Of a DNA stretch of 56,713 bases, positions 1 through 56,713 are shown piece after piece. The notes below the pieces were generated by a model. That model saw nothing but the letters and a program-made list of their open reading frames with translations, had not been told where the DNA came from and did no database searches. The stretch's first letter is position 1, and the number at the start of each line of letters is the position of its first letter. The position numbers and the translations under genes were made by a program. The stretch is from a virus: IMG/VR virus record IMGVR_UViG_3300037722_000354, positions 1 through 56,713 of that record. The stretch is one strand, 5' to 3'.

Positions 1-127
1 GGCTGAGGGTGTGGAAATACGCCCGGACGGTACGATTCTGGTTCGCTTGTCCCCGATCCCCACAGTGCCGGAGGCCGAGGATCAGGCTACAGCCGAGCGG
101 GAGGTCGTACTATGACCGAAATGCCCC
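1..127. repeat. 127-bp terminal direct repeat, copy 1 (identical to 56587-56713); circular-closure overlap
   Basis: Read directly: bases 1-127 equal bases 56587-56713. The repeat runs through the 3' end of ORF 56519-56701 and the integrase start codon. Unique genome length is 56,586 bp. Confidence 0.9.
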
Positions 128-1182
128 GCCCGCGCCCGCCCCATCTTCACAGCGAACGCACGCGCCATGGAAGGCTTGTCTGGTACGTCCGCATAGGGAA
201 AGGGCCGAGAATCAGGATCAGGGCCGAATACGGCTCGCCATCGTTCGATGCTCAGTACAAGGCCGCGATTGACGGTGTGCCACTGTTCACCGGCAAGGCC
301 GCGAACGGCACCCTGGAATGGCTAATCGACCGCTATCGGGAAACGTCCGCATGGCAGGATTTATCGCTCGCCACGCGACGGCAGAGGGATAATATATTTC
401 AGGGGGTTCTGAAGACTGCCGCAAAAGAGGCGATCCAGTTCGTTTCCAAGCAAACGATCACAGCCGCCCGCGAACGGCGGTCTAGCACCCCGGCGCAAGC
501 CCGAAACTTCCTCGATGCTATGCGTGGCCTATTTCGATGGGCAATGGACGCCGATCTCGTCAAGTCAGACCCGACTCTGGGCGTGAAAAACCCTACCAGA
601 AACACGGGGCCGGGCTTCGAGGTTTGGACCGAAGAAGAAGTGGATTCTTATCAAAATCGCTGGCCAATCGGGACAAAAGAGCGCGTCTGGATTGATGTTC
701 TGCTATATTCCGGGCTGCGTCGTGGCGATGCGGTTCGCCTTGGAAAGCAACATGTCCGCGACGGTGCGGCAACTATCGCAACGGAAAAAAGCAAAGGGCA
801 AATCAAGGTGACTATCCCCCTCCTGCCCGTGCTTGCGGAAACCCTCAGGGCTGGCCCGTGCGGCGATCTGGCGTTTATTTGTGGGGACCGCAAACAACCG
901 CTCACGAAGGAATCCTTCGGCAATATGTTCCGCGTTGCGTGCCGTGCTGCGGGTGTAAAAAAGTCGGCACATGGCATTCGCAAAGTCGGGGCAACCCGAG
1001 CTGCGGAGAACGGGGCTACAGTCGCGGAATTGGAGGCGTTGTTTGGTTGGACAGGTGGCGGGATGGCCGCGCTATATACGCGCGCAGCAAATCGCGCCCA
1101 TTTGGCAAAAGGCGCGGTTCACAAGTTAATCAAGCGGGAAGACAATGCGACGCAAGCGGAAGCTGGGAAGACACGTTCATAG
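112..1182 (+). CDS. int: Tyrosine recombinase (phage integrase)
   Basis: 356 aa. The C-terminal catalytic region HGIRKVGATRAAENGAT...LFGWTGGGMAALYTRAA shows the His-x-x-Arg box and terminal Tyr region of tyrosine integrases. ATGA overlap with the upstream small ORF across the circular junction. Confidence 0.9.
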   Translation: MTEMPRPRPPHLHSERTRHGRLVWYVRIGKGPRIRIRAEYGSPSFDAQYKAAIDGVPLFTGKAANGTLEWLIDRYRETSAWQDLSLATRRQRDNIFQGVLKTAAKEAIQFVSKQTITAARERRSSTPAQARNFLDAMRGLFRWAMDADLVKSDPTLGVKNPTRNTGPGFEVWTEEEVDSYQNRWPIGTKERVWIDVLLYSGLRRGDAVRLGKQHVRDGAATIATEKSKGQIKVTIPLLPVLAETLRAGPCGDLAFICGDRKQPLTKESFGNMFRVACRAAGVKKSAHGIRKVGATRAAENGATVAELEALFGWTGGGMAALYTRAANRAHLAKGAVHKLIKREDNATQAEAGKTRS

Positions 1183-1813
1183 CGAAGTGACGCGACACGG
1201 CCAGCGCGTGTTCTATTATCGCGTAGGCGGGGGAGCGCGCATTCGCCTTCCTGATGATTGCAATAGTCAGGACTTTCGTGACGCCGTGCGTCAGGTTCGG
1301 GAAAGCGGCAAAATGAGGGGTGCCACTGCCCTACCTCCAATTGAGGCGATGGGACGAACGAAGCTCGAAACAGCAATCGTTAATATTGTTCGTGGGGCCA
1401 GAAGCCGCGCAAAACTAAAGGCGGTCCCGTTTGATCTTGATATTGAGTGGGCGCTGGACCTCGCCAGGAGTCAGAACTTTTGCTGCGCTCTGACAAGGAT
1501 ACCGTTCTCAGTTGACCGGCCCCGCGCCAACACGCGGATTGGCCCGTTCGCCCCCTCATTCGATAGGATCGAGCCGCACCTTGGCTACACCAAGGAAAAC
1601 GTCCGGCTGGTCGTCTTTGCCCTCAATGTCATGTTCATGGACTGGGGGCAGGAAGTCTTTGAACGCGTCGTGAACCGATACCGGCGCAACAAGGGGGAGA
1701 AGAACCGCGCTCTATTCCCTCACTTGTCGCAGGAAGTGCGGGCCGCACGCCGAGTTTCCAAGTTAAAACAACGGGATAGGACGGTGATGGTGCGGCCGAG
1801 AGAGGTCGCATAA
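1145..1813 (+). CDS. Integrase-N-terminus-like domain fused to a His-Me-finger/endonuclease-VII-like region (possible directionality factor or att-targeted nuclease)
   Basis: 222 aa. Its N-terminus HVHSEVTRHGQRVFYYRVGGGARIRL parallels the integrase HLHSERTRHGRLVWYVRIGKGPRIRI. C-terminal motif CCALTRIPF...PSFDRIEPHLGYTKENVRLVVFALN. Overlaps the int 3' end by 38 nt. Confidence 0.55.
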   Translation: MRRKRKLGRHVHSEVTRHGQRVFYYRVGGGARIRLPDDCNSQDFRDAVRQVRESGKMRGATALPPIEAMGRTKLETAIVNIVRGARSRAKLKAVPFDLDIEWALDLARSQNFCCALTRIPFSVDRPRANTRIGPFAPSFDRIEPHLGYTKENVRLVVFALNVMFMDWGQEVFERVVNRYRRNKGEKNRALFPHLSQEVRAARRVSKLKQRDRTVMVRPREVA

Positions 1814-1954
1814 ATACCAAAAACCCCTATAGAATAGGGCTTAAAACCAAAGGTGCGGGAATTAAGTGCCATCCGCAGCCATTAGGTTATTTTGAGCCCC
1901 GCCCGCACCCCACCCACATCGTCTGCCCGCCCTGTGAGAGAAGGATTATAGACT

Positions 1955-2461
1955 ATGAACGCCAACCGAGCCGATAGCGTCACCAGTACGCCAAGGGGAG
2001 AGCAAGGTGCTCGCGTTATCGTTTGCGGCGGGCGATGGTTTACCGATGTGCCATTACTTTTTGAGACGCTGGACCGTCAACACCAGTTGACGCCAATGGC
2101 TATGCTTGCCGAGGGCGCGTCAGACGACGTGACCGGCCCGTATGTTGGGGCAGATTATTGGGCGCGCATTTGGGCGGTAGCGCGCGGCGTGCCTCGCGTG
2201 AGTTTTCATGCCGATTGGAAAACACAATTTCGGGCGGCTGGCCCTATCCGTAATAAACGAATGTTGGACGATGTGAGGCCGTCACTTGTAGTCGCGTTTG
2301 AGGGCGGGCGCGGCACAGATAGTATGGTTTCATTGGCCGAAAAAACTACGGCTGCTATCTTGCGCGTTTCCGCTCACGATGGGCAATGCGCTGAAGTACG
2401 ACGCGCGGTAAGAGAGCGCGAGGCACACCGCCCAAGTACTGAAGGCGCGAAGCCAGAATAA
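1955..2461 (+). CDS. SLOG-superfamily DUF2493-like protein
   Basis: 168 aa. Motifs VIVCGGRWFTD...AEGASDD...GADYWARIWA...HADWKTQFRAAGPIRNKRML...VVAFEGGRGTDSMV match the DUF2493 pattern (GGR.f.D ... GA ... AdW ... AGp.RN ... GG.GT). Confidence 0.7.
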   Translation: MNANRADSVTSTPRGEQGARVIVCGGRWFTDVPLLFETLDRQHQLTPMAMLAEGASDDVTGPYVGADYWARIWAVARGVPRVSFHADWKTQFRAAGPIRNKRMLDDVRPSLVVAFEGGRGTDSMVSLAEKTTAAILRVSAHDGQCAEVRRAVREREAHRPSTEGAKPE

Positions 2462-2488
2462 ATGGGCTGCTAGTTCAAGGAGATTTAA

Positions 2489-2743
2489 ATGAGCGACGAG
2501 GACAAACTTGAAGTCGAGGCTAGGAGCATCATTGAAATGTTCTTGCTGTCTTCCTTTCTCAATGCAAGGGGCGAGCATCCTGAATGGCTTGCAGCCGACT
2601 CCCACGAACTAATGGCAGTTCTTTGGCAAGGCGGGTTTAAGATAGTCAAACGCGATGACTACGCGGAATGCGCTGAAATGCGAGCGCATATGGCTGAGTG
2701 TCTGGAAGACTACAAAGCCGACGCTGGGCTGCTAGTCCAATGA
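2489..2743 (+). CDS. Hypothetical protein (moron island)
   Basis: 84-aa ORF with GGAG-type RBS (caaggagatttaaATG). Lies where the local GC drop begins. No recognisable motif. Confidence 0.5.
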   Translation: MSDEDKLEVEARSIIEMFLLSSFLNARGEHPEWLAADSHELMAVLWQGGFKIVKRDDYAECAEMRAHMAECLEDYKADAGLLVQ

Positions 2744-2770
2744 TCTTACTCAGTGCATGGAGCAATGAAG

Positions 2771-2953
2771 ATGGCTGTGAAGGATAATACGAAAACAGAA
2801 AAGCATAATGATATTGTTGCCCGCCTTCGTTCACTTTACGCAGAGTGGGGAATTGGCCAACATGGTCCAGAAATTCTTAGAGAAGCGGCAGACGAAATAA
2901 TTGCACTCCGCAGGAGCAATTCTGATGAGACTAGAAGTAATTCGCGAATTTGA
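2771..2953 (+). CDS. Hypothetical protein (moron island)
   Basis: ORF 2753-2953. The ATG at 2771 has the best GGAG spacing, but the start is uncertain. AT-rich relative to the genome. Confidence 0.4.
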   Translation: MAVKDNTKTEKHNDIVARLRSLYAEWGIGQHGPEILREAADEIIALRRSNSDETRSNSRI

Positions 2954-3305
2954 ATCCATTGCTGCCGAGTCATGTATTGCTGAAGAATTTCAGCAAAACG
3001 ATCCGACCCACCGAGCATGTCTATATCTTTTACTCGCCGCATTTATTGATTCAAACGTCAAGCGTCTAAAAATGTTGCCGCAATTCAGTAGACAGGAATT
3101 ATTGCGGTTTAGTGTACTCGCGAGAGAATATGGAATGGTCCGTCGCTTTCCACAAGGACGACGATTGATAGACTTTGAGCGATGGAATGAACCACTGCAA
3201 TTTATGTTAGACGCAATGCTTTTGTCTGAATTTCTTGTAGCGAGAAATATCAACCTCGAACTATCTTGCTGGGAATACGAACTACATAGAGATTATGCGG
3301 ATTAA
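2925..3305 (+). CDS. Hypothetical protein (moron island)
   Basis: ORF 2901-3305. The ATG at 2925 is preceded by AGGAG. 126 aa, AT-rich, no recognisable motif. Confidence 0.5.
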   Translation: MRLEVIREFESIAAESCIAEEFQQNDPTHRACLYLLLAAFIDSNVKRLKMLPQFSRQELLRFSVLAREYGMVRRFPQGRRLIDFERWNEPLQFMLDAMLLSEFLVARNINLELSCWEYELHRDYAD

Positions 3306-3314
3306 TCCTTCAAA

Positions 3315-3330
3315 CCCCCCACCCCCCCCC
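3315..3330. repeat. Homopolymeric C6-A-C9 tract
   Basis: Read directly: ccccccaccccccccc, located 37 nt upstream of the ATG at 3367. Confidence 0.95.
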
Positions 3331-3366
3331 ATAAGGCTTTGCGCTAGGAGAGAAGGAGAAGGAAAG

Positions 3367-3576
3367 ATGATGACCGCCACACAGTTCGTCGTTCAAATGG
3401 CCGTTCATGTCGGTGTTGGAGGCAACATGCAGGCGCGTGACGCGCTGCCGCTTGCGAGCGGGGCATACCGGGAATTTCTTGCCGACGAAAAGATTGAGTT
3501 CGGCGCACACGGCTACGACTGGACGAAAAGCGGAGCCCGAACCCTCGCTGAGGATTATGTCCTCGCCAACTTATAG
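3367..3576 (+). CDS. Hypothetical protein
   Basis: ATGATG start preceded by ggagagaaggagaaggaaag. 69 aa. The longer ORF from 3295 would read through the poly-C tract as poly-Pro. Confidence 0.55.
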   Translation: MMTATQFVVQMAVHVGVGGNMQARDALPLASGAYREFLADEKIEFGAHGYDWTKSGARTLAEDYVLANL

Positions 3577-3577
3577 G

Positions 3578-4078
3578 CTAACCCCTCAATTCCTCAATCT
3601 TCTTCTGCGTCAGGGGCACGATCTCAAACGGTACTTCCGGGCTTTGAATAATCAGCGGGAATACCGTATGCGTCCAACCGCAACTGTACTGAATCGACGA
3701 ACGATAGATCGCGCGCCCCCATGCCGCAGCAGGCGGAATGGTTATCGTCGAACGCCATTCGTCCAAGCCTGTTGTGAAGCTGGTCGGGCCTGAAACGCGA
3801 TCAAGACGAAATACCGTATTGGCTGAATCCACAATCTCTCTTGAGATTGTCGCCGGGCAAACATGGCGGCGCTCGGCGGACCATTTGATTGTGAGAGCGC
3901 CCGCTTCATTGACGCGGTGCGGATCAGCCACACCGCGCAGACTGTCCACGTCGATTGCCGGAACGCGGTCAACGGTAATCAGCGTATAGATCGACAGCAC
4001 GGCCAGCGGGACAAGCACCCACGGTAGCACATGCTCAATGGCGATACGGCGGACGGCGGAACTTGCGAGCGGTTGCAT
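3578..4078 (-). CDS. Membrane-anchored hypothetical protein (last gene of the late/lysis array)
   Basis: 166 aa with an N-terminal hydrophobic helix (VLPWVLVPLAVLSIYTLITV). Tightly packed behind the upstream gene. Confidence 0.55.
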   Translation of the reverse strand: MQPLASSAVRRIAIEHVLPWVLVPLAVLSIYTLITVDRVPAIDVDSLRGVADPHRVNEAGALTIKWSAERRHVCPATISREIVDSANTVFRLDRVSGPTSFTTGLDEWRSTITIPPAAAWGRAIYRSSIQYSCGWTHTVFPLIIQSPEVPFEIVPLTQKKIEELRG

Positions 4079-4080
4079 AA

Positions 4081-4359
4081 CTATGGCCCTCTATGGAATA
4101 TCCAGCCGATCAGCCCCACGAGGTCGTTCCTCAACGCCGCCAATATGCCAATCGTTCCGGCAGCTCCGGCAAACACTTTCCAGACCATTCTTCTGGCTCG
4201 GCCCCATTGTTCCTTGCCCTTAACAAACTCGATAACGGCGTGCAGTTCCTTTCTGCTCACTTTGTATTCGTGCATAATACGGCGTAAAAGCTGCACTTCA
4301 TGGGGCTGAAATTCCCCGGTTGGCAGGGCGTCCGCCTCGTGTCCATTATTGTCCGCCAT
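4081..4359 (-). CDS. Small membrane protein
   Basis: Internal ATG at 4359 preceded by agaaagagg. 92 aa with a C-terminal TM helix (VFAGAAGTIGILAALRNDLVGLIGWIF). Confidence 0.5.
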   Translation of the reverse strand: MADNNGHEADALPTGEFQPHEVQLLRRIMHEYKVSRKELHAVIEFVKGKEQWGRARRMVWKVFAGAAGTIGILAALRNDLVGLIGWIFHRGP

Positions 4360-4447
4360 CGCGAGACCTCTTTCTCGTGTTGGCCGGGCGGCTAATACCG
4401 TCCGGGGGCGGCGGGTGTCGTAGCATCCGCTGCCCTGCTCCTGAAAC

Positions 4448-4972
4448 TCACGCCGCCAACAAACGCTCATGTAAATCAGCGATAGCCAAATGCGGCTCTA
4501 TATCGTTGTCCAACGTCAGATGGCTGTGATTGACAGGAATGTTCTTGACGATGGTGTTCGGACTTTCCGCTTCATACATTCCGCCACCAAGCCCGCCACC
4601 TGGAATATAAATAGCCTTCGCCAGCTTCACATTGGCGGGCACTTTGGTAAGCCGATATTCAGAAAGGTTCGCTGCCGGATTGCTAGCAGGATCGAAGCCG
4701 ATGATCGCTGCTATTTCTCTCCCCGCAAGACGCGCAAGCGTTGGCAGAATTGATCCGCCGAGACTATGGCCGATTGGCACAATGTCCTCAGTCTGTGGCC
4801 GCTTGAGAATGTCCTCAAGCACTTCGCGCCACTCATGATGCGATGCGACCATGACGCGACCGCCCAGCTTACGCAGCCGGTTGGCGAGATCGACCGTGAT
4901 TCCTTCCGACGCACTGGACTCGGGATTGCGGAAGCTGAGCCCGGCAATGATGTAGGTGCTGACAGCACTCAT
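4448..4972 (-). CDS. Small alpha/beta-hydrolase-like protein (esterase/lipase nucleophile elbow)
   Basis: 174 aa with a G-H-S-L-G-G nucleophile-elbow motif (VPIGHSLGGSIL). 4-nt overlap with the upstream lipoprotein gene. Sits inside the lysis cassette. Confidence 0.55.
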   Translation of the reverse strand: MSAVSTYIIAGLSFRNPESSASEGITVDLANRLRKLGGRVMVASHHEWREVLEDILKRPQTEDIVPIGHSLGGSILPTLARLAGREIAAIIGFDPASNPAANLSEYRLTKVPANVKLAKAIYIPGGGLGGGMYEAESPNTIVKNIPVNHSHLTLDNDIEPHLAIADLHERLLAA

Positions 4973-5268
4973 TTACCCCTCCCGATGGCCCGTTGCTCAT
5001 TTACAAGGCCCTTGATCGCGGTCAGGTCCACAGCCGTATGCGAGGGTTTTGCGCAGATAACCTTGGCCTTGTTCTGCACGGTGTTTGCCTTGCTTATGTC
5101 CGCAGACGGGCAAGACTTGATCGCGCAGAAATCCATGTGGCCGTCATAGGCCGCACGGCTTTGGATACAGTAGCTTGGAACGTCTTCCCCAAGCTGCCTA
5201 ACTGGCGGCTGGCCCGCACAGGACGCGACAACAAGCGCAAACGCCAGAATAATCAGCGCACGTTTCAT
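4969..5268 (-). CDS. Lipoprotein (spanin-like candidate)
   Basis: 99 aa. Signal peptide plus lipobox MKRALIILAFALVVAS-C. Confidence 0.6.
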   Translation of the reverse strand: MKRALIILAFALVVASCAGQPPVRQLGEDVPSYCIQSRAAYDGHMDFCAIKSCPSADISKANTVQNKAKVICAKPSHTAVDLTAIKGLVNEQRAIGRGK

Positions 5269-5271
5269 TGG

Positions 5272-5463
5272 TCAGTCCTTTGGATCGAGGCGGTTGTCGA
5301 ATGTCTTGCGCCCGGTTTCAGTCCAGCCCTCGGCGTCTTTCTTTTCCTCAGGACGTGGCGTAGTGAAAAACTTGGCGAGGAAGCCGAGGATCGACTTGAC
5401 CCACGGCTTCTCAAGCAAGGGCTTAAGCTTCTTGTATAGTTTGAGCGCTTCGAGGATGGTCAC
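5272..5463 (-). CDS. Small hypothetical protein of the lysis cassette
   Basis: A GTG at 5463 forms a GTGA overlap with the stop of the holin-like gene. 63 aa with an amphipathic segment PWVKSILGFLAKFF. Start uncertain (the ORF extends to 5502). Confidence 0.4.
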   Translation of the reverse strand: MTILEALKLYKKLKPLLEKPWVKSILGFLAKFFTTPRPEEKKDAEGWTETGRKTFDNRLDPKD

Positions 5464-5642
5464 TTCGCGCTCAACGGAACGGTCGTAACCTTGCGCAGCC
5501 ATGCACCGATGAAGCCGATGGCTACTACGGCGGGACCTGCGTACGTCTCGCCAACAACATCGATGAGGTTCGCGGTTTCAAGCACGCCAAACGCGGCGAG
5601 TATCATATTGAACAGAATCGTTTTGCTTTTGAGCCAGTTCAT
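5460..5642 (-). CDS. Holin-like two-TM protein
   Basis: 60 aa, MNWLKSKTILFNMILAAFGVLETANLIDVVGETYAGPAVVAIGFIGAWLRK, with two hydrophobic helices. GGAGA RBS. Lies two genes downstream of the endolysin gene, separated from it by the lipoprotein gene 5683-5952. Confidence 0.55.
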   Translation of the reverse strand: MNWLKSKTILFNMILAAFGVLETANLIDVVGETYAGPAVVAIGFIGAWLRKVTTVPLSAK

Positions 5643-5682
5643 TGTCGTCTCCATTGAAAAACTCGCTTCCGGCGAGCGCGGT

Positions 5683-5952
5683 TTAATCGCGTGCGACCCT
5701 TGCAGCTTCGATTGCAGCCTTGATCTGGTCGAGCGTTCCGCCTTCGGCGCAAACCTTCTGCACCTTGCCGTGGAACGAAAAGGCATTGGCGACCTGTGCA
5801 TCCGTGCGGCGCGGGGCGACAAGAAGCATGTACGCCGCGTGCAATCTGTCTTCCGAGCGGCAAAGTTGTTCTGCGCTTGAAAATAATTTATCGGTGATGG
5901 CGCAGCCACCGAGTACAAACGCAAGCGCGCCCGCAAGTGCGAGTTTTCGCAT
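5683..5952 (-). CDS. Lipoprotein
   Basis: 89 aa. Signal peptide plus lipobox MRKLALAGALAFVLGG-C. Confidence 0.6.
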   Translation of the reverse strand: MRKLALAGALAFVLGGCAITDKLFSSAEQLCRSEDRLHAAYMLLVAPRRTDAQVANAFSFHGKVQKVCAEGGTLDQIKAAIEAARVARD

Positions 5953-5975
5953 TTCATTCTCCGTTGGTTGTTAAA

Positions 5976-6494
5976 TCAGGCCAGCGCCTTCGCGCTCTTG
6001 CGCACGCCAGCAACACGGTTCGTCCAGCCCTTGCCGAACGAACGCCAATGCCGAAGCGAACGCAGGAACGCCATGCGGCGGTCGAGCATGTAATCGACAA
6101 GTTTCTTTTGATCGGGAAACAGTAACGCGGCCTTGAGCGTGATCGGGCCTAGCTGGCCGTCATCGTCAACACCAAGAGCGCGTTGCAGCCATTTGATCGA
6201 CTGGCGCGGGCCTGAGTTCACAGCCCCATCGAACACGGCATAATCGACGCCGGACGGAAGCTGGTCGCCTTTGATTGCATCCCAATATTGCAGTTTATAG
6301 ATCGTGCGGATTTCATCATCGGAGATATGCTTGACCGATTGCATCTTGAGACCGCGCTTCTGGCGATAGATGTTATAAACGCGCTGGATTACGCCTTTCA
6401 TGGTCGCGCCGCCCGGATCGTCGGGATGATTCGACCAGCCGCCCTCGTGCTTCAAGACAGCCGCAAGCGCGCTCTCGAAATTCTTCGAGGCCAT
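5976..6494 (-). CDS. Endolysin, glycoside hydrolase family 108 (N-acetylmuramidase) with a C-terminal peptidoglycan-binding region
   Basis: 172 aa. N-terminal LKHEGGWSNHPDDPGGATMKGV is the GH108 signature (EGG...DPGG.T..G). C-terminal LQRALGVDDDGQLGPITL resembles a PG-binding repeat. Confidence 0.9.
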   Translation of the reverse strand: MASKNFESALAAVLKHEGGWSNHPDDPGGATMKGVIQRVYNIYRQKRGLKMQSVKHISDDEIRTIYKLQYWDAIKGDQLPSGVDYAVFDGAVNSGPRQSIKWLQRALGVDDDGQLGPITLKAALLFPDQKKLVDYMLDRRMAFLRSLRHWRSFGKGWTNRVAGVRKSAKALA

Positions 6495-6517
6495 ATCTCT
6501 CTCCGATGTCTAGTGAG

Positions 6518-7024
6518 TCAGGAACTGCCTTCAGGCGTCACAAAGCAGAACGGAACAATGGGGGCTTTGTTCGTTCGCTTCGCAGCGCATACATGCGCAA
6601 TACCGCTCGGGCTTGTGACGTTGCGCTTAATGCGGCTTTCGGGGATCGGATCGTATTGGCCGTCGATCAGCGCGAACCATTGCCCGTCACGAAACTTCGC
6701 AAGCGTCGGCCTGCAATCGCCGTTGCAGCACGATATGCTCGGTTCGTATGGGCGCTTGAGCGATAAGCCGTTCTCTCCGGTCTGATACCAATGATGCCAT
6801 TGGGCGTGGCCTATTCCGAAGTCGCCTATCTGGCCTTCCTGCGCACTACCCGACTTCGGGACCATGATCGCGGACAGTATGAATGCGGCCAGCGCAAAGG
6901 ATAAAACGGCTAGCAATAGCAGGCACGCCTTGCCGACGAGCGAGGCGAACGAACGCCGTGGCGTTTTCAGTTCTTTGGCAATGCGCGATCCATAGTTACG
7001 ATAGCGATGCTCGGGATTGTCCAT
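6518..7024 (-). CDS. Membrane-anchored Cys-rich hypothetical protein
   Basis: 168 aa. TM helix CLLLLAVLSFALAAFILSAIMV, then a Cys-rich domain (SCCNGDCRP...HVCAAK...PFCF). Confidence 0.55.
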   Translation of the reverse strand: MDNPEHRYRNYGSRIAKELKTPRRSFASLVGKACLLLLAVLSFALAAFILSAIMVPKSGSAQEGQIGDFGIGHAQWHHWYQTGENGLSLKRPYEPSISCCNGDCRPTLAKFRDGQWFALIDGQYDPIPESRIKRNVTSPSGIAHVCAAKRTNKAPIVPFCFVTPEGSS

Positions 7025-7636
7025 TTAGGACGGCCAAACATAAGCAATCGCGCTGCCGACCGAGCGCGTGTAACGGCACACACCCTTACGCCCGCAATTA
7101 CCTGAGATGAGCGTGACCGTGTTGCCTTCGACACTCTCGACAATCGCCGCGTGTCCGCTTGTCCCGTTCCTACCGCGCGCATAGACAGCGATAGCTCCGG
7201 GCCTTGGCGCGGCGAGCCGCTGCCCGCCATTGACGAACGAACGTGCGAGGTCGGAGCCTGTGCCCTTACGACCGCTGCGAGCCAGCCGGTCGTTTATGAA
7301 TCTGGCGCACCATAGATTGCGCCTTGCAGTCGGATTGCCACGGCCTACATATCGTTTTGCGTCTGCCAGCCAAGGTGCTGCACTCGAATGATATGAAACC
7401 GATGGAGATGGCGTGAACCGCTTGCCCGCAACCTTCGTGCTTCTGGACTTGCGTTTTCTTTTTGATGTTGAGGCGATATAGCCCCCGAAATGCCGGGCCT
7501 GCTTATGGCCTGTCAGTTGATAGGGCTCTACATAGCCCTTGCCGGGAACATAGATTGAATCAGGGCCGCCCTGGGCCAATACGGGAGTTGAGAATAGCAA
7601 ACATAGGGTCGCGAGCGGTGCGAGGATAAATCGCAT
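7025..7636 (-). CDS. Secreted CHAP/NlpC-P60-like cell-wall peptidase
   Basis: 203 aa. Signal peptide MRFILAPLATLCLLFSTPVLAQG. Motifs NLWCARFIN (catalytic-Cys context) and GHAAIVESVEGNTVTLISGN (His context) are typical of CHAP/NlpC-P60 phage peptidases. Confidence 0.6.
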   Translation of the reverse strand: MRFILAPLATLCLLFSTPVLAQGGPDSIYVPGKGYVEPYQLTGHKQARHFGGYIASTSKRKRKSRSTKVAGKRFTPSPSVSYHSSAAPWLADAKRYVGRGNPTARRNLWCARFINDRLARSGRKGTGSDLARSFVNGGQRLAAPRPGAIAVYARGRNGTSGHAAIVESVEGNTVTLISGNCGRKGVCRYTRSVGSAIAYVWPS

Positions 7637-7667
7637 CGTGGGCTCCGTTTTGCTGTTGGTAGGAAAA

Positions 7668-8912
7668 CTATGGAAGCGTCGTGTACCTAAGTTTCAGTCG
7701 CGCATAGATGGCGTCTAGTTCTGCGTCTGACAGGCGGCGCGACCAACCGGCAATACAAGCAACGCGCGATCCAGACGGAAACTTTATGCCAGAGGAATAT
7801 CCTATTGCTGCAATCGAATTGGTATCTAGCGCCGATGGCGAACTGTACGTCGATGTAAACTTCTGTCTTGTTGCATTAACCTGCACTGTCGTTCCGTCTG
7901 TACCAACCGATTCATCATGCGCGCTGGCAAGCATGACAAACTCGTTTTGAGGAACGCTTGTCGTGTTCTGTGCCCGGAACGACAACGCAGAAGCATTAAA
8001 CACATCGACTGTAAGGAGGTTGCCTGTTGGCGTTCCGCCTGTAACCGGAATCCACATGCGGAAACTAACAATCTCCGTAGATGTGCTATAGATGGAGAAA
8101 TTGCTGTTTGGTCTGTAAACAATAGCAATTAGGGAACAAATCCCATTGTCCTTATGCCACGGTATGCCGTATGTATGAGCTGCTGTCGCAAAAAACAGGT
8201 CGCCGCCATCCGAGCTAAAATATTCGTTTGCTGTTAGCTCACCAGCCGTACCGTTGAACGTCGGGTCGTAAGATTCTGCGCTTGAATTTGAGCCGCGATA
8301 GAAGTTGTTTCCATTTCCGCTAAGGTCGAGCCATGTTTGCCCAGAACCGGCATAGGAATCAATTTCAGCCGCATCTACACAAAATTCCAGATTGGCGGTC
8401 GCACTCTCCGCAACAATCATCTCATAGAAATTCTGCTTTGCAGACCCGGACGCCGCAGGGCTTCCATCTCCTGTCGCCGTGACCGCTACGGAATTTCTCG
8501 TTGATGTACCGGACGCCGTAAGCGACCCAACACTATCCAGTTCAGCGCTATAGAACGCCTCTCCCTCAGTGCCGCTTGCCGTAGCGCTTCCAACACCAAT
8601 AATCGATCCATCGAACGAGTTGGACTTCCCGCCATAGGCAACCGGCGACCCGGCCCCAACGATAGATGAATCACCGCTCCTGACTGACATCGCGGACGCG
8701 GCGGGCGATCCCTCCCCGACAAACCCGCCAATGCCGCCGAAATGATAATCCGCCGCTAGCGAGCCTACGCCAGATATGCTTCCCGAGCCCTCCCGGTGCC
8801 TTGGTACGAAGTCGTTCCCAAACGGCTTGCCTGTAACCTCATAGACCTTCATCCGGCCAATGACGTTGTAAACCGCCATCGTGCCGCCAATGGAATAGTG
8901 GTTTTGGGGCAT
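7668..8912 (-). CDS. Tail fibre / receptor-binding protein with a concanavalin-A/LamG-like C-terminal domain
   Basis: 414 aa. N-terminal 9-residue repeats (MAVYNVIG/MKVYEVTG) are shared with ORF 9648-11048, as are the G-x-GS..ASG repeats. The C-terminal TWLDLSGNGNNF... resembles a LamG lectin-fold motif. Confidence 0.65.
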   Translation of the reverse strand: MPQNHYSIGGTMAVYNVIGRMKVYEVTGKPFGNDFVPRHREGSGSISGVGSLAADYHFGGIGGFVGEGSPAASAMSVRSGDSSIVGAGSPVAYGGKSNSFDGSIIGVGSATASGTEGEAFYSAELDSVGSLTASGTSTRNSVAVTATGDGSPAASGSAKQNFYEMIVAESATANLEFCVDAAEIDSYAGSGQTWLDLSGNGNNFYRGSNSSAESYDPTFNGTAGELTANEYFSSDGGDLFFATAAHTYGIPWHKDNGICSLIAIVYRPNSNFSIYSTSTEIVSFRMWIPVTGGTPTGNLLTVDVFNASALSFRAQNTTSVPQNEFVMLASAHDESVGTDGTTVQVNATRQKFTSTYSSPSALDTNSIAAIGYSSGIKFPSGSRVACIAGWSRRLSDAELDAIYARLKLRYTTLP

Positions 8913-8967
8913 TCATAGGGGCTTTCTTGCTGCTTGCATCGGTGCTGCCGGGCGGTAGGATTGGAGA

Positions 8968-9651
8968 ATGATAGCCAACATTCTCCGCAAATTTTCTCAG
9001 CCGCCGCCCGCAATAGACCACCAGGGGCTGACTACCCGGCACGAAACCGGCGACCTATATGAGACGGAATTTGATCGTATCTTTCGCACGGCTTGCGCCC
9101 TCGATCCTTGGGCCGATGAGCGGCTTAGACTGCGCGTGTATTATCATTGCCGGTTCGCGCAAATTGCATTGAACGCGCCCGGCGATTTTCTTTTTGCCGG
9201 TGTTTCGTTTGGCGTTGCGCCGAAAGCCGTAACACTTGCCCTTGGCCCAGCGCTCGACAACCGGACCATTTATCTGGCGGACAAATGGCAGGGCCTTCGT
9301 GAATCTGGATCAAACCGAACGCGCGACGACTACTGCGCAGACGTTTCGCTTGTCAGAAAATTCTTCACAGAACCAAACGTCAAAATCGTCGAAGCCTACG
9401 TGCCTGACGCACTCGGCCAGATTGAAACCAAGCACATCGCATTCGCCGCGTTAAATACAGGTGACGTGGACGCGGATTGTGCGTCCCTGCCTTTACTATG
9501 GCCTCGCCTTTCGACTGGAGGAATGCTGATCTTGAACGGCTACGCGCAGAAACCAGAGAGGCATAAGCAATATCAAAACACGCTCTCCGCGCTTCCCGGC
9601 GCGATTGTCGTTAACCTGATGAACGGCTTCGGGCTTCTGTCTAAAGCCTAG
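8968..9651 (+). CDS. TylF/MycF-type class I SAM-dependent (O-)methyltransferase-like protein
   Basis: 227 aa. GDFLFAGVSFG...IYLADKWQGL...IAFAALNTGDVDAD...LSTGGMLILNGY matches the TylF-family pattern (GV.rG ... l.DsF.Gl ... lD.D.Y ... GG.i..DDY). Opposite strand to both flanking fibre genes. Confidence 0.5.
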   Translation: MIANILRKFSQPPPAIDHQGLTTRHETGDLYETEFDRIFRTACALDPWADERLRLRVYYHCRFAQIALNAPGDFLFAGVSFGVAPKAVTLALGPALDNRTIYLADKWQGLRESGSNRTRDDYCADVSLVRKFFTEPNVKIVEAYVPDALGQIETKHIAFAALNTGDVDADCASLPLLWPRLSTGGMLILNGYAQKPERHKQYQNTLSALPGAIVVNLMNGFGLLSKA

Positions 9652-11048
9652 CGCAGAGCCGCTAGCACCATCACCCTCGGGTTAGCCGCGTTCACATTGT
9701 CTCCCGTAACAGTCAGCCCGGTTTGTACCGAGGCAAATTCATCCGACGCGCCGCTGTGGTGCGAGTTACCCGTTCCTTCCACCGCCGCATCGAAATCTTC
9801 CGTAATGCCGGTCCATGTAAAGCCGGACGATCCACCCGGATAAGCCTGCACATATCCGAATAGTAGCCCGCCCGCTTCCACATCAATCGTTGTCGATGGC
9901 GGGTCTGCCGTCGAGTCCCCCGTATCGGTTGCCGTTGTACTCAACAATCCATAGGCTGAATACCAGCCTATTCCGCAGCGAAGTTGCGCATTGCTGTACG
10001 TTACAACGATATCCCCTGTGGTTCCTGTAGGAACCTCCGCGATATAGAGCGCGCAGGAAACATCTGCCGTATCCGTCCCGTTCAATCCTTGCTGGAAGTG
10101 CAATCGCGTGGCGGTGACGCCCGCGACCGTGACTGACGTAAACGGGTCGGCGGTCGTGTCCGTGTCCGTGCCGCCCGTGCCGACGACAATACACCTATCA
10201 GCCGCCTCGTCTCCGAGCGCAACGCTTGAGAATGTATAGACCGTCGCGTTTGTGCCACTGACAGACGAACCGAGGAAGGTCCGTGTAGCAGCGGCCACGC
10301 CACTCTCAGTCCCCTCCGCTACCGCTACACCAATCCCAACAATCGTACCGGCCTGCAATGCGTTCTTGATTACATTCGACGCAAGCACACCAACGCCGAC
10401 AATCGTTCCGTCATCTGTGGCATTGATCCCGCCCGTCGCGGCAGGATTGCCAATACTATCCAGCGCCGCATTGACGGTTCGGACACTTGCTCCATCTCCA
10501 TGTGCAATCCCCTCGCCAACAATAATTGCATTGGCAACGCCGGTTTTGAACACGTCCGCGACGGTAATTCCAATGCCTTCAATCTGCCCGTCGTCGGTAA
10601 ACGTCTTCGATCCGTCCGGCGTAAAGATTCCAATTCCGGTTATATCGACTTCGCCTGAGCGCGTGCTGGTCCCTTCGGATTGAGGATCGCCAAGGCTATC
10701 TAGTTCCGCAACGCCCGTATGTGCACCTGTTGCGTCCGTCTCAAGCGAGCCTTCGCCAACGATAGACCCGACAATGATCGCCTCGATATTCCCAACGCCG
10801 GAAAGCGAAGCGGTCGCGGAAATATCTCCGGTTACGATTGCAGTCTTAAACCCACTACCGGAAAACAGACCAATGCCGGTAACCTGGAAATTAATAATTT
10901 CCACTTCCAGAAGATCAAGCCCGACATCATAACTCGACCAGACGCCAACAATGCCATAGCGCGCCATTGAGCCAGTGACGGTGTGAACCGCCATCTCGCC
11001 CTCAACGTCATGGACTGCCCCGCGCCCGGAGACGGAATACTGTGCCAT
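9648..11048 (-). CDS. Tail fibre protein (paralogue of 7668-8912 at the N-terminus)
   Basis: 466 aa. Repeated VHDVEG/VHTVTG/RYGIVG nonapeptides, recurring ELDSLG/ALDSIG plus I(V)G-x-G modules, Gly/Thr-rich. Sits in the gp17 position of a T7-type virion module. Confidence 0.65.
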   Translation of the reverse strand: MAQYSVSGRGAVHDVEGEMAVHTVTGSMARYGIVGVWSSYDVGLDLLEVEIINFQVTGIGLFSGSGFKTAIVTGDISATASLSGVGNIEAIIVGSIVGEGSLETDATGAHTGVAELDSLGDPQSEGTSTRSGEVDITGIGIFTPDGSKTFTDDGQIEGIGITVADVFKTGVANAIIVGEGIAHGDGASVRTVNAALDSIGNPAATGGINATDDGTIVGVGVLASNVIKNALQAGTIVGIGVAVAEGTESGVAAATRTFLGSSVSGTNATVYTFSSVALGDEAADRCIVVGTGGTDTDTTADPFTSVTVAGVTATRLHFQQGLNGTDTADVSCALYIAEVPTGTTGDIVVTYSNAQLRCGIGWYSAYGLLSTTATDTGDSTADPPSTTIDVEAGGLLFGYVQAYPGGSSGFTWTGITEDFDAAVEGTGNSHHSGASDEFASVQTGLTVTGDNVNAANPRVMVLAALR

Positions 11049-11062
11049 TCATCGGACGCCAA

Positions 11063-11422
11063 TCAGGCGGTATCGCTGATCTGCAAATACGTCCCGGTCG
11101 AATTGATTGTGTAGGTTCCGTCGCCACCAAACGTCTCGTCCGTCACGTCCATGTAGCCCCAGATTGTGGTTCCGGTCGAAGTCCCGAGAATGCCCACATG
11201 CGAAACCGATGACCCGCCCGGCACGTTGAACGTCACGTTGGACGATAGGAACGCCTGCCCGGATGAAGCCGCGTCCCACGTGGCCGCTACACGGGCATAG
11301 GAGCCGCCCGAGATTTCATTACCGGCAATCGTTGATGGGACGGTCGAGAACAGCGCCATGAATGTTGCGGCAGAACTCATGAAATCGAGCATTCTGTTCT
11401 TGCCAAGATCGAAGAATGGCAT
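11063..11422 (-). CDS. Tail-fibre-associated virion protein
   Basis: 119 aa, MPFFDLGKNRMLD...GGSYARVAATW... This resembles small conserved phage tail-fibre proteins. Located immediately upstream of the fibre genes. Confidence 0.5.
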   Translation of the reverse strand: MPFFDLGKNRMLDFMSSAATFMALFSTVPSTIAGNEISGGSYARVAATWDAASSGQAFLSSNVTFNVPGGSSVSHVGILGTSTGTTIWGYMDVTDETFGGDGTYTINSTGTYLQISDTA

Positions 11423-11439
11423 TTTGTTTTTCCTTGTTG

Positions 11440-11802
11440 TTAGGATGCCGTGGATGCGTACATGGAATCCCGAATACGCGCGGGGCCTTCAAACTGGATG
11501 GAAACACCATCCGAATGGTCGAGACGCAGTTCGTGCCAGAAGCGGCCCGGATAAAGATCGGCCTGTAGCGACGAACCGAAGCTCACCCGGCACTCACCCG
11601 AGGTTGAGCCAGTGACCGTAATTCCGTCCCCGATGATCGCGCTGGCGATGTAGGTTGAGCCGCGCTCGACAGAGACGCCCCAACGGATACTGCCGCTCGA
11701 CAGGCCGGACAGGCTCGCGACTTCGCCATCCGCGCCGGTTAGCTCGGCGTTTATGACCAAGGTCTCGTCAAGGTGAAAATCGATGGACAAGGTTGCGGCC
11801 AT
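11440..11802 (-). CDS. Hypothetical virion protein
   Basis: 120-aa ORF between the internal virion proteins and the fibre genes. Beta-rich composition. Confidence 0.45.
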   Translation of the reverse strand: MAATLSIDFHLDETLVINAELTGADGEVASLSGLSSGSIRWGVSVERGSTYIASAIIGDGITVTGSTSGECRVSFGSSLQADLYPGRFWHELRLDHSDGVSIQFEGPARIRDSMYASTAS

Positions 11803-11834
11803 GTTTGGCTTCTCTTTGTTTTTTCATAGAAAAA

Positions 11835-11852
11835 GGCCCGCTTTCGCGAGCC
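11835..11852 (-). terminator. GNRA-loop hairpin followed by a T-run (minus-strand intrinsic terminator/attenuator candidate)
   Basis: Minus strand reads GGCTCGC-GAAA-GCGGGCC-TTTTTCT (7-bp stem including one G-U pair). Confidence 0.4.
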
Positions 11853-11889
11853 GGAACTTCGTGGCATTCTCCCGAACGGGGAGTCTCTT

Positions 11890-12096
11890 ATGAGAAAGTT
11901 TTTTCGCGTTGTCGGCTATTTATATTTGACGTGTGCCGTCAGTATTATTCTAGGAAGCTACGCTTGGATTTGGTGGCACTACGGGTTGGCTAAACTGATC
12001 GAAATCGCGAGCCCGTTTAACCTAATCAATACCGGCGCTGTTTTGCTGACAATAGCGCCTGGGTTTCTCCTATTGCACTTCACCAAGTCTTCCTAG
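11890..12096 (+). CDS. Small two-TM membrane protein (opposite-strand moron)
   Basis: 68 aa with hydrophobic helices VVGYLYLTCAVSIILGSYAWIWW and LINTGAVLLTIAPGFLLL. AT-rich. Antisense to the late array. Confidence 0.5.
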   Translation: MRKFFRVVGYLYLTCAVSIILGSYAWIWWHYGLAKLIEIASPFNLINTGAVLLTIAPGFLLLHFTKSS

Positions 12097-15000
12097 CGCC
12101 GTGCGTCGATCTCGGAACGCTTGGCTTCCATCGCCGAATTGATGATATCCGGGTTTTGCATCATCATCATTGACCGCGCTGTTTCCCGCGCCCGCTCGAT
12201 TGTCTTGGTGACCAATTCACGCTGGGCAAAATCGGGAAGTGACGCAAACCCCGGCATGGAAACAATCTGGTCAAGTCGCATTTTCGTTGTGGTGCCTGCA
12301 AGCCGCGCGAAGTCGTCGTACTGTTCGTCCGTCAATTCGACGCCACGGATTTTTCGCGGCGTCCGCGCGGGAAATACCCCCAGCCGGAGAAGCGTCTGGT
12401 TGACCGGATCGTTGTTCAATCGGCTTTCATAGATCGGGCTCACAAGATCGGGGCCAAGCCCGCCCCCAAGCTGTATCGGTTGGCCCCAGATGTCACGACG
12501 CGGTAATAGGGTCTGCGACAGGCCGGGAAGCCGCGCCTTGATCCCGTCGATAATGGTACGGGCTTCCCTTAGATACGGGTCTTGCGTCTGCGCGATCTGC
12601 GCGACACCAGTAGGAACAACCGTACCGACAAATCTTTGAATATACCGCTGCCCGTATCGGTCCGGGTCCTGAACGGCGGTAATCAAATTCGACGGGCCAG
12701 AAAGCCACGTTTTGCTTGTCAGATTCTTTGTGACCGAGGCGAATACCAGCTTGCCTACATCATCCGCTTCTTTCTCGGTCGATACTTCGGCAATTTCCGC
12801 CATATCTCCGGCGATGCCCAACAGCATTGCCAGCGGTTCAAGCCGCGAGAAACTGTAATAGTGCTCCCCGATCTTTGCGCTATATGGCTGCCAGCCGGTT
12901 TGAAACATGACGGCGCGCTGCTTTGAATCCGTCGGGCCACCTCCGGTAATGGTCCCCTCAAGCGCCATTGCAACTGCCGCCGTACTGACGGCAGAGCCCA
13001 TAATCATGCGGGCAATCTGTTCGTCCGCAGAAGCCCCGCCCTTGGCGATGTTTTCCCGAACATCGCGCGAGAACAATCCGAATACCGAACGCTCCTGTGC
13101 GAACTTGATGATATTAACCGGCGTCCTGACAAACGGGATAACCAGTTTTACCATCGGGTGAGAATTGGCAAACTGCTGAACCGATCCTCCGATCCGCCCG
13201 AGTTTCGATTGAAACGTCTGGTAGTCCGCGTTTTTCTGCGCGGCAAGAATCATGTCTTCGGTCGGATTTTGCACCAGCTCTGTAACGCGGCGTGCAAACT
13301 TGTCGCCCTTGGCCCCTTCGTCCATTGCCTTGCGATAAGCAAGCGCGTTCAGTTCTTGTCTATGGGCGATACCCCTAAAGATTTGATCTTCCGCCGCAAG
13401 AGCGCGCCCTGGAATACGGATTAATTCACCAGCCTTGCCGGGAATCGCCATAAATCGGCGCTGTTCGATCTTGCTGGCCTTCTCAACCAAATCCTCGTTT
13501 TTCATAACGGCCCAGCCAGCCCGCACGCCGTCTTTCGATCCCTCGATTATTCCGAACAGTCTTGCTCCCGCCTCGCCCAGATAAACGCGCTCTTTGTTGG
13601 CAGAGAAAGTTGTGCGGACTATTCCAGAACCGGCGGCTACAACGGTTTCCGGCACGCGATAGAGCGCAACCAGCGTATTGGAGAGCATGTTCGTTGCGTG
13701 CGTCTTTGGGCCGGACAGAAGCGCGTTGATCCAGACCTCAACCGCCATATCGGCCCATGAAGCCTTCGTGCTGTCGCGGACGTATTTCGACACCTTGGCA
13801 GATGTGTCGAGTTGCATTCCAAGCTGAGCTTCGCGCTGAAGCTGGTAGAGCGTCTTGCCGGTATTTTCCTGTAGGAACGCGCTGAGCGATTTTGCTTCCG
13901 CCATGCCGTCGATTGCACGAAATGCCCTCAACGCCCGTCCGGCTTCCGCCGTGATCCCGGAAACCTGTTCCTGAATCATCAAATGTCTGGCGCGGACCTC
14001 GGCATAAGCAAGAACATCGGCTTCCGCACCGCCTGCGGCCTTCGCCATTGCATCGCGGACACTGACAGCCGATTGAACGAGTAACTTTCGCGCGGCTACG
14101 ACCTGTTCTGCATTGAACGCGTCTCCAATCTTTCTCCGGTCGAGCGTCTTCGCGTCCATGCCAAGCGCGTCTGCCAGATCGGAAACTTCCGAATCCGACA
14201 ACACGCCGCGTCTGGCTGAAATGAATCCTTCGTTTTCCGATGCGGCCTGACGCAGGACCGCGTTCACGTCTTCCGGCGTTCCTAAGTTTTCCAGCCGGAT
14301 ATTTCCGGCCTTGTCGGTTAGCGGGGTTTCTGCTCTTGGGAGGCTTGCATTTGCGTCTCCGCGTAGGCGAGCGCTTTCCGCCTCAACTTCACTTCGGCCC
14401 GCGCCAGCCGTTCCAGGTTGCGGACGTTCTCCTGATCGCTCAACGATAGGTTCGGACGCAGGGCGAGGACTGTCAGCATCCGCACGTCCCGCCGCGCTTC
14501 GTCGAGCTTCTTCTGTAGTTCCGCCAAGTCCGACATTCTCGGTCAGTTTAGCACTTTCCGCGCGGGCCGCGTCAGCCAAAATACCGGCCTCCATCCCCTC
14601 TGCGGAATCGGCTAATTTCCCAAATTTTTCAGCAGCTTTCTTGATTGCCTCGTCAGGAAGGATTCCCGTCCGCTCGGGATTTACGGCCAGAAGCCGGTCA
14701 TAAACCCCCCGAATGTCCTCATTCACGTCCACCTTGAGGCGGGTTACTTCCTGATAGATACGGACCAACCATTGCCGGAATTGCTCGAATACCTTGGCGA
14801 GGGTCGGGTGCGGGGCCACTCCATCCCGCATATAGGCTTCAAATCCACGGGCGAATTGTTCGTGCTGCTTGGTCTTTATGTCTTCGGCTTTTTCTACACC
14901 GAGCCATTTCAGGGTGATATCCGCGTCCTGCTTTAGAATCGCGGGAGCGGCTTCGTCCGCCGCGTCGGCTATCAGGCGGGCTAGATAGTCGTGGCCCTTT

Positions 15001-16043
15001 TCGTGGATAAACGTAGAGGCGTTAGCTTCGCGTAATAGAGTGATCGTGTTCTGGCCGTCTTCGCGTAGGCGGATTCGACCGCGTTTGGTGTCCCCGCCTT
15101 GTGCGAGCGTTAATGCCTTCTGATCTTTCCCCGCAACAATCTCAGGCGCTTCGGCCCGATACATTTCCTCTGAGGTGCCCTTCTTGCCTTCAAAGCGCGC
15201 GGCTCTCGTCTCCCAATATGCGGCGTCGATTGCGGCGGCTGCATCCGCTTCATCTACTGGTCTTCCAGCCGCAACCAGCTTTTCCTTTACGTCGCCAATA
15301 ATAAACGCGCGCTGTTCTTCTATCGGCTTGGCTTGCGGTGCGTCAGGCAATGCAGCCACGGGAGCCTGCGGTTCTTCCGCGCGCATAGCCTGTTCCGGCA
15401 AGGCATCATCAACCTTGGTAGCCGTACCGCGCCAGCCTTCCTCGCCGTGGCCGATAATCTTCAGCCTGCGCGCCGTTTCCAAATCTGCAACGCGCCGTAT
15501 GGCAGGGATACCGCTTGCGGAACCAAAGAACGCTTCAGGCATGGCCGCTATGTCACGGCCAAGGCTTTCGCTGCCGGTAACTGCCGACACGCCTTGCTTG
15601 ACGACTTCCTGCCCCGCTATGAACCCGGCAGCCGTTCCCCTAAGCAATACGTCAAGCGCGCTCGCAGCCGGACGAAGCAGGACTTCGTTCAATGCCTTGC
15701 CGACCGTGCCCCTGCCATTTTCGTAATCGTTGAACACGCCATATTCGCGCAGGGCCTTCGTGGATTCGTCTGACAATCCAATTTCAGCATCGCCAAAACC
15801 CTCGCTGAATTTATCCGCGACTTTCTTGGCCGTTGTTTTCGCCCACACCATATCGGATTCAAACGTGCCTTGCGGCGCGTCCATGCCATCAAGCACCCGC
15901 GCGGGCTTGCCAAAGAACTCGTCGGCGGACGGCAATACTTTCGCGTCTGGCTTCGCGGACGAAAAGAATTCGTCGGCGCTTGGAAGTTCTGCCACTATCG
16001 CGACATGGGCGGCGCTATTGCCGGAGTTGAAGCCCGCACCCAA
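12093..16043 (-). CDS. Giant internal virion (ejection) protein, T7 gp16-position analogue, containing an HExxH motif
   Basis: 1316 aa (T7 gp16 is a similar size). Third of three consecutive genes after the tail tubular genes. HEKGH lies at 14991-15005. Tandem LPSADEFF motif at the N-terminus. Start uncertain: it overlaps the upstream gene by 49 nt. Confidence 0.65.
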   Translation of the reverse strand: MGAGFNSGNSAAHVAIVAELPSADEFFSSAKPDAKVLPSADEFFGKPARVLDGMDAPQGTFESDMVWAKTTAKKVADKFSEGFGDAEIGLSDESTKALREYGVFNDYENGRGTVGKALNEVLLRPAASALDVLLRGTAAGFIAGQEVVKQGVSAVTGSESLGRDIAAMPEAFFGSASGIPAIRRVADLETARRLKIIGHGEEGWRGTATKVDDALPEQAMRAEEPQAPVAALPDAPQAKPIEEQRAFIIGDVKEKLVAAGRPVDEADAAAAIDAAYWETRAARFEGKKGTSEEMYRAEAPEIVAGKDQKALTLAQGGDTKRGRIRLREDGQNTITLLREANASTFIHEKGHDYLARLIADAADEAAPAILKQDADITLKWLGVEKAEDIKTKQHEQFARGFEAYMRDGVAPHPTLAKVFEQFRQWLVRIYQEVTRLKVDVNEDIRGVYDRLLAVNPERTGILPDEAIKKAAEKFGKLADSAEGMEAGILADAARAESAKLTENVGLGGTTEEARRSAAGRADADSPRPASEPIVERSGERPQPGTAGAGRSEVEAESARLRGDANASLPRAETPLTDKAGNIRLENLGTPEDVNAVLRQAASENEGFISARRGVLSDSEVSDLADALGMDAKTLDRRKIGDAFNAEQVVAARKLLVQSAVSVRDAMAKAAGGAEADVLAYAEVRARHLMIQEQVSGITAEAGRALRAFRAIDGMAEAKSLSAFLQENTGKTLYQLQREAQLGMQLDTSAKVSKYVRDSTKASWADMAVEVWINALLSGPKTHATNMLSNTLVALYRVPETVVAAGSGIVRTTFSANKERVYLGEAGARLFGIIEGSKDGVRAGWAVMKNEDLVEKASKIEQRRFMAIPGKAGELIRIPGRALAAEDQIFRGIAHRQELNALAYRKAMDEGAKGDKFARRVTELVQNPTEDMILAAQKNADYQTFQSKLGRIGGSVQQFANSHPMVKLVIPFVRTPVNIIKFAQERSVFGLFSRDVRENIAKGGASADEQIARMIMGSAVSTAAVAMALEGTITGGGPTDSKQRAVMFQTGWQPYSAKIGEHYYSFSRLEPLAMLLGIAGDMAEIAEVSTEKEADDVGKLVFASVTKNLTSKTWLSGPSNLITAVQDPDRYGQRYIQRFVGTVVPTGVAQIAQTQDPYLREARTIIDGIKARLPGLSQTLLPRRDIWGQPIQLGGGLGPDLVSPIYESRLNNDPVNQTLLRLGVFPARTPRKIRGVELTDEQYDDFARLAGTTTKMRLDQIVSMPGFASLPDFAQRELVTKTIERARETARSMMMMQNPDIINSAMEAKRSEIDARR

Positions 16044-18079
16044 CCGCGCTCAACCGCAATGCGTTCGCCTTCCTCGCGCGGCACCTTTCCCGATTGAACG
16101 GCGGCAATAAGCCCCTGTGGCGTACTGGTATCAGCCTCCCCGCCCATTCCACTCAGCATGTCACGCACCATTTCGTTGGTTGATCGCTTGAGCGTCTTGA
16201 TCCCCTTGCCGAGATATTCAGGGCTGTCGGGATCGAGCAATTGCGCGGGGGTTTTCCCCTGCCCGCGTAGCTTGTAATAAGTCGGCAGGGCCTGCGACAT
16301 AAAACGCAGATTGATTTCCTCGCCCTTCGGATCGCGAATGCCGAGCATCGGATTGGTCCCGCTCAATTCCTGATGTGCTGTTTTCAGAAACTGGTTGAGC
16401 ATTTGCTTTTCCGCTTCTTCCTCGGGCGACTTTCCGCTCTGTAATTGTCTGGCCAATTCGTTGTAGCCGGAAACTTTCAGACCGCTACCGACAAGAGGAA
16501 CAAGCTGGTCTAGATTATTGATCTTGTTCGGGTCGCCGTCCGGCAAGTGAACGCGCTGAAACATTTCATAGAACGCGGAGCCGTATGTATTATCGGTACT
16601 GTCCGCACGCGAAACCAGAGATGTCATTCGCTGGATTGCTTCGCGGGTAAGCTTGGGATTCTGCGCGATGGACTGTGCCGTGACCTGCGATTGCTTGGCC
16701 GGGTCCGCGATAGCGCCCATAAGCGCGACTTCCTCGGCGTCGGATGCGTCCTTTTTCTGTCGCTCCTGAATGCGGGCGTTCCGTTCCTCGTCGAGAACCC
16801 TTGCCCGCTCACGACGCTCGAAAGCGTCCCTGTGCGCAACAATCCTGGTCTGCGCGAACGCCTCTATATCGCTATCGACCCCTGCCGATGCACCGGCACC
16901 GTATTCCGCGTTCGCATCGCCGCCGTATTTGGCCATGCGGCGCTCGATATCGGCACTCTCGCGATTGATGAGATTGCCAACCGTGCCAGCCTTGCGAACG
17001 TCAGGGTTTTGGTCCCAAACCGCTCTGGCTTTATTGCCGAATGTCTCGAATACCCAATCCTTCGTTGACATTTCCGGGTCGGCATTGAGCAATGCCGTAG
17101 CGCCGCCGACGCCGTATCGGTGCGCGAGATAAGCGTCCTTTGCGGTCGGCGCGCGTCCGATAGCCTTGCCAAGCGCCGCAACCCTGTCGCCCGTCATCTT
17201 GTCGAAGCCGCGCGCCTGCGCTTCCGTGTCACCGGATTCGGGAATGCCGTACTGTTCACGAGTCGGGCCATCGACCTGAAACAGGCCGCGTATTGTCTTC
17301 GATGCCTTTGCATCGTGCTTGAACGAAGACTCCCGTTCCGCAACGGCCAAGGCATAAGGCGCGTTCGAGACGTTATTGGCGATCTGGCCCTGTATGCCGG
17401 ATTGTGGGACTGACTTCGCCGGACCCTGCCCCTTAATGAAATCCCTTACGTCCGCTTCCGTTCCGCCCGCCTTCAGTATGCCCTCGACACCAGCTTTAGC
17501 CACAACGCCGCTGAATTTCTTGCGTAGCGTCTCCCGCGTGATGTTGTCCGTGGGTACCGTTTCAAGAAGCACCCTGCTGGATTCTGCGGCTTCTTTGTAT
17601 TTCGTCGGGTCCGCCTCCACCAGCAGGGCGAGTTTGTTATGTGCGTCCGTTACGCCCTCAATCGAAAACCGCTCGCGTTCCTTCGTCTCGAACCCGTCCG
17701 CGTTGCGGGAAAGCCGCGTTTCATAATCCAGAAGCTTCCCGTCATATTCACCCTTGAGATGATCTGGAATGCTCTTGAGAAACTTTTTGGCCGAGTCCTG
17801 ATAACCACCGACGACGCTATCCCGTAAACCGGCTGCACCCGGCTGGGCGTTCTTCAGGGTTTCGGAATATGACTGTTCCTGTTCATAGGCGAACTCGGTA
17901 AACTTCCGCTCGGCGTTGAACTTGTCTTCCCTGTCGAACGCAGCACCCAGATTGGCAACACCCTGAGCTGCTACGCCAATGCTTCTTCCGACATTCGAGC
18001 GAAACCCGCCCACCATCGGTCCAGTGGGACGCAACGATGAAGCTTGGCCCAGATCGTCCCTGCTTGGCAGACGCTGCAT
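15995..18079 (-). CDS. Internal virion protein with a soluble lytic transglycosylase (SLT) domain
   Basis: 694 aa. AVAERESSFKHDAKASKTIRGLFQV...AYLAHRYG matches the SLT catalytic E-S ... GL(M/F)Q ... AY motifs. Sits in the gp15 position. Confidence 0.75.
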   Translation of the reverse strand: MQRLPSRDDLGQASSLRPTGPMVGGFRSNVGRSIGVAAQGVANLGAAFDREDKFNAERKFTEFAYEQEQSYSETLKNAQPGAAGLRDSVVGGYQDSAKKFLKSIPDHLKGEYDGKLLDYETRLSRNADGFETKERERFSIEGVTDAHNKLALLVEADPTKYKEAAESSRVLLETVPTDNITRETLRKKFSGVVAKAGVEGILKAGGTEADVRDFIKGQGPAKSVPQSGIQGQIANNVSNAPYALAVAERESSFKHDAKASKTIRGLFQVDGPTREQYGIPESGDTEAQARGFDKMTGDRVAALGKAIGRAPTAKDAYLAHRYGVGGATALLNADPEMSTKDWVFETFGNKARAVWDQNPDVRKAGTVGNLINRESADIERRMAKYGGDANAEYGAGASAGVDSDIEAFAQTRIVAHRDAFERRERARVLDEERNARIQERQKKDASDAEEVALMGAIADPAKQSQVTAQSIAQNPKLTREAIQRMTSLVSRADSTDNTYGSAFYEMFQRVHLPDGDPNKINNLDQLVPLVGSGLKVSGYNELARQLQSGKSPEEEAEKQMLNQFLKTAHQELSGTNPMLGIRDPKGEEINLRFMSQALPTYYKLRGQGKTPAQLLDPDSPEYLGKGIKTLKRSTNEMVRDMLSGMGGEADTSTPQGLIAAVQSGKVPREEGERIAVERGWVRASTPAIAPPMSR

Positions 18080-18708
18080 CAGCCGTACCTCAATGCCGTA
18101 CCGCCACGCCGCCCGTACCTGTCATAATAGGAACCAATACCGGACAGGATCGTGCCGCCCGCACTAATCAAGCTCGATTTAGCAGCGTCACTTCCTTCGG
18201 CACGCGCGAGCGCGGCCTTGCCCTGATAGCCTCTGGCCCGCGTCTCGCCTAAATACGTCTCGACACCGGCCTGATATTCGCCTTCCTCGACAATCCCTCC
18301 CTCCGTCGCAAGTACAGTCGGATCGGTAGCCCCTGCCCCAGAGGCAGCGGATACCGCCTGAGAGCGTGAGAGCAATAGATTCATCTGGCGGCGCTTTTCG
18401 GAAGCCTTCCTTTGCGCGGCGGCTTTTTCCTCGCTTGCTATACGTTCGAACTCTGCCGCTTCCGCCTTCGATGCTTTCTTTGCCTGTTGGCCGGAAATAA
18501 TTTGCCCGCCCGCCGAAACGCCCGTTCCCAATAGATTGAGCGCAGTACCAATACCGGCAGCACCAGCGGCGGTCGCGCCCGCAGCAGAAGCCGCGTTGAA
18601 TCCGGCCGCAGTCCCGCCCCCGACCAGTTCGGCAAGCGCAAACGATGACGCTGTGGGAAGTGCCGCACTGGCAGAAGCGGCGCTAAGAAGTGTTGCGAAT
18701 CCGGCCAT
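18079..18708 (-). CDS. Internal virion protein (gp14-position analogue), Ala/Gly-rich
   Basis: 209 aa. Ala/Gly-rich N-terminal half and a charged coiled middle. Start/stop junction with the downstream gene. Confidence 0.5.
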   Translation of the reverse strand: MAGFATLLSAASASAALPTASSFALAELVGGGTAAGFNAASAAGATAAGAAGIGTALNLLGTGVSAGGQIISGQQAKKASKAEAAEFERIASEEKAAAQRKASEKRRQMNLLLSRSQAVSAASGAGATDPTVLATEGGIVEEGEYQAGVETYLGETRARGYQGKAALARAEGSDAAKSSLISAGGTILSGIGSYYDRYGRRGGTALRYG

Positions 18709-19072
18709 TTGTTTTTCTTATCCAGACTTTGCAGCCGTTCATTTCTTCGTTCGTCTCTTTGAATCCGAGACGTTCTAGCCAAGCACTTGCCTTGTCGAAA
18801 CGCTCGTCGCAGGCGACAAACAATTCCTCAATATCCAATGCGCGAAGATACCTGAGCGCTGTCTGGTGAAACCGGGCCGGAGTCCGCGCTATCGGAGCGG
18901 CGTCGAGAAACGCCCACCAGCGCCCGTCTTCCCATAGACAAACACCGCCCACGCCCACGACAAGCTTACCGATATTTGCCGCCATGCCGCCCCAGCGTTC
19001 CGGGGGAGGTCTGCCGACAAAGCGAACGAAATCAGCCCGTACAGCCGGACGAATCTCGACCTTATTTTTCAT
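18683..19072 (-). CDS. GNAT-fold-like small protein in the T7 gp13 position
   Basis: 129 aa. IRPAVRADF... and ...ASAWLERLGFKET resemble the N- and C-terminal elements of GNAT acetyltransferases, but the central Q/R-x-x-G-x-G/A motif is not evident. Confidence 0.35.
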   Translation of the reverse strand: MKNKVEIRPAVRADFVRFVGRPPPERWGGMAANIGKLVVGVGGVCLWEDGRWWAFLDAAPIARTPARFHQTALRYLRALDIEELFVACDERFDKASAWLERLGFKETNEEMNGCKVWIRKTNGRIRNTS

Positions 19073-21776
19073 TCGTGTCCATCACCGCAACAAATCCGAG
19101 TATATGCGCGGGGTAAGGGCTCATGGCCTTCACGCAAAAGCGCGCGTCCGTGTCCCATGTTCCATCAAATGAGTAAGGCTCAGCCTCGAACGTGTCATAC
19201 AGCTTGTCTTCGGAAATCACCGCGCCCTTATAGACACGGGGAAGGCTGTTCATCACATAGTTTGCCGGAGCGTCTGAATCATCGTCAAAATGCCGACCGT
19301 AGGTAATTCCCTTGTGAACCGTGTCGGCCAAGAGAATTAAAAGATGGCTGATTTTCTTTTTCTGTCCGATTGCGGTTCCCAACTGTGCCCCATAGGCAAG
19401 TTTCGCGGGCTTGAACCTTCCATCATAAGGAAGCCCCACAACAGCGCTCGTTACCGATTCACCGATTGTAATTGAACCGGACGTGACGGTTTTCATATCG
19501 GTCTGATCGTGCAGGGCTTTAGAATTCCCCCAGACGACAACGCTTTCACCTTCAAGATGATCGAGCCCGGTAATCGTGGAAGTGGACGCGCCGGAATAAA
19601 CGTAATGGCTATCCATGTTCTTGTTTAACGAACCGCCGACACACTCACTTTCCAGCGCCATTTTTTCGATATAACAGACATCGGACCCGTTAATGGTCCG
19701 GTTGATTGCAAGATAAACATCGTCTTCTTCCGTTCCCGGCAATACCGTGACTGCCACCGCCAGCCCATCCCCGAAATCAATGTCGATCCATGACACCATT
19801 TCCTCGGTGCGGTCGTAACAGCACATGGCAACCGATCCATCGTCCAGCACGCACCAGATTCGAGTATCGGGCTGGTTCTGGACCGCGATGGAAACAATCC
19901 CCGCATCACACATTTCCGGCTTGAACTTCGTCAAATCATCGGTTGTGTAATCGTTGTTCTCGATCCCAAACACAATTTCCCGAACACGGGTTGTATTGCG
20001 CTGAACATAAATGCCGGTCGTATCGACTTTGACCGCCTGCAAATGCGACGTGCCGCGATTCGATATTTCCCGCACGCCGAAATTCGTCGGCGTCATGGGC
20101 TCGTCGAGAGACGACGCCCGCATGGAAACAACCTGGCTGGCGGTTCCACCAAGCAACCGCTGCATGGAAAGAAGCCAGATAACGCCCTCGATAGGACCAA
20201 GCGCAAGCGAACGGACTATGGGGCCGGAATCGCCCACGGTCGTATCGTCGTAATTGCTGAACTCGTCAGACACGGACCCATAAACAAAGTCCTTGCCGCC
20301 CCACCACAGCCGACCATCGTGCAGCGTGACCGTCTCAGGCCAACCGCGCACATCAGACCATGACCCTTCATCCCACACTTCTGTCGCGCTGGTATCGCCA
20401 AGGTCCGATATAACTTCCGCACTTGCCGAAGTTGACGACGCCACAGCCGTAATACGAACTATGCCGTTTTTTGTCCCTCCATTATATGTCAATGTGATTG
20501 CTGGCGTTCCGGTCGAATAGTGTCCGCTCTTAACACCTGCCCGAACATAGAAAACCTGATTGTCATATCGCGTGCTGGCAACATCCGTTGAGGCGTTTGC
20601 GGTTTCTGCTGGCAGGTTGTCGATCCAGTCATCCTTTACGTCGATGGACCTTTGATAGGTTACCGTTGATCCCGTGCCAGTCAGCCCGGTGATTACAATG
20701 TTAAACCGATTGTCCGGGTCTGCCCCGCTGACCCGAATCGGGTCCGTATATTGATCTGCCCCTGTGACCGTATGCGTTGCGACTTGCTTATTGTGTGCAA
20801 GACGAAACAGCGCGCCAACGTGCCCGGAGCGAAAAAATGGCTTCGACGCAGTGAGCGTAATGTTCCCCGTGCGCGCGTTGGGCGTAAGTTTTATTCCGCT
20901 TGTTGCCGCAACACGGAACGGGCCAGCGTTCGACAGATATTCAACAACCGACCATGAATGAGCTGAGCGGCGCTCAATTCGTCGCTGCCGCGTCAAATCC
21001 TGCGCGCAAAAAACAACGTCGCCGGATTGGTGATAGTGAATATCACCGATTTCATCCGCGCCCCACGGCGTCGGCAATGTCATGACCCCGGACGATTCAA
21101 CCGCAACGCTATCGACAAGAACCTGCCGCTTCAGGCTGGATTGAAACTGAATCCAGAAATTTCCCGTTGGCGTGAACGTAAGCGAATGTGTGCCGGTTTG
21201 CAGTGTAGTTTCGTTAATATATTCATCGCCGCCTTCCGTGGAACCGACCCGGAATACCACTGGTCCACGCTCGATAATGATTCTCAGCGCGTGCTCGTCG
21301 CCCTGATCCCCGGCTACTACGGTCACTTCCTGTTTTCTGACGGCAAATACGAACCCGTTCCCGGTAAGCCCGAGATATCCGCCGGTTACCCATGCCGACG
21401 TTCCGCCCACATCGTCGGCGTCAGTCCAGCTAGCTACATCACTGGTGAATGTCCCATTGGTAATTGCCGTAGAGACAGAACCTCTTGTGACCGGAACATC
21501 GTCCACCAGCACGCGCATCAAGGATGGAGTTAATTCAATAAGCGCCTTCGTCGAAGTATTGAAAACAAACGGAATCAGTTGCGGTTCGGCATTGTCTTGC
21601 GTGCCGGTAATGTATTTTGTTCCTGGCCGGAACGTGCCGTATCCGATTGCGCGAGGAATAATGTTTTTCTGAATTTCCGCAGCCAGACGCAGCTTGGTAA
21701 GATCGATGCGAGCGAGCGCCCTGTCGCTTACCTCCCCGGCGGAAACAGCAAATAAAAGCGCGTTTTGCCTAGCCAA
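19062..21776 (-). CDS. Tail tubular protein B (gp12-like)
   Basis: 904 aa. Follows and overlaps the gp11-like gene. Size and position fit the nozzle protein of T7-type podoviruses. Confidence 0.65.
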   Translation of the reverse strand: MARQNALLFAVSAGEVSDRALARIDLTKLRLAAEIQKNIIPRAIGYGTFRPGTKYITGTQDNAEPQLIPFVFNTSTKALIELTPSLMRVLVDDVPVTRGSVSTAITNGTFTSDVASWTDADDVGGTSAWVTGGYLGLTGNGFVFAVRKQEVTVVAGDQGDEHALRIIIERGPVVFRVGSTEGGDEYINETTLQTGTHSLTFTPTGNFWIQFQSSLKRQVLVDSVAVESSGVMTLPTPWGADEIGDIHYHQSGDVVFCAQDLTRQRRIERRSAHSWSVVEYLSNAGPFRVAATSGIKLTPNARTGNITLTASKPFFRSGHVGALFRLAHNKQVATHTVTGADQYTDPIRVSGADPDNRFNIVITGLTGTGSTVTYQRSIDVKDDWIDNLPAETANASTDVASTRYDNQVFYVRAGVKSGHYSTGTPAITLTYNGGTKNGIVRITAVASSTSASAEVISDLGDTSATEVWDEGSWSDVRGWPETVTLHDGRLWWGGKDFVYGSVSDEFSNYDDTTVGDSGPIVRSLALGPIEGVIWLLSMQRLLGGTASQVVSMRASSLDEPMTPTNFGVREISNRGTSHLQAVKVDTTGIYVQRNTTRVREIVFGIENNDYTTDDLTKFKPEMCDAGIVSIAVQNQPDTRIWCVLDDGSVAMCCYDRTEEMVSWIDIDFGDGLAVAVTVLPGTEEDDVYLAINRTINGSDVCYIEKMALESECVGGSLNKNMDSHYVYSGASTSTITGLDHLEGESVVVWGNSKALHDQTDMKTVTSGSITIGESVTSAVVGLPYDGRFKPAKLAYGAQLGTAIGQKKKISHLLILLADTVHKGITYGRHFDDDSDAPANYVMNSLPRVYKGAVISEDKLYDTFEAEPYSFDGTWDTDARFCVKAMSPYPAHILGFVAVMDTNEK

Positions 21777-22395
21777 TTAACGTGCTCCGGCTTCCACCGT
21801 CACGATTGGAAGTCCCGCGCCTTGCACGAACACACCGGCCTTCCGGGGCCGACTTCACCCCCTCATCCAATGCGTCCTGAGATTTAGCGTCTCTCAGCGC
21901 ATCTTTGGAAAGCTTTTTGAACTCATCGACACGCGCAGCCGCGAGTTTAGGTGCCATGCGGAACGCAAGCTCTGCCTCCACTGCAAACTGAAAACTCGAC
22001 GGCCAGATCGTTTCGTCCGTCCCGATATCCGACGAGACATAAACAATCTGGAACGTTGCGACATCCGTCTGCCAGAACCCGCCCTCGTCCGCATAACGCA
22101 TCGGAGCCGGATGGGTAGATTCCAGATTTTCAGAAAGCAGGAACGTCTTCACCCAATCGGCAGGCTTGGCATATCCATAGGTGAAACCTGTCGCCGCATT
22201 GGCCGTCGTGCCGGTGACCTCCGCGCGCTTGAGTGCGAAGTTCCAATAAGCCCGCTCAAGGACGAATTGAACGGCGCGCTCGTAATTGTCTTCGCAGACA
22301 TAACGCGCTTCCCTTGTTTCCGTCTCGGTTGCAAGCTTCGTCTCACCGAGAAGAAGCAGGCTTCCGTTCCAGACCTGAAGGCGAGTCGTGCCCAT
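21769..22395 (-). CDS. Tail tubular protein A (gp11-like)
   Basis: 208 aa. N-terminal VWNGSLLLLGETKLA...VLERAYWNFA parallels the gp11 pattern (N.iL..iGe ... gW.F). Confidence 0.6.
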   Translation of the reverse strand: MGTTRLQVWNGSLLLLGETKLATETETREARYVCEDNYERAVQFVLERAYWNFALKRAEVTGTTANAATGFTYGYAKPADWVKTFLLSENLESTHPAPMRYADEGGFWQTDVATFQIVYVSSDIGTDETIWPSSFQFAVEAELAFRMAPKLAAARVDEFKKLSKDALRDAKSQDALDEGVKSAPEGRCVRARRGTSNRDGGSRSTLIG

Positions 22396-22398
22396 TTA

Positions 22399-22908
22399 TC
22401 AGGCCGCCCGCTTTTTTGTGTTGCTCGCAATCCAGTCAATGGCGTCCTTCTTTGATGGGAAATCGCCTGCCACTGACCTGTCGCTTGAGCGAAGAACGCG
22501 ATAGCTTCTGGTTCCTACACACCATTGCGGGTCTTCGTATAATTCCTGTTCTGGGACAACGCCGTCCTTCTGCTCCCATTTTTCAATCAATTCCATTCTG
22601 GCACTTCCAGAAGTGCCACCTGCGGCAGGCTTTACAACGTTAACGGCCACTAGCCGCGCAATGACTGGAATTCCATCTGGACGAAAGTGAACAATGTCGC
22701 CGTTTGTGAGAAGATGTGTTACGTGCACCCAATATTCCGGGCGCAGCGCATCTTCGATCTTATGGTCGTTATCTGGAGTCACAGCCCATTCACGCCAACA
22801 GTGCGAGTCCACGTGGGGGCGGAATCTGGACGGATGAATTGTTTTTGGACGCGGGACGGACGCATTGACAATTGCGGGCTTCGTCTCAGCCTTTACAGGC
22901 TCAGCCAT
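22399..22908 (-). CDS. Hypothetical virion-module protein
   Basis: 169-aa ORF between the capsid-associated genes and the tail tubular genes. Confidence 0.5.
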   Translation of the reverse strand: MAEPVKAETKPAIVNASVPRPKTIHPSRFRPHVDSHCWREWAVTPDNDHKIEDALRPEYWVHVTHLLTNGDIVHFRPDGIPVIARLVAVNVVKPAAGGTSGSARMELIEKWEQKDGVVPEQELYEDPQWCVGTRSYRVLRSSDRSVAGDFPSKKDAIDWIASNTKKRAA

Positions 22909-22941
22909 GAAATCACCTATCGTTGTTGAATGGAATTGGGC

Positions 22942-22963
22942 GGGAGGGGCCGAAGCCCCTCCC
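22942..22963 (-). terminator. Perfect 9-bp stem with a UUCG tetraloop downstream of the small capsid-adjacent gene
   Basis: Minus strand reads GGGAGGGGC-TTCG-GCCCCTCCC. The T-tract is weak, so this may be a partial terminator or an mRNA-stabilising hairpin. Confidence 0.5.
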
Positions 22964-22971
22964 GGACGTGA

Positions 22972-23244
22972 TTACGAGGACGTGGTAACGCTCGTGAGCG
23001 TGGCCGCCGAAGAAGCGGTTACAACACTCACAAACATCCACAGACTGCCCGTGAGCGGAGACGTGGTTTCCGCAACGAGCACTGCGTCGTGCGTTTTCAT
23101 GCCGAGCGCGTATCCGTTCGAGATGAAACCAGCCGCCGCAGCTTCGCCAGCAGTGTGTGTCGAGTTGTAGCTCCAGAGCTGCCGACCATCGCCAGCAAGA
23201 CCGCCAACGAGCAGTTCAGGAGGATTCGTGGAAGAATAAGCCAT
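22972..23244 (-). CDS. Small Ser/Thr-rich protein immediately after the capsid gene (decoration-protein candidate)
   Basis: 90 aa. C-terminus LWMFVSVVTASSAATLTSVTTSS. Followed by a strong hairpin. Confidence 0.55.
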   Translation of the reverse strand: MAYSSTNPPELLVGGLAGDGRQLWSYNSTHTAGEAAAAGFISNGYALGMKTHDAVLVAETTSPLTGSLWMFVSVVTASSAATLTSVTTSS

Positions 23245-23257
23245 TGTTCAATCCTCC

Positions 23258-24094
23258 TTATGACAACGCAGACGCCGAACCATCGTGCAACATCTGCACA
23301 ATGCCGGTGTTCTGCAATTTTGCGGTTCCAAAATAGCCGGACGCACGGACGAACCAGTACCCCTGTTCTTCGTCGAAACCAGCACCAATCTTGAGATTGT
23401 TTGTATCAAGAGCATGGCCGATTGCATTACGATGAAACAGGTAGCACTTCTCCGAAGACGTGCCGACACCGGTCAGGTTCGGGTGAACAATCCAGTTCAC
23501 GCCGTACCAACGCAACATGCGACGGGCGGGGCCAGTGAACGGCTGCACCATCACATAGTCACGCGATCCAAACTCAGTGAGTTGCATCATGAAACCGTAG
23601 AAGCTCGGCGTGATAACGCCGAACATATTATCTTCTTCCTGGACGGGCACCTCGGCATTGCCGAGATACGAAAGAGCCGTAGCAACTTTCGCAAGAGTTG
23701 CCGTCCCGGCAGTATCGTTGATCGTCGCAGTATCAAGCTGCGCAATAATGTCGGCGTCTCGTTTACGATTAATGACGCCTACGGTAGTGCGCTGCATGAT
23801 CGCGCGTTGATCGCCCTGACTCGCAAAAATGTTGAAGTCTGTCTTGCGAACCAGATCATGCCATTCCTGAAGGGTGGCACTGGTTTGTGTCAGATCGTCC
23901 GAGCGTGCGGCGATTAGGCCGGATACGCCACGGGTAACGGCAGTAGCGCCGCCAGAACCGGCAACAAGAAAGGTTGCCGTATTCCCGTTCCTGACAAACT
24001 CTTGGGCACAGCACGGCGCAAGATGTGATTGCTGTTCTTCAAACGCTGCAATCGTTTCCTGACGGTACTGCGTAACGAAGGCTGTATCAGCCAT
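23258..24094 (-). CDS. Major capsid protein
   Basis: 278 aa from the internal ATG at 24094 (the ORF extends to 24193). Position after portal and scaffold. N-terminal MADTAFVTQYRQETIAAFEEQQSHL... is typical of podovirus capsid proteins. Confidence 0.75.
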   Translation of the reverse strand: MADTAFVTQYRQETIAAFEEQQSHLAPCCAQEFVRNGNTATFLVAGSGGATAVTRGVSGLIAARSDDLTQTSATLQEWHDLVRKTDFNIFASQGDQRAIMQRTTVGVINRKRDADIIAQLDTATINDTAGTATLAKVATALSYLGNAEVPVQEEDNMFGVITPSFYGFMMQLTEFGSRDYVMVQPFTGPARRMLRWYGVNWIVHPNLTGVGTSSEKCYLFHRNAIGHALDTNNLKIGAGFDEEQGYWFVRASGYFGTAKLQNTGIVQMLHDGSASALS

Positions 24095-24280
24095 GTTAGC
24101 ACCTGATTGTTCATTGTTTTTCTCTGGTGCGTCTGCTTCGGTTTCCCACGGGGCATAAAGAGAGGGTTGGCGGCGAGCCTTGCGGCTGGCCACGCCTCCC
24201 GTTGCCGGGTAGGGCTAGGCTTCTGCGGTTTGTCTTGGTGGCAGCGCCGATTGCTCGGGTTGACTGCCGGTCACGCAATC

Positions 24281-25267
24281 TTACGCAGCGCGCGATTTAT
24301 TGCGGTCGCGTCGTGTAATAAGATCACGGTATTCTTGCTGGATGGACTCCGCTTTCGGTCCTCTCCAATAATCTGATCGCTGATCGCGCATTAGCTTTTC
24401 GATGTCGGTAATACGCGCCTCGCCACCGGCTGCATCGCCGCCGCCACCCAGATCAAGCGATCCGGCTGAATAGGTCCGCGCGGCCTGTGCCGCGAGCCTT
24501 ACGAAAAGTGGATGCGAGCCGAGCTTCGTTCCGTCCGCGAGCATGACGCCAGCTAGCTCCGGCCCCTTCTCGCCCATGACTTCGGCAATGAAGTTATTCC
24601 CGAGCGTGACGTTCTGCGTATATTCGTTACCCGGCCATTCGGTGCGAAGCTCGACAATTCGATCCTGCAATGCTTGATCGGCATGTTCGTGTAAATCCTG
24701 CAATTCCAGTTCGCGATTGGCAAAATACCAATTGGCCAGGTTCTGCGCGACCTTCGGTTCGATTGCATTTTCATGCGCGAATTTCTTGAAGGCGTCGAGT
24801 ACCGGCTTGTCTGCTTCCGAAACCGTGACTTCCTTCGGAGGCTCGACTGGATATTCCTCTGCCTTATCGGGGATACCGATTTCCTTGCGATACGCCGCCA
24901 CTTCGTCTGCGCTGGCTCCCTCCGGCAGACCGCGTTTAAGGAGCCCACTGTTGATTTTCTTTTCAGCTTCTGTGGCCCATTTGAGGACGCCGGAGGGATC
25001 GGTGAAACGCTGTAGCCGTTCAAGAACCTTCGTATCGTCGCCAGCCATCTTCTGCCGCCAGTCTTCCGGCCAAGTCGCCGTGGCTTGCGGCTGCTGTTGA
25101 CCGGAGTCCTCGACCTTCTTGCCGTCGCCCGCGACTATGGTGTCGATCTTGGCTTGCGTGGCCCCCGTTTCTTGCCCTTCGGCCACCCGCCCTTGCGCTT
25201 GACCGGGCTGCTGCTGAGATTGGCCGTCTGTTGCTGTGGCTGTTCCGTTGGCCTGTTCGTCCGCCAT
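24281..25267 (-). CDS. Scaffolding protein
   Basis: 328 aa, acidic and Gln/Ala-rich, predicted helical. Lies between the portal and capsid genes. Confidence 0.65.
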   Translation of the reverse strand: MADEQANGTATATDGQSQQQPGQAQGRVAEGQETGATQAKIDTIVAGDGKKVEDSGQQQPQATATWPEDWRQKMAGDDTKVLERLQRFTDPSGVLKWATEAEKKINSGLLKRGLPEGASADEVAAYRKEIGIPDKAEEYPVEPPKEVTVSEADKPVLDAFKKFAHENAIEPKVAQNLANWYFANRELELQDLHEHADQALQDRIVELRTEWPGNEYTQNVTLGNNFIAEVMGEKGPELAGVMLADGTKLGSHPLFVRLAAQAARTYSAGSLDLGGGGDAAGGEARITDIEKLMRDQRSDYWRGPKAESIQQEYRDLITRRDRNKSRAA

Positions 25268-25572
25268 TTCGGGTTTTCCTTTGGTGTCGTTTCTGGATTC
25301 AACACGCGATCCGCCGGGGCGAATGCGATCTTGCGCAATTGCAGGCCGGGAAATCTCCTGCCTTCGTGAAAGTCCGTGTCCCGCTGCCCGCCCAATTCGT
25401 CGGGGCGATAGGACAGGTCGTCAGCCGAGCAAAACCGCTCGACAATCAATTGAAATGCTTTCTTCTGTTGATCGGGACTTGCTTCGCCACGGGCGATATT
25501 GCGGATTGCGAATATCTCGTGGTTTTCCAGTTCGACCGGCGCGAACGCACGCCCGGTAATATCAATCTTCAT
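25135..25572 (-). CDS. Hypothetical protein between portal and scaffold
   Basis: 145-aa ORF. ATGA overlap with the portal stop. Its basic 3' tail overlaps the scaffold start by 133 nt. Confidence 0.45.
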   Translation of the reverse strand: MKIDITGRAFAPVELENHEIFAIRNIARGEASPDQQKKAFQLIVERFCSADDLSYRPDELGGQRDTDFHEGRRFPGLQLRKIAFAPADRVLNPETTPKENPKWRTNRPTEQPQQQTANLSSSPVKRKGGWPKGKKRGPRKPRSTP

Positions 25573-27227
25573 GCCGCCATCTGCGGATTCATGGCCTCGG
25601 TTACGGACTTGGAAGCCTCGGCAAGCGAACCGATTGATTCACCCGCTGCCTGTCCTTCAGCCAATGCCTGGGTGGCTGATTCCTGGTCTTCCCTCGCCTC
25701 ACGATTTTCCTGCACTTCGCCTTCCGAATGAACCCACTTCGACGGAGAGCCGGAACCCTTGATCGCGTCCGGCAATGCCGCTTCGTTATTGAAATGATCC
25801 GGCGCGCTCTTGTAAATCAGCGATGCCTTGCCGACGATTTCCAGATTGGCCATGTAGGTATGGACCTTGGCGCGCTCGATGGAATCCTGAAGCGGGTTAT
25901 TGAACTGGTAGATGATTTCCTTTCCGCGAAGCGGCTCAGGAATATCATCGACACTACCGAACGCCCCACGACGCATCAGAAAACCGAAACTCTCGTCGAG
26001 TAACCCGCCGTTGTAATCCTGTTCGGATGGCTCGAATAACGGCGTGATCTCCCGGATGAATTGCTCGTACAGGATGGAAGTCTCGTATGCGGTTTTGTCG
26101 CCCTGCTCAGGCAGGCCCAATTTATTCGTGAACCACGCCTTGGCGATCAGGGATTGCGTCCGCATGACCATTTCAAGGCCAAGCCCAACGTCCTTGCCCA
26201 GATCGATTGGCCTGACAGACGCACCAAATCTCTCGTCATAATCCCTATCAACATAGGTTATGCCGCCCGAATATAAATTGATTTCGCTTTTCAGCGCTTC
26301 TTCCGTGGCGATAAGCGGAGGATCAACACGCTTCTCACCCGCCTCGATCAGCACCCGCGCCATCGATTGAATCTGCCTAGCGTCCGGGAGCGACACCATC
26401 GCAGCCGGTGAAAACCCGTAAGGAGACATTCCGAACGTTTCCCACCGGGGGACGACATAGCGGAACGAATCTAGCGGCTCGTGGGCGATGATCTGAGCAT
26501 GGTCCACGTCCACGAATATCGACACAAACGGCAACCGCTTGGAATTCGTCTTCTTGCCGATATAGTCGTAATCCTCGGCTGGCATCACACAGTGAATAAT
26601 CTTGAACTCGCGATCCGGTTCTTTCTCGCAGGCCGTCTTGATGTCCTGATGCAACTTGGCGTCGGTAAAACGCTGCTTCAATTTACGCGCGGTCACCTTC
26701 GCCTTGCGATAGAGCAGATCAACCTTTCCCTCGTAGTTCTCCATCCATGCGCAATCGCGAAAATGAAACACGCTCCACGACATTCCATCTTTCGTGGGAA
26801 GTTCATCCAGCATCAATATGGCATTGCCGAACGTTACATAATCGTGGTCTGCACGCTTCGTTGAGCGGACGAACTTCGCCCTCCGGTCATAGAGCGCGCG
26901 CCTGTGGACTTTCGTGGTGTATTCAAGAAACCTTTGGCTTTCGGTATTGTTGGCGATTTCCTCGTCATCGACCGTATGCAGGAACCATTGCTTGTCCCGT
27001 GGCCGAAGCATGGCCGCCTGTGCATCGCCCAATTCCCGCCTTGCCAGCACGGGAAACGAGTCGAACAGATGCGAGGCGAATTCATCACCAAGCTCAAGCG
27101 GGGTCGTGAAATCCGCGCGTTCTGGGTAGAAGTTCTCGGCCAGTTCCTGGCACAAAGAGTCCAGGTCCGCCTTGGTCGAAAACAGTCTTCCCGAACGTTC
27201 GAGAATTTCCTTGGCGTTATTATCCAA
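25569..27227 (-). CDS. Portal (head-tail connector) protein, T7 gp8-like
   Basis: 552 aa. Position after terL. N-terminal ...LCQELAENFYPERADFT... and the Gln/Ala-rich acidic C-terminus resemble T7-type connectors. Confidence 0.75.
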   Translation of the reverse strand: MDNNAKEILERSGRLFSTKADLDSLCQELAENFYPERADFTTPLELGDEFASHLFDSFPVLARRELGDAQAAMLRPRDKQWFLHTVDDEEIANNTESQRFLEYTTKVHRRALYDRRAKFVRSTKRADHDYVTFGNAILMLDELPTKDGMSWSVFHFRDCAWMENYEGKVDLLYRKAKVTARKLKQRFTDAKLHQDIKTACEKEPDREFKIIHCVMPAEDYDYIGKKTNSKRLPFVSIFVDVDHAQIIAHEPLDSFRYVVPRWETFGMSPYGFSPAAMVSLPDARQIQSMARVLIEAGEKRVDPPLIATEEALKSEINLYSGGITYVDRDYDERFGASVRPIDLGKDVGLGLEMVMRTQSLIAKAWFTNKLGLPEQGDKTAYETSILYEQFIREITPLFEPSEQDYNGGLLDESFGFLMRRGAFGSVDDIPEPLRGKEIIYQFNNPLQDSIERAKVHTYMANLEIVGKASLIYKSAPDHFNNEAALPDAIKGSGSPSKWVHSEGEVQENREAREDQESATQALAEGQAAGESIGSLAEASKSVTEAMNPQMAA

Positions 27228-27230
27228 GGA

Positions 27231-27431
27231 TCAGGTTCCCAACGACGTGCCGGAATACTGCGGCGCTTCGCCGGAGAGGATCGTCGATTGACGGCCTCCC
27301 CTTGCCTGCGACTGAAGCATACGGCGTCGGCGCTTCTCCTGAATCTCGGGGTCTTCCGGGTCGGGCATGGATACGGATTTCTGGGCTTTCGCGATTGCAC
27401 CCCCGCCAAATAGTTTGCTGATGCCGCTCAT
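27231..27431 (-). CDS. Small hypothetical protein between terL and portal
   Basis: 66-aa ORF, tightly packed. Confidence 0.45.
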   Translation of the reverse strand: MSGISKLFGGGAIAKAQKSVSMPDPEDPEIQEKRRRRMLQSQARGGRQSTILSGEAPQYSGTSLGT

Positions 27432-27434
27432 TTA

Positions 27435-29006
27435 TTATCTCCTTCTTCTTTTTTTCGAGCTGGAATAACCTAAATTCGCGAATTGCTGCTTGGGATGCCG
27501 AAACGACGATGACGCCTTGTGCAGATGTCTGGTCAGAACCTCTTGTCCCTCACTGAGGCACATCACCATCGCATCACCCTTGCCGGGCGAGCGACCGATG
27601 CGCTTCCTGATTTCTTCCTTGCTCTCAATCTGAATGCCGCGTGTCGTCAGCTTCCAGTGAGGCGTGGCAAGGTCCGCCCTGATTTCCGCACCGGGTGGCA
27701 ATGCAATGACAGACCCGCCCTCTTGATCCGGGTCCAGTTCCTCGCGCATTCGCCACCAAGCTTCCGCGCGCTTGTTCACAAACGATAGCTTGCCGTCTTT
27801 GGTCTTTGAGATTGATGTTGCCGCGCCATTAAATGCGTGATGATCAATCTCGTTATCCTTCAATCGAAGCGTGACAGCCCCGCCATATCCCCCGCCAACA
27901 TCGACAATCACCGGGGCATTGTGCCTGCGGTATTGAACGATCTTACCCGCCGCCCTTGATCCGTCCGCCGTTTCGTCGCCCTTGGCTGTCTGTGGTTCGG
28001 CAAACCAGCCCTGATGTCGCCAGATTAATTCTTCCGCGTCGTTCCCACCCCCGGCAGGATCGAGCGCCATCGAAGTCATGTTGCACTTCAGGTAGCCGTC
28101 CGATCTCCACCGAGACTGTGCGGCCATAACCCACGCGGTAGGAATGACCTGAAACGGATTATCCCTCAGGCTCGCGTCGAACCGTCCGTCCTTGTAAGCC
28201 GCTCTTAGTTCGGGCGGCAGCGCCGCTAGGACCGAGCCGTAGTTCGTTTCGGCAAGATCGGGGTTGTCGGCAAGCTCTGCCGGTATGAACGTTCTCGACC
28301 GGGCCATGATCTGCTCGTCGTCGATTAAATGCGGACCCGGCCCGTCAACTTCGGTGTCTTCCCCCTTGATTGTCGTGAACCAGCGCAACTCGCCCGGCTT
28401 GGCCGGATTCGGATGATTGGGATCGACCCACGGTGCCCAGTATTTCAGGACCCACAAGCCTTCTGGCGTTGTCGGAGGGTTGCCAGCGGCAACAATTCGG
28501 CACCTTTGCCGTTTATCCGCTGCGCGATTCCAACCAGCAATGAAGCGGTATTGCGTCTCGGTGAAGTCGGAAACCTCGTCGAACGCGATCAGGTCGTGCG
28601 GCGAGCCCTTGAACTTCTGCTTGTCGTCTTCGTGCTGGCAGCCGTTGACATCGATAATCCTGCCATCTATCCGCCAGATGTTATCCTGCCCGTTCCACCC
28701 GTCGCGGCTTCCGAGGATTTCGACGAACCGTTCGACCAGCTTTGTGGCCTCTTTGTTTGTTCGCCTTAGAACCAGCGACTTTTGGTGCTCGGTCAAGGAC
28801 AGGCCCACGATCAGGTCCGTCTTTCCGCCCCCCGCCTGCCCGCCGTAGAACAGTTCGTCCGCCGTTGAGAAGTACGCTTCCGTTTGCGGGCCGGGGTTCG
28901 GCTTCCACTTGTACCGGGCGTTCGCCTTCACCGCCGCCTGGATTGCCGCTTCCTTCTCCTTCACCGGCAGGGCGTTCAACGCCTGTAGAACTTCCTCTAG
29001 CTGCAT
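27435..29006 (-). CDS. terL: Terminase large subunit
   Basis: 523 aa. Walker A FYGGQAGGGKTD and Walker B DLIAFDEVSD, followed by a nuclease-domain-sized C-terminal half. Confidence 0.9.
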   Translation of the reverse strand: MQLEEVLQALNALPVKEKEAAIQAAVKANARYKWKPNPGPQTEAYFSTADELFYGGQAGGGKTDLIVGLSLTEHQKSLVLRRTNKEATKLVERFVEILGSRDGWNGQDNIWRIDGRIIDVNGCQHEDDKQKFKGSPHDLIAFDEVSDFTETQYRFIAGWNRAADKRQRCRIVAAGNPPTTPEGLWVLKYWAPWVDPNHPNPAKPGELRWFTTIKGEDTEVDGPGPHLIDDEQIMARSRTFIPAELADNPDLAETNYGSVLAALPPELRAAYKDGRFDASLRDNPFQVIPTAWVMAAQSRWRSDGYLKCNMTSMALDPAGGGNDAEELIWRHQGWFAEPQTAKGDETADGSRAAGKIVQYRRHNAPVIVDVGGGYGGAVTLRLKDNEIDHHAFNGAATSISKTKDGKLSFVNKRAEAWWRMREELDPDQEGGSVIALPPGAEIRADLATPHWKLTTRGIQIESKEEIRKRIGRSPGKGDAMVMCLSEGQEVLTRHLHKASSSFRHPKQQFANLGYSSSKKRRRR

Positions 29007-29739
29007 TCTGCTCCTGCATTCTTCCCAAGACGCCTACCGCATAAGGATGCTGGACATAGGTGTTGGCGTGATACGTGTTGTCGTCGAACGCACCCTTGAT
29101 GAACATATATTCGTCGCGGTTCGCAGCCTGCCTCGATTCGCATTCCTTCAGCCGCTGGAATAGTTCCACCTTGCGCACGTCGAGCTTGATCCTGTGCGGG
29201 TTATGTTCCGAATACCCGTACATCTGTTGCGGATAGAACAGGTCTGACTCGGGCGGAATGTCGATGAATATGCCGCGCTTCATCGCTTCCCATATGAAAA
29301 ACTGACAGGCGGGCTTTTGTCGTTCGTATTCTTCTGTTGCCGCCATATCGACGCCGCGCCAGCCAAGGACGCCTAAATCTTCTTCCTCAAGGGCAAGTGC
29401 TGCCATGTAGCTGAGCGAGCTTTGCCAGAAGAACGGCCCGTACTTGTCGAGCATCTTTTCAATCGGATAGCGCCGGGAGTTTGGAATCTCCGGGTGCGGC
29501 TCGATCATCCAGACCGGCCCTTTGAACTCGGTCAGGAATTTCCAGTACGGATCGGACTTCTTGAACCACGGGAAGTCTTCCGTGACCCGATGCAGTTCAA
29601 ACCAGACATCAACGCGCTTACCGGCTATTGCGGTAGCGCATCCGGGAGAGCAACCCCAAAGCAACCAGCTTGGGTCATTGTGCGGGGCCAAGCGTATCGA
29701 CGATGGGGCGCTCCCCAGAAGGCAAATGCGTTTCGACAT
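28681..29739 (-). CDS. Candidate Maf/GT42-like (nonulosonate) transferase; the 3' 325 nt overlap terL out of frame
   Basis: N-terminal RICLLGSAPSS...VDVWFELH and central SLSYMAALALEEEDLGVLGWRGVDM echo the GNGPSL and G-x-D motifs of CstII/DUF115 enzymes. The tail after about aa 245 is Arg/Gly/Pro-rich low complexity. Confidence 0.35.
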   Translation of the reverse strand: MSKRICLLGSAPSSIRLAPHNDPSWLLWGCSPGCATAIAGKRVDVWFELHRVTEDFPWFKKSDPYWKFLTEFKGPVWMIEPHPEIPNSRRYPIEKMLDKYGPFFWQSSLSYMAALALEEEDLGVLGWRGVDMAATEEYERQKPACQFFIWEAMKRGIFIDIPPESDLFYPQQMYGYSEHNPHRIKLDVRKVELFQRLKECESRQAANRDEYMFIKGAFDDNTYHANTYVQHPYAVGVLGRMQEQNAARGSSTGVERPAGEGEGSGNPGGGEGERPVQVEAEPRPANGSVLLNGGRTVLRRAGGGRKDGPDRGPVLDRAPKVAGSKANKQRGHKAGRTVRRNPRKPRRVERAG

Positions 29740-29748
29740 CGAGCCTCG

Positions 29749-30186
29749 TTACGATGAGATGACTGCGGCGGACGAGCCGTGATGATTGATAACGAGCCAG
29801 ATCGTGCTGATGTCCTGCAATTCCACACCGGCGCCCGCCGCCGTGAACAGGATGTTGAACATCGACGAGCCAGCCGTGCTCGTGATTGAGCCATTGCCGG
29901 ACGAGATAGTTACGGTCTGTTGGGTTGATGCGCTGTTTGCGACAATGCGAACTCTGCGGCCCGAACCGCTCGGCGTTGGAAGCGTGTAGGTCGCTGCGCT
30001 CGCTGCCGCGATCAGGTTGAGGCCGTAGTCTTTCAACGTGTCGGTCGTGGTCGTGAAAGTCGTATTCTCGCTCCAGCCCGCGATGTTCGTATCGAGCAGA
30101 GCATCGTTGACGGGATCGTGAACCTTGATTGCGCCGGTTGCCGGGTCGTACCCAAACATACGGCCATAGATGGAATGGTAAGCCAT
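29749..30186 (-). CDS. Ser/Thr-rich small protein (virion/decoration candidate)
   Basis: 145 aa with TTFTTTTDT and SASTQQTVTISSGNGSITSTAGSS tracts. The C-terminus IWLVINHHGSSAAVISS resembles that of ORF 22972-23244. Confidence 0.5.
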   Translation of the reverse strand: MAYHSIYGRMFGYDPATGAIKVHDPVNDALLDTNIAGWSENTTFTTTTDTLKDYGLNLIAAASAATYTLPTPSGSGRRVRIVANSASTQQTVTISSGNGSITSTAGSSMFNILFTAAGAGVELQDISTIWLVINHHGSSAAVISS

Positions 30187-30260
30187 TGTTGTTGTTCCCT
30201 GTTTTTGCTTATTGAGTCGTGCTTATTGATGGGCCGGGATGGCCATGCGCGTTTGTCTTA

Positions 30261-30283
30261 CAAAACCGCCCGCGCGGTGCGGC
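30261..30283 (-). terminator. GC-rich hairpin plus T-run directly after the stop of gene 30284-30670
   Basis: Minus strand reads TAA-GCCGCACCGCGCGGGCGG-TTTTG. Confidence 0.4.
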
Positions 30284-30670
30284 TTATAGGAATGTATGGA
30301 TCGGGGCGAGGAACGCCGTAAGCGACGTGGCCGTGGTCTGCGCCACCGCTCCGGTCGAACCGTCCGAAACCGGCTGAATGTACTGAAAGCCCGCGAATAT
30401 ATCCGGGCTGATGTAATGAACTTGGCTTGACGTGGCGGTGACAATGAATTGCGAGTTTGTCGAATTCATCAGGGTGTACATTGCCGATGTGGAATTGCCG
30501 ACCTTGAACGAGAGATACGCGGAATCCCAAACGGACGAGAGTGCAATCCCCGTAAGGGTCAGGCCCTTGGTGTCGAGCACGTCGCCAAGCCCGTCAGCCG
30601 CCGTGGATATTGCAAGCGATACGGACTGCTTCAGGCTTGGAACCTGTTGAGTCGGATAGACAATAGCCAT
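30284..30670 (-). CDS. Small Ser/Thr-rich protein with a strong RBS (abundant structural-protein candidate)
   Basis: 128 aa. RBS ccaaggagaaaaaataATG. Followed by a terminator-like hairpin. Confidence 0.55.
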   Translation of the reverse strand: MAIVYPTQQVPSLKQSVSLAISTAADGLGDVLDTKGLTLTGIALSSVWDSAYLSFKVGNSTSAMYTLMNSTNSQFIVTATSSQVHYISPDIFAGFQYIQPVSDGSTGAVAQTTATSLTAFLAPIHTFL

Positions 30671-30767
30671 TATTTTTTCTCCTTGGGGCCGTCAGTCTTC
30701 ACGACAAACGACCCATGCCCTGCGGCTCCTTTGGAACCGCTCACGACGAATTTCACCACTCGCGCAG

Positions 30768-31913
30768 TTAATTGTGATTCCAGATTGCATCTTTGGTCCA
30801 TTGCCCGTCACCGTTCTTTGCCCACACGCGCGGGTCGCGGAATTGATCCGCTGTTTGTTCAAACTTGGTTCTCGTCATGCCGACATAATCCAGCCAGCGA
30901 ACCAGATCGCTCGGGACTACATGATCGTATTGGCGGATTAACTCGATGCCTTCCGCCCGCGTCATTTCACCGGCACGAATATCCCGGCAAACATGATCGG
31001 TGCAGCGCCCGTAACCGAACTTGATGTATTTCAAATAGTCATGCACGCCATCGTGCATATTGTTCAGGTTGCAGTCCCGCTTGTAGGTACGGTCCATGGG
31101 AGCCGGATTCTGCTCGAATCCGTATTGCTCCTGCATCAATCTCGATTGACGGTTCTGATTCCAGACGAAGTAATTGGAAATGAACACGCCGCGCAGTTCG
31201 ATCCGCTCGATCTCCGCATCGCTCGGGTACTTCGCCCATTGCAAATCCCGTTCGGTCAGCCCTTCCTCGCCAAGGAAGTCAGTCCATTCATAGCCGTGCT
31301 GTAGATGCTCCTTGCGGAAGCGGGACGTGTATTCAACCATGTCCCGGTAGGAGTGCATTCCCCCAAGGTCCATGAAACCATGCTCGCCCCAGATAACGAG
31401 CTGTATCTGGTATTTGACCGCGATCTGCGTCGGGAAGCAGTTAATTCCCATGTGAGCGTGCATGTCGGTATCGCCCATCTTGCGAAGGCCAACACGGTTC
31501 AGCTTTTTCAATACCTCAATTGAGGGCGTGAAATTGATGTAGTCGCAATTGAAACAGTCTTTCATGCGCTGGATATTGCGCTTGCCGACTTCCGTCTCGT
31601 TGTTCTCGTTGTAGCAGACTAGGAGCGGGTTCATGCCGTATTGCTTGACGGTGTGAATCTGCCAGTAGCTGTCCTTGCCGCCCGAAACCGGGATTAAACA
31701 GTCGTAGCCGACCGGCCTGCGGTATTCGTCGCACAGTTCCGCGAACTGCTTCTCGCGTGCAGTCCAGTCTATTCCCTGTTTTTCCTCTGCCGTCCTGCAC
31801 CCGGAACAGACTTGCTCATTGTCGAAATGAACCGGCGCGGCGGCGATCATCGGGTAGCAGCAACGCTGGCAGTACGATTGCCTAGGCGGCGATGTCGTAG
31901 TCGAACCGGACAT
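30768..31913 (-). CDS. N-acetyl-sugar amidotransferase (PseA/WbuX-type PP-loop enzyme)
   Basis: 381 aa. N-terminal Cys pairs CQRCC...CSGC and the PP-loop LIPVSGGKDS, as in the acetamidino-forming LPS/flagellin-glycan amidotransferases. Confidence 0.7.
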   Translation of the reverse strand: MSGSTTTSPPRQSYCQRCCYPMIAAAPVHFDNEQVCSGCRTAEEKQGIDWTAREKQFAELCDEYRRPVGYDCLIPVSGGKDSYWQIHTVKQYGMNPLLVCYNENNETEVGKRNIQRMKDCFNCDYINFTPSIEVLKKLNRVGLRKMGDTDMHAHMGINCFPTQIAVKYQIQLVIWGEHGFMDLGGMHSYRDMVEYTSRFRKEHLQHGYEWTDFLGEEGLTERDLQWAKYPSDAEIERIELRGVFISNYFVWNQNRQSRLMQEQYGFEQNPAPMDRTYKRDCNLNNMHDGVHDYLKYIKFGYGRCTDHVCRDIRAGEMTRAEGIELIRQYDHVVPSDLVRWLDYVGMTRTKFEQTADQFRDPRVWAKNGDGQWTKDAIWNHN

Positions 31914-32583
31914 TAAAACCTTGCCGTCTTAGGTATTGCTTCGCCCGTTTGTACGAGGACTCCACGAAGTGGAAGATGTTACCTGCGGCCACTGCGTGGG
32001 CTCCGGATATGAGGGCGTCTCGGAAATGTGAATAGTCCCCGCAGCCTCCCGCTGCCACCACGGGGATCGTGATTCCGCCCGCAACTCGCTCAATTGCTGC
32101 ACAATCAAAGCCAATTGCCGTTCCATCGCGCTCAATCGCGTGGAGAAAGATTTCTCCCGCGCCCTTGGCTTCCGCTTCTTGCGCTGTTTCTGCATTTCCA
32201 TCATCCACCGAAACCACAACCGCCTGTGAGCCGAACTTGTCCGCTATGCTCTCGATCAGGCCGGGTATCTTCGCACCCCTGCCGATCAATACCTTGTCCG
32301 CACCGTTCCTGATTAATCTTGCCGCATCGTCGAGCGACCGCACATTCCCGCCAACGGTGAGCGGCATGAAAGCCCTGTCTGCAATTGCACGGAGCAATTC
32401 ATCCCCGATGCCGGGGCCGTCCCTCGTTATGTCAATGTAGCAAACCTCGTCTGCCTGCCATTCGTCGTAACGGGCCAACTCGTCGAACGGATTGCCTATG
32501 ACCTTGAACTCACTGCACCGCTCGCTTCTGACGATCCGCCCGTTCATTAGAAAGATGACGGGGATAATTCGCGTCGTCAGCAT
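31882..32583 (-). CDS. HisF-like (imidazole glycerol phosphate synthase cyclase-type, WbuZ-like) protein
   Basis: 233 aa from the ATG at 32583. RIIPVIFLMNGRIV...LTVGGNVRS...PVVAAGGCG is the (beta/alpha)8 HisF pattern. Overlaps both neighbours. Confidence 0.7.
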   Translation of the reverse strand: MLTTRIIPVIFLMNGRIVRSERCSEFKVIGNPFDELARYDEWQADEVCYIDITRDGPGIGDELLRAIADRAFMPLTVGGNVRSLDDAARLIRNGADKVLIGRGAKIPGLIESIADKFGSQAVVVSVDDGNAETAQEAEAKGAGEIFLHAIERDGTAIGFDCAAIERVAGGITIPVVAAGGCGDYSHFRDALISGAHAVAAGNIFHFVESSYKRAKQYLRRQGFNVRFDYDIAA

Positions 32584-33203
32584 TTCTCCACCACAATCAA
32601 CGCCGCCGGGTTCTCCGGGTTCGCATCCAAGCCCCACAATTCGCACTTGGGCTCATATCCCAATTCCAGAATTGCAGCGGGCAACCCCCGCACATAGCCA
32701 AACATATCCATCCTTGCCCGCGCGCTTTCGTGCGCCAGTTCATAGGACGGCTCGACCATCACAAGTGCCTTGCGGGTCACTCGTAATAGCTCCCTCAATA
32801 TCTCCATCTCACGTCCGCCGTTCGGTTCAATCGCGTGATAGGTCGTAACCACGTCGAACGACTCGCTACCCAACGGGATTGCATCCAATGGCGACTGGAT
32901 GAACATTCCAGTCAGGCCGTTGTCCCGCATGTGCTTACGTGCGATGTCGAGCCTCGGAAGCGATATATCAAAACCTAGAACTCGTCTTGGCTTGACCTTC
33001 ATTGCCAGCAGAAGCGGCACAAGCGTTGTCGCCTCGCCCGTTCCTGCGTCCAATAGATTAACCGGCTCATATCGCTCAATGACGCTGGCGAGCTTCTTGC
33101 CTATTTCGGCCTTTTGATCGGCGTAAGTCTGGTTGGCTAATGCTGCGATGTAGGTTCCGGCTTGCAGGTCGTAGGACTGTTCAATCTCGGCGGTGGTTCT
33201 CAA
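32577..33203 (-). CDS. Class I SAM-dependent methyltransferase
   Basis: 208 aa. LLDAGTGEATT (motif I-like) and FDVVTTYHAIEP. The TTG start overlaps the stop of the upstream micro-ORF. Confidence 0.6.
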   Translation of the reverse strand: MRTTAEIEQSYDLQAGTYIAALANQTYADQKAEIGKKLASVIERYEPVNLLDAGTGEATTLVPLLLAMKVKPRRVLGFDISLPRLDIARKHMRDNGLTGMFIQSPLDAIPLGSESFDVVTTYHAIEPNGGREMEILRELLRVTRKALVMVEPSYELAHESARARMDMFGYVRGLPAAILELGYEPKCELWGLDANPENPAALIVVEKC

Positions 33204-33307
33204 GACGTTGCCCGCACCACAACAAAGATTAACGAAGCGATTGAAATGCCGAGGGCGAAAAAAGCGAGCGCAAGCGCCACCATGACGGCCCCGTATGCGT
33301 CGCTCAC
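33200..33307 (-). CDS. Micro-ORF encoding a single-TM peptide (35 aa)
   Basis: A GTG start forms GTGA with the PhyH stop, and its TGA overlaps the TTG start of the methyltransferase. Peptide (M)SDAYGAVMVALALAFFALGISIASLIFVVVRATS. Confidence 0.35.
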   Translation of the reverse strand: MSDAYGAVMVALALAFFALGISIASLIFVVVRATS

Positions 33308-34080
33308 GGCTTCACCACCAGATTAGCCCGCCCGCAATCCCGCCCGACATAAGGCGTCACATCAAACTCCCCGCTCAATGTCAAATCATCCTCCGGCGTC
33401 CACACCCGCGTAACGCACGCGAAGCTATAACCATCCGACGTGTTCGGGTTGGAACGATGAATCAAATTCCTGTCGAAGACAATCAAATCCCCGCGCTTGC
33501 TCTCGCAAACATGCTCAGGGAATTCAGCCACGAAATTCTCAGGCACCTCGAATTGACGGAAAGCGTTCTGTCCCTCTTGATATTCCGCAAACGGCCAGTC
33601 CCGCTTATGGCTCCCGAGCTTCACGCTCATCACCCCGTTGTCCTTGGTCTTGTCGGCAAATACCGGAAACCAGATGTTCAGGAAGCGGCGGCGCTTGGGA
33701 TAGTAATGCGCCTCGCTATGCCATTTATAAAGCAGCCGTGTTGTGTTCGGGCGGTTGATAAGCAAGCCCGGCCCGCTGATTAAGAGATTCCTCGTACTGC
33801 ATTGCAAGAGGCCAGCGCACGTCTCGCGGAATTGCTCACCGAATAACTCCCCAACCCAAGGCGAGAGTGGCAGCATCTTCTGCACCTGATAGAGTGCTTC
33901 CTTGTCCTTGGCTTCCATCGCCTCGCAGATCGCCGGTAGATCGTCCGGCAAATCGCTGTAGTCAGCTATCTTGTGGGCCTGGAGCGAATAAAGCCTTGTG
34001 ATCGATTGCTCGAATTCAGTCAGATCATCCAGATCGAAGAAGCGCTTGATATGGGTAAAGCCCCTGTCGGCAAAACTCAC
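33304..34080 (-). CDS. Phytanoyl-CoA dioxygenase (PhyH)-family Fe(II)/2-oxoglutarate oxygenase
   Basis: 258 aa. WHSEAHYY (H-x-D/E facial-triad context) and a distal NLIHRS His. Size and pattern fit PhyH. Confidence 0.55.
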   Translation of the reverse strand: MSFADRGFTHIKRFFDLDDLTEFEQSITRLYSLQAHKIADYSDLPDDLPAICEAMEAKDKEALYQVQKMLPLSPWVGELFGEQFRETCAGLLQCSTRNLLISGPGLLINRPNTTRLLYKWHSEAHYYPKRRRFLNIWFPVFADKTKDNGVMSVKLGSHKRDWPFAEYQEGQNAFRQFEVPENFVAEFPEHVCESKRGDLIVFDRNLIHRSNPNTSDGYSFACVTRVWTPEDDLTLSGEFDVTPYVGRDCGRANLVVKP

Positions 34081-34709
34081 GTCTTGCCTTTCTCAAATAA
34101 CCAATAATGTAAATTATCCAACCCCGTCTCTCGCTTCCAAATAAATCCATAACTCAAGCATTTCAAATCGGGAAAGCTATCCATCCAGAACGAACCGAAG
34201 TCCCGCTTGAACAGCTTGTCCTCGTTATACCGATAAGGAATGCTCACCGGCGTATCGTTGAAATATTCAATGCAGGCGACCCACCGGGAGGCACACCGAT
34301 GGATCGACCTGCACGAGTCAGCCAATTCATGGGGAGGGACATGAATCAGGACGCCGGAAGTGAAAGCCAGTTCGGCTACATTGTCGGGAAACCCGATATT
34401 CTGTGCCGTCCCGTCGATGACCTGTTCGCACAGCCCGGTTAGTTCAAGGTCTGTCCTTGCCTGTTCGTTCGGTTCGACCGCGTAGAACTTGGGCCTTCCA
34501 TCCAACAGGTAATTGAGCGATTTGATATTGAGGCCGGTATTGGACCCGACTTCCAGAATACTCCCCGGCACCTTGCCAAGCGCAAGCATTATGCGAGCCC
34601 ACAAGAGATTATAGGCTGGCAGGTAGTCCTCATCGTTCCTGATCGAATATGAGTTTCCGAAACTCCCGCGCCAGAATTCCTCTTGCGGTGTAATGCCGTT
34701 TGCCTTCAC
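34077..34709 (-). CDS. Pseudaminic-acid-biosynthesis-associated methylase family protein
   Basis: The GTG at 34709 makes a GTGA overlap (the ORF extends to 34742). QEEFWRGSFGNSYSIRN...ILEVGSNTGLNIKSL matches the family pattern FW.g.FG..Y..RN ... iLE.G.N.G.NL. Confidence 0.65.
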   Translation of the reverse strand: MKANGITPQEEFWRGSFGNSYSIRNDEDYLPAYNLLWARIMLALGKVPGSILEVGSNTGLNIKSLNYLLDGRPKFYAVEPNEQARTDLELTGLCEQVIDGTAQNIGFPDNVAELAFTSGVLIHVPPHELADSCRSIHRCASRWVACIEYFNDTPVSIPYRYNEDKLFKRDFGSFWMDSFPDLKCLSYGFIWKRETGLDNLHYWLFEKGKT

Positions 34710-34960
34710 AGTTTGCGCGCCTTCAGTTCGCCGCCTTCCCATGTGACCGCGTGGGTTTCACCAACCCAACCGCGCGGGAGTATGGCATCATGAAGCGCAA
34801 TCTCAAGCTGGCGAACGCGGTTTTCCCAATGACCCCGCTCATAGTTCAATCGCTGTATGGCGTGTGTAACCATCGGCCTAGTCACTGCTTCGCCACGGCC
34901 AGCCCAATCGTGAAGTTCCTGTAAATGGTCGTCCAGCTCATACTTGAAAACCTCAGGCAT
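34706..34960 (-). CDS. Hypothetical small protein within the sugar cluster
   Basis: 84 aa from the ATG at 34960 (8-nt overlap with the PseI-like stop). No motif recognised. Confidence 0.45.
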   Translation of the reverse strand: MPEVFKYELDDHLQELHDWAGRGEAVTRPMVTHAIQRLNYERGHWENRVRQLEIALHDAILPRGWVGETHAVTWEGGELKARKL

Positions 34961-35699
34961 GAATTGCCTCGACCATCTGCCTGAATTCGTCCGGCTCCAA
35001 TGAGAACGCAGCGTCAGGCCCGCCATTCGAGCGAGATAGCGTTATGTGCTTCTCAATGATCTGGGCGTTGTAGTTCTTGACCGCGCTGACCGCCGCTTCA
35101 ATACCGGGCGTATGATCGGAGAAGCCTATGCGCCTCGACGGCAAGGCCCTATGCAACTCCCTTATTCTGTGAAGCATCGCTTCCTCAATCTTGCACGGGT
35201 AGCGTGAGACACAATGCAAGTATGAAATATCGTTATCCGGTAGCTCTGGTATATCCTTGCCGGGTAGTGAAATTACGATTGGCTTGCCGGTATCTGCCGC
35301 CGACATAATCAGCCGCCCGTCGCCCGCCTCCATCGCACTGATCTTGTACGCAGGGCACCCGAGCGTTTCGAGAAACTCAATATCCTTCACATCGAATACC
35401 GACGAGAAGACCTGAATTCCAATATCCCGCCCGTATTCAAATAGCTTGGGAAACCATTCCCTTGGCGTGTGCGTCTCGCGGTACAGGTCCAGCAGATTGC
35501 GCCCGTCCCACAATCCGCCCGACAGCACCTTATCCTTGCCGCCCCTGCGTTCGGCCAATCGTTCTGGATCGAAACATTGCAGCTTGGCAGCGTCAGCGCC
35601 CGCATCCTTCGCGGCCCGGATCAATGTCAATGCGTTCGTGAACTGCCCGCGATGCTCGCCGCTTAGCTCGGCAATGATAAACGGCTTAGCGAAGCGCAT
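34953..35699 (-). CDS. pseI: Pseudaminic acid synthase-like (NeuB-family nonulosonate synthase) without a SAF domain
   Basis: 248 aa. FIIAELSGEH...AAKLQ...AYKISA...GFSDHT... is the NeuB TIM-barrel pattern. It ends before the usual C-terminal SAF/antifreeze-like domain. Confidence 0.7.
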   Translation of the reverse strand: MRFAKPFIIAELSGEHRGQFTNALTLIRAAKDAGADAAKLQCFDPERLAERRGGKDKVLSGGLWDGRNLLDLYRETHTPREWFPKLFEYGRDIGIQVFSSVFDVKDIEFLETLGCPAYKISAMEAGDGRLIMSAADTGKPIVISLPGKDIPELPDNDISYLHCVSRYPCKIEEAMLHRIRELHRALPSRRIGFSDHTPGIEAAVSAVKNYNAQIIEKHITLSRSNGGPDAAFSLEPDEFRQMVEAIHA

Positions 35700-36093
35700 A
35701 GGTTTCCTGAATCAGCTTGAAGCCCTGATCCTTGAAGAACTCGATGCTCCGGGAATTCCTGGGCGAGACGTTCGCCAGCATCTTGCCCGGCCAGTATTTG
35801 CGCAATTGGGCCAATGCCTCTGCCCCATAGCCCTTGCCCGCGTGCTTCTGGAACAGGAACAGCCCGACCTCTCTCTGCTTGCTCAGATAGATAGAGCCTA
35901 CAATCTCATCATCGTTGTGGATCAGATACCAAGCTTTGTACGGGACGGAATTCACGAACTCGACGTGCTGCTCATAGCTCGGCATGGAGCAATGGCTGAT
36001 GCTTTGGTCCGCCGTGCGTTCGGCCAATAGCTCGTAGAGAATGCGGCAGGTCTGTTCGGTAGGACCGCATTTGTAGATGTTGCGCAGATTCAT
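35686..36093 (-). CDS. pseH: GNAT N-acetyltransferase (PseH-like)
   Basis: 135 aa. ...IVGSIYL...KHAGKGYGAEAL...SIEFFKDQGFKL contains the GNAT Q/R-x-x-G-x-G/A acetyl-CoA motif (HAGKGYG). Sits between the PseF-like and PseI-like genes. Confidence 0.6.
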   Translation of the reverse strand: MNLRNIYKCGPTEQTCRILYELLAERTADQSISHCSMPSYEQHVEFVNSVPYKAWYLIHNDDEIVGSIYLSKQREVGLFLFQKHAGKGYGAEALAQLRKYWPGKMLANVSPRNSRSIEFFKDQGFKLIQETYALR

Positions 36094-36725
36094 GCGGCTT
36101 GGCGGGCCTGCATGAATTCCGCCAATCGCTTAATATCCTCTGCATAGTCAATGGTATATCGGTCGTCGGTCATTTTGCGCAGCGACGACAATTCAGCTGT
36201 CTCGCAGTTGCTCTGCATCCAAGAAGTGACGTGCTCCCGATCATATGGGTCAGTAGCTTCCGTGTTTGCCTGCGCAAGCGCACGCATAGTAAAGGCCTCA
36301 CAATCATAGCCGCGTGGCCACGTCCGCCTCGGATACACGTTGCTCGCGTAGTCCACGCACAACGCAAAACGAAGGGCTATTACGCGGTCACATAGAAAAG
36401 GCTCAATCAATGGGCAGTCGCCAGTAATGCGAACAATAACATCGACGTCACTAAGCCCAAAAGACTCCGCCGCATTATAGAACCGCGTCAGAACGTCATT
36501 CTCATCGCACTGGTCATACCAAGCGCGGAAGTCGCATTCGTCAATGACAGGCTGTAGTGCGTCTGCGTCAGCATATGGTGCCGCTACGCAATAATGGTCC
36601 GCTTTAATCTGTTTCGCCCTCGTCAGCACATGCCATAGCACTGGATGGCCGCATAGCTCAGCCATGACCTTTCCGGGGAAACGCTTGGAGCCAAGTCTTG
36701 CTTGAACTATGACGGCGGTCCTCAT
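36090..36725 (-). CDS. pseF: Cytidylyltransferase (PseF/SpsF-type CMP-nonulosonate synthetase)
   Basis: 211 aa. N-terminal AVIVQARLGSKRFPGKV is the signature of acylneuraminate/SpsF-type cytidylyltransferases. Confidence 0.7.
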   Translation of the reverse strand: MRTAVIVQARLGSKRFPGKVMAELCGHPVLWHVLTRAKQIKADHYCVAAPYADADALQPVIDECDFRAWYDQCDENDVLTRFYNAAESFGLSDVDVIVRITGDCPLIEPFLCDRVIALRFALCVDYASNVYPRRTWPRGYDCEAFTMRALAQANTEATDPYDREHVTSWMQSNCETAELSSLRKMTDDRYTIDYAEDIKRLAEFMQARQAA

Positions 36726-37306
36726 CGGAACAACTCCACCTGACTAAGATCAGGATAGTCACTGTTCGGCAGCGGCTCGTTGTTCTTGGGCAGGATTGCC
36801 AGTCTCGTTAAACCTTCCGCAGCATCCCTCGGCATCATGTACGCATGATAGCCAAGCACGTCGAACGTGGACTCGCCTCGCTCACTGCGTCCGTCAAATC
36901 TAGCCTTGCGTAGCCATTCGTCGGCTTTGGGATCGTCGTGCAGGATCGCCCCGCCCTGTCCAACCGACAGATGTTTGCTCCAGTGAAACGACAGGCACAT
37001 CATCCCACCAAGGTACATGCCGCTCGTTAGCAACCGCGCATAGTCAAAGATCGGATATGGATAGAGCTGATAGCCGCCAACCCATTCGTGGTCCCGAAAC
37101 TTAACCTTCCCGCCCACGTTTAATATGCTCATAGGCACGCCGACATAAGTCCGCTTCGGTATTTCTACCTCGTCAACCTTATGCCATTTGCACGCCAACA
37201 ATAATGCCATCGTGCAGGACGTAGTGGCAACCGCGTAAGGAGCACCGGTATATTCGCACAGCGCCCGCTCGAACATGCGGACCACTTCAAATGGATCGCA
37301 GGACAT
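36722..37306 (-). CDS. pseC: Truncated-size DegT/DnrJ/EryC1-type PLP aminotransferase (PseC-like)
   Basis: 194 aa. AVATTSCTMALLLA...EVEIP and SFHWSKHLSVGQGGAI (PLP-lysine context SF..K....GeGG). About half the normal length of the family. Confidence 0.55.
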   Translation of the reverse strand: MSCDPFEVVRMFERALCEYTGAPYAVATTSCTMALLLACKWHKVDEVEIPKRTYVGVPMSILNVGGKVKFRDHEWVGGYQLYPYPIFDYARLLTSGMYLGGMMCLSFHWSKHLSVGQGGAILHDDPKADEWLRKARFDGRSERGESTFDVLGYHAYMMPRDAAEGLTRLAILPKNNEPLPNSDYPDLSQVELFR

Positions 37307-37418
37307 ATATCAGTTTAATCACTACGACCAATAACAAGACTCCGGCGATTGACCAGCAATAGATCAAATAGGATCGCCACGCGGGATCAGCCCAAATCTC
37401 TTTGATTTCGCGAATCAT
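37287..37418 (-). CDS. Micro-ORF encoding a single-TM peptide (43 aa)
   Basis: The ATG forms ATGA with the PseB-like stop, and the ORF overlaps the PseC-like start by 20 nt. Peptide MIREIKEIWADPAWRSYLIYCWSIAGVLLLVVVIKLIYVLRSI. Confidence 0.4.
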   Translation of the reverse strand: MIREIKEIWADPAWRSYLIYCWSIAGVLLLVVVIKLIYVLRSI

Positions 37419-38254
37419 ATCGTCTCCAATGCGCGGGTTAATTCAGGAACCGCCATCCTACGGGCGGCATCACTCGAATTGCCATCGCACATTGCTTCGT
37501 GCTGTTTCTCATATTTGGGCAGGCCAATAACGTTAATCTGCTTCCCCATCGCCTCTGCAAGATCGGCCAGTCGGTAAGCAGGCAGCGTCGGGATATTCAA
37601 CTCCCCGCCCTTCATTGTCTCAATCGTCTTGATTACCAGATCAATCGCTTCGTCCATCAGCATCCAGAACCTGGTACAGTCAGGATCGGTCACGGGGACC
37701 ACGCCGTTCATCCCGCGCCATCTTGGAATTACCGAGCCCTGCGAGCCAGCGACGTTTCCATATCTCGTGACAGCGAATATCGGCCCGTCCTCGCCCCGCG
37801 TATTGTTGGCGTTCAGGAACAGGCTTTCAGCCAATGCCTTGGTCTGGCCGTAAGGACTCACCGGCTGATATGCCTTGTCGGTGCTTAGTGCGACGACCTT
37901 CTGAACCCCGGCATCCTGGGCGGCTTCAATGACGTTCATGGCTCCGTGAACGTTCGTCTTCACCATTTCTCCGGGATTGTACTGCCCGACCTCGATACGC
38001 TTTAGTGCGGCGGCGTGTACGACCAGATCGACTCCACTAAAAGCACGCCTAAGCCTATCCCTATCGCGCACGCACCCGAGTAAATAACGAACTCGACTAT
38101 CATTGATATCATCGGCCATCTCGGCTTGCTTGTGTTCGTCCCTCGATAGAACAGCTACACGCCTTGGCTTGTGGTCGCGCAATAATCTCTTGACGAATGC
38201 CCTGCCGAAACTGCCCGTGCCACCTGTAATCAGGACCGATTGGCCGTCGATCAA
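37415..38254 (-). CDS. pseB: UDP-GlcNAc 4,6-dehydratase (PseB/FlaA1/CapD-type short-chain dehydratase)
   Basis: 279 aa. VLITGGTGSFG...VHAAALK...STDKA...YGQTK...RYGNVAGSQGSV follows the PseB sequence pattern closely. The TTG start overlaps the terS-like stop (cATTGA). Confidence 0.8.
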   Translation of the reverse strand: MIDGQSVLITGGTGSFGRAFVKRLLRDHKPRRVAVLSRDEHKQAEMADDINDSRVRYLLGCVRDRDRLRRAFSGVDLVVHAAALKRIEVGQYNPGEMVKTNVHGAMNVIEAAQDAGVQKVVALSTDKAYQPVSPYGQTKALAESLFLNANNTRGEDGPIFAVTRYGNVAGSQGSVIPRWRGMNGVVPVTDPDCTRFWMLMDEAIDLVIKTIETMKGGELNIPTLPAYRLADLAEAMGKQINVIGLPKYEKQHEAMCDGNSSDAARRMAVPELTRALETI

Positions 38255-38589
38255 TGTGCAGTCTCTTGCTTCTGCTTAACGGCGCGGGCCAGAAGGAATG
38301 AAACTTCACGCGCGGCTTCGGTGTCGTTTACCGTGCGAATCTCAAGCGGATTGTCGGGGTCACCAGTCAGTTGCATTGCTTGCGCGGGCTTGCCGTCTAA
38401 GCGGTCTGCGATTTCCCGGATTGCCCAGCCTTCACCATTCCCAGCCAGTTCGAGAAGCTTCTTGGCTATTTCGCGCAGCGCTTTATGGTCTGCACCAACA
38501 GCAGCTATTTCCATCCGAAGCGCATCGGCAAACGGCTTCTCTATCTTCCGCCCATCTGGGTTTCCAGATTGGCCAGGCTTCCACGCCAT
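38251..38589 (-). CDS. terS: Terminase small subunit candidate (GQSGNP-motif family)
   Basis: 112 aa from the ATG at 38589, MAWKPGQSGNPDGRK... The N-terminal GQSGNP.GR motif is common in small terminases of alphaproteobacterial phages. First gene of the late array. Confidence 0.5.
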   Translation of the reverse strand: MAWKPGQSGNPDGRKIEKPFADALRMEIAAVGADHKALREIAKKLLELAGNGEGWAIREIADRLDGKPAQAMQLTGDPDNPLEIRTVNDTEAAREVSFLLARAVKQKQETAH

Positions 38590-38859
38590 TGCTAGCAATC
38601 CTAAATTATTGTGTTGTCTAAGCCCTATCGTCTCGATGATGGGGGATGGGGATTGTTGGAACACATTTGATTTCGGAACGAATCCTTCACGCACCCTTCC
38701 GGGGCGGGATAGACCAAATCATAGGCATATTACTTTGCCAACCTCTCAGCGCATATCGCCATGCCTGAGACGCGGGCTCTCAGACATTTAGTCCTTTGTA
38801 CTCAGTGCCTGGCTGCTATCAATTCTTCACCGCTCATTCCGAGCGGAGGAGAAACGAAA

Positions 38860-39144
38860 ATGCAAATCGGATTAGAGGCACAAGTAAGAGCCAACATCAT
38901 CAACCGCGCGGCGAAAGGATGGCAGCTCGCATTTACGGACGGCAACTTATTCGACGAGGGCTGGCTGATTGAAAAGACGGAAGGGCTTTTCGCCGTACCG
39001 CACACAAACAAGGATGCCACAGAATTTGTTGTGACTAGGGCTTGGGACGAAGACCCGTTAGCACTTCTCGCTCTCGACTTTCTGCGGCTGAACAGCCCGT
39101 TCAGATATGTGGAAGCAATTAAGATTGCGCACGACTCTGCGTGA
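38860..39144 (+). CDS. Hypothetical protein (opposite-strand gene in the late-operon leader)
   Basis: 94 aa from the ATG at 38860, preceded by gagcggaggagaaacgaaa. Followed by a perfect hairpin. Confidence 0.5.
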   Translation: MQIGLEAQVRANIINRAAKGWQLAFTDGNLFDEGWLIEKTEGLFAVPHTNKDATEFVVTRAWDEDPLALLALDFLRLNSPFRYVEAIKIAHDSA

Positions 39145-39157
39145 TCTTTGGCGCCCC

Positions 39158-39183
39158 CCCGAGGGGCCATTGAATCCCTCGGG
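39158..39183 (+). terminator. Perfect 8-bp hairpin after the plus-strand gene (weak T-tract)
   Basis: CCCGAGGG-gccattgaat-CCCTCGGG, followed by ccttctgg. Confidence 0.35.
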
Positions 39184-39325
39184 CCTTCTGGCGGCCGCTT
39201 TCACGGGGGCTTCGTGGCGGGCTTCCGATCCCGACCAAATCACTTGCGAGGATGCGCGCGCAGAACTCCCGCACGACGCAGGATTAAACCGGCCATTGCG
39301 GAGATCGGTCAGCATGGCTGACTCG

Positions 39326-39922
39326 CTACGACGCAAGGCCCAACGCTTTCTTTAGTGCCATATTTCGTGCCTCGCCGTCAAGAGCGTCTATACCTCGTAG
39401 GGCGTCATACGGACTGATCCGAACTCCGACAGGGCCGCTGTCCTGTTCGCCCACATTATCCCGCGTCTTTCGGCGGCGTCGGCGCTTCCCGGCGACCTCC
39501 AAAACGTCCTGTGCATAGGCTTCCCGAATCCGCAGATGGTCAATCATGGTGTCAGGCGCTACCGCCGCGACACCCGCCGCATAGACTATCGCCTTCACCC
39601 CCGGACAGGCCAGAATGCGCCGTCGATGCTCCATTAAATCCCACACGAATACAAATACATAGCCTGGAAACAGGGTTTTGTCCCTGCTTAGTATACGCCG
39701 AAAGCGATCCTTGAACTTCACCGTCAGGCTAGGAAGAAACACCCCAAAGCGCCGGGCGGCCAAGTGAGCAGCGGCCACAAATTCATGTGTCGGGTACGTC
39801 TCTACGATATGCCAAAGCGGGTCTGTCTCAGGCACTATCGTTGCCTCGATAACCCCTAGCTTTTGGGCTTCGTCTGCCGCCAAGGCCAGCAACCGCTCAT
39901 GATCGACCGCAAGCATTGCCAT
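39326..39922 (-). CDS. NusG/RfaH-family (NGN domain) transcription antitermination factor
   Basis: 198 aa. WHIVETYPTHEFVAAAHL...VFLPSL...TLFPGYVFVFV...CPGVKAIVY...APDTMIDHLR follows the NGN pattern (W.vv.t...E...flP...lFPGYvFV...gV..iv...v....i..l). Confidence 0.7.
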   Translation of the reverse strand: MAMLAVDHERLLALAADEAQKLGVIEATIVPETDPLWHIVETYPTHEFVAAAHLAARRFGVFLPSLTVKFKDRFRRILSRDKTLFPGYVFVFVWDLMEHRRRILACPGVKAIVYAAGVAAVAPDTMIDHLRIREAYAQDVLEVAGKRRRRRKTRDNVGEQDSGPVGVRISPYDALRGIDALDGEARNMALKKALGLAS

Positions 39923-39977
39923 TCTCTTTCTGCCTCGTATTGAGATTGGAGTTGGGACTATAATCTCAGTGCTTGTT

Positions 39978-40313
39978 TTATCTTTCTTCAGTACGTTGGC
40001 TCCGTGCCGTGAGCCTTTGGCTGTGCTGGTTCCCGCGATATGCCGCCGCTGCTCTTTTACTTTCCTCGTTTCGTTTTTCTACAGTCCAAGCCCCGCTGTC
40101 ATGGCTACCGTCTTTTCTTGCACGGCAATTTATGCAGTCCCGTTCGGGGGCTATTGCGGGGCCTTGACCAATTCGCCTCGACAGCCAAGGCGGGACGTTC
40201 TTGAGTATCGTCGGCCAAGTGCATAGCCACACCTCGATGCGAGTTTCCTCGCCTGTAGTCGCGTCAACGCGACAGGCGTCGTCAGACAAGTTGCGATAAA
40301 CGCATGGGTCCAT
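39978..40313 (-). CDS. Hypothetical protein
   Basis: 111-aa ORF downstream of the primase-helicase, with a GGGAGA-type RBS. Composition is only moderately protein-like. Confidence 0.35.
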   Translation of the reverse strand: MDPCVYRNLSDDACRVDATTGEETRIEVWLCTWPTILKNVPPWLSRRIGQGPAIAPERDCINCRARKDGSHDSGAWTVEKRNEESKRAAAAYRGNQHSQRLTARSQRTEER

Positions 40314-40418
40314 TTTCTTTTCTCCCTCAAACTTGTTCGGTGTTAACGTACTGAAGTCCGGTTGCTCTTGCTGAAGCGGTCAAAGTCCCAAAATCTTTTC
40401 TATCCATTACCAACACCC

Positions 40419-41918
40419 TCAAGGTCTGTGCGGCGGATAATCGAGCGAGATATATCGCCCGGTTTCCAATTTGAAGTTCATTTGCAGTTTGCACGGGTAG
40501 CCAAGTTCCTCGAAACGAGCCTTCTTGTGATACAAACTCGCCTCGGTCTTGCGGTGCGTGCCATCGAATATCTCCGGCCTGTGAACGACAAAGCCCTGAT
40601 CGACCATATTGTCCCAATTCTTCGAGTCGGAAATATCCTCAAGCTCCGGTGGCTTCCCACGCCTGTCGCCGTGCATTTTCGCCGGATGCGCAATAATCTG
40701 GACGTGACAATTCATGTCGTGAGCGAATGCGTGCAGCGTGCGCAGGCACCGGCCTATGTATTCGGTTGCCGTTTCGTTTCCGCTGCGCGCAGCCTCTAAA
40801 CGATTCCAAGGATCAAGCGTGATGATGCGGGCCCCATGCCGAACAACCGCAACCTCGGCCATGTCCAGGAACCATTCCAATGTCGGCCTTTGATCGGGAT
40901 GCACGATGAACAAATATCTATCGTTAATCCATTGATCCGCCTCGCGAATTTCAACTTCGCTCATTGCTATTTCGAGCTTGCCCGAGAACAACGAGCGCAA
41001 TTGTCTTCGCAGGTGGGGCTTTGGCCTCGTCTCGAATGACGCCACGGCTACCGGCACGCAATAGGTTCGCGCCACCTGAAACCAGATTTGATTCCAAAGC
41101 TGCGTCTTGCCGTGGCCGGGGTGCCCGGTCGCAACCGATAGCGTTCTGGGAGCAAGAAAAACCTTGCTTTCCCACTCCGCAAAGCCCGGCCTCCACAAGG
41201 TCAGCGGCGCGGGCTCCGGCAATTCGCCCATGCGGTACAGACCGGCGACTGGCCATTGCAACCCGCCATGCTCGACGAGATCGCGCAATGCTTCCGGCCC
41301 GTCCGATTTCAGATAGTCGCCAGCGTCCTTGCAGCCCTCCGGCCAATCAACAAACCAGAACCTTGCAGCCCCAAGAATACGAACCATATCGGCCCTGAGC
41401 GCATGGCCTGGACCGTCCGCATCCCCGCACCAGATAAATTTCTTAACGCTGCTCAAGCCCGCTTGCAGCGCTTCCTCGACATAGGCGTAACCGCGCTGGT
41501 CCTTAGGGTCGTCAGCCGGTTTATCCTTGGCACCGTTCGGGACCGATAGAATTTCATCGGGAGAAATTCCAGCCTCGACCAATGCACAGGCGTCAAGCTC
41601 GCCCTCGGTGATAAACACCCGCTCCGGCGCGGCTTTCAAAACGCGAACGATATTCCAGAACGTGAGCTTCAAACCCTTGCCCGCGACAAACGATTTATCT
41701 GGCACTGAACGGGCTTTCCAGCCGTGCGGGTAACGGAAAAATATCGCTTCGCTTTTCCGCTGAAGGTCAGGAAAGAACGTTGTACCGGATGCGACGCCGA
41801 GACATTCCAAAGTCTCCCGGCTGAGCTTTCGTTCGTGAGCGAACGCCAGCGCCCCCTCGGTGAGATTCACCACCGGTTCCGCCTTTCCAGTCACAATGCC
41901 AGCAGTGGAATTTAGCAC
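40419..41918 (-). CDS. Primase-helicase (Toprim plus DnaB/gp4-like helicase), lacking an in-frame zinc-binding domain
   Basis: 499 aa. Toprim VFITEGELDACAL and IWCGDADGPG. Walker A ATGHPGHGKTQL, followed by helicase motifs. Confidence 0.8.
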   Translation of the reverse strand: MLNSTAGIVTGKAEPVVNLTEGALAFAHERKLSRETLECLGVASGTTFFPDLQRKSEAIFFRYPHGWKARSVPDKSFVAGKGLKLTFWNIVRVLKAAPERVFITEGELDACALVEAGISPDEILSVPNGAKDKPADDPKDQRGYAYVEEALQAGLSSVKKFIWCGDADGPGHALRADMVRILGAARFWFVDWPEGCKDAGDYLKSDGPEALRDLVEHGGLQWPVAGLYRMGELPEPAPLTLWRPGFAEWESKVFLAPRTLSVATGHPGHGKTQLWNQIWFQVARTYCVPVAVASFETRPKPHLRRQLRSLFSGKLEIAMSEVEIREADQWINDRYLFIVHPDQRPTLEWFLDMAEVAVVRHGARIITLDPWNRLEAARSGNETATEYIGRCLRTLHAFAHDMNCHVQIIAHPAKMHGDRRGKPPELEDISDSKNWDNMVDQGFVVHRPEIFDGTHRKTEASLYHKKARFEELGYPCKLQMNFKLETGRYISLDYPPHRP

Positions 41919-42057
41919 TGTCGCCCTCGATGTTTACCGCTAAGCATTTGTCCCGTTTGTTTCTTCGCAAGTGGCTGCACTGTGGGCAGATTGTTCGCTG
42001 CTCGCCGTTCCCAGCATGGGCCGGAATCCCAAGGGCGCGCAGTGCGGCGATCACCAC
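41767..42057 (-). CDS. Primase zinc-binding domain ORF, out of frame with the Toprim-helicase ORF
   Basis: CPQCSHLRRNKRDKCLAVNIEGDSAKFHCWHCDWKG is a C-x2-C...C-x-H-C primase zinc ribbon. GTGA coupling to the upstream gene. Its 3' 152 nt overlap 40419-41918 in another frame. Confidence 0.55.
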   Translation of the reverse strand: MVIAALRALGIPAHAGNGEQRTICPQCSHLRRNKRDKCLAVNIEGDSAKFHCWHCDWKGGTGGESHRGGAGVRSRTKAQPGDFGMSRRRIRYNVLS

Positions 42058-42701
42058 GCATCCCCCCTGGCCCGTAGATCGTCAGGCGAATCCCGGCCCC
42101 GCACTATTGCGCCGATGTATTCACGGGCATTTTGCTTGGTCGATGCCGTTTCGAGCGCGGCCCGCGCCAACGCGACGTTTTTATTTTTCGCCGCAAGAAG
42201 ATTTTTGATTAGACCGCCGGAATCATTGCCGAGAATTTGTTTTCCTCGGTTGAACAAGGCAACTTCGTCGGATTCTTCCGGTGACGCCGCGTGAGCGGCA
42301 TCTTTATTTTCTTGTAACTGTCTATGTGATTGTGAAGGTGTATGCGTTTGCAATGGCAAGACGGTAGCATTTGCTATAGGTTTGCCATAACGGGCTTCTG
42401 CCCCTGCTATGCCTGCGGCTTTGCGTTTGTTAGTTATTTGTTCTGCTCTCGCTAGTTCTTCGTCGATCCTTTTGTGCCCCCATCCATCAGAGAAAAATGC
42501 TGCGATTGTCGCACAAGATTTAGCCCATTCTTTCTGCGTCATGCGGGCGATGCGGGCCAGCCGAACATCATCAACCGGTAAACTGCCGTTCTGCCAATAG
42601 TGCATAATCAATAGGAGATACGCACCGTGTTCGGTGGCGCTTAAGTGCCCCGTATCAGCGATGTAGTCGGCAACATAGAGCGGCATCCAAGGTCTATTCA
42701 T
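42051..42701 (-). CDS. DUF1376 (YdaU-like) replication-associated protein
   Basis: 216 aa. WMPLYVADYIADTGHLSATEHGAYLLLIMHYW is the DUF1376 signature. Confidence 0.8.
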   Translation of the reverse strand: MNRPWMPLYVADYIADTGHLSATEHGAYLLLIMHYWQNGSLPVDDVRLARIARMTQKEWAKSCATIAAFFSDGWGHKRIDEELARAEQITNKRKAAGIAGAEARYGKPIANATVLPLQTHTPSQSHRQLQENKDAAHAASPEESDEVALFNRGKQILGNDSGGLIKNLLAAKNKNVALARAALETASTKQNAREYIGAIVRGRDSPDDLRARGDAW

Positions 42702-43039
42702 GCCTGCTCCCCGTCATCGAATGTGTTTAGGAAGCCGACTACATCGTCTAAATTATTATCTCGCAGCCACTCGCCAGAAAGGCGACCAAAGTGTTTGAGC
42801 GTCTGTCTTTCGACCTCACAACAATCCTCTGGGGTCCCAGAATATACGGCGCATAGGTATAAACGACGCGAGTTTCCTGCTTGGAGAGTTGTAAGTCTGC
42901 GTGTTGGGTGCCCAGCAACACCAACTTTTATAGGACCGTCAGCGCCCTCTTGTATGAGATAAATATGACGCCGTGCTTGGCCCCAGCCATCATTTTCTTT
43001 TGCCCAGAACTCAGGTTTAATTGTTTTGATTCTTGCCAT
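42698..43039 (-). CDS. T5orf172/MUG113 (GIY-YIG-like) domain protein
   Basis: 113 aa from the ATG at 43039 (MARIKTIKPEFW...). HIYLIQEGADGPIKVGVAGHPTRRLTTLQAGNSRRLYL...GEWL matches the T5orf172 pattern. Confidence 0.6.
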   Translation of the reverse strand: MARIKTIKPEFWAKENDGWGQARRHIYLIQEGADGPIKVGVAGHPTRRLTTLQAGNSRRLYLCAVYSGTPEDCCEVERQTLKHFGRLSGEWLRDNNLDDVVGFLNTFDDGEQA

Positions 43040-43147
43040 TCTTCTCGTCCAATTTCTTCCTGAGTTTGTCGATGACGGATTGAGCCGCCTCGCCAATTGA
43101 AATGGCTGTTTCGTCTTCAAACTTGGCTTTGTTTTTGATTGGAGCGG

Positions 43148-43651
43148 TCATGCAAACCGCCCGATGATAACGGACGTTTTGGGCCGGTTGCCGGTGCGGA
43201 CGATGCGCGTAAAGCACCGCTCATGATGGTCTGGACAGTAAGGTTTGCCGTCCAGAAGATCGGCTTCAGGAAGTCCGCAATAGCCTTCATTGACCGGAAA
43301 CCGGCATGTTTCATTGGTCAGATCGAAAAGCGAAACCCGCGCTATGTCGCTTTCTCTCGGTAGAAGAATTGGCGTGCCGGGAACGGAGACATTGCTGCGC
43401 GTGTATTTTCGTTTGGGCTTGTCGGACTTTTCCGCAATCTTTCTGGCCGCGCCGCCATCTGCACCCTTCGCACGGCCTACATGCCTTAACCGGCCCCTGT
43501 GCCATAGGCTGATGATTGCATTGCGGGTAATTGGGCGGCGAAACTCTCTTGCTGCTTCGGCTGCAATGGCACTGGCCGCCATTCCTTCGTCCGTCATGGA
43601 TTGAAGAAAATTCAATTCGGTCGGCGTGTATGGAAGAACAAAATTGCTCAT
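43148..43651 (-). CDS. gcrA: GcrA-family cell-cycle regulator homologue
   Basis: 167 aa. N-terminal HTH-like ...SAIAAEAAREFRRPITRNAIISLWHRGRL and C-terminal LFDLTNETCRFPV...YCGL...GKPYCPDHHERCF match both GcrA domains. Confidence 0.75.
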   Translation of the reverse strand: MSNFVLPYTPTELNFLQSMTDEGMAASAIAAEAAREFRRPITRNAIISLWHRGRLRHVGRAKGADGGAARKIAEKSDKPKRKYTRSNVSVPGTPILLPRESDIARVSLFDLTNETCRFPVNEGYCGLPEADLLDGKPYCPDHHERCFTRIVRTGNRPKTSVIIGRFA

Positions 43652-43906
43652 TTACGAACTCCGTTTTGGTTCTTCGTACCAGCCGTAAGAATTTTGGCGC
43701 GAGATCGCTTCGGCCATAACCTCTGCGTCACGATGCGCTCGCCAATCAAGATGCTCGGCAGTCTCACGGAATCCAGTCAGCATTCGCCGGTAGCGGATCA
43801 AGCCGTCCATCATGTCGTCGATGGCTTGGACGGCTGCTATCGTTCCGTCCCGCGCGTGAATGTCCGACACAATGGAAATAATCGCCTGTTCGCATACAGT
43901 GCTCAT
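43652..43906 (-). CDS. Hypothetical protein
   Basis: 84-aa ORF, abutting its neighbours. Confidence 0.5.
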   Translation of the reverse strand: MSTVCEQAIISIVSDIHARDGTIAAVQAIDDMMDGLIRYRRMLTGFRETAEHLDWRAHRDAEVMAEAISRQNSYGWYEEPKRSS

Positions 43907-44223
43907 GCGCTCGCCTCCAATTGCGGGGCGAGCTTGTACCAGCCACGATCTATGTCGCTTTTGAAAACAACAAGGCGAAGTCGGTTGCGTTTTGCAATCA
44001 CCATGTTGCGCGTGCAGCCATCGCCAATCCGGTCGGCGGCTTCGCTGGCAGTCATGTAATGAAATTGACGAAGTAACAGGACCCGATCATCCCGCCAAAA
44101 CCCGCGATGTTTGAGCGGCCTTACAAATACGATGCCAGCCTTGGCTTTGTTCTCGCGGTTCCGCTTTCGTTGCGTGTGGCCGATCTGTCGCCTGTGACGA
44201 ACAGATAATGGACCTCTTATCAT
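43903..44223 (-). CDS. GcrA N-terminal-domain-like DNA-binding protein
   Basis: 106 aa from the ATG at 44223 (ATGA overlap). WRDDRVLLLRQFHYMTASEAADRIGDGCTRNMVIAKRNRLRL parallels the GcrA N-domain (W..eRv..L..lw..g.SasqIA..lg..sRNAViGK.hRLgL). Confidence 0.6.
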   Translation of the reverse strand: MIRGPLSVRHRRQIGHTQRKRNRENKAKAGIVFVRPLKHRGFWRDDRVLLLRQFHYMTASEAADRIGDGCTRNMVIAKRNRLRLVVFKSDIDRGWYKLAPQLEASA

Positions 44224-44360
44224 CGCCCCCTCCATGCTTTCGCAATGGCTGGTAGTGAGCCGTCGCCTTCGATCCAATCGGAAATGGCAAACCACGTCGC
44301 CGCGCAACGCATGTGTGCGTTCGCGATCCATTCCGCCCTGTCGGATAGAAACTGCCGCAT
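44220..44360 (-). CDS. Small hypothetical protein (start uncertain)
   Basis: 46 aa from the ATG at 44360. The ORF extends to 44534 but then overlaps the upstream gene. Confidence 0.3.
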   Translation of the reverse strand: MRQFLSDRAEWIANAHMRCAATWFAISDWIEGDGSLPAIAKAWRGR

Positions 44361-44419
44361 GATCGGGCTCTGGCCTGTTAACCCGATGACGTGAAGCGCA
44401 CGCCGCCGCACTATTGGAA

Positions 44420-44839
44420 CTACTCGGTGTCTTCCGCGTCTTCTAAATCCAACTCCATTTGCCGTTTCTGCAACGCCAGAAAATCCTTGCGGGTCTGGGC
44501 GCGCTTCATCCGGCGCTTGAACATGCGCCACCAAGCAGGACGCGCCTCGCCCATGATCGCTTCGAGGAAATGAAAGCCGTCATCGCTCTGCAAAAGTGCA
44601 GCCAGCGCATCGGCGTTCATGTCGAACTTGCGGGCCAGCCAGTATTCGCAAGCTCGTTGCGAAGCACCCGATTTGATTGATAATTCTGTCGCCGTCTTGC
44701 GCGGCCACAAGCTACGCGCCACGCGCATAACCGAATCAATCGTCCGCAACTTATTGCGGTTGTCGTCGCAAGATATTTCGTCCCGCCCATTTGCCATCCC
44801 GGCTGTAGCGTTGGCATGGTTGCGCATGGAAATTGTCAT
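44420..44839 (-). CDS. Hypothetical protein with an HTH-like segment
   Basis: 139 aa. TATELSIKSGASQRACEYWLARK resembles a helix-turn-helix. Confidence 0.55.
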   Translation of the reverse strand: MTISMRNHANATAGMANGRDEISCDDNRNKLRTIDSVMRVARSLWPRKTATELSIKSGASQRACEYWLARKFDMNADALAALLQSDDGFHFLEAIMGEARPAWWRMFKRRMKRAQTRKDFLALQKRQMELDLEDAEDTE

Positions 44840-45684
44840 GCGACACCAAAGGTTTGAAAATGGAATGGATACTGGCGATTATATTCCTCGCATTCGCGGC
44901 TGGTTTTGCGTCCGCGATAGCGGGATTGGAATTGCTCGTGAGAATTGGGCCAGCCGAAGACGCGCCGGAGTGAATTGTCTCGCGGGCGAAAAATCCCGAT
45001 TACCGCCAGCACGCCACGGGAGGGGCCTGGAAACACCGCACTATCGTGCGGGAGCGAACCGGAGCGTGCTTCCCTTTTGCCCCACTGGTTTCCCCTCGCC
45101 CGCGAGACTCCACGCCCGAAGGCGTGAACTGAATTGGTGCCGGGATTTCTGCCCCCGTCCCGGCGCGAGGCCTTGCCGCACGCGGCTTTCGCCAGCGCGA
45201 CCGCAGCCGTTAGCCGAGATAACTCTCGGCGCGATTGAGATTTTCGGTGGCGTGGTTGATAGTTCGGCGCAGTTCGCGCAACTTGGAGAGAATGCTTACG
45301 GGGCCAGCTTCCTTCGCGTTTTCCACCCCTTGTGGTTGCGACCCGCCGAGACGATCCGCGATCCGCTCGGACTGCGCCGAGAGAATCGAAAGAGATTCCG
45401 ACAAACCGGCGATCATGGTTTCCGTAGTTTCGGATTTGGTCGTTGTAGGTTCTCCGTAAGGCACTGCCATCGTCTTCTCCTTGGTTGGTGGGCTTGGCGG
45501 CGTCCCGAGGAATCACACCCCTGCGCAATAGCGGCGAAGCAATCCCCATATTATCGCGCGTGGACTTGCATCGCGGACACCAGTTGGAATAATCGCGGCG
45601 CTCAAACACGCGGGGACGTGCGAGCGCCGCTAGCGCGGACTGAGCGAGGGCAGGACAATCCGCGTGTTGGAATTGGTTTTTCAT
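44836..45684 (-). CDS. Doubtful ORF: only the first 70 or so codons look protein-like (Cys-containing); the rest is probably non-coding read-through
   Basis: ATGA coupling to the LexA-like gene at 45681-45684. There is no stop until 44836. It overlaps gene 45210-45470 and the structured region, and is Arg-rich low complexity after about aa 75. Confidence 0.2.
44977..45164. other. Structured GC-rich intergenic element (nested inverted repeats and tetraloop hairpins)
   Basis: A 13-bp perfect inverted repeat, GTCTCGCGGGCGA (44977-44989) with TCGCCCGCGAGAC (45096-45108), encloses AGCACGC/GCGTGCT and CCGCAC-tatc-GTGCGG. It is followed by CACGCC-cgaa-GGCGTG (45111-45126) and GCCGGGA...TCCCGGC (45139-45164). 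Confidence 0.55.
45210..45470 (-). CDS. Hypothetical protein
   Basis: 86 aa with a strong RBS (ccaaggagaagacgATG) and normal composition. Confidence 0.6.
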   Translation of the reverse strand: MAVPYGEPTTTKSETTETMIAGLSESLSILSAQSERIADRLGGSQPQGVENAKEAGPVSILSKLRELRRTINHATENLNRAESYLG

Positions 45685-46070
45685 GCCACCCTCTCGGAAT
45701 TGTATTTGCGGCAGAACGTAGTCAGCCAATGGTCGGTCACGTAGCGCGCCATTGCCGAGAGAGTTTCGCTGCGCGTCATTCCTGTGCGGGAAGCAATGTT
45801 GTTAACTTTTTCGTTAAGCTCTGCCGCCAGATAAAGCGTGATAATGTTTTCTGGCAGCGTCAAAAGCTCAATCACGCGCGCTCGGTTCGGTATTCGCCGG
45901 ATGTGCCCGCGTTCCTCAAGGGCAAGGACGAGACGGTGCACGCCGGACTTGGAGCGCAAACCAAGCGTCTCCATCATTTCCTGATAGGAAGGCGCGATTT
46001 GTCCGGCAGCTTCGCGGGCCATCAAGTAGCGAAGCAAATCGTTCTGTTTTTTCGTCAGCCCGTAACTCAT
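45681..46070 (-). CDS. LexA-N-terminal-like winged-helix DNA-binding protein (no S24 peptidase domain)
   Basis: 129 aa. [65 protein letters not shown] follows the LexA DNA-binding-domain pattern. Confidence 0.65.
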
Positions 46071-46525
46071 CGCGCCACCTCGGCGCTTTCGATGCGAAAG
46101 GAATGCTGACGTGCTTTACGTGTTTCTACGTAAGCAAAATCACGATGTCGTGCAGCCGGTGACTTGCGGGCGTAACCCCCGCGATCTATCGCCGCGCGAG
46201 TTCGTGGGGCGTACAACCCTAGTGAGGCATCCGCTGAACAAAGGGTTGTACTATGCTGAACACTCCCATTCCGTCGCTGATAGAAATAGCCCAAGCGCCA
46301 GAGGTCTATTGTTCGGAATTGAGTTGGGTGGAACGAACCGGCCCGAACGTCCGCTTTCTCCTGACAATCGATGGATCGACCATCCTGCTTGGAGAGGATG
46401 CCAAGCAAGTCATTCTGAAAGTCGTTATGCCGATAGACGCCGTAGTGCCCGCTATAGAATTGACGGTGCGAAGGCTCGCCCTTCAAGGCGTGCTGCGGTT
46501 TTTGAGGATTGTGAAGTAGATTCAT
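46067..46525 (-). CDS. Hypothetical protein (coding strand ambiguous)
   Basis: 152-aa ORF with ATGA overlaps at both ends and a GGGGAGG RBS. Its composition is His/Arg/Gln-rich, and an 88-aa antisense ORF (46253-46519) looks more protein-like. Confidence 0.4.
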
Positions 46526-46746
46526 TGAGCCGCCTCCCCGAGAAGCTCAACGAGATCGGGGCGAAGCACGCGCGCGGGGATGCCGGTTATCTCGCTGATC
46601 GTAGGAACCAATTCAGCGTCAATCTTGCGGTCGCCCTTTTCCCACCGATGGACGGTCGCCCGCTGCACGCCGAGTTTGTCGGCCAAGGCGGCGCGCGAAA
46701 GCTCATGAGTCTCCCGATAGGATTGAAGGGGATGCTTTGCTTCCAT
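46522..46746 (-). CDS. Cro-like XRE-family HTH regulator (first gene of the lytic array)
   Basis: 74 aa. LSRAALADKLGVQRATVHRWEKGDRKI is a classic XRE helix-turn-helix. The ATG lies about 7 nt after the -10 element, so the mRNA is probably leaderless. Confidence 0.8.
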   Translation of the reverse strand: MEAKHPLQSYRETHELSRAALADKLGVQRATVHRWEKGDRKIDAELVPTISEITGIPARVLRPDLVELLGEAAQ

Positions 46747-46752
46747 GCCCTT

Positions 46753-46782
46753 TCGTTACCAAATCGGTGACATTCCTGTCAA
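46753..46782 (-). promoter_or_regulatory. pR-like promoter with an embedded 17-bp operator (46755-46771)
   Basis: Minus strand reads TTGACA-ggaat-GTCACCGATTTGGTAAC-GA. Identical at 24 of 30 positions to the plus-strand promoter at 47552-47581. Confidence 0.6.
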
Positions 46783-46789
46783 GCGTCTT

Positions 46790-46806
46790 GTAACCGATTT
46801 GGGGAC
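46790..46806. promoter_or_regulatory. Second operator of the divergent region
   Basis: GTAACCGATTTGGGGAC matches the 17-mer GTCACCGATTTGGTAAC at 14 of 17 positions. Confidence 0.5.
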
Positions 46807-46840
46807 ATATTTTGTGAGCGGGTCAGGCTATGTTTCCGGC

Positions 46841-47170
46841 ATGGTTACAAACATTCTTGGCGGTCGAAAAAAGGCGCTCACAAAACTGCACCTGCGCGCT
46901 TGGATAAAGGAGCGCTGCGAAGACAGCGTTGAACGCTTTGCTGATCGGGTCGGGGTGCACCGCAAAACAGCGTATGCTTGGATAAATGGGCGTTTTCCGC
47001 CAGAAAAATACCACGGAGCGATTGTCCAAGCCCTTGACTTGTATAGCTTTATGGAACTTTACCGGCTCCCTTCGCGGCGCAGCATAGATGCGATCACCAA
47101 CGATTTACCGGACGAAATCCACGGGGATATTGTGGAAATTGCTGAGAAGATGAAAAAGCGAGCCTCATAA
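46841..47170 (+). CDS. CI-like HTH repressor candidate (no peptidase domain)
   Basis: 109 aa from the ATG at 46841 (an alternative GTG at 46814 has a GGGGA RBS). VERFADRVGVHRKTAYAWINGRFPP is HTH-like. Divergent from the cro-like gene. Confidence 0.6.
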   Translation: MVTNILGGRKKALTKLHLRAWIKERCEDSVERFADRVGVHRKTAYAWINGRFPPEKYHGAIVQALDLYSFMELYRLPSRRSIDAITNDLPDEIHGDIVEIAEKMKKRAS

Positions 47171-47461
47171 ATGGCCGTAGAGCGCGATTTCCGGGTTTTG
47201 GGTGACGAGCCTAGGTCTGGGCTCCGAAAAGCGCTCAGATGGCTGTTTCTGGCCATTGGCTGGGCCATCCTAGGGGTGCTGGCCCTCGTTTGGTTCGCCA
47301 ACACCGAGCGAAAGGGCTGGAGCGCCCTCGATACCTGGATGCTTGTCGGCTTGGCTTGGGGCTGGATCGGCTATCAGGGCCTCAAGGACCAGATCGAGCA
47401 TAACCGGCGGCAGATCGAGCGCCTTGAGCGCCTGCTTCGCGATATCGATTCCCGCCTATAA
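47171..47461 (+). CDS. Two-TM membrane protein with a C-terminal coiled coil, co-oriented with the repressor gene
   Basis: 96 aa. WLFLAIGWAILGVLALVWF and WMLVGLAWGWIGY helices, then a charged helix QIEHNRRQIERLERLLRDI. Its start abuts the repressor stop. Confidence 0.6.
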   Translation: MAVERDFRVLGDEPRSGLRKALRWLFLAIGWAILGVLALVWFANTERKGWSALDTWMLVGLAWGWIGYQGLKDQIEHNRRQIERLERLLRDIDSRL

Positions 47462-47527
47462 TCACCGAATCCACGTTTCACATTTGACGCCAGCCTAAGC
47501 CATTGCGGTGACACGCATATAAAAATT

Positions 47528-47544
47528 GTCACCATAACGGTTAC
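47528..47544. promoter_or_regulatory. Operator-like dyad upstream of the pL-like promoter
   Basis: GTCACC-ataac-GGTTAC fits GTNACC-N5-GGTNAC. Confidence 0.4.
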
Positions 47545-47551
47545 TTTGGGC

Positions 47552-47581
47552 TTGACTACGTTGTCACCGATTTGGTAACGT
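47552..47581 (+). promoter_or_regulatory. pL-like promoter with an embedded 17-bp operator (47563-47579)
   Basis: TTGACT-acgtt-GTCACCGATTTGGTAAC-GT. The 17-mer is the exact reverse complement of 46755-46771. Confidence 0.6.
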
Positions 47582-47608
47582 CTCTCTCACAGCAAGAGGA
47601 GAGACGAT

Positions 47609-47824
47609 ATGGACCAGATCATCAAGCGGGCGCTCGACGGCGAAGTGGTTTGCAGCATCGGGCAGATCGACAACGAGACACGCCGCACGCTCGACCGGAT
47701 GGTGAAGTTCGGGACGCTGACAAAATGGCGCGGACATTTTGCGCCGGTTGCCGGTGCGCCTCACGGATTTGGCCCTTTGAAAACTTGCTACGGCACGCCC
47801 GAAACTTTCGACGCGGTGGCGTGA
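47609..47824 (+). CDS. Hypothetical early protein
   Basis: 71 aa. RBS aagaggagagacgatATG. First gene after the pL-like promoter. Confidence 0.6.
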   Translation: MDQIIKRALDGEVVCSIGQIDNETRRTLDRMVKFGTLTKWRGHFAPVAGAPHGFGPLKTCYGTPETFDAVA

Positions 47825-48123
47825 TGCGCGTTTGGTGCGGTTGCAAAAACAAATGGCAGGAGCCTTCCATGTGCGGACATTGCGATGAATTCCCAAAGAA
47901 ACTGTCCGAAGTCGGCTTTAGCCGCGCGGCCTCGCGCGAGGCGGAGGCGGCTGATCGCGATTACCTACTCGCCGAAGGCGTTCCCCTCGGTGCAGTCGAA
48001 AACATTACAAGCGCCATTGAATACGACCGTCAATACGGGCGCGAGCGCGTCAGTGACGTTGCGCGGATCGTAGCGATCAGTCTCGCTCGCGGCGGCTTCT
48101 TCTCGAAGGCCAAACAAGCCTGA
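47824..48123 (+). CDS. Hypothetical early protein (Cys-containing)
   Basis: 99 aa from the ATG at 47824 (TGATG junction). CGCKNKWQEPSMCGHC motif. Confidence 0.5.
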   Translation: MRVWCGCKNKWQEPSMCGHCDEFPKKLSEVGFSRAASREAEAADRDYLLAEGVPLGAVENITSAIEYDRQYGRERVSDVARIVAISLARGGFFSKAKQA

Positions 48124-48177
48124 ACAATTCACCGAGTGATCCCTACGGGGCTCTCTCACAGACAATGGAAGGGTGGG

Positions 48178-48396
48178 ATGATGGCGAAGCGCAGACAACG
48201 AATGTCCTTTCGTGATGCAGTTGATCTTGTGCCCGACGATTTACCGGACGGTGCGTTTTGGGCGATGGCTCACGAAATGGCGGGCCTCGAATACGGCGAT
48301 GGCTTTGAAGAATTGTTGCCAGAAGCACAGCCACGTCGCAAGCCCAAGCGTCGGCGCAAAAAGAAAAGCCGCAAAGCAAAGAGGCCAGCCGCCTAA
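48178..48396 (+). CDS. Hypothetical early protein with a poly-basic C-terminus
   Basis: 72 aa from the ATG at 48178. C-terminal PRRKPKRRRKKKSRKAKRPAA. Confidence 0.5.
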   Translation: MMAKRRQRMSFRDAVDLVPDDLPDGAFWAMAHEMAGLEYGDGFEELLPEAQPRRKPKRRRKKKSRKAKRPAA

Positions 48397-48442
48397 TCAC
48401 CCAAGAGCCATACGGGGCGAATGAAATTCGGAGTGAAAAACG

Positions 48443-48730
48443 ATGAAACCAATTTGTGTCCCATGCCAACGGTTCTTTCGATGCAAAAAAACTGGCTTCT
48501 TTTTTATCGAAGGAATGCCAGTTGGCCAATCGCGCGCTGCGCCCGGCACGACTGAGCCCGAAAATTGGAAGCCGTACAAGCTTTGGTCTGGCGACCGTTT
48601 TGAGTGTGAGGGTTGCGGCGCGAACATCGTCGTCGGCGTGGGCCAGTCGGCAATAGCCGAACACTATGAGCCGGACTTTTCGGAATCCGTCGAAGATTAC
48701 GGCGCGAAGCTGCAAGTCAACGACTGCTAG
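48443..48730 (+). CDS. Zinc-ribbon-like hypothetical protein
   Basis: 95 aa. Cys pairs CVPC...C and CEGC. Confidence 0.5.
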   Translation: MKPICVPCQRFFRCKKTGFFFIEGMPVGQSRAAPGTTEPENWKPYKLWSGDRFECEGCGANIVVGVGQSAIAEHYEPDFSESVEDYGAKLQVNDC

Positions 48731-48780
48731 AGCCATACGGGGCGTCTATATCGTGGGGAGAAGATAGTGGAGGGATGGAA

Positions 48781-49188
48781 ATGACTTACTGCGTCACAGA
48801 AACAAAACTTCTCGCCAAGGCAGGCCGCGAGCTTTCCGAAAAGCTACTGCCGGAACCGTTCAAGCTTTGGCACGCCGATCATTCGACCGGCATCCAAATG
48901 ACAATCGTTACGGCGATTGAAGGCAAACCACAGGCTCACGTCTGGCAGGGCTCGATTTGGCATCATAGCCGATACGAGTTCAATGACGAAAAAGATATTC
49001 CGGGCCTTCAACCGGATTTTGAGTTCGCGCGCCCCGTCATTGAAAAATACTTTCGCGATGTAGCTGCGGCGGTCGCGGAGCGCGATGTTGAGCGGCAAGC
49101 TGCGCGTGAGCGCGCTGACGCTGCCGAACAATCAAAACATCAAGAACTGATTGCTGCTGTTCGCGACAAGCTCGCGGAGCAAGCCTAA
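48781..49188 (+). CDS. Hypothetical early protein
   Basis: ORF 48775-49188. The ATG at 48781 has better GGAGGG spacing. Confidence 0.55.
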   Translation: MTYCVTETKLLAKAGRELSEKLLPEPFKLWHADHSTGIQMTIVTAIEGKPQAHVWQGSIWHHSRYEFNDEKDIPGLQPDFEFARPVIEKYFRDVAAAVAERDVERQAARERADAAEQSKHQELIAAVRDKLAEQA

Positions 49189-49212
49189 TCACCAATCGGG
49201 AGGGACGCCCAA

Positions 49213-49389
49213 ATGGAAAAGATCGTGGTCACGCAAACGCAAATGAACTTGCTGCTCACGGCTGTTGAGTACGGGTTTCGCGCGCATGAACACGGCAAGA
49301 ACCTCCAAGCCGCTCTAGCGGGCGTGAACGATCTTTACGAGGTGAAGATGTTTCGACTGGTCCGTGAGCAACCTACTTCTACACCCTGA
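49213..49389 (+). CDS. Hypothetical small protein (58 aa, below the ORF-track cutoff)
   Basis: Read from sequence: GGGAGGG RBS, then ATG at 49213 and TGA at 49387-49389. Fills an otherwise empty gap. Confidence 0.45.
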   Translation: MEKIVVTQTQMNLLLTAVEYGFRAHEHGKNLQAALAGVNDLYEVKMFRLVREQPTSTP

Positions 49390-49401
49390 GAGTGACAGAA
49401 A

Positions 49402-49767
49402 ATGACAAAGAGATTGATAGCGCCGAAACTGACCGAGGGTGAGTGGAAGTGTGACGTGTCCGATCAGGGCAGCGTGGGCGGCAATGCCTATGTCTGCATT
49501 GATGCGCCCGAGGTTCGGCAGACCGTAGCGCGCGTCATTTGCTACGACGAATTACGCAATCTTGAACGCCTCCCCTACGAAGCCAACGCACGCTTCCTCG
49601 CTGGCAGTAAGAAAACGAGTGAGGCGCTAGCCCGCATCATCGAAGCCAATGACGAGTTTCGTAGAGCGCTCCCCGCTGGCTGGGAAGGCGATCCGGTTGA
49701 CGACGCCTGCAAGGAAGCCCGCGCCGCCCTCGTCGCTCAAGGCTATTCGTATTCGGAACAGGAGTGA
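49402..49767 (+). CDS. Hypothetical early protein
   Basis: 121-aa ORF, tightly packed. Confidence 0.55.
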   Translation: MTKRLIAPKLTEGEWKCDVSDQGSVGGNAYVCIDAPEVRQTVARVICYDELRNLERLPYEANARFLAGSKKTSEALARIIEANDEFRRALPAGWEGDPVDDACKEARAALVAQGYSYSEQE

Positions 49768-49770
49768 GTG

Positions 49771-50016
49771 ATGAAATTCAAGCCGGAAGATTACGCAGGG
49801 CTTGCAGCAATCTATAGCGCGAAGGCTGACGAGACGCCACGCTTGGCACGTTCAGTCCAGCACGAACGCGCATTGATCGCGTCCGCCCTCCGTATCGCAA
49901 GCCGAGCGACAGAGGAAGGGATTGTGAACGCAGTGCGGCAGTCCGTCATGCACGATGGCCGCGCGCTCGACGGTCCAATTGCCCGCGCCATCCTCAAGCA
50001 TCTAGGGGAGGAATGA
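49771..50016 (+). CDS. Hypothetical early protein
   Basis: 81 aa (an alternative GTG at 49768 overlaps the upstream stop). Confidence 0.5.
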   Translation: MKFKPEDYAGLAAIYSAKADETPRLARSVQHERALIASALRIASRATEEGIVNAVRQSVMHDGRALDGPIARAILKHLGEE

Positions 50017-50241
50017 ATGCCGGATAGCAAGAAGATTGATGCCGCCAAAGCCACCATGCACGCCGCATTGCTGATCCTTCTAGATGACATGCGCAATGAG
50101 CTTAGCGGCGCGGATGAGGACAGCGGACGCGACACGATGATTTCAGGATGGATCAGAACGATAGAGGGCGCGGTAGCCGTGGCTAACGCGGAACGTGGCG
50201 AACGGTTCAAGCGCAATCTCATCGCAACGCTCGGAGGATGA
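50017..50241 (+). CDS. Hypothetical early protein
   Basis: 74-aa ORF. Its start abuts the upstream stop. Confidence 0.5.
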   Translation: MPDSKKIDAAKATMHAALLILLDDMRNELSGADEDSGRDTMISGWIRTIEGAVAVANAERGERFKRNLIATLGG

Positions 50242-50245
50242 AGCC

Positions 50246-50428
50246 ATGACCCGCAAGATTGAACGAACCTACACGCTCACTGAGCGAGACGTGCGCGAGG
50301 CGATCCTTGCATGGCTGAAATCTAAAGACCTGCCAGCGCCCGACTACGTCGGCAACACCGATACGGTCGAGTGGGCAACCGATAACGGGAATACCGTCTT
50401 GCGATGGTTTGAACAGGACGAGATTTAG
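50246..50428 (+). CDS. Hypothetical early protein
   Basis: 60 aa from the ATG at 50246, preceded by ggaggatgaagcc. Confidence 0.45.
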   Translation: MTRKIERTYTLTERDVREAILAWLKSKDLPAPDYVGNTDTVEWATDNGNTVLRWFEQDEI

Positions 50429-50474
50429 CCATGACCCGCATAGCAACGCTCCCGCTGCCTACTGAGGTGAAGAT

Positions 50475-50807
50475 ATGAATGACAGCAAGATTGATGATGG
50501 CGGGCCTGCGTTTCCGGGCGAGCAAGGCTACACGCCGCAAGGCTGGAACCAGACATTTGAGCAGGGCATGTCGCTCCAAGATTATTACATCGGTCAGGCG
50601 CTAGCTAATCCAACGCTCTGCACAGGCAACGCATTGGAATACGAATTGCGCGCTTGGTTCGGTGATCGCGGCGGCATCACGAAATATCAGATAGCAGCCG
50701 CTCAAGCTCTCGCTTACGCCAATGCCATGATCTCCGCCCGCACGGCCGAGCCAGTCGATGACATGGATCAGGTTCGAGCCGACAGACAGGATTGGTTACA
50801 CCCATGA
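50475..50807 (+). CDS. Hypothetical protein with a DGGPAFP motif
   Basis: 110 aa. DDGGPAFPG...GMSLQDYYIGQAL recurs in uncharacterised phage proteins. Confidence 0.55.
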   Translation: MNDSKIDDGGPAFPGEQGYTPQGWNQTFEQGMSLQDYYIGQALANPTLCTGNALEYELRAWFGDRGGITKYQIAAAQALAYANAMISARTAEPVDDMDQVRADRQDWLHP

Positions 50808-51172
50808 CCGCTCCCGCAAGCCTCCCCCTTCCTACTGAATTACCCGGTCCAGGTCCGTTCCTGCTGCTGTTTAGCTACGGCGAGCCGGTTACGGGATCGT
50901 TTGACAAGATCGTGCGGGATATCCGCTACGGAAACATCGACGCCGATAGCATGGACATAATTTGGGAACTATCCCCGCGAGACGGAACGATGGCTGACGT
51001 AACGCTGACAATCGCACGCGCTGTCCATGTGCTCATTGAAAGCCAAGGCTATCCGGTATCGAAAGAACTGGCTCAATGGATAGACAACCACCTCCTAATT
51101 TCTGTCGAGAATGAGCGCGCATGGCGTGAACTTATTGGAGCGGAGTTACGCGCTCGTGAAGCGATGAAATAA
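50804..51172 (+). CDS. Hypothetical early protein
   Basis: 122 aa from the ATG at 50804 (ATGA overlap). Confidence 0.5.
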   Translation: MTAPASLPLPTELPGPGPFLLLFSYGEPVTGSFDKIVRDIRYGNIDADSMDIIWELSPRDGTMADVTLTIARAVHVLIESQGYPVSKELAQWIDNHLLISVENERAWRELIGAELRAREAMK

Positions 51173-51246
51173 TGGACTTTGTTACGGAGTGTAACCCGAG
51201 AGTTTCATGATTACTCGAACGCCTGAGCAAGTTCTAGGAGAGACAC

Positions 51247-51711
51247 ATGAACAAGAAGCGTCTTTTGAAACTGGCCGATCTACTCGAAGCAGACGCGAAC
51301 AATCCGAACGGGATCAAGTTCGATCTCGCGCTTTGGGGAAAGCTGGAAACCGAGCCGAAGAAAATTCCGAAAACCATTCCGGTGAACTGCGGCACGATTG
51401 GTTGTGCTGTTGGACTCGCTTGTATTTCCGGCAAGTTCAAGAGCGAGGGCCTAACATACGTCACAGGCAATATCGGCGGCGATCTTGGCATGAATAATTT
51501 CGCTCCCGTCTTTGGCAATGAAACCGGCCAAGGTGCTGTTGAGGCTTTCTTTGGCCTGCAATACCTCGACTTCAACTTTCTATTTGTGAGTGAACAGTAC
51601 TCCGCGCGCAAACGTCGCGGGAAAACTGGCGAGCTAGCCGTCGCCAAACGCATCCGTGATTTTGTCGATGGGAAAGCAATGCCAAGCCCGCGACGTGAGC
51701 CAACGTACTGA
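51247..51711 (+). CDS. Hypothetical protein (CGT.GC.VG motif family)
   Basis: 154 aa. NCGTIGCAVGLAC motif. Confidence 0.55.
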   Translation: MNKKRLLKLADLLEADANNPNGIKFDLALWGKLETEPKKIPKTIPVNCGTIGCAVGLACISGKFKSEGLTYVTGNIGGDLGMNNFAPVFGNETGQGAVEAFFGLQYLDFNFLFVSEQYSARKRRGKTGELAVAKRIRDFVDGKAMPSPRREPTY

Positions 51712-51800
51712 AGGCGCGTGAGCGATTCAAAGAGGGAATAGTCCATGACCAACCCCCTAGACCACGATCCCCAGGCACAAAGCCAATGTGGAGGAAAGTG

Positions 51801-52016
51801 ATGCTCGACAAAATGGCCGATCAAATAGAGCGCGAATCCGATCAGGCAATTAACGGCGTTGTGCAGTCTGTCTATGAACTGTCGCGCACAATCAGGAAGC
51901 GATACCACGCCGAGCATATCGGATCGGACATTGAGAAATTAATGGACGCTCACAAGGAACTTGGGCGCGCCATCGAGCGGGTTCATTCCGAAATACACAT
52001 GGAAGCAGCGGAGTAA
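51801..52016 (+). CDS. Hypothetical protein
   Basis: 71 aa from the ATG at 51801, preceded by GGAGGAAA. Confidence 0.5.
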   Translation: MLDKMADQIERESDQAINGVVQSVYELSRTIRKRYHAEHIGSDIEKLMDAHKELGRAIERVHSEIHMEAAE

Positions 52017-52021
52017 CGAGT

Positions 52022-52765
52022 ATGTCCAATTCACTTGCTCACGACCTGACAAACTATCCCGGCGCAATTCAGGCGTCCAAGGATACGTTTAATACCGCCA
52101 ACCAGTTCCTTGCCGCCAATCCCGTCATTGAAGACGAGGACACAGCGCGCGAGGCCGAGAAAATGCGCGTGCGGCTCAAGGGCTCGCTCGATGAAATGGA
52201 ATCGGAACGCGACAAGAAAGTCCGCCCGCTCAACCAGCAAGTCCGCACGATCAACGAAACCTACAAGACGGCGGCTGGCACGGTGCAGCGTATCTATGAC
52301 GAACTGCGCGCCCGCCTGACGGTCTATGCCCGCGCCGAGGAAGCCAAGCGGCTGGCCGAAGCTGCGGAGAAGCGCCGCATTGCCGATGAAGCGGATCGCA
52401 AGGCCCGCGAAGCTGAAATGGCCGAGTTTGAAGCCAAGGACAACGCCGCCAATGGCGAGCTTGATGTGAATGTCGGCCACGCCGTTATGGAAGCGGATCA
52501 GGCGTTCAACGATGCACAGCGGGCGGATCGCGAGGCCGCGAGGGCCGAGCGCAATTCAACCGTGCGCCTTGCTTCCGGCATGGGCCGGGTAACGACGCTG
52601 CGCACCAAGGAAACTCTTTTACTCGTCGATGCCGTGAAAGCCATCACTGTCATTGGCGTAACCGAGAAGACCCGAGAGGCGATCTTATCCGATGCCCGCG
52701 CCTATCGGAAGCTGCACGGCAAATTGCCGGAGGGCGTCACTTCACAAACTGAACGGTCAATCTGA
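52022..52765 (+). CDS. Coiled-coil hypothetical protein
   Basis: 247 aa with a long charged Ala/Glu/Arg-rich helical centre. Upstream of the SSB-like gene. Confidence 0.55.
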   Translation: MSNSLAHDLTNYPGAIQASKDTFNTANQFLAANPVIEDEDTAREAEKMRVRLKGSLDEMESERDKKVRPLNQQVRTINETYKTAAGTVQRIYDELRARLTVYARAEEAKRLAEAAEKRRIADEADRKAREAEMAEFEAKDNAANGELDVNVGHAVMEADQAFNDAQRADREAARAERNSTVRLASGMGRVTTLRTKETLLLVDAVKAITVIGVTEKTREAILSDARAYRKLHGKLPEGVTSQTERSI

Positions 52766-52777
52766 AAGGTAACGCCA

Positions 52778-53434
52778 ATGCCACTGAATCTATCCGTAGG
52801 TGACGGTGAGTTCGTCCCCTTCATCAAATACAACGCCAAAGCTGGACGCTTCTATGTGAAGGGCGCGGACGGCGGGCCGGAAATCGAAGTCGAAAAGCCG
52901 CGTCTCGTTTTCGACATGGCAAACATTCGCACCGGCTGGATTTACTACGCCGAAGGTGCCGGGCCAGAAAAAGTCTGGGACCCGTCACAGACGGAAGCCG
53001 CGCCGCGACCGAACGGCCCGCAGAAATGGAAGCGCGGGTTTGAAGTCATGGTGGTTGGTGCCGACAACATTCCAGGCGTCGGCAAGCTAGGCGCTCGCGA
53101 GTTTTCCAGCACGGCGGGAAACGTCATTACCTCCATTCTGCAAATGCACGCCGAATACGAGGCGGGCATGAAAGCGAACGCTAATAAGGTGCCGTTCTAC
53201 GTCTGCACTGGCGTCCGACCAATCTCAGGCCACTACGGCACGAATTATGAGCCGCTGTTCCGTCTGCATTCGTGGATTGATCGGTCGAAGGTCCCGGCAC
53301 TGGACGAGCCTGCCAGCGATGACCGCGTGCCTGACGTTAGGTTTGAAGACGAAGACCCGGCCCCGCCGCCTCCCACTGGCCGTCGCACGGATATGCACGA
53401 CGAAGACATTCCGTTTGCTCCGGAGTTTCGCTAA
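52778..53434 (+). CDS. Putative single-stranded-DNA-binding protein (acidic D-E-D-I-P-F tail)
   Basis: 218 aa. The C-terminal region PAPPPPTGRRTDMHDEDIPFAPEFR carries the acidic DDIPF-type motif that marks SSB C-termini. The core fold was not recognised by eye. Confidence 0.4.
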   Translation: MPLNLSVGDGEFVPFIKYNAKAGRFYVKGADGGPEIEVEKPRLVFDMANIRTGWIYYAEGAGPEKVWDPSQTEAAPRPNGPQKWKRGFEVMVVGADNIPGVGKLGAREFSSTAGNVITSILQMHAEYEAGMKANANKVPFYVCTGVRPISGHYGTNYEPLFRLHSWIDRSKVPALDEPASDDRVPDVRFEDEDPAPPPPTGRRTDMHDEDIPFAPEFR

Positions 53435-53919
53435 TGAACGCCGCCGCCGTTATCGAAGTGATGTTGCTACGCTGGTCCGACAATCAAAACGGGCGGACGG
53501 TGACATTCCTGTTGCCAGATGACGGCGGCGATCACCCCTTTAAAGGGCTCAAGTGCGGGCCATCGAACGGCGACCGTCTGGCCGTGTCTGTCGCGCGCAT
53601 TGCAGACGATGAAACACAACACGCGGTAGCACAGCCCTCGCCGTCGAGAGACAGTAACAGTACGGCGGCGGGGGCGAAGCAATATAGCTTACCGCAGCGG
53701 GTCGGAATGCGATGTAGCGATCTGCGCTTCCGCAAGTTTCTTGTCGAGCAAGATAACAATGAAGCAAATTATATCGCCTATGACACCGATAGGGCGGCTG
53801 ACTCCGTGCGCGTTCATTGCGGCGTGAAGTCACGATCTGAAATTCAGCCCGGCACCGAAGCCGCCCGCAAGTGGGATGCGCTTGAAGCCAAATTTCTAGC
53901 AGAAGGTAATCAGCCATGA
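53434..53919 (+). CDS. Hypothetical protein
   Basis: 161-aa ORF. TAATG junction with the upstream gene. Confidence 0.55.
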   Translation: MNAAAVIEVMLLRWSDNQNGRTVTFLLPDDGGDHPFKGLKCGPSNGDRLAVSVARIADDETQHAVAQPSPSRDSNSTAAGAKQYSLPQRVGMRCSDLRFRKFLVEQDNNEANYIAYDTDRAADSVRVHCGVKSRSEIQPGTEAARKWDALEAKFLAEGNQP

Positions 53920-54173
53920 AGATGGTCGAGCGCATGGCGCGAGCAATCTTGATTAAAGCGCGGCTTGATGGCCGTCCGATGGATAAGCGCCTGTCAATTG
54001 ATTACGCCCTCGCAGCATTGAATGCTATGCGGGAGCCGACAGAGGAAATGCTTGGTCGTGGCCAGCATTTCTACGACAAGACTGTGTGCGGTCTAATGGA
54101 TACCAACGAACCCATGCTTGCCGCGTGGGACGAAATGATCGCAACCGCCATTAAAGAAGCGGAGGCGAAGTAG
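53916..54173 (+). CDS. Hypothetical protein
   Basis: 85-aa ORF. ATGA overlap. Confidence 0.5.
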   Translation: MKMVERMARAILIKARLDGRPMDKRLSIDYALAALNAMREPTEEMLGRGQHFYDKTVCGLMDTNEPMLAAWDEMIATAIKEAEAK

Positions 54174-54575
54174 ATGGCCCAGCGCATCCTCAGACCGGCA
54201 ACGGCCTTCTCCAATTCCCTATCGGCCAGCACGAAAAAGCGGCCAAGGGAAAAGAGCGAATCTCATTTGAAGTTCATTCGCAGTTTGCCCTGTTTAATCA
54301 CAGGCAAGTACGGCGTCGATCCCGCACATATTCGATTCGGTGATCCGTTCTATGGAAAGCCCGATACCGGATTAGGCCAGAAGCCGCACGACCGTTGGGT
54401 TTTGCCGTTGCATCGTGAAGTTCACATCGAGCAGCACGAAAACAATGAACGCGAATGGTGGAACGAAATAGGGATCGATCCTTTGCAAGTCGCGTCCGCT
54501 CTTTGGGCGAATACCGGAGACGTTGAAGCGGCTGAACTTACATTGAGTGCGTTCAGGACGAAGATAAAACGTTGA
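54174..54575 (+). CDS. HNH-type nuclease-like protein (DUF968/Ref-like pattern)
   Basis: 133 aa. LPCLITGKYGVDPAHIRFGD...GLGQKPHDRWVLPLHREVHIEQH fits the pattern PC...G....aHh.r....G.g.Kp.D...iPLc...H...H. Confidence 0.5.
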   Translation: MAQRILRPATAFSNSLSASTKKRPREKSESHLKFIRSLPCLITGKYGVDPAHIRFGDPFYGKPDTGLGQKPHDRWVLPLHREVHIEQHENNEREWWNEIGIDPLQVASALWANTGDVEAAELTLSAFRTKIKR

Positions 54576-54591
54576 GCGGACAAGTGGAGAG

Positions 54592-54795
54592 ATGGTGATG
54601 GCACGCAAAGGTGAGACGGCATACAGCGAGAAGATCGCAGGCGCTACGGGCAACTACGACTGGCCTGTGGAATTTGATGCAACAGACGGGTTTGTTGGCA
54701 TCAGCCAACATACGCACAAGGGCATAGACCGAGTGCTGCTGTCACCCGCGCAGCTTGATGAGCTTATTGCCTTTGCGAAGCGCAACAAGAAATAA
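54592..54795 (+). CDS. Hypothetical protein
   Basis: 67-aa ORF (alternative ATG at 54598). Confidence 0.45.
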   Translation: MVMARKGETAYSEKIAGATGNYDWPVEFDATDGFVGISQHTHKGIDRVLLSPAQLDELIAFAKRNKK

Positions 54796-54857
54796 GCCCC
54801 CGGCACGGCGGAACCGTACTGAATCACGCCAGCACAAATGATGAGGGAATAGTCCCA

Positions 54858-55859
54858 ATGACTAATGGATTCAAACTAGGCATCGAGGCGGCGGCGAAGG
54901 TGGTTCAGTCGTGCCGGGATAAGCACGCGCCGCAAGATGAATTGCTTGGCTACATCATCGGAGAAATCCGCGCCCTCCCGATCCCCGACACTCCAGCAGG
55001 GGAGGTGGATGTTGAGCGATGCCGCGAACTATTTTCCGATCTTCTTCGCAAGGCACAACATGGTGCGGTCCCGTCAGGCGCTTGCATAGCTGCTGCCGAA
55101 GCAGGAGCATTTCTGCTCGACCGCCTAGACGCCTCCCCCGCACCCGTAACCCCAAAGCGGGTTCTTATTCCGACAAACAGCGAATGGCCGGGCGGCGTTT
55201 CTGACGGTCTAGTTTCTCCGTGCAAGCTGTGCTGCAGGATTCCTGAGTTTGATTATCTGCTCAAGGACGAAGTGTGGGACGATATTGTTTCAGAAAATGA
55301 TCGCCGCGACGTAATCTGCTTACCCTGTCTGGATCGGCTTGCGTTCGCAAAAAGAATTGATTTTGCCGAGTCGCTAAAACAAGTCCAATTCACCGGGCAC
55401 GGACAAACTATTGTACTAACCCCAACGGCATTTTTCGATTATGACGCGCGCCCCCGTCACGCACAACCAGCCGCACCCGTAGGTGATCCTGACGACAAAA
55501 TCAGGATCATGTTTGCCGAGTACGTCGATGCAATTGATCGCGGCGAGGAACAGATCGACAGCCAGAAGCACGCGGACGCTATCGATGCAGTCAGGAAGTT
55601 TCTCGGCAGAGAGCCCAACACAAGCGTCCCGTATCGCTACACGAACGAGTCACGCGAAGCTCATAGATCGCGCGCGCGTGCATGGATGGCTGATCGCGAG
55701 GACGCAGCCGTACCAGTAGCGGGTGACTGGATGAAAGCCGCCGTGAAAGACATTTACGATGTGGCAACGCATTTCGATCTGACGCACGAAAACATCGAAC
55801 GGTGCATCGCGCGTCACGCGCCAGTCTCAGAAGGCGGGAAGGACGAAAGGGGCGAGTGA
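54858..55859 (+). CDS. Hypothetical protein with a Cys-pair motif
   Basis: 333 aa. CKLCC...CLPC suggests a zinc ribbon. No other motif recognised. Confidence 0.55.
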   Translation: MTNGFKLGIEAAAKVVQSCRDKHAPQDELLGYIIGEIRALPIPDTPAGEVDVERCRELFSDLLRKAQHGAVPSGACIAAAEAGAFLLDRLDASPAPVTPKRVLIPTNSEWPGGVSDGLVSPCKLCCRIPEFDYLLKDEVWDDIVSENDRRDVICLPCLDRLAFAKRIDFAESLKQVQFTGHGQTIVLTPTAFFDYDARPRHAQPAAPVGDPDDKIRIMFAEYVDAIDRGEEQIDSQKHADAIDAVRKFLGREPNTSVPYRYTNESREAHRSRARAWMADREDAAVPVAGDWMKAAVKDIYDVATHFDLTHENIERCIARHAPVSEGGKDERGE

Positions 55860-56080
55860 TGGCGAAGTTCCTTCATAATTTTCAGCAGGGTGATCGCGTT
55901 GAACATGACAATCGTGGGCTCGGTATCGTGTCTGCAATTAAAGACGGCTTGGTTCACGTTGTCTATGACAAGCGAAGCGAGCGGACAGAAAAACACTGGG
56001 TCGGCGTCTATGACGACAATTGGTTTCGCAATGTTGGCTTGCTCCGAAAGGTAAAGGCAGGTGGGGAGGGGAAGTCATGA
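55859..56080 (+). CDS. Hypothetical protein
   Basis: 73 aa from the ATG at 55859 (TGATG junction). Confidence 0.5.
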   Translation: MAKFLHNFQQGDRVEHDNRGLGIVSAIKDGLVHVVYDKRSERTEKHWVGVYDDNWFRNVGLLRKVKAGGEGKS

Positions 56081-56220
56081 ACGCCTTGCTGATCCTTTCG
56101 TCATTGGACGAGCCAATCACGAGAGGCGACGTGGGCATGTTCTTTGTGACTGTGTTTGGTTTGTTTGCCCTAGCCATTATTGGCTTTGCCATCGCTATGG
56201 CCGCGCTTGGGAGGTTTTGA
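56077..56220 (+). CDS. Small membrane peptide
   Basis: 47 aa from the ATG at 56077 (ATGA overlap). TM helix MFFVTVFGLFALAIIGFAIAMAAL. Confidence 0.4.
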   Translation: MNALLILSSLDEPITRGDVGMFFVTVFGLFALAIIGFAIAMAALGRF

Positions 56221-56302
56221 TGGAAATATGGGACTATTATCTCATACAATGTGAACCGTGATTCAGTACGTAACCGCAGAACAAGGTGATTGGAGAAGGA
56301 AG

Positions 56303-56515
56303 ATGTGCAGCGATCAAGACAGCGATAACAAAGCAGGCACCGCAAATAGAGAAATTAAAAGGTCCGGTGAAGATGCCGGAAAAGAATTGGCGCGATTGAT
56401 GGAGCGGCAACTTGGGTACGTCGAAGGCCGTATCGATAACATCGCATTGCGATTGTTCATACGCGCATACTGGTCGCGCGTATCGACACTAGCGCACATC
56501 ATCCACGACGAATAA
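56303..56515 (+). CDS. Hypothetical protein
   Basis: 70 aa from the ATG at 56303, preceded by ggagaaggaag. Confidence 0.45.
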   Translation: MCSDQDSDNKAGTANREIKRSGEDAGKELARLMERQLGYVEGRIDNIALRLFIRAYWSRVSTLAHIIHDE

Positions 56516-56518
56516 CCC

Positions 56519-56701
56519 ATGCGCCGCCCCTCCCTACTGACGCAGGCTGAGGTTGCCCGAGCAATACGGGCAGCGAAGCAATGCGGGGCTGAGGGTGTGG
56601 AAATACGCCCGGACGGTACGATTCTGGTTCGCTTGTCCCCGATCCCCACAGTGCCGGAGGCCGAGGATCAGGCTACAGCCGAGCGGGAGGTCGTACTATG
56701 A
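56519..56701 (+). CDS. Small protein translationally coupled to the integrase (excisionase/accessory candidate)
   Basis: 60 aa. LTQAEVARAIRAAKQCGAEGVEIRPDGTILV. Its stop overlaps the int ATG (ATGA). Its 3' part is duplicated at 1-115 because of the closure repeat. Confidence 0.55.
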   Translation: MRRPSLLTQAEVARAIRAAKQCGAEGVEIRPDGTILVRLSPIPTVPEAEDQATAEREVVL

Positions 56702-56713
56702 CCGAAATGCCCC
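56587..56713. repeat. 127-bp terminal direct repeat, copy 2
   Basis: Identical to bases 1-127. Confidence 0.9.

Follow-up and report, generated by a model that had tools for sequence, protein, structure and literature searches.

A phage-encoded tailoring module for a predicted pseudaminic acid derivative in a genome lacking a HisH-like glutaminase

The analyzed window, a complete phage genome of 56,713 nt, encodes five sugar-tailoring enzymes next to a miniaturized pseudaminic acid (Pse) pathway, among them the N-acetyl sugar amidotransferase (NASAT) WbuX and its HisF-like partner WbuZ, while a HisH-like glutaminase is absent. On balance, we favor the reading that an ammonia-dependent WbuX/WbuZ pair makes an acetamidino Pse, which is then methylated and hydroxylated; the exact sugar product is a prediction.

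Organization and conservation of the module

The window begins and ends with the same 127 nt, and this terminal redundancy means that the genome is complete and the absence of HisH is genome-wide. The phage looks like a temperate podovirus, and its host is probably an alphaproteobacterium. The module is a single compact operon on the minus strand, flanked by a DUF5681 gene and the large terminase gene, with the following genes:

37415..38254, minus strand: PseB-type inverting UDP-GlcNAc 4,6-dehydratase, 279 aa (TIGR03589, 327 bits versus 182 for FnlA and 62 for LegB)
36722..37306, minus strand: half-size DegT/PseC-like aminotransferase, 194 aa (DegT_DnrJ_EryC1, E=2.1e-21)
36090..36725, minus strand: CMP-sugar cytidylyltransferase, PseF-like role, 211 aa (CTP_transf_3, E=2.3e-22)
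35686..36093, minus strand: GNAT N-acetyltransferase, PseH-like role, 135 aa (Acetyltransf_3/1)
34953..35699, minus strand: PseI-like nonulosonate synthase, 248 aa (NeuB PF03102, E=3.9e-58)
34706..34960, minus strand: small ORF of unknown function between PseI and the methylase, 84 aa
34077..34742, minus strand: pseudaminic-acid-biosynthesis-associated methylase, 221 aa (TIGR03587, 152 bits, cut-off 112)
33304..34080, minus strand: PhyH-family Fe(II)/2-oxoglutarate oxygenase, 258 aa (PF05721, 57.7 bits, cut-off 22, E=2.6e-15)
32577..33203, minus strand: class I SAM methyltransferase (MT2), 208 aa (Methyltransf_25/11/31)
31882..32583, minus strand: WbuZ, HisF-like TIM barrel, 233 aa (His_biosynth, E=2.5e-39; WbuZ is the best NCBIfam match)
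30768..31913, minus strand: WbuX-type NASAT, PP-loop ATPase, 381 aa (TIGR03573, 318.8 bits, cut-off 203.2)
28681..30670, minus strand: three conserved ORFs (128, 145, and 352 aa) separating WbuX from the large terminase, function unknown

The five tailoring genes (30768-34742, minus strand) follow the compact PseB, PseC, cytidylyltransferase, GNAT, and PseI genes in the order Pse-associated methylase, PhyH, class I methyltransferase, WbuZ, and WbuX. Profile matches bear out all five family assignments of the earlier note. Its location for them (30768-34709) was also correct except for the end, since the methylase gene runs 33 nt further, to 34742. Neighboring genes overlap in their start and stop codons and contain no frameshifts; for example, the MT2 stop codon overlaps the WbuZ start (ATGCTGA), and the ATG of the 84-aa ORF overlaps the PseI stop codon (ATGCCTGA). 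The WbuZ ORF spans 31882-32646, the real start being the ATG at 32583. Promoter and terminator signals in the operon were no more frequent than expected by chance. No family match was found for the 84-aa ORF in Pfam and NCBIfam or for the three terminal ORFs in Pfam, NCBIfam, PHROG, and PDB; orthologues of the latter come after WbuX in four related phage contigs (L001, L002, L003, and L013).

The PseI-like synthase scored 247 bits with the PseI profile TIGR03586 versus 170 with NeuB, and the alignment showed that its C-terminal SAF domain is missing in all phage copies. The PseC-like protein, of identical length in L002 and L013, has lost its C-terminal domain and retains the PLP lysine (SFHxSK). 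Because of truncation, PseC, PseI, PseB, and the cytidylyltransferase all fall under the NCBIfam equivalog cut-offs. Genes for PseG and glycosyltransferases are absent from the phage genome, so the host must supply these steps. Several enzymes being much reduced in length relative to bacterial ones and below curated cut-offs, and PseG and HisH both being missing, the truncated PseC, PseI, and WbuZ could be taken for remnants of a dead pathway. We already disfavor such decay and give it hardly any credence: at least five divergent phage contigs encode proteins of these same reduced lengths, the catalytic motifs (PP-loop, HxE...H triad, and PLP lysine) are intact, and the reading frames are undisturbed. 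Moreover, every module gene has a dN/dS of 0.05-0.3, comparable to that of TerL (0.12), with synonymous sites near saturation; against phage orthologues, WbuX and WbuZ gave values of 0.10-0.13 and 0.06-0.18, respectively. The module genes thus appear to be functional and are under purifying selection, from which alone the activity of the core pathway is assumed.

The WbuX/WbuZ pair and the source of nitrogen

WbuX contains the PP-loop motif SGGKDS and four cysteines (Cys15/18/36/39), and its residues 27-369 align with the solved Legionella NASAT 8WEX (E=1.6e-46). The barrel scored 181.7 bits with the NCBIfam WbuZ profile, below the cut-off of 299.7, and has the D11->F substitution of bacterial WbuZ within the signature FLMNG. 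Since WbuX shares up to 72% identity with proteins of HisH-HisF-WbuX trios, and the barrel carries the WbuZ-specific D11->F together with the retained R5/E46/K99/E167/D98, both are true orthologues rather than members of unrelated families, a possibility that the earlier note had raised.

The earlier note had also claimed that no HisH-like glutaminase is visible in the genome, and this is upheld. The six-frame HMM search it proposed, run with hmmsearch and a model of three bacterial WbuY proteins (positive controls, 351-374 bits), revealed no missed HisH in the whole window, the best match having E=1.9. A tblastn search for HisH across the window gave nothing better than E=2.8, and Pfam scans of the 95 window ORFs contained no GATase of any class. 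The HisH-less arrangement is shared by the related contigs L001, L002, L003, and L013, and HisH is also missing in an unrelated phage type (L107/L109/L151). The loss therefore extends throughout the phage clade and to at least one unrelated phage lineage. In bacteria, 56 of the 61 well-flanked WbuX loci have both HisH and HisF, with no clear case of HisF without HisH among the 61, and the order HisH-HisF-WbuX holds in 67/69 loci containing all three genes. Examination of gene neighborhoods, likewise proposed earlier, placed the nearest WbuX relatives, which are alphaproteobacterial and 65-72% identical, in HisH-HisF-WbuX trios within NeuB-containing clusters.

WbuX would adenylate the N-acetyl carbonyl and, together with the WbuZ barrel, form the acetamidino group, the nitrogen coming directly from cellular ammonia with no dedicated glutaminase. 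The structure of the barrel is consistent with this reading. Phage WbuZ is a short form with two deletions, in beta-alpha loops 2 and 5 of the catalytic face. Bacterial WbuZ proteins with a HisH partner have loop 5 in 69/69 cases and a long loop 2 in 65/69, and loss of both loops is confined to the phage clade. With no glutaminase left to activate, the coupling apparatus may have been lost, which would account for these deletions. In Methanococcus maripaludis, deletion of the HisF-like MMP1083 resulted in smaller flagellins, whereas deletion of the HisH-like MMP1082 left flagellin size unaltered (PMC2952790). This result provides a precedent for the use of free ammonia, in that the glutaminase can be dispensable.

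Alternatively, phage WbuZ could dock a class I glutaminase of the host, either WbuY or the HisH of histidine synthesis, and tunnel glutamine-derived ammonia through the barrel to phage WbuX, saving one gene. We regard such borrowing as possible but rather doubtful. WbuZ retains the ammonia gate R5/E46/K99/E167, the HisH-contact residue D98, and Q123 in the alignment, although these residues may be merely structural or channel parts. Conserved positions are kept at 22/26 sites on the bottom, HisH-docking face and at 23/31 on the top face; conservation of the docking face thus matches that of the remaining protein, a pattern that fits recruitment of a host glutaminase equally well. The divergence of phage WbuZ falls on the bacterial WbuZ-versus-WbuX regression line, with no acceleration relative to WbuX. 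As the alphaproteobacterial relatives encode the full trio, a related WbuY would be expected in a plausible host, and the amphibolic TrpG/PabA of Bacillus subtilis, one glutaminase subunit common to two synthases, provides a precedent. On the other hand, phage WbuZ and its nearest bacterial counterpart share only about 50-55% identity, the deleted loops have a suggested part in synthase-glutaminase coupling, and ten other viral NASAT genes occur without HisF and without HisH. The archaeal genetics also speaks against the need for a borrowed subunit.

Tailoring enzymes and their predicted substrates

We infer the tailoring substrates, order of steps, nitrogen source, and biological target as follows. 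Miniaturized PseB, PseC, GNAT, PseI, and cytidylyltransferase would produce CMP-activated pseudaminic acid, with the host adding the missing steps. After formation of the acetamidino group, the TIGR03587 methylase would most likely methylate the amidine or a neighboring group, PhyH could hydroxylate the sugar or one N-acyl group, and MT2 may cap the PhyH-made hydroxyl or another position. Host transferases would then put the modified sugar onto host or virion glycoconjugates. The roles of the two methylases and PhyH are predicted solely from gene context.

By this context, all three belong with nonulosonate pathways. Homologues of the methylase, whose family TIGR03587 is defined by Pse association, occur in 17/80 bacterial WbuX loci and directly adjoin the HisH-HisF-WbuX genes in at least 12. 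The bacterial homologues of MT2 are 50-55% identical and longer (about 298 aa), several having a source-annotated Trm112/YbaR-family region; both of the two examined are located in NeuB/CTP_transf_3 clusters. The PhyH alignment shows no variation at the triad residues H121, E123, and H208. Of the 41 loci that have a PhyH homologue and span 4 kb or more, 29 also contained WbuX or Pse markers, among them PhyH-HisH-HisF-WbuX loci of bacterial appearance and loci from several further phage lineages. All five tailoring families, the PhyH subfamily included, occur in nonulosonate clusters elsewhere. The presence of PhyH in WbuX/Pse loci and of MT2 homologues in NeuB clusters makes the combination recurrent in environmental genomes. 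The earlier view that a dioxygenase with two methylases is unusual must therefore be softened, although we found no published description of the combination and no characterization of the PhyH subfamily of nonulosonate clusters.

The enzymes could instead act early, on the PseB-made UDP-2-acetamido-2,6-dideoxy-L-hexose, as WbuX acts on L-FucNAc in E. coli O145; the product would feed downstream host or phage enzymes or be a modified 6-deoxy-hexosamine instead of a nonulosonate. The related contig L001 retains exactly PseB-PhyH-MT2-WbuZ-WbuX and lacks the PseC, cytidylyltransferase, GNAT, PseI, and TIGR03587 methylase genes, so the tailoring enzymes may act on a UDP-hexosamine intermediate or a host-made sugar, not on phage-made CMP-Pse. 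PhyH is located directly next to PseB in environmental loci L116, L118, L145, and L158, and the characterized WbuX and WbpG use hexosamine derivatives (PMC10607449). We nevertheless consider early action unlikely: PseI and cytidylyltransferase genes invariably surround or adjoin the tailoring genes in the window, L002, L003, L013, and L123, the nearest bacterial WbuX relatives lie in NeuB-containing clusters, and TIGR03587 is defined by Pse association.

It is also conceivable that PhyH replaces the glutaminase, WbuX coupling a non-ammonia amine (e.g., an amino acid) to the acetyl group, followed by oxidative removal of the carbon skeleton to the free amidine, as by MysH on mycosporine-like amino acids. 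PhyH is present in all HisH-less phage modules and often adjoins or overlaps WbuX, as in L171, L186, L189, and L190, and the solved structures closest to the subfamily include MysH (E=6e-5). We find this highly improbable, since the MysH match is weak (25 bits) and no better than that to human PhyH, while PhyH, HisH, and HisF occur together in the bacterial-looking loci L127, L128, L131, L171, L178, and L184, where PhyH is thus not a glutaminase alternative.

Comparison with known systems

Among the known systems closest to the phage module is the three-component acetamidino-forming WbuX/WbuY/WbuZ of E. coli O145, with its equivalents LfnA of P. aeruginosa O12 and AglX/AglY/AglZ of M. maripaludis. 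Like WbuX/WbuY/WbuZ, the phage has a PP-loop NASAT with an SGGxDS motif and four zinc-binding cysteines, and a D11->F HisF-like barrel immediately upstream (order HisF-WbuX) in an amino-sugar/nonulosonate cluster. Unlike them, the pair is phage-encoded in a genome without a HisH-like glutaminase, WbuZ lacks beta-alpha loops 2 and 5, and PhyH and an extra methyltransferase lie between the methylase and WbuZ. Relative to HisH/HisF of imidazole glycerol phosphate synthase, the TIM barrel and R5/E46/K99/E167, D98, Q123, and D130 are conserved, whereas Phe replaces the cyclase catalytic D11, two catalytic-face loops are deleted, HisH is missing, and the context is sugar tailoring rather than histidine synthesis.

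Similarly to the flagellin pathway of Campylobacter jejuni (PseB/C/H/G/I/F and PseA), the phage combines PseB, PseC, GNAT, PseI, and cytidylyltransferase types with a WbuX-family amidotransferase, and its predicted product, like Pse5Ac7Am, is an acetamidino pseudaminic acid. The two differ in that the Campylobacter locus also carries hisH/hisF-like genes and in that the phage lacks PseG and a Maf-type transferase, its core enzymes are all truncated (PseC of 194 aa, PseI without SAF, PseB of 279 aa), and it adds two methylases and an Fe/2OG oxygenase.

The PP-loop and tetracysteine motif are shared with the Legionella pneumophila NASAT 8WEX (PMC10607449). As for the N-methyl-acetimidoyl legionaminic acid of the Legionella O-antigen, a methylase accompanies the amidotransferase, a pairing which suggests an N-methylated amidine. 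The phage system differs in belonging to the Pse rather than the Leg series, in the length of WbuX (381 versus 468 aa), and in its third Cys motif, QVCSGC instead of [GN]xCxxC.

Prophages of Acinetobacter baumannii modify nonulosonic acids through 8-epimerization by EpaA/EpaB and through 4-O-acetyltransferases (PMC12053666, PMC6586298), and there, as is proposed here, phage genes alter the fine structure of a host Pse/Leg surface sugar. Those cases involve one or two genes acting on a host-made sugar and carried as a separate moron, whereas the window phage has most of the biosynthesis together with five tailoring genes, all inside a packaging-gene operon.

Phage genome and organization of the sugar block

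The first 127 nt of the window (1-127) are repeated exactly in its last 127 nt (56587-56713); therefore, it represents a complete genome of about 56.6 kb, either circularly assembled or terminally redundant. The phage gene set includes an integrase, a LexA-like repressor domain, two GcrA-like regulators, a T7-type portal, a capsid protein, a GH108 endolysin, and a large terminase, whose nearest relatives are from podoviruses such as the Bordetella BPP-1 group, together with Acidovorax and Caulobacter phages. Genes for a DnaA C-terminal domain, a YAcAr/SLOG domain, and a NusG-like protein (39326-39922) were also present among the Pfam-scanned ORFs. tRNA genes were not found in the window. The GcrA genes and the closest relatives of the amidotransferase WbuX (Rhodospirillales, Tagaea, and Hyphomicrobiaceae) point to an alphaproteobacterial host.

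Between about 46.5 kb and 3.5 kb, genes are encoded on the minus strand. The compact sugar block lies between a DUF5681 gene (38251-38694) and three uncharacterized ORFs preceding the terminase gene, and consists of the following genes:

37415-38254, minus strand, PseB-type dehydratase (279 aa)
36722-37306, minus strand, PseC-like aminotransferase (194 aa)
36090-36725, minus strand, cytidylyltransferase (211 aa)
35686-36093, minus strand, GNAT acetyltransferase (135 aa)
34953-35699, minus strand, PseI-type synthase (248 aa)
34077-34742, minus strand, TIGR03587 methylase (221 aa)
33304-34080, minus strand, PhyH oxygenase (258 aa)
32577-33203, minus strand, MT2, class I methyltransferase (208 aa)
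31882-32583, minus strand, HisF-like protein WbuZ (233 aa)
30768-31913, minus strand, WbuX amidotransferase (381 aa)

Most gene junctions in the block are overlaps of 4-14 nt; the MT2 stop codon overlaps the start of the HisF-like gene (ATGCTGA). The 210-nt gap between the PseI and methylase genes contains an 84-aa ORF (34706-34960, minus strand), the start of which overlaps the PseI stop codon (ATGCCTGA). The number of promoter-like and terminator-like sites in the window was not above that in shuffled sequence. Therefore, with its overlapping junctions, the block reads as one operon that is continuous with the packaging genes. At the position equivalent to the 84-aa ORF, the related phage contig L013 has an unrelated ORF of 83 aa.

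The three ORFs between WbuX and the terminase (28681-30670; 128, 145, and 352 aa) are conserved and accompany the module in all relatives. They had no match in Pfam, NCBIfam, PHROGs, or PDB, and one of them could be a missing transferase or hydrolase. An AlphaFold2 model of the 352-aa ORF made without an alignment had a mean pLDDT of 39.5, and PDB sequence searches with this ORF, MT2, and the Pse methylase gave zero matches. In two different phage lineages, represented by the window (38251-38694) and the contig L123 (7307-7657), a DUF5681 gene directly borders the sugar module, close to the large terminase gene. In addition, the P22 gp3-type small terminase family (GP3_package) was listed when a set of ORFs including six from upstream of the module of the related contig L001 was scanned with Pfam; therefore, the module may be located between the small and large terminase genes.

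Outside the block, a TylF-family O-methyltransferase gene (PF05711, E=5.2e-07; 8968-9651, plus strand) is flanked by two large uncharacterized ORFs (414 and 466 aa) that may encode tail fibres. It resembles a moron, might be expressed in the prophage state, and would be the third sugar-type methylase of this genome.

The dehydratase scored 327 bits against the PseB TIGR profile (cut-off 407.75), compared with 182 for FnlA and 62 for LegB, and is clearly of the PseB type. The synthase scored 247 bits against PseI (cut-off 340.25) and 170 bits against NeuB and, judging by these values, is closer to PseI. The scores of the PseC and PseF counterparts were only 46 bits (cut-off 423.5) and 17.7 bits (cut-off 205.7), respectively, and PseH was represented by a generic GNAT protein. 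PseG or GT28-like ORFs were not found among the scanned window ORFs, and Pfam scans of 95 ORFs revealed no glycosyltransferase; so both functions must be provided by the host.

All core enzymes are shortened alike across the phage contigs (36722-37306 and 34953-35699 in the window; L002, L013, L118, and L123). The PseC-like aminotransferases comprise 194-199 aa versus about 380-400 aa in bacteria, and keep the PLP lysine motif SFHxSK while the C-terminal domain is gone. Phage PseI has no SAF domain, and phage PseB is about 280 aa long. Divergent phages share these lengths, and purifying selection acts on the genes. In L001 (IMGVR_UViG_3300037755_000177, 6359-11122), the terminase of which is 89% identical to that of the window, PseB is joined directly to PhyH-MT2-WbuZ-WbuX, and genes for PseC, cytidylyltransferase, GNAT, PseI, and the TIGR03587 methylase are missing. 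Therefore, the block is modular, and its tailoring part persists without a phage core pathway; the tailoring enzymes may thus act at the UDP-sugar stage or on a host-made sugar.

The WbuX/WbuZ pair and the missing glutaminase

WbuX scored 318.8 bits against TIGR03573 (cut-off 203.2), covering profile positions 2-343 of 344. The PP-loop motif of this family of amidotransferases (NASAT) is defined as SGGxDS (PMC10607449); in WbuX it is SGGKDS (residues 77-82), invariant in a 14-sequence alignment. Cysteines C15, C18, C36, and C39 are also invariant and fit the zinc tetracysteine motif CxxCxn[GN]xCxxC, with a minor deviation, Q for G/N two positions before the third cysteine. WbuX matched the Legionella NASAT structure at E=1.6e-46, and its four cysteines fall at the zinc-binding positions of that structure. 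Score and motifs identify WbuX as a NASAT (TIGR03573), which would convert a sugar N-acetyl group to acetamidino in an ATP-dependent reaction.

The start of the HisF-like ORF is 21 codons downstream of the listed one, at ATG 32583, as indicated by homologues and by a GGAG sequence ahead of this codon. The best-scoring family for this protein was WbuZ (TIGR03572, NF038364), matched at 181.7 bits in two stretches; this value is below the cut-off of 299.7, a shortfall explained by two loop deletions. It is distinguished from HisF, the imidazole glycerol phosphate synthase cyclase (TIGR00735), by both score (174.2 bits versus a cut-off of 294.55) and replacement of D11 by Phe, which lies in the sequence FLMNG and is common to bacterial WbuZ encoded beside WbuX. 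The channel-gate residues R5, E46, K99, and E167 are kept, as well as D98, Q123, and D130. By these features, the protein is a true WbuZ orthologue and not a stray HisF. Its gene overlaps the WbuX start by 32 nt at the 3' end, and WbuZ-WbuX adjacency recurs in the phage relatives.

An HMM of the glutaminase partner WbuY was built from three bacterial WbuY proteins encoded beside close WbuX homologues. In a six-frame search, its source loci gave 351-374 bits, while the best window match reached E=1.9; tblastn returned only noise. A glutaminase of any class was not found by Pfam among the 95 window ORFs. The earlier note had reported a HisF-like gene without HisH; since the genome is complete, this absence holds genome-wide. 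The HisH-less layout is shared by four related phage contigs whose WbuX is 80-85% identical to that of the window (L001 from IMG/VR, L002, L003, and L013, the last located via its PhyH), and HisH had no match in their six frames. A weak HisH-like match to a 179-aa ORF that precedes PseB in L001 (E=0.2; 0.09 in a smaller search) was treated as noise; the Pfam scan that included it showed no GATase family, and its C-terminus matches the DUF5681 protein of the window.

For comparison, 80 bacterial and archaeal species-representative loci with WbuX 51-72% identical to that of the window were analyzed. HisH and HisF genes were located within 6 kb in 69 of them, with the order HisH-HisF-WbuX in 67. 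When the comparison was limited to the 61 loci with 3 kb or more on each flank, 56 contained both genes, four contained neither, and one contained HisF only; in the latter, the fetched stretch ends within HisF, and a HisH gene may be located just beyond that end. A HisF-like gene without HisH is therefore essentially unseen in these bacteria and fixed in the phage clade of the window. A second, unrelated viral group (L107, L109, and L151), with WbuX only about 28% identical, also has HisF without HisH. The same holds for the fetched stretches of L108 and L123, which begin at or next to these genes, so that HisH could lie outside. Ten other viral NASAT genes have neither partner.

WbuZ is maintained by purifying selection, with pairwise dN/dS versus phage orthologues of 0.06-0.18, compared with 0.05-0.3 for all genes of the block and 0.12 for the terminase. 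The phage-bacterium divergence of WbuZ falls on the regression of WbuZ versus WbuX identity in bacteria (residuals 0 to -0.07, bacterial SD 0.06). Of the sites with 80% or more conservation across the 69 HisH-partnered bacterial WbuZ proteins, the phage clade retained 22 of 26 HisH-facing and 23 of 31 catalytic-side positions; faces were assigned with approximate strand and helix boundaries of T. maritima HisF. The well-kept HisH-facing side could mean that a host WbuY or HisH docks on the preserved bottom face of phage WbuZ and supplies the glutaminase activity, an alternative that we consider less likely than direct use of ammonia. The two deletions map to the catalytic face. Beta-alpha loop 5 is reduced to 3 residues (bacterial proteins: 19-25 in 68 of 69, 55 in the remaining one), and beta-alpha loop 2 to 7 residues (bacterial proteins: about 20 in 65 of 69). 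We infer that this loop loss fits the loss of the apparatus coupling substrate binding to glutaminase activation.

We favor the interpretation of phage WbuX/WbuZ as an ammonia-dependent two-protein enzyme, because there is a direct precedent in Methanococcus maripaludis. In the full study of aglXYZ by Jones et al. (2012), the glutaminase reportedly matters only under ammonium scarcity. According to a preliminary description, smaller flagellins appeared on deletion of the HisF-like gene MMP1083 and not of the HisH-like gene MMP1082 (PMC2952790). In such an ammonia-dependent enzyme, WbuX would adenylate the acetyl oxygen of the sugar and ammonia would displace AMP to give the amidine, with WbuZ acting as an obligatory partner or channel. 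Substitution of the glutaminase by PhyH is unlikely, since PhyH co-occurs with HisH in bacterial-looking loci.

Among distant WbuZ relatives, P0373, P0378, P0380, P0426, and P0454 have lengths of 460-520 aa with the HisF-like part in the C-terminal half, which fits a HisH-HisF fusion. In a search of representative proteins, many short WbuZ relatives (up to 245 aa) aligned in one stretch, like the phage protein.

Methylases and the PhyH oxygenase

All five tailoring families named in the earlier note were recognized, with WbuX, the TIGR03587 methylase, and PhyH exceeding their thresholds and the HisF-like protein identified as WbuZ by its D11 to Phe signature. The TIGR03587 methylase scored 152 bits (cut-off 112.05), and only the 84-aa ORF separates its gene from the PseI stop codon. 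Of the 80 bacterial loci, 17 contained a homologue of this methylase, which in at least 12 cases was the immediate neighbour of HisH-HisF-WbuX; this adjacency suggests that the enzyme acts on or near the amidine. A comparable modification is known from the N-methyl-acetimidoyl legionaminic acids in Legionella and Campylobacter. Homologues of MT2 are 50-55% identical and about 298 aa long, several of them with a source-annotated Trm112/YbaR-family region; both of the two contexts examined were NeuB/cytidylyltransferase clusters.

PhyH scored 57.7 bits against PF05721 (gathering threshold 22). H121-x-E123...H208, assigned by motif as the iron triad, is invariant across 16 homologues. Among solved structures, it is closest to human PhyH and MysH, with a weak match in each case. 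The 80 closest WbuX loci were all devoid of PhyH, and L011 and L012, the first bacterial contigs in which the surroundings of PhyH were inspected, contained no sugar cluster. A broader scan started from PhyH reversed this impression: 29 of 41 PhyH-homologue loci of at least 4 kb carried WbuX or Pse markers. Therefore, nonulosonate clusters repeatedly include this PhyH subfamily, and combining a dioxygenase with two methylases on a nonulosonate scaffold is less unusual than the earlier note stated. The gene order was PhyH-HisH-HisF-WbuX in L127 and L128 and PhyH-methylase-WbuX-HisH-HisF in L184, while in L186, L189, and L190 WbuX overlaps PhyH. Phage modules of the same compact enzymes in other gene orders were found in L106, L108, L116, L118, L123, and L145, of which L123 is a P22-like phage with the module beside DUF5681 and terminase genes. 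Our best guess is that PhyH hydroxylates the sugar or an N-acyl group, which MT2 then O-methylates.

In L011 (7089-9897), a marine bacterial contig, the PhyH homologue is located directly downstream of glmS (glucosamine-6-phosphate synthase), an amino-sugar context distinct from nonulosonate clusters.

Significance and comparison with known systems

Acetamidino and methylated nonulosonic acids are found on flagella, capsules, and O-antigens and are recognized by phages and immune systems. Megablast of the 8.7-kb module against 50,697 GenBank phage records gave no match, as did tblastn of WbuX and PhyH. PseI had three weak matches in these records, and the HisF matches were ordinary hisF genes only, in apparently host-derived records. 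WbuX, PhyH, and the Pse methylase are not represented by any PHROGs family. The searched literature contained no co-mention of "phytanoyl-CoA dioxygenase" and "pseudaminic" and no description of a phage-encoded acetamidino pathway. It is known that pseI is a viral auxiliary gene (PMC6359870) and that prophage enzymes modify Acinetobacter nonulosonic acids (PMC12053666, PMC6586298).

We tentatively propose that several environmental phage lineages use a miniaturized pathway to make an undescribed acetamidino pseudaminic acid, possibly N-methylated, hydroxylated, and O-methylated, that WbuZ is essential even without a glutaminase, and that PhyH represents a new class of nonulosonate-tailoring oxygenases functionally tied to the amidotransferase; this combined proposal is possible but still doubtful. 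In a bolder form of it, the phage barrel might instead engage a host glutaminase. The purifying selection on WbuX and WbuZ without a glutaminase in several phages amounts to a natural deletion, and retention of the glutaminase-less WbuZ argues for a role of the HisF-like barrel beyond the relay of ammonia from glutamine. The pair offers a minimal two-protein system for reconstitution. The PhyH subfamily and the Trm112-type methyltransferase, both linked to nonulosonate clusters, are candidates for sugar modifications lacking known enzymes, while the half-size PseC and SAF-less PseI show the limits of trimming and may serve as starting points for enzyme engineering. The location of a near-complete surface-sugar pathway beside terminase genes suggests a possible strategy in which these phages, while infecting, change the sugar coat of the host or of their own virions.

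The version in the window is similar to the canonical CMP-pseudaminic acid pathway (PseB, C, H, G, I, F) but truncated and PseG-less, with PseB, PseC, PseI, and PseF counterparts that score below the equivalog cut-offs. The three-component WbuXYZ system includes the glutaminase WbuY/AglY, whereas the window encodes only the other two components. The component families and their chemistry are already known; new are the glutaminase-less, loop-trimmed WbuX/WbuZ, the association with PhyH, and the miniaturized phage pathway.
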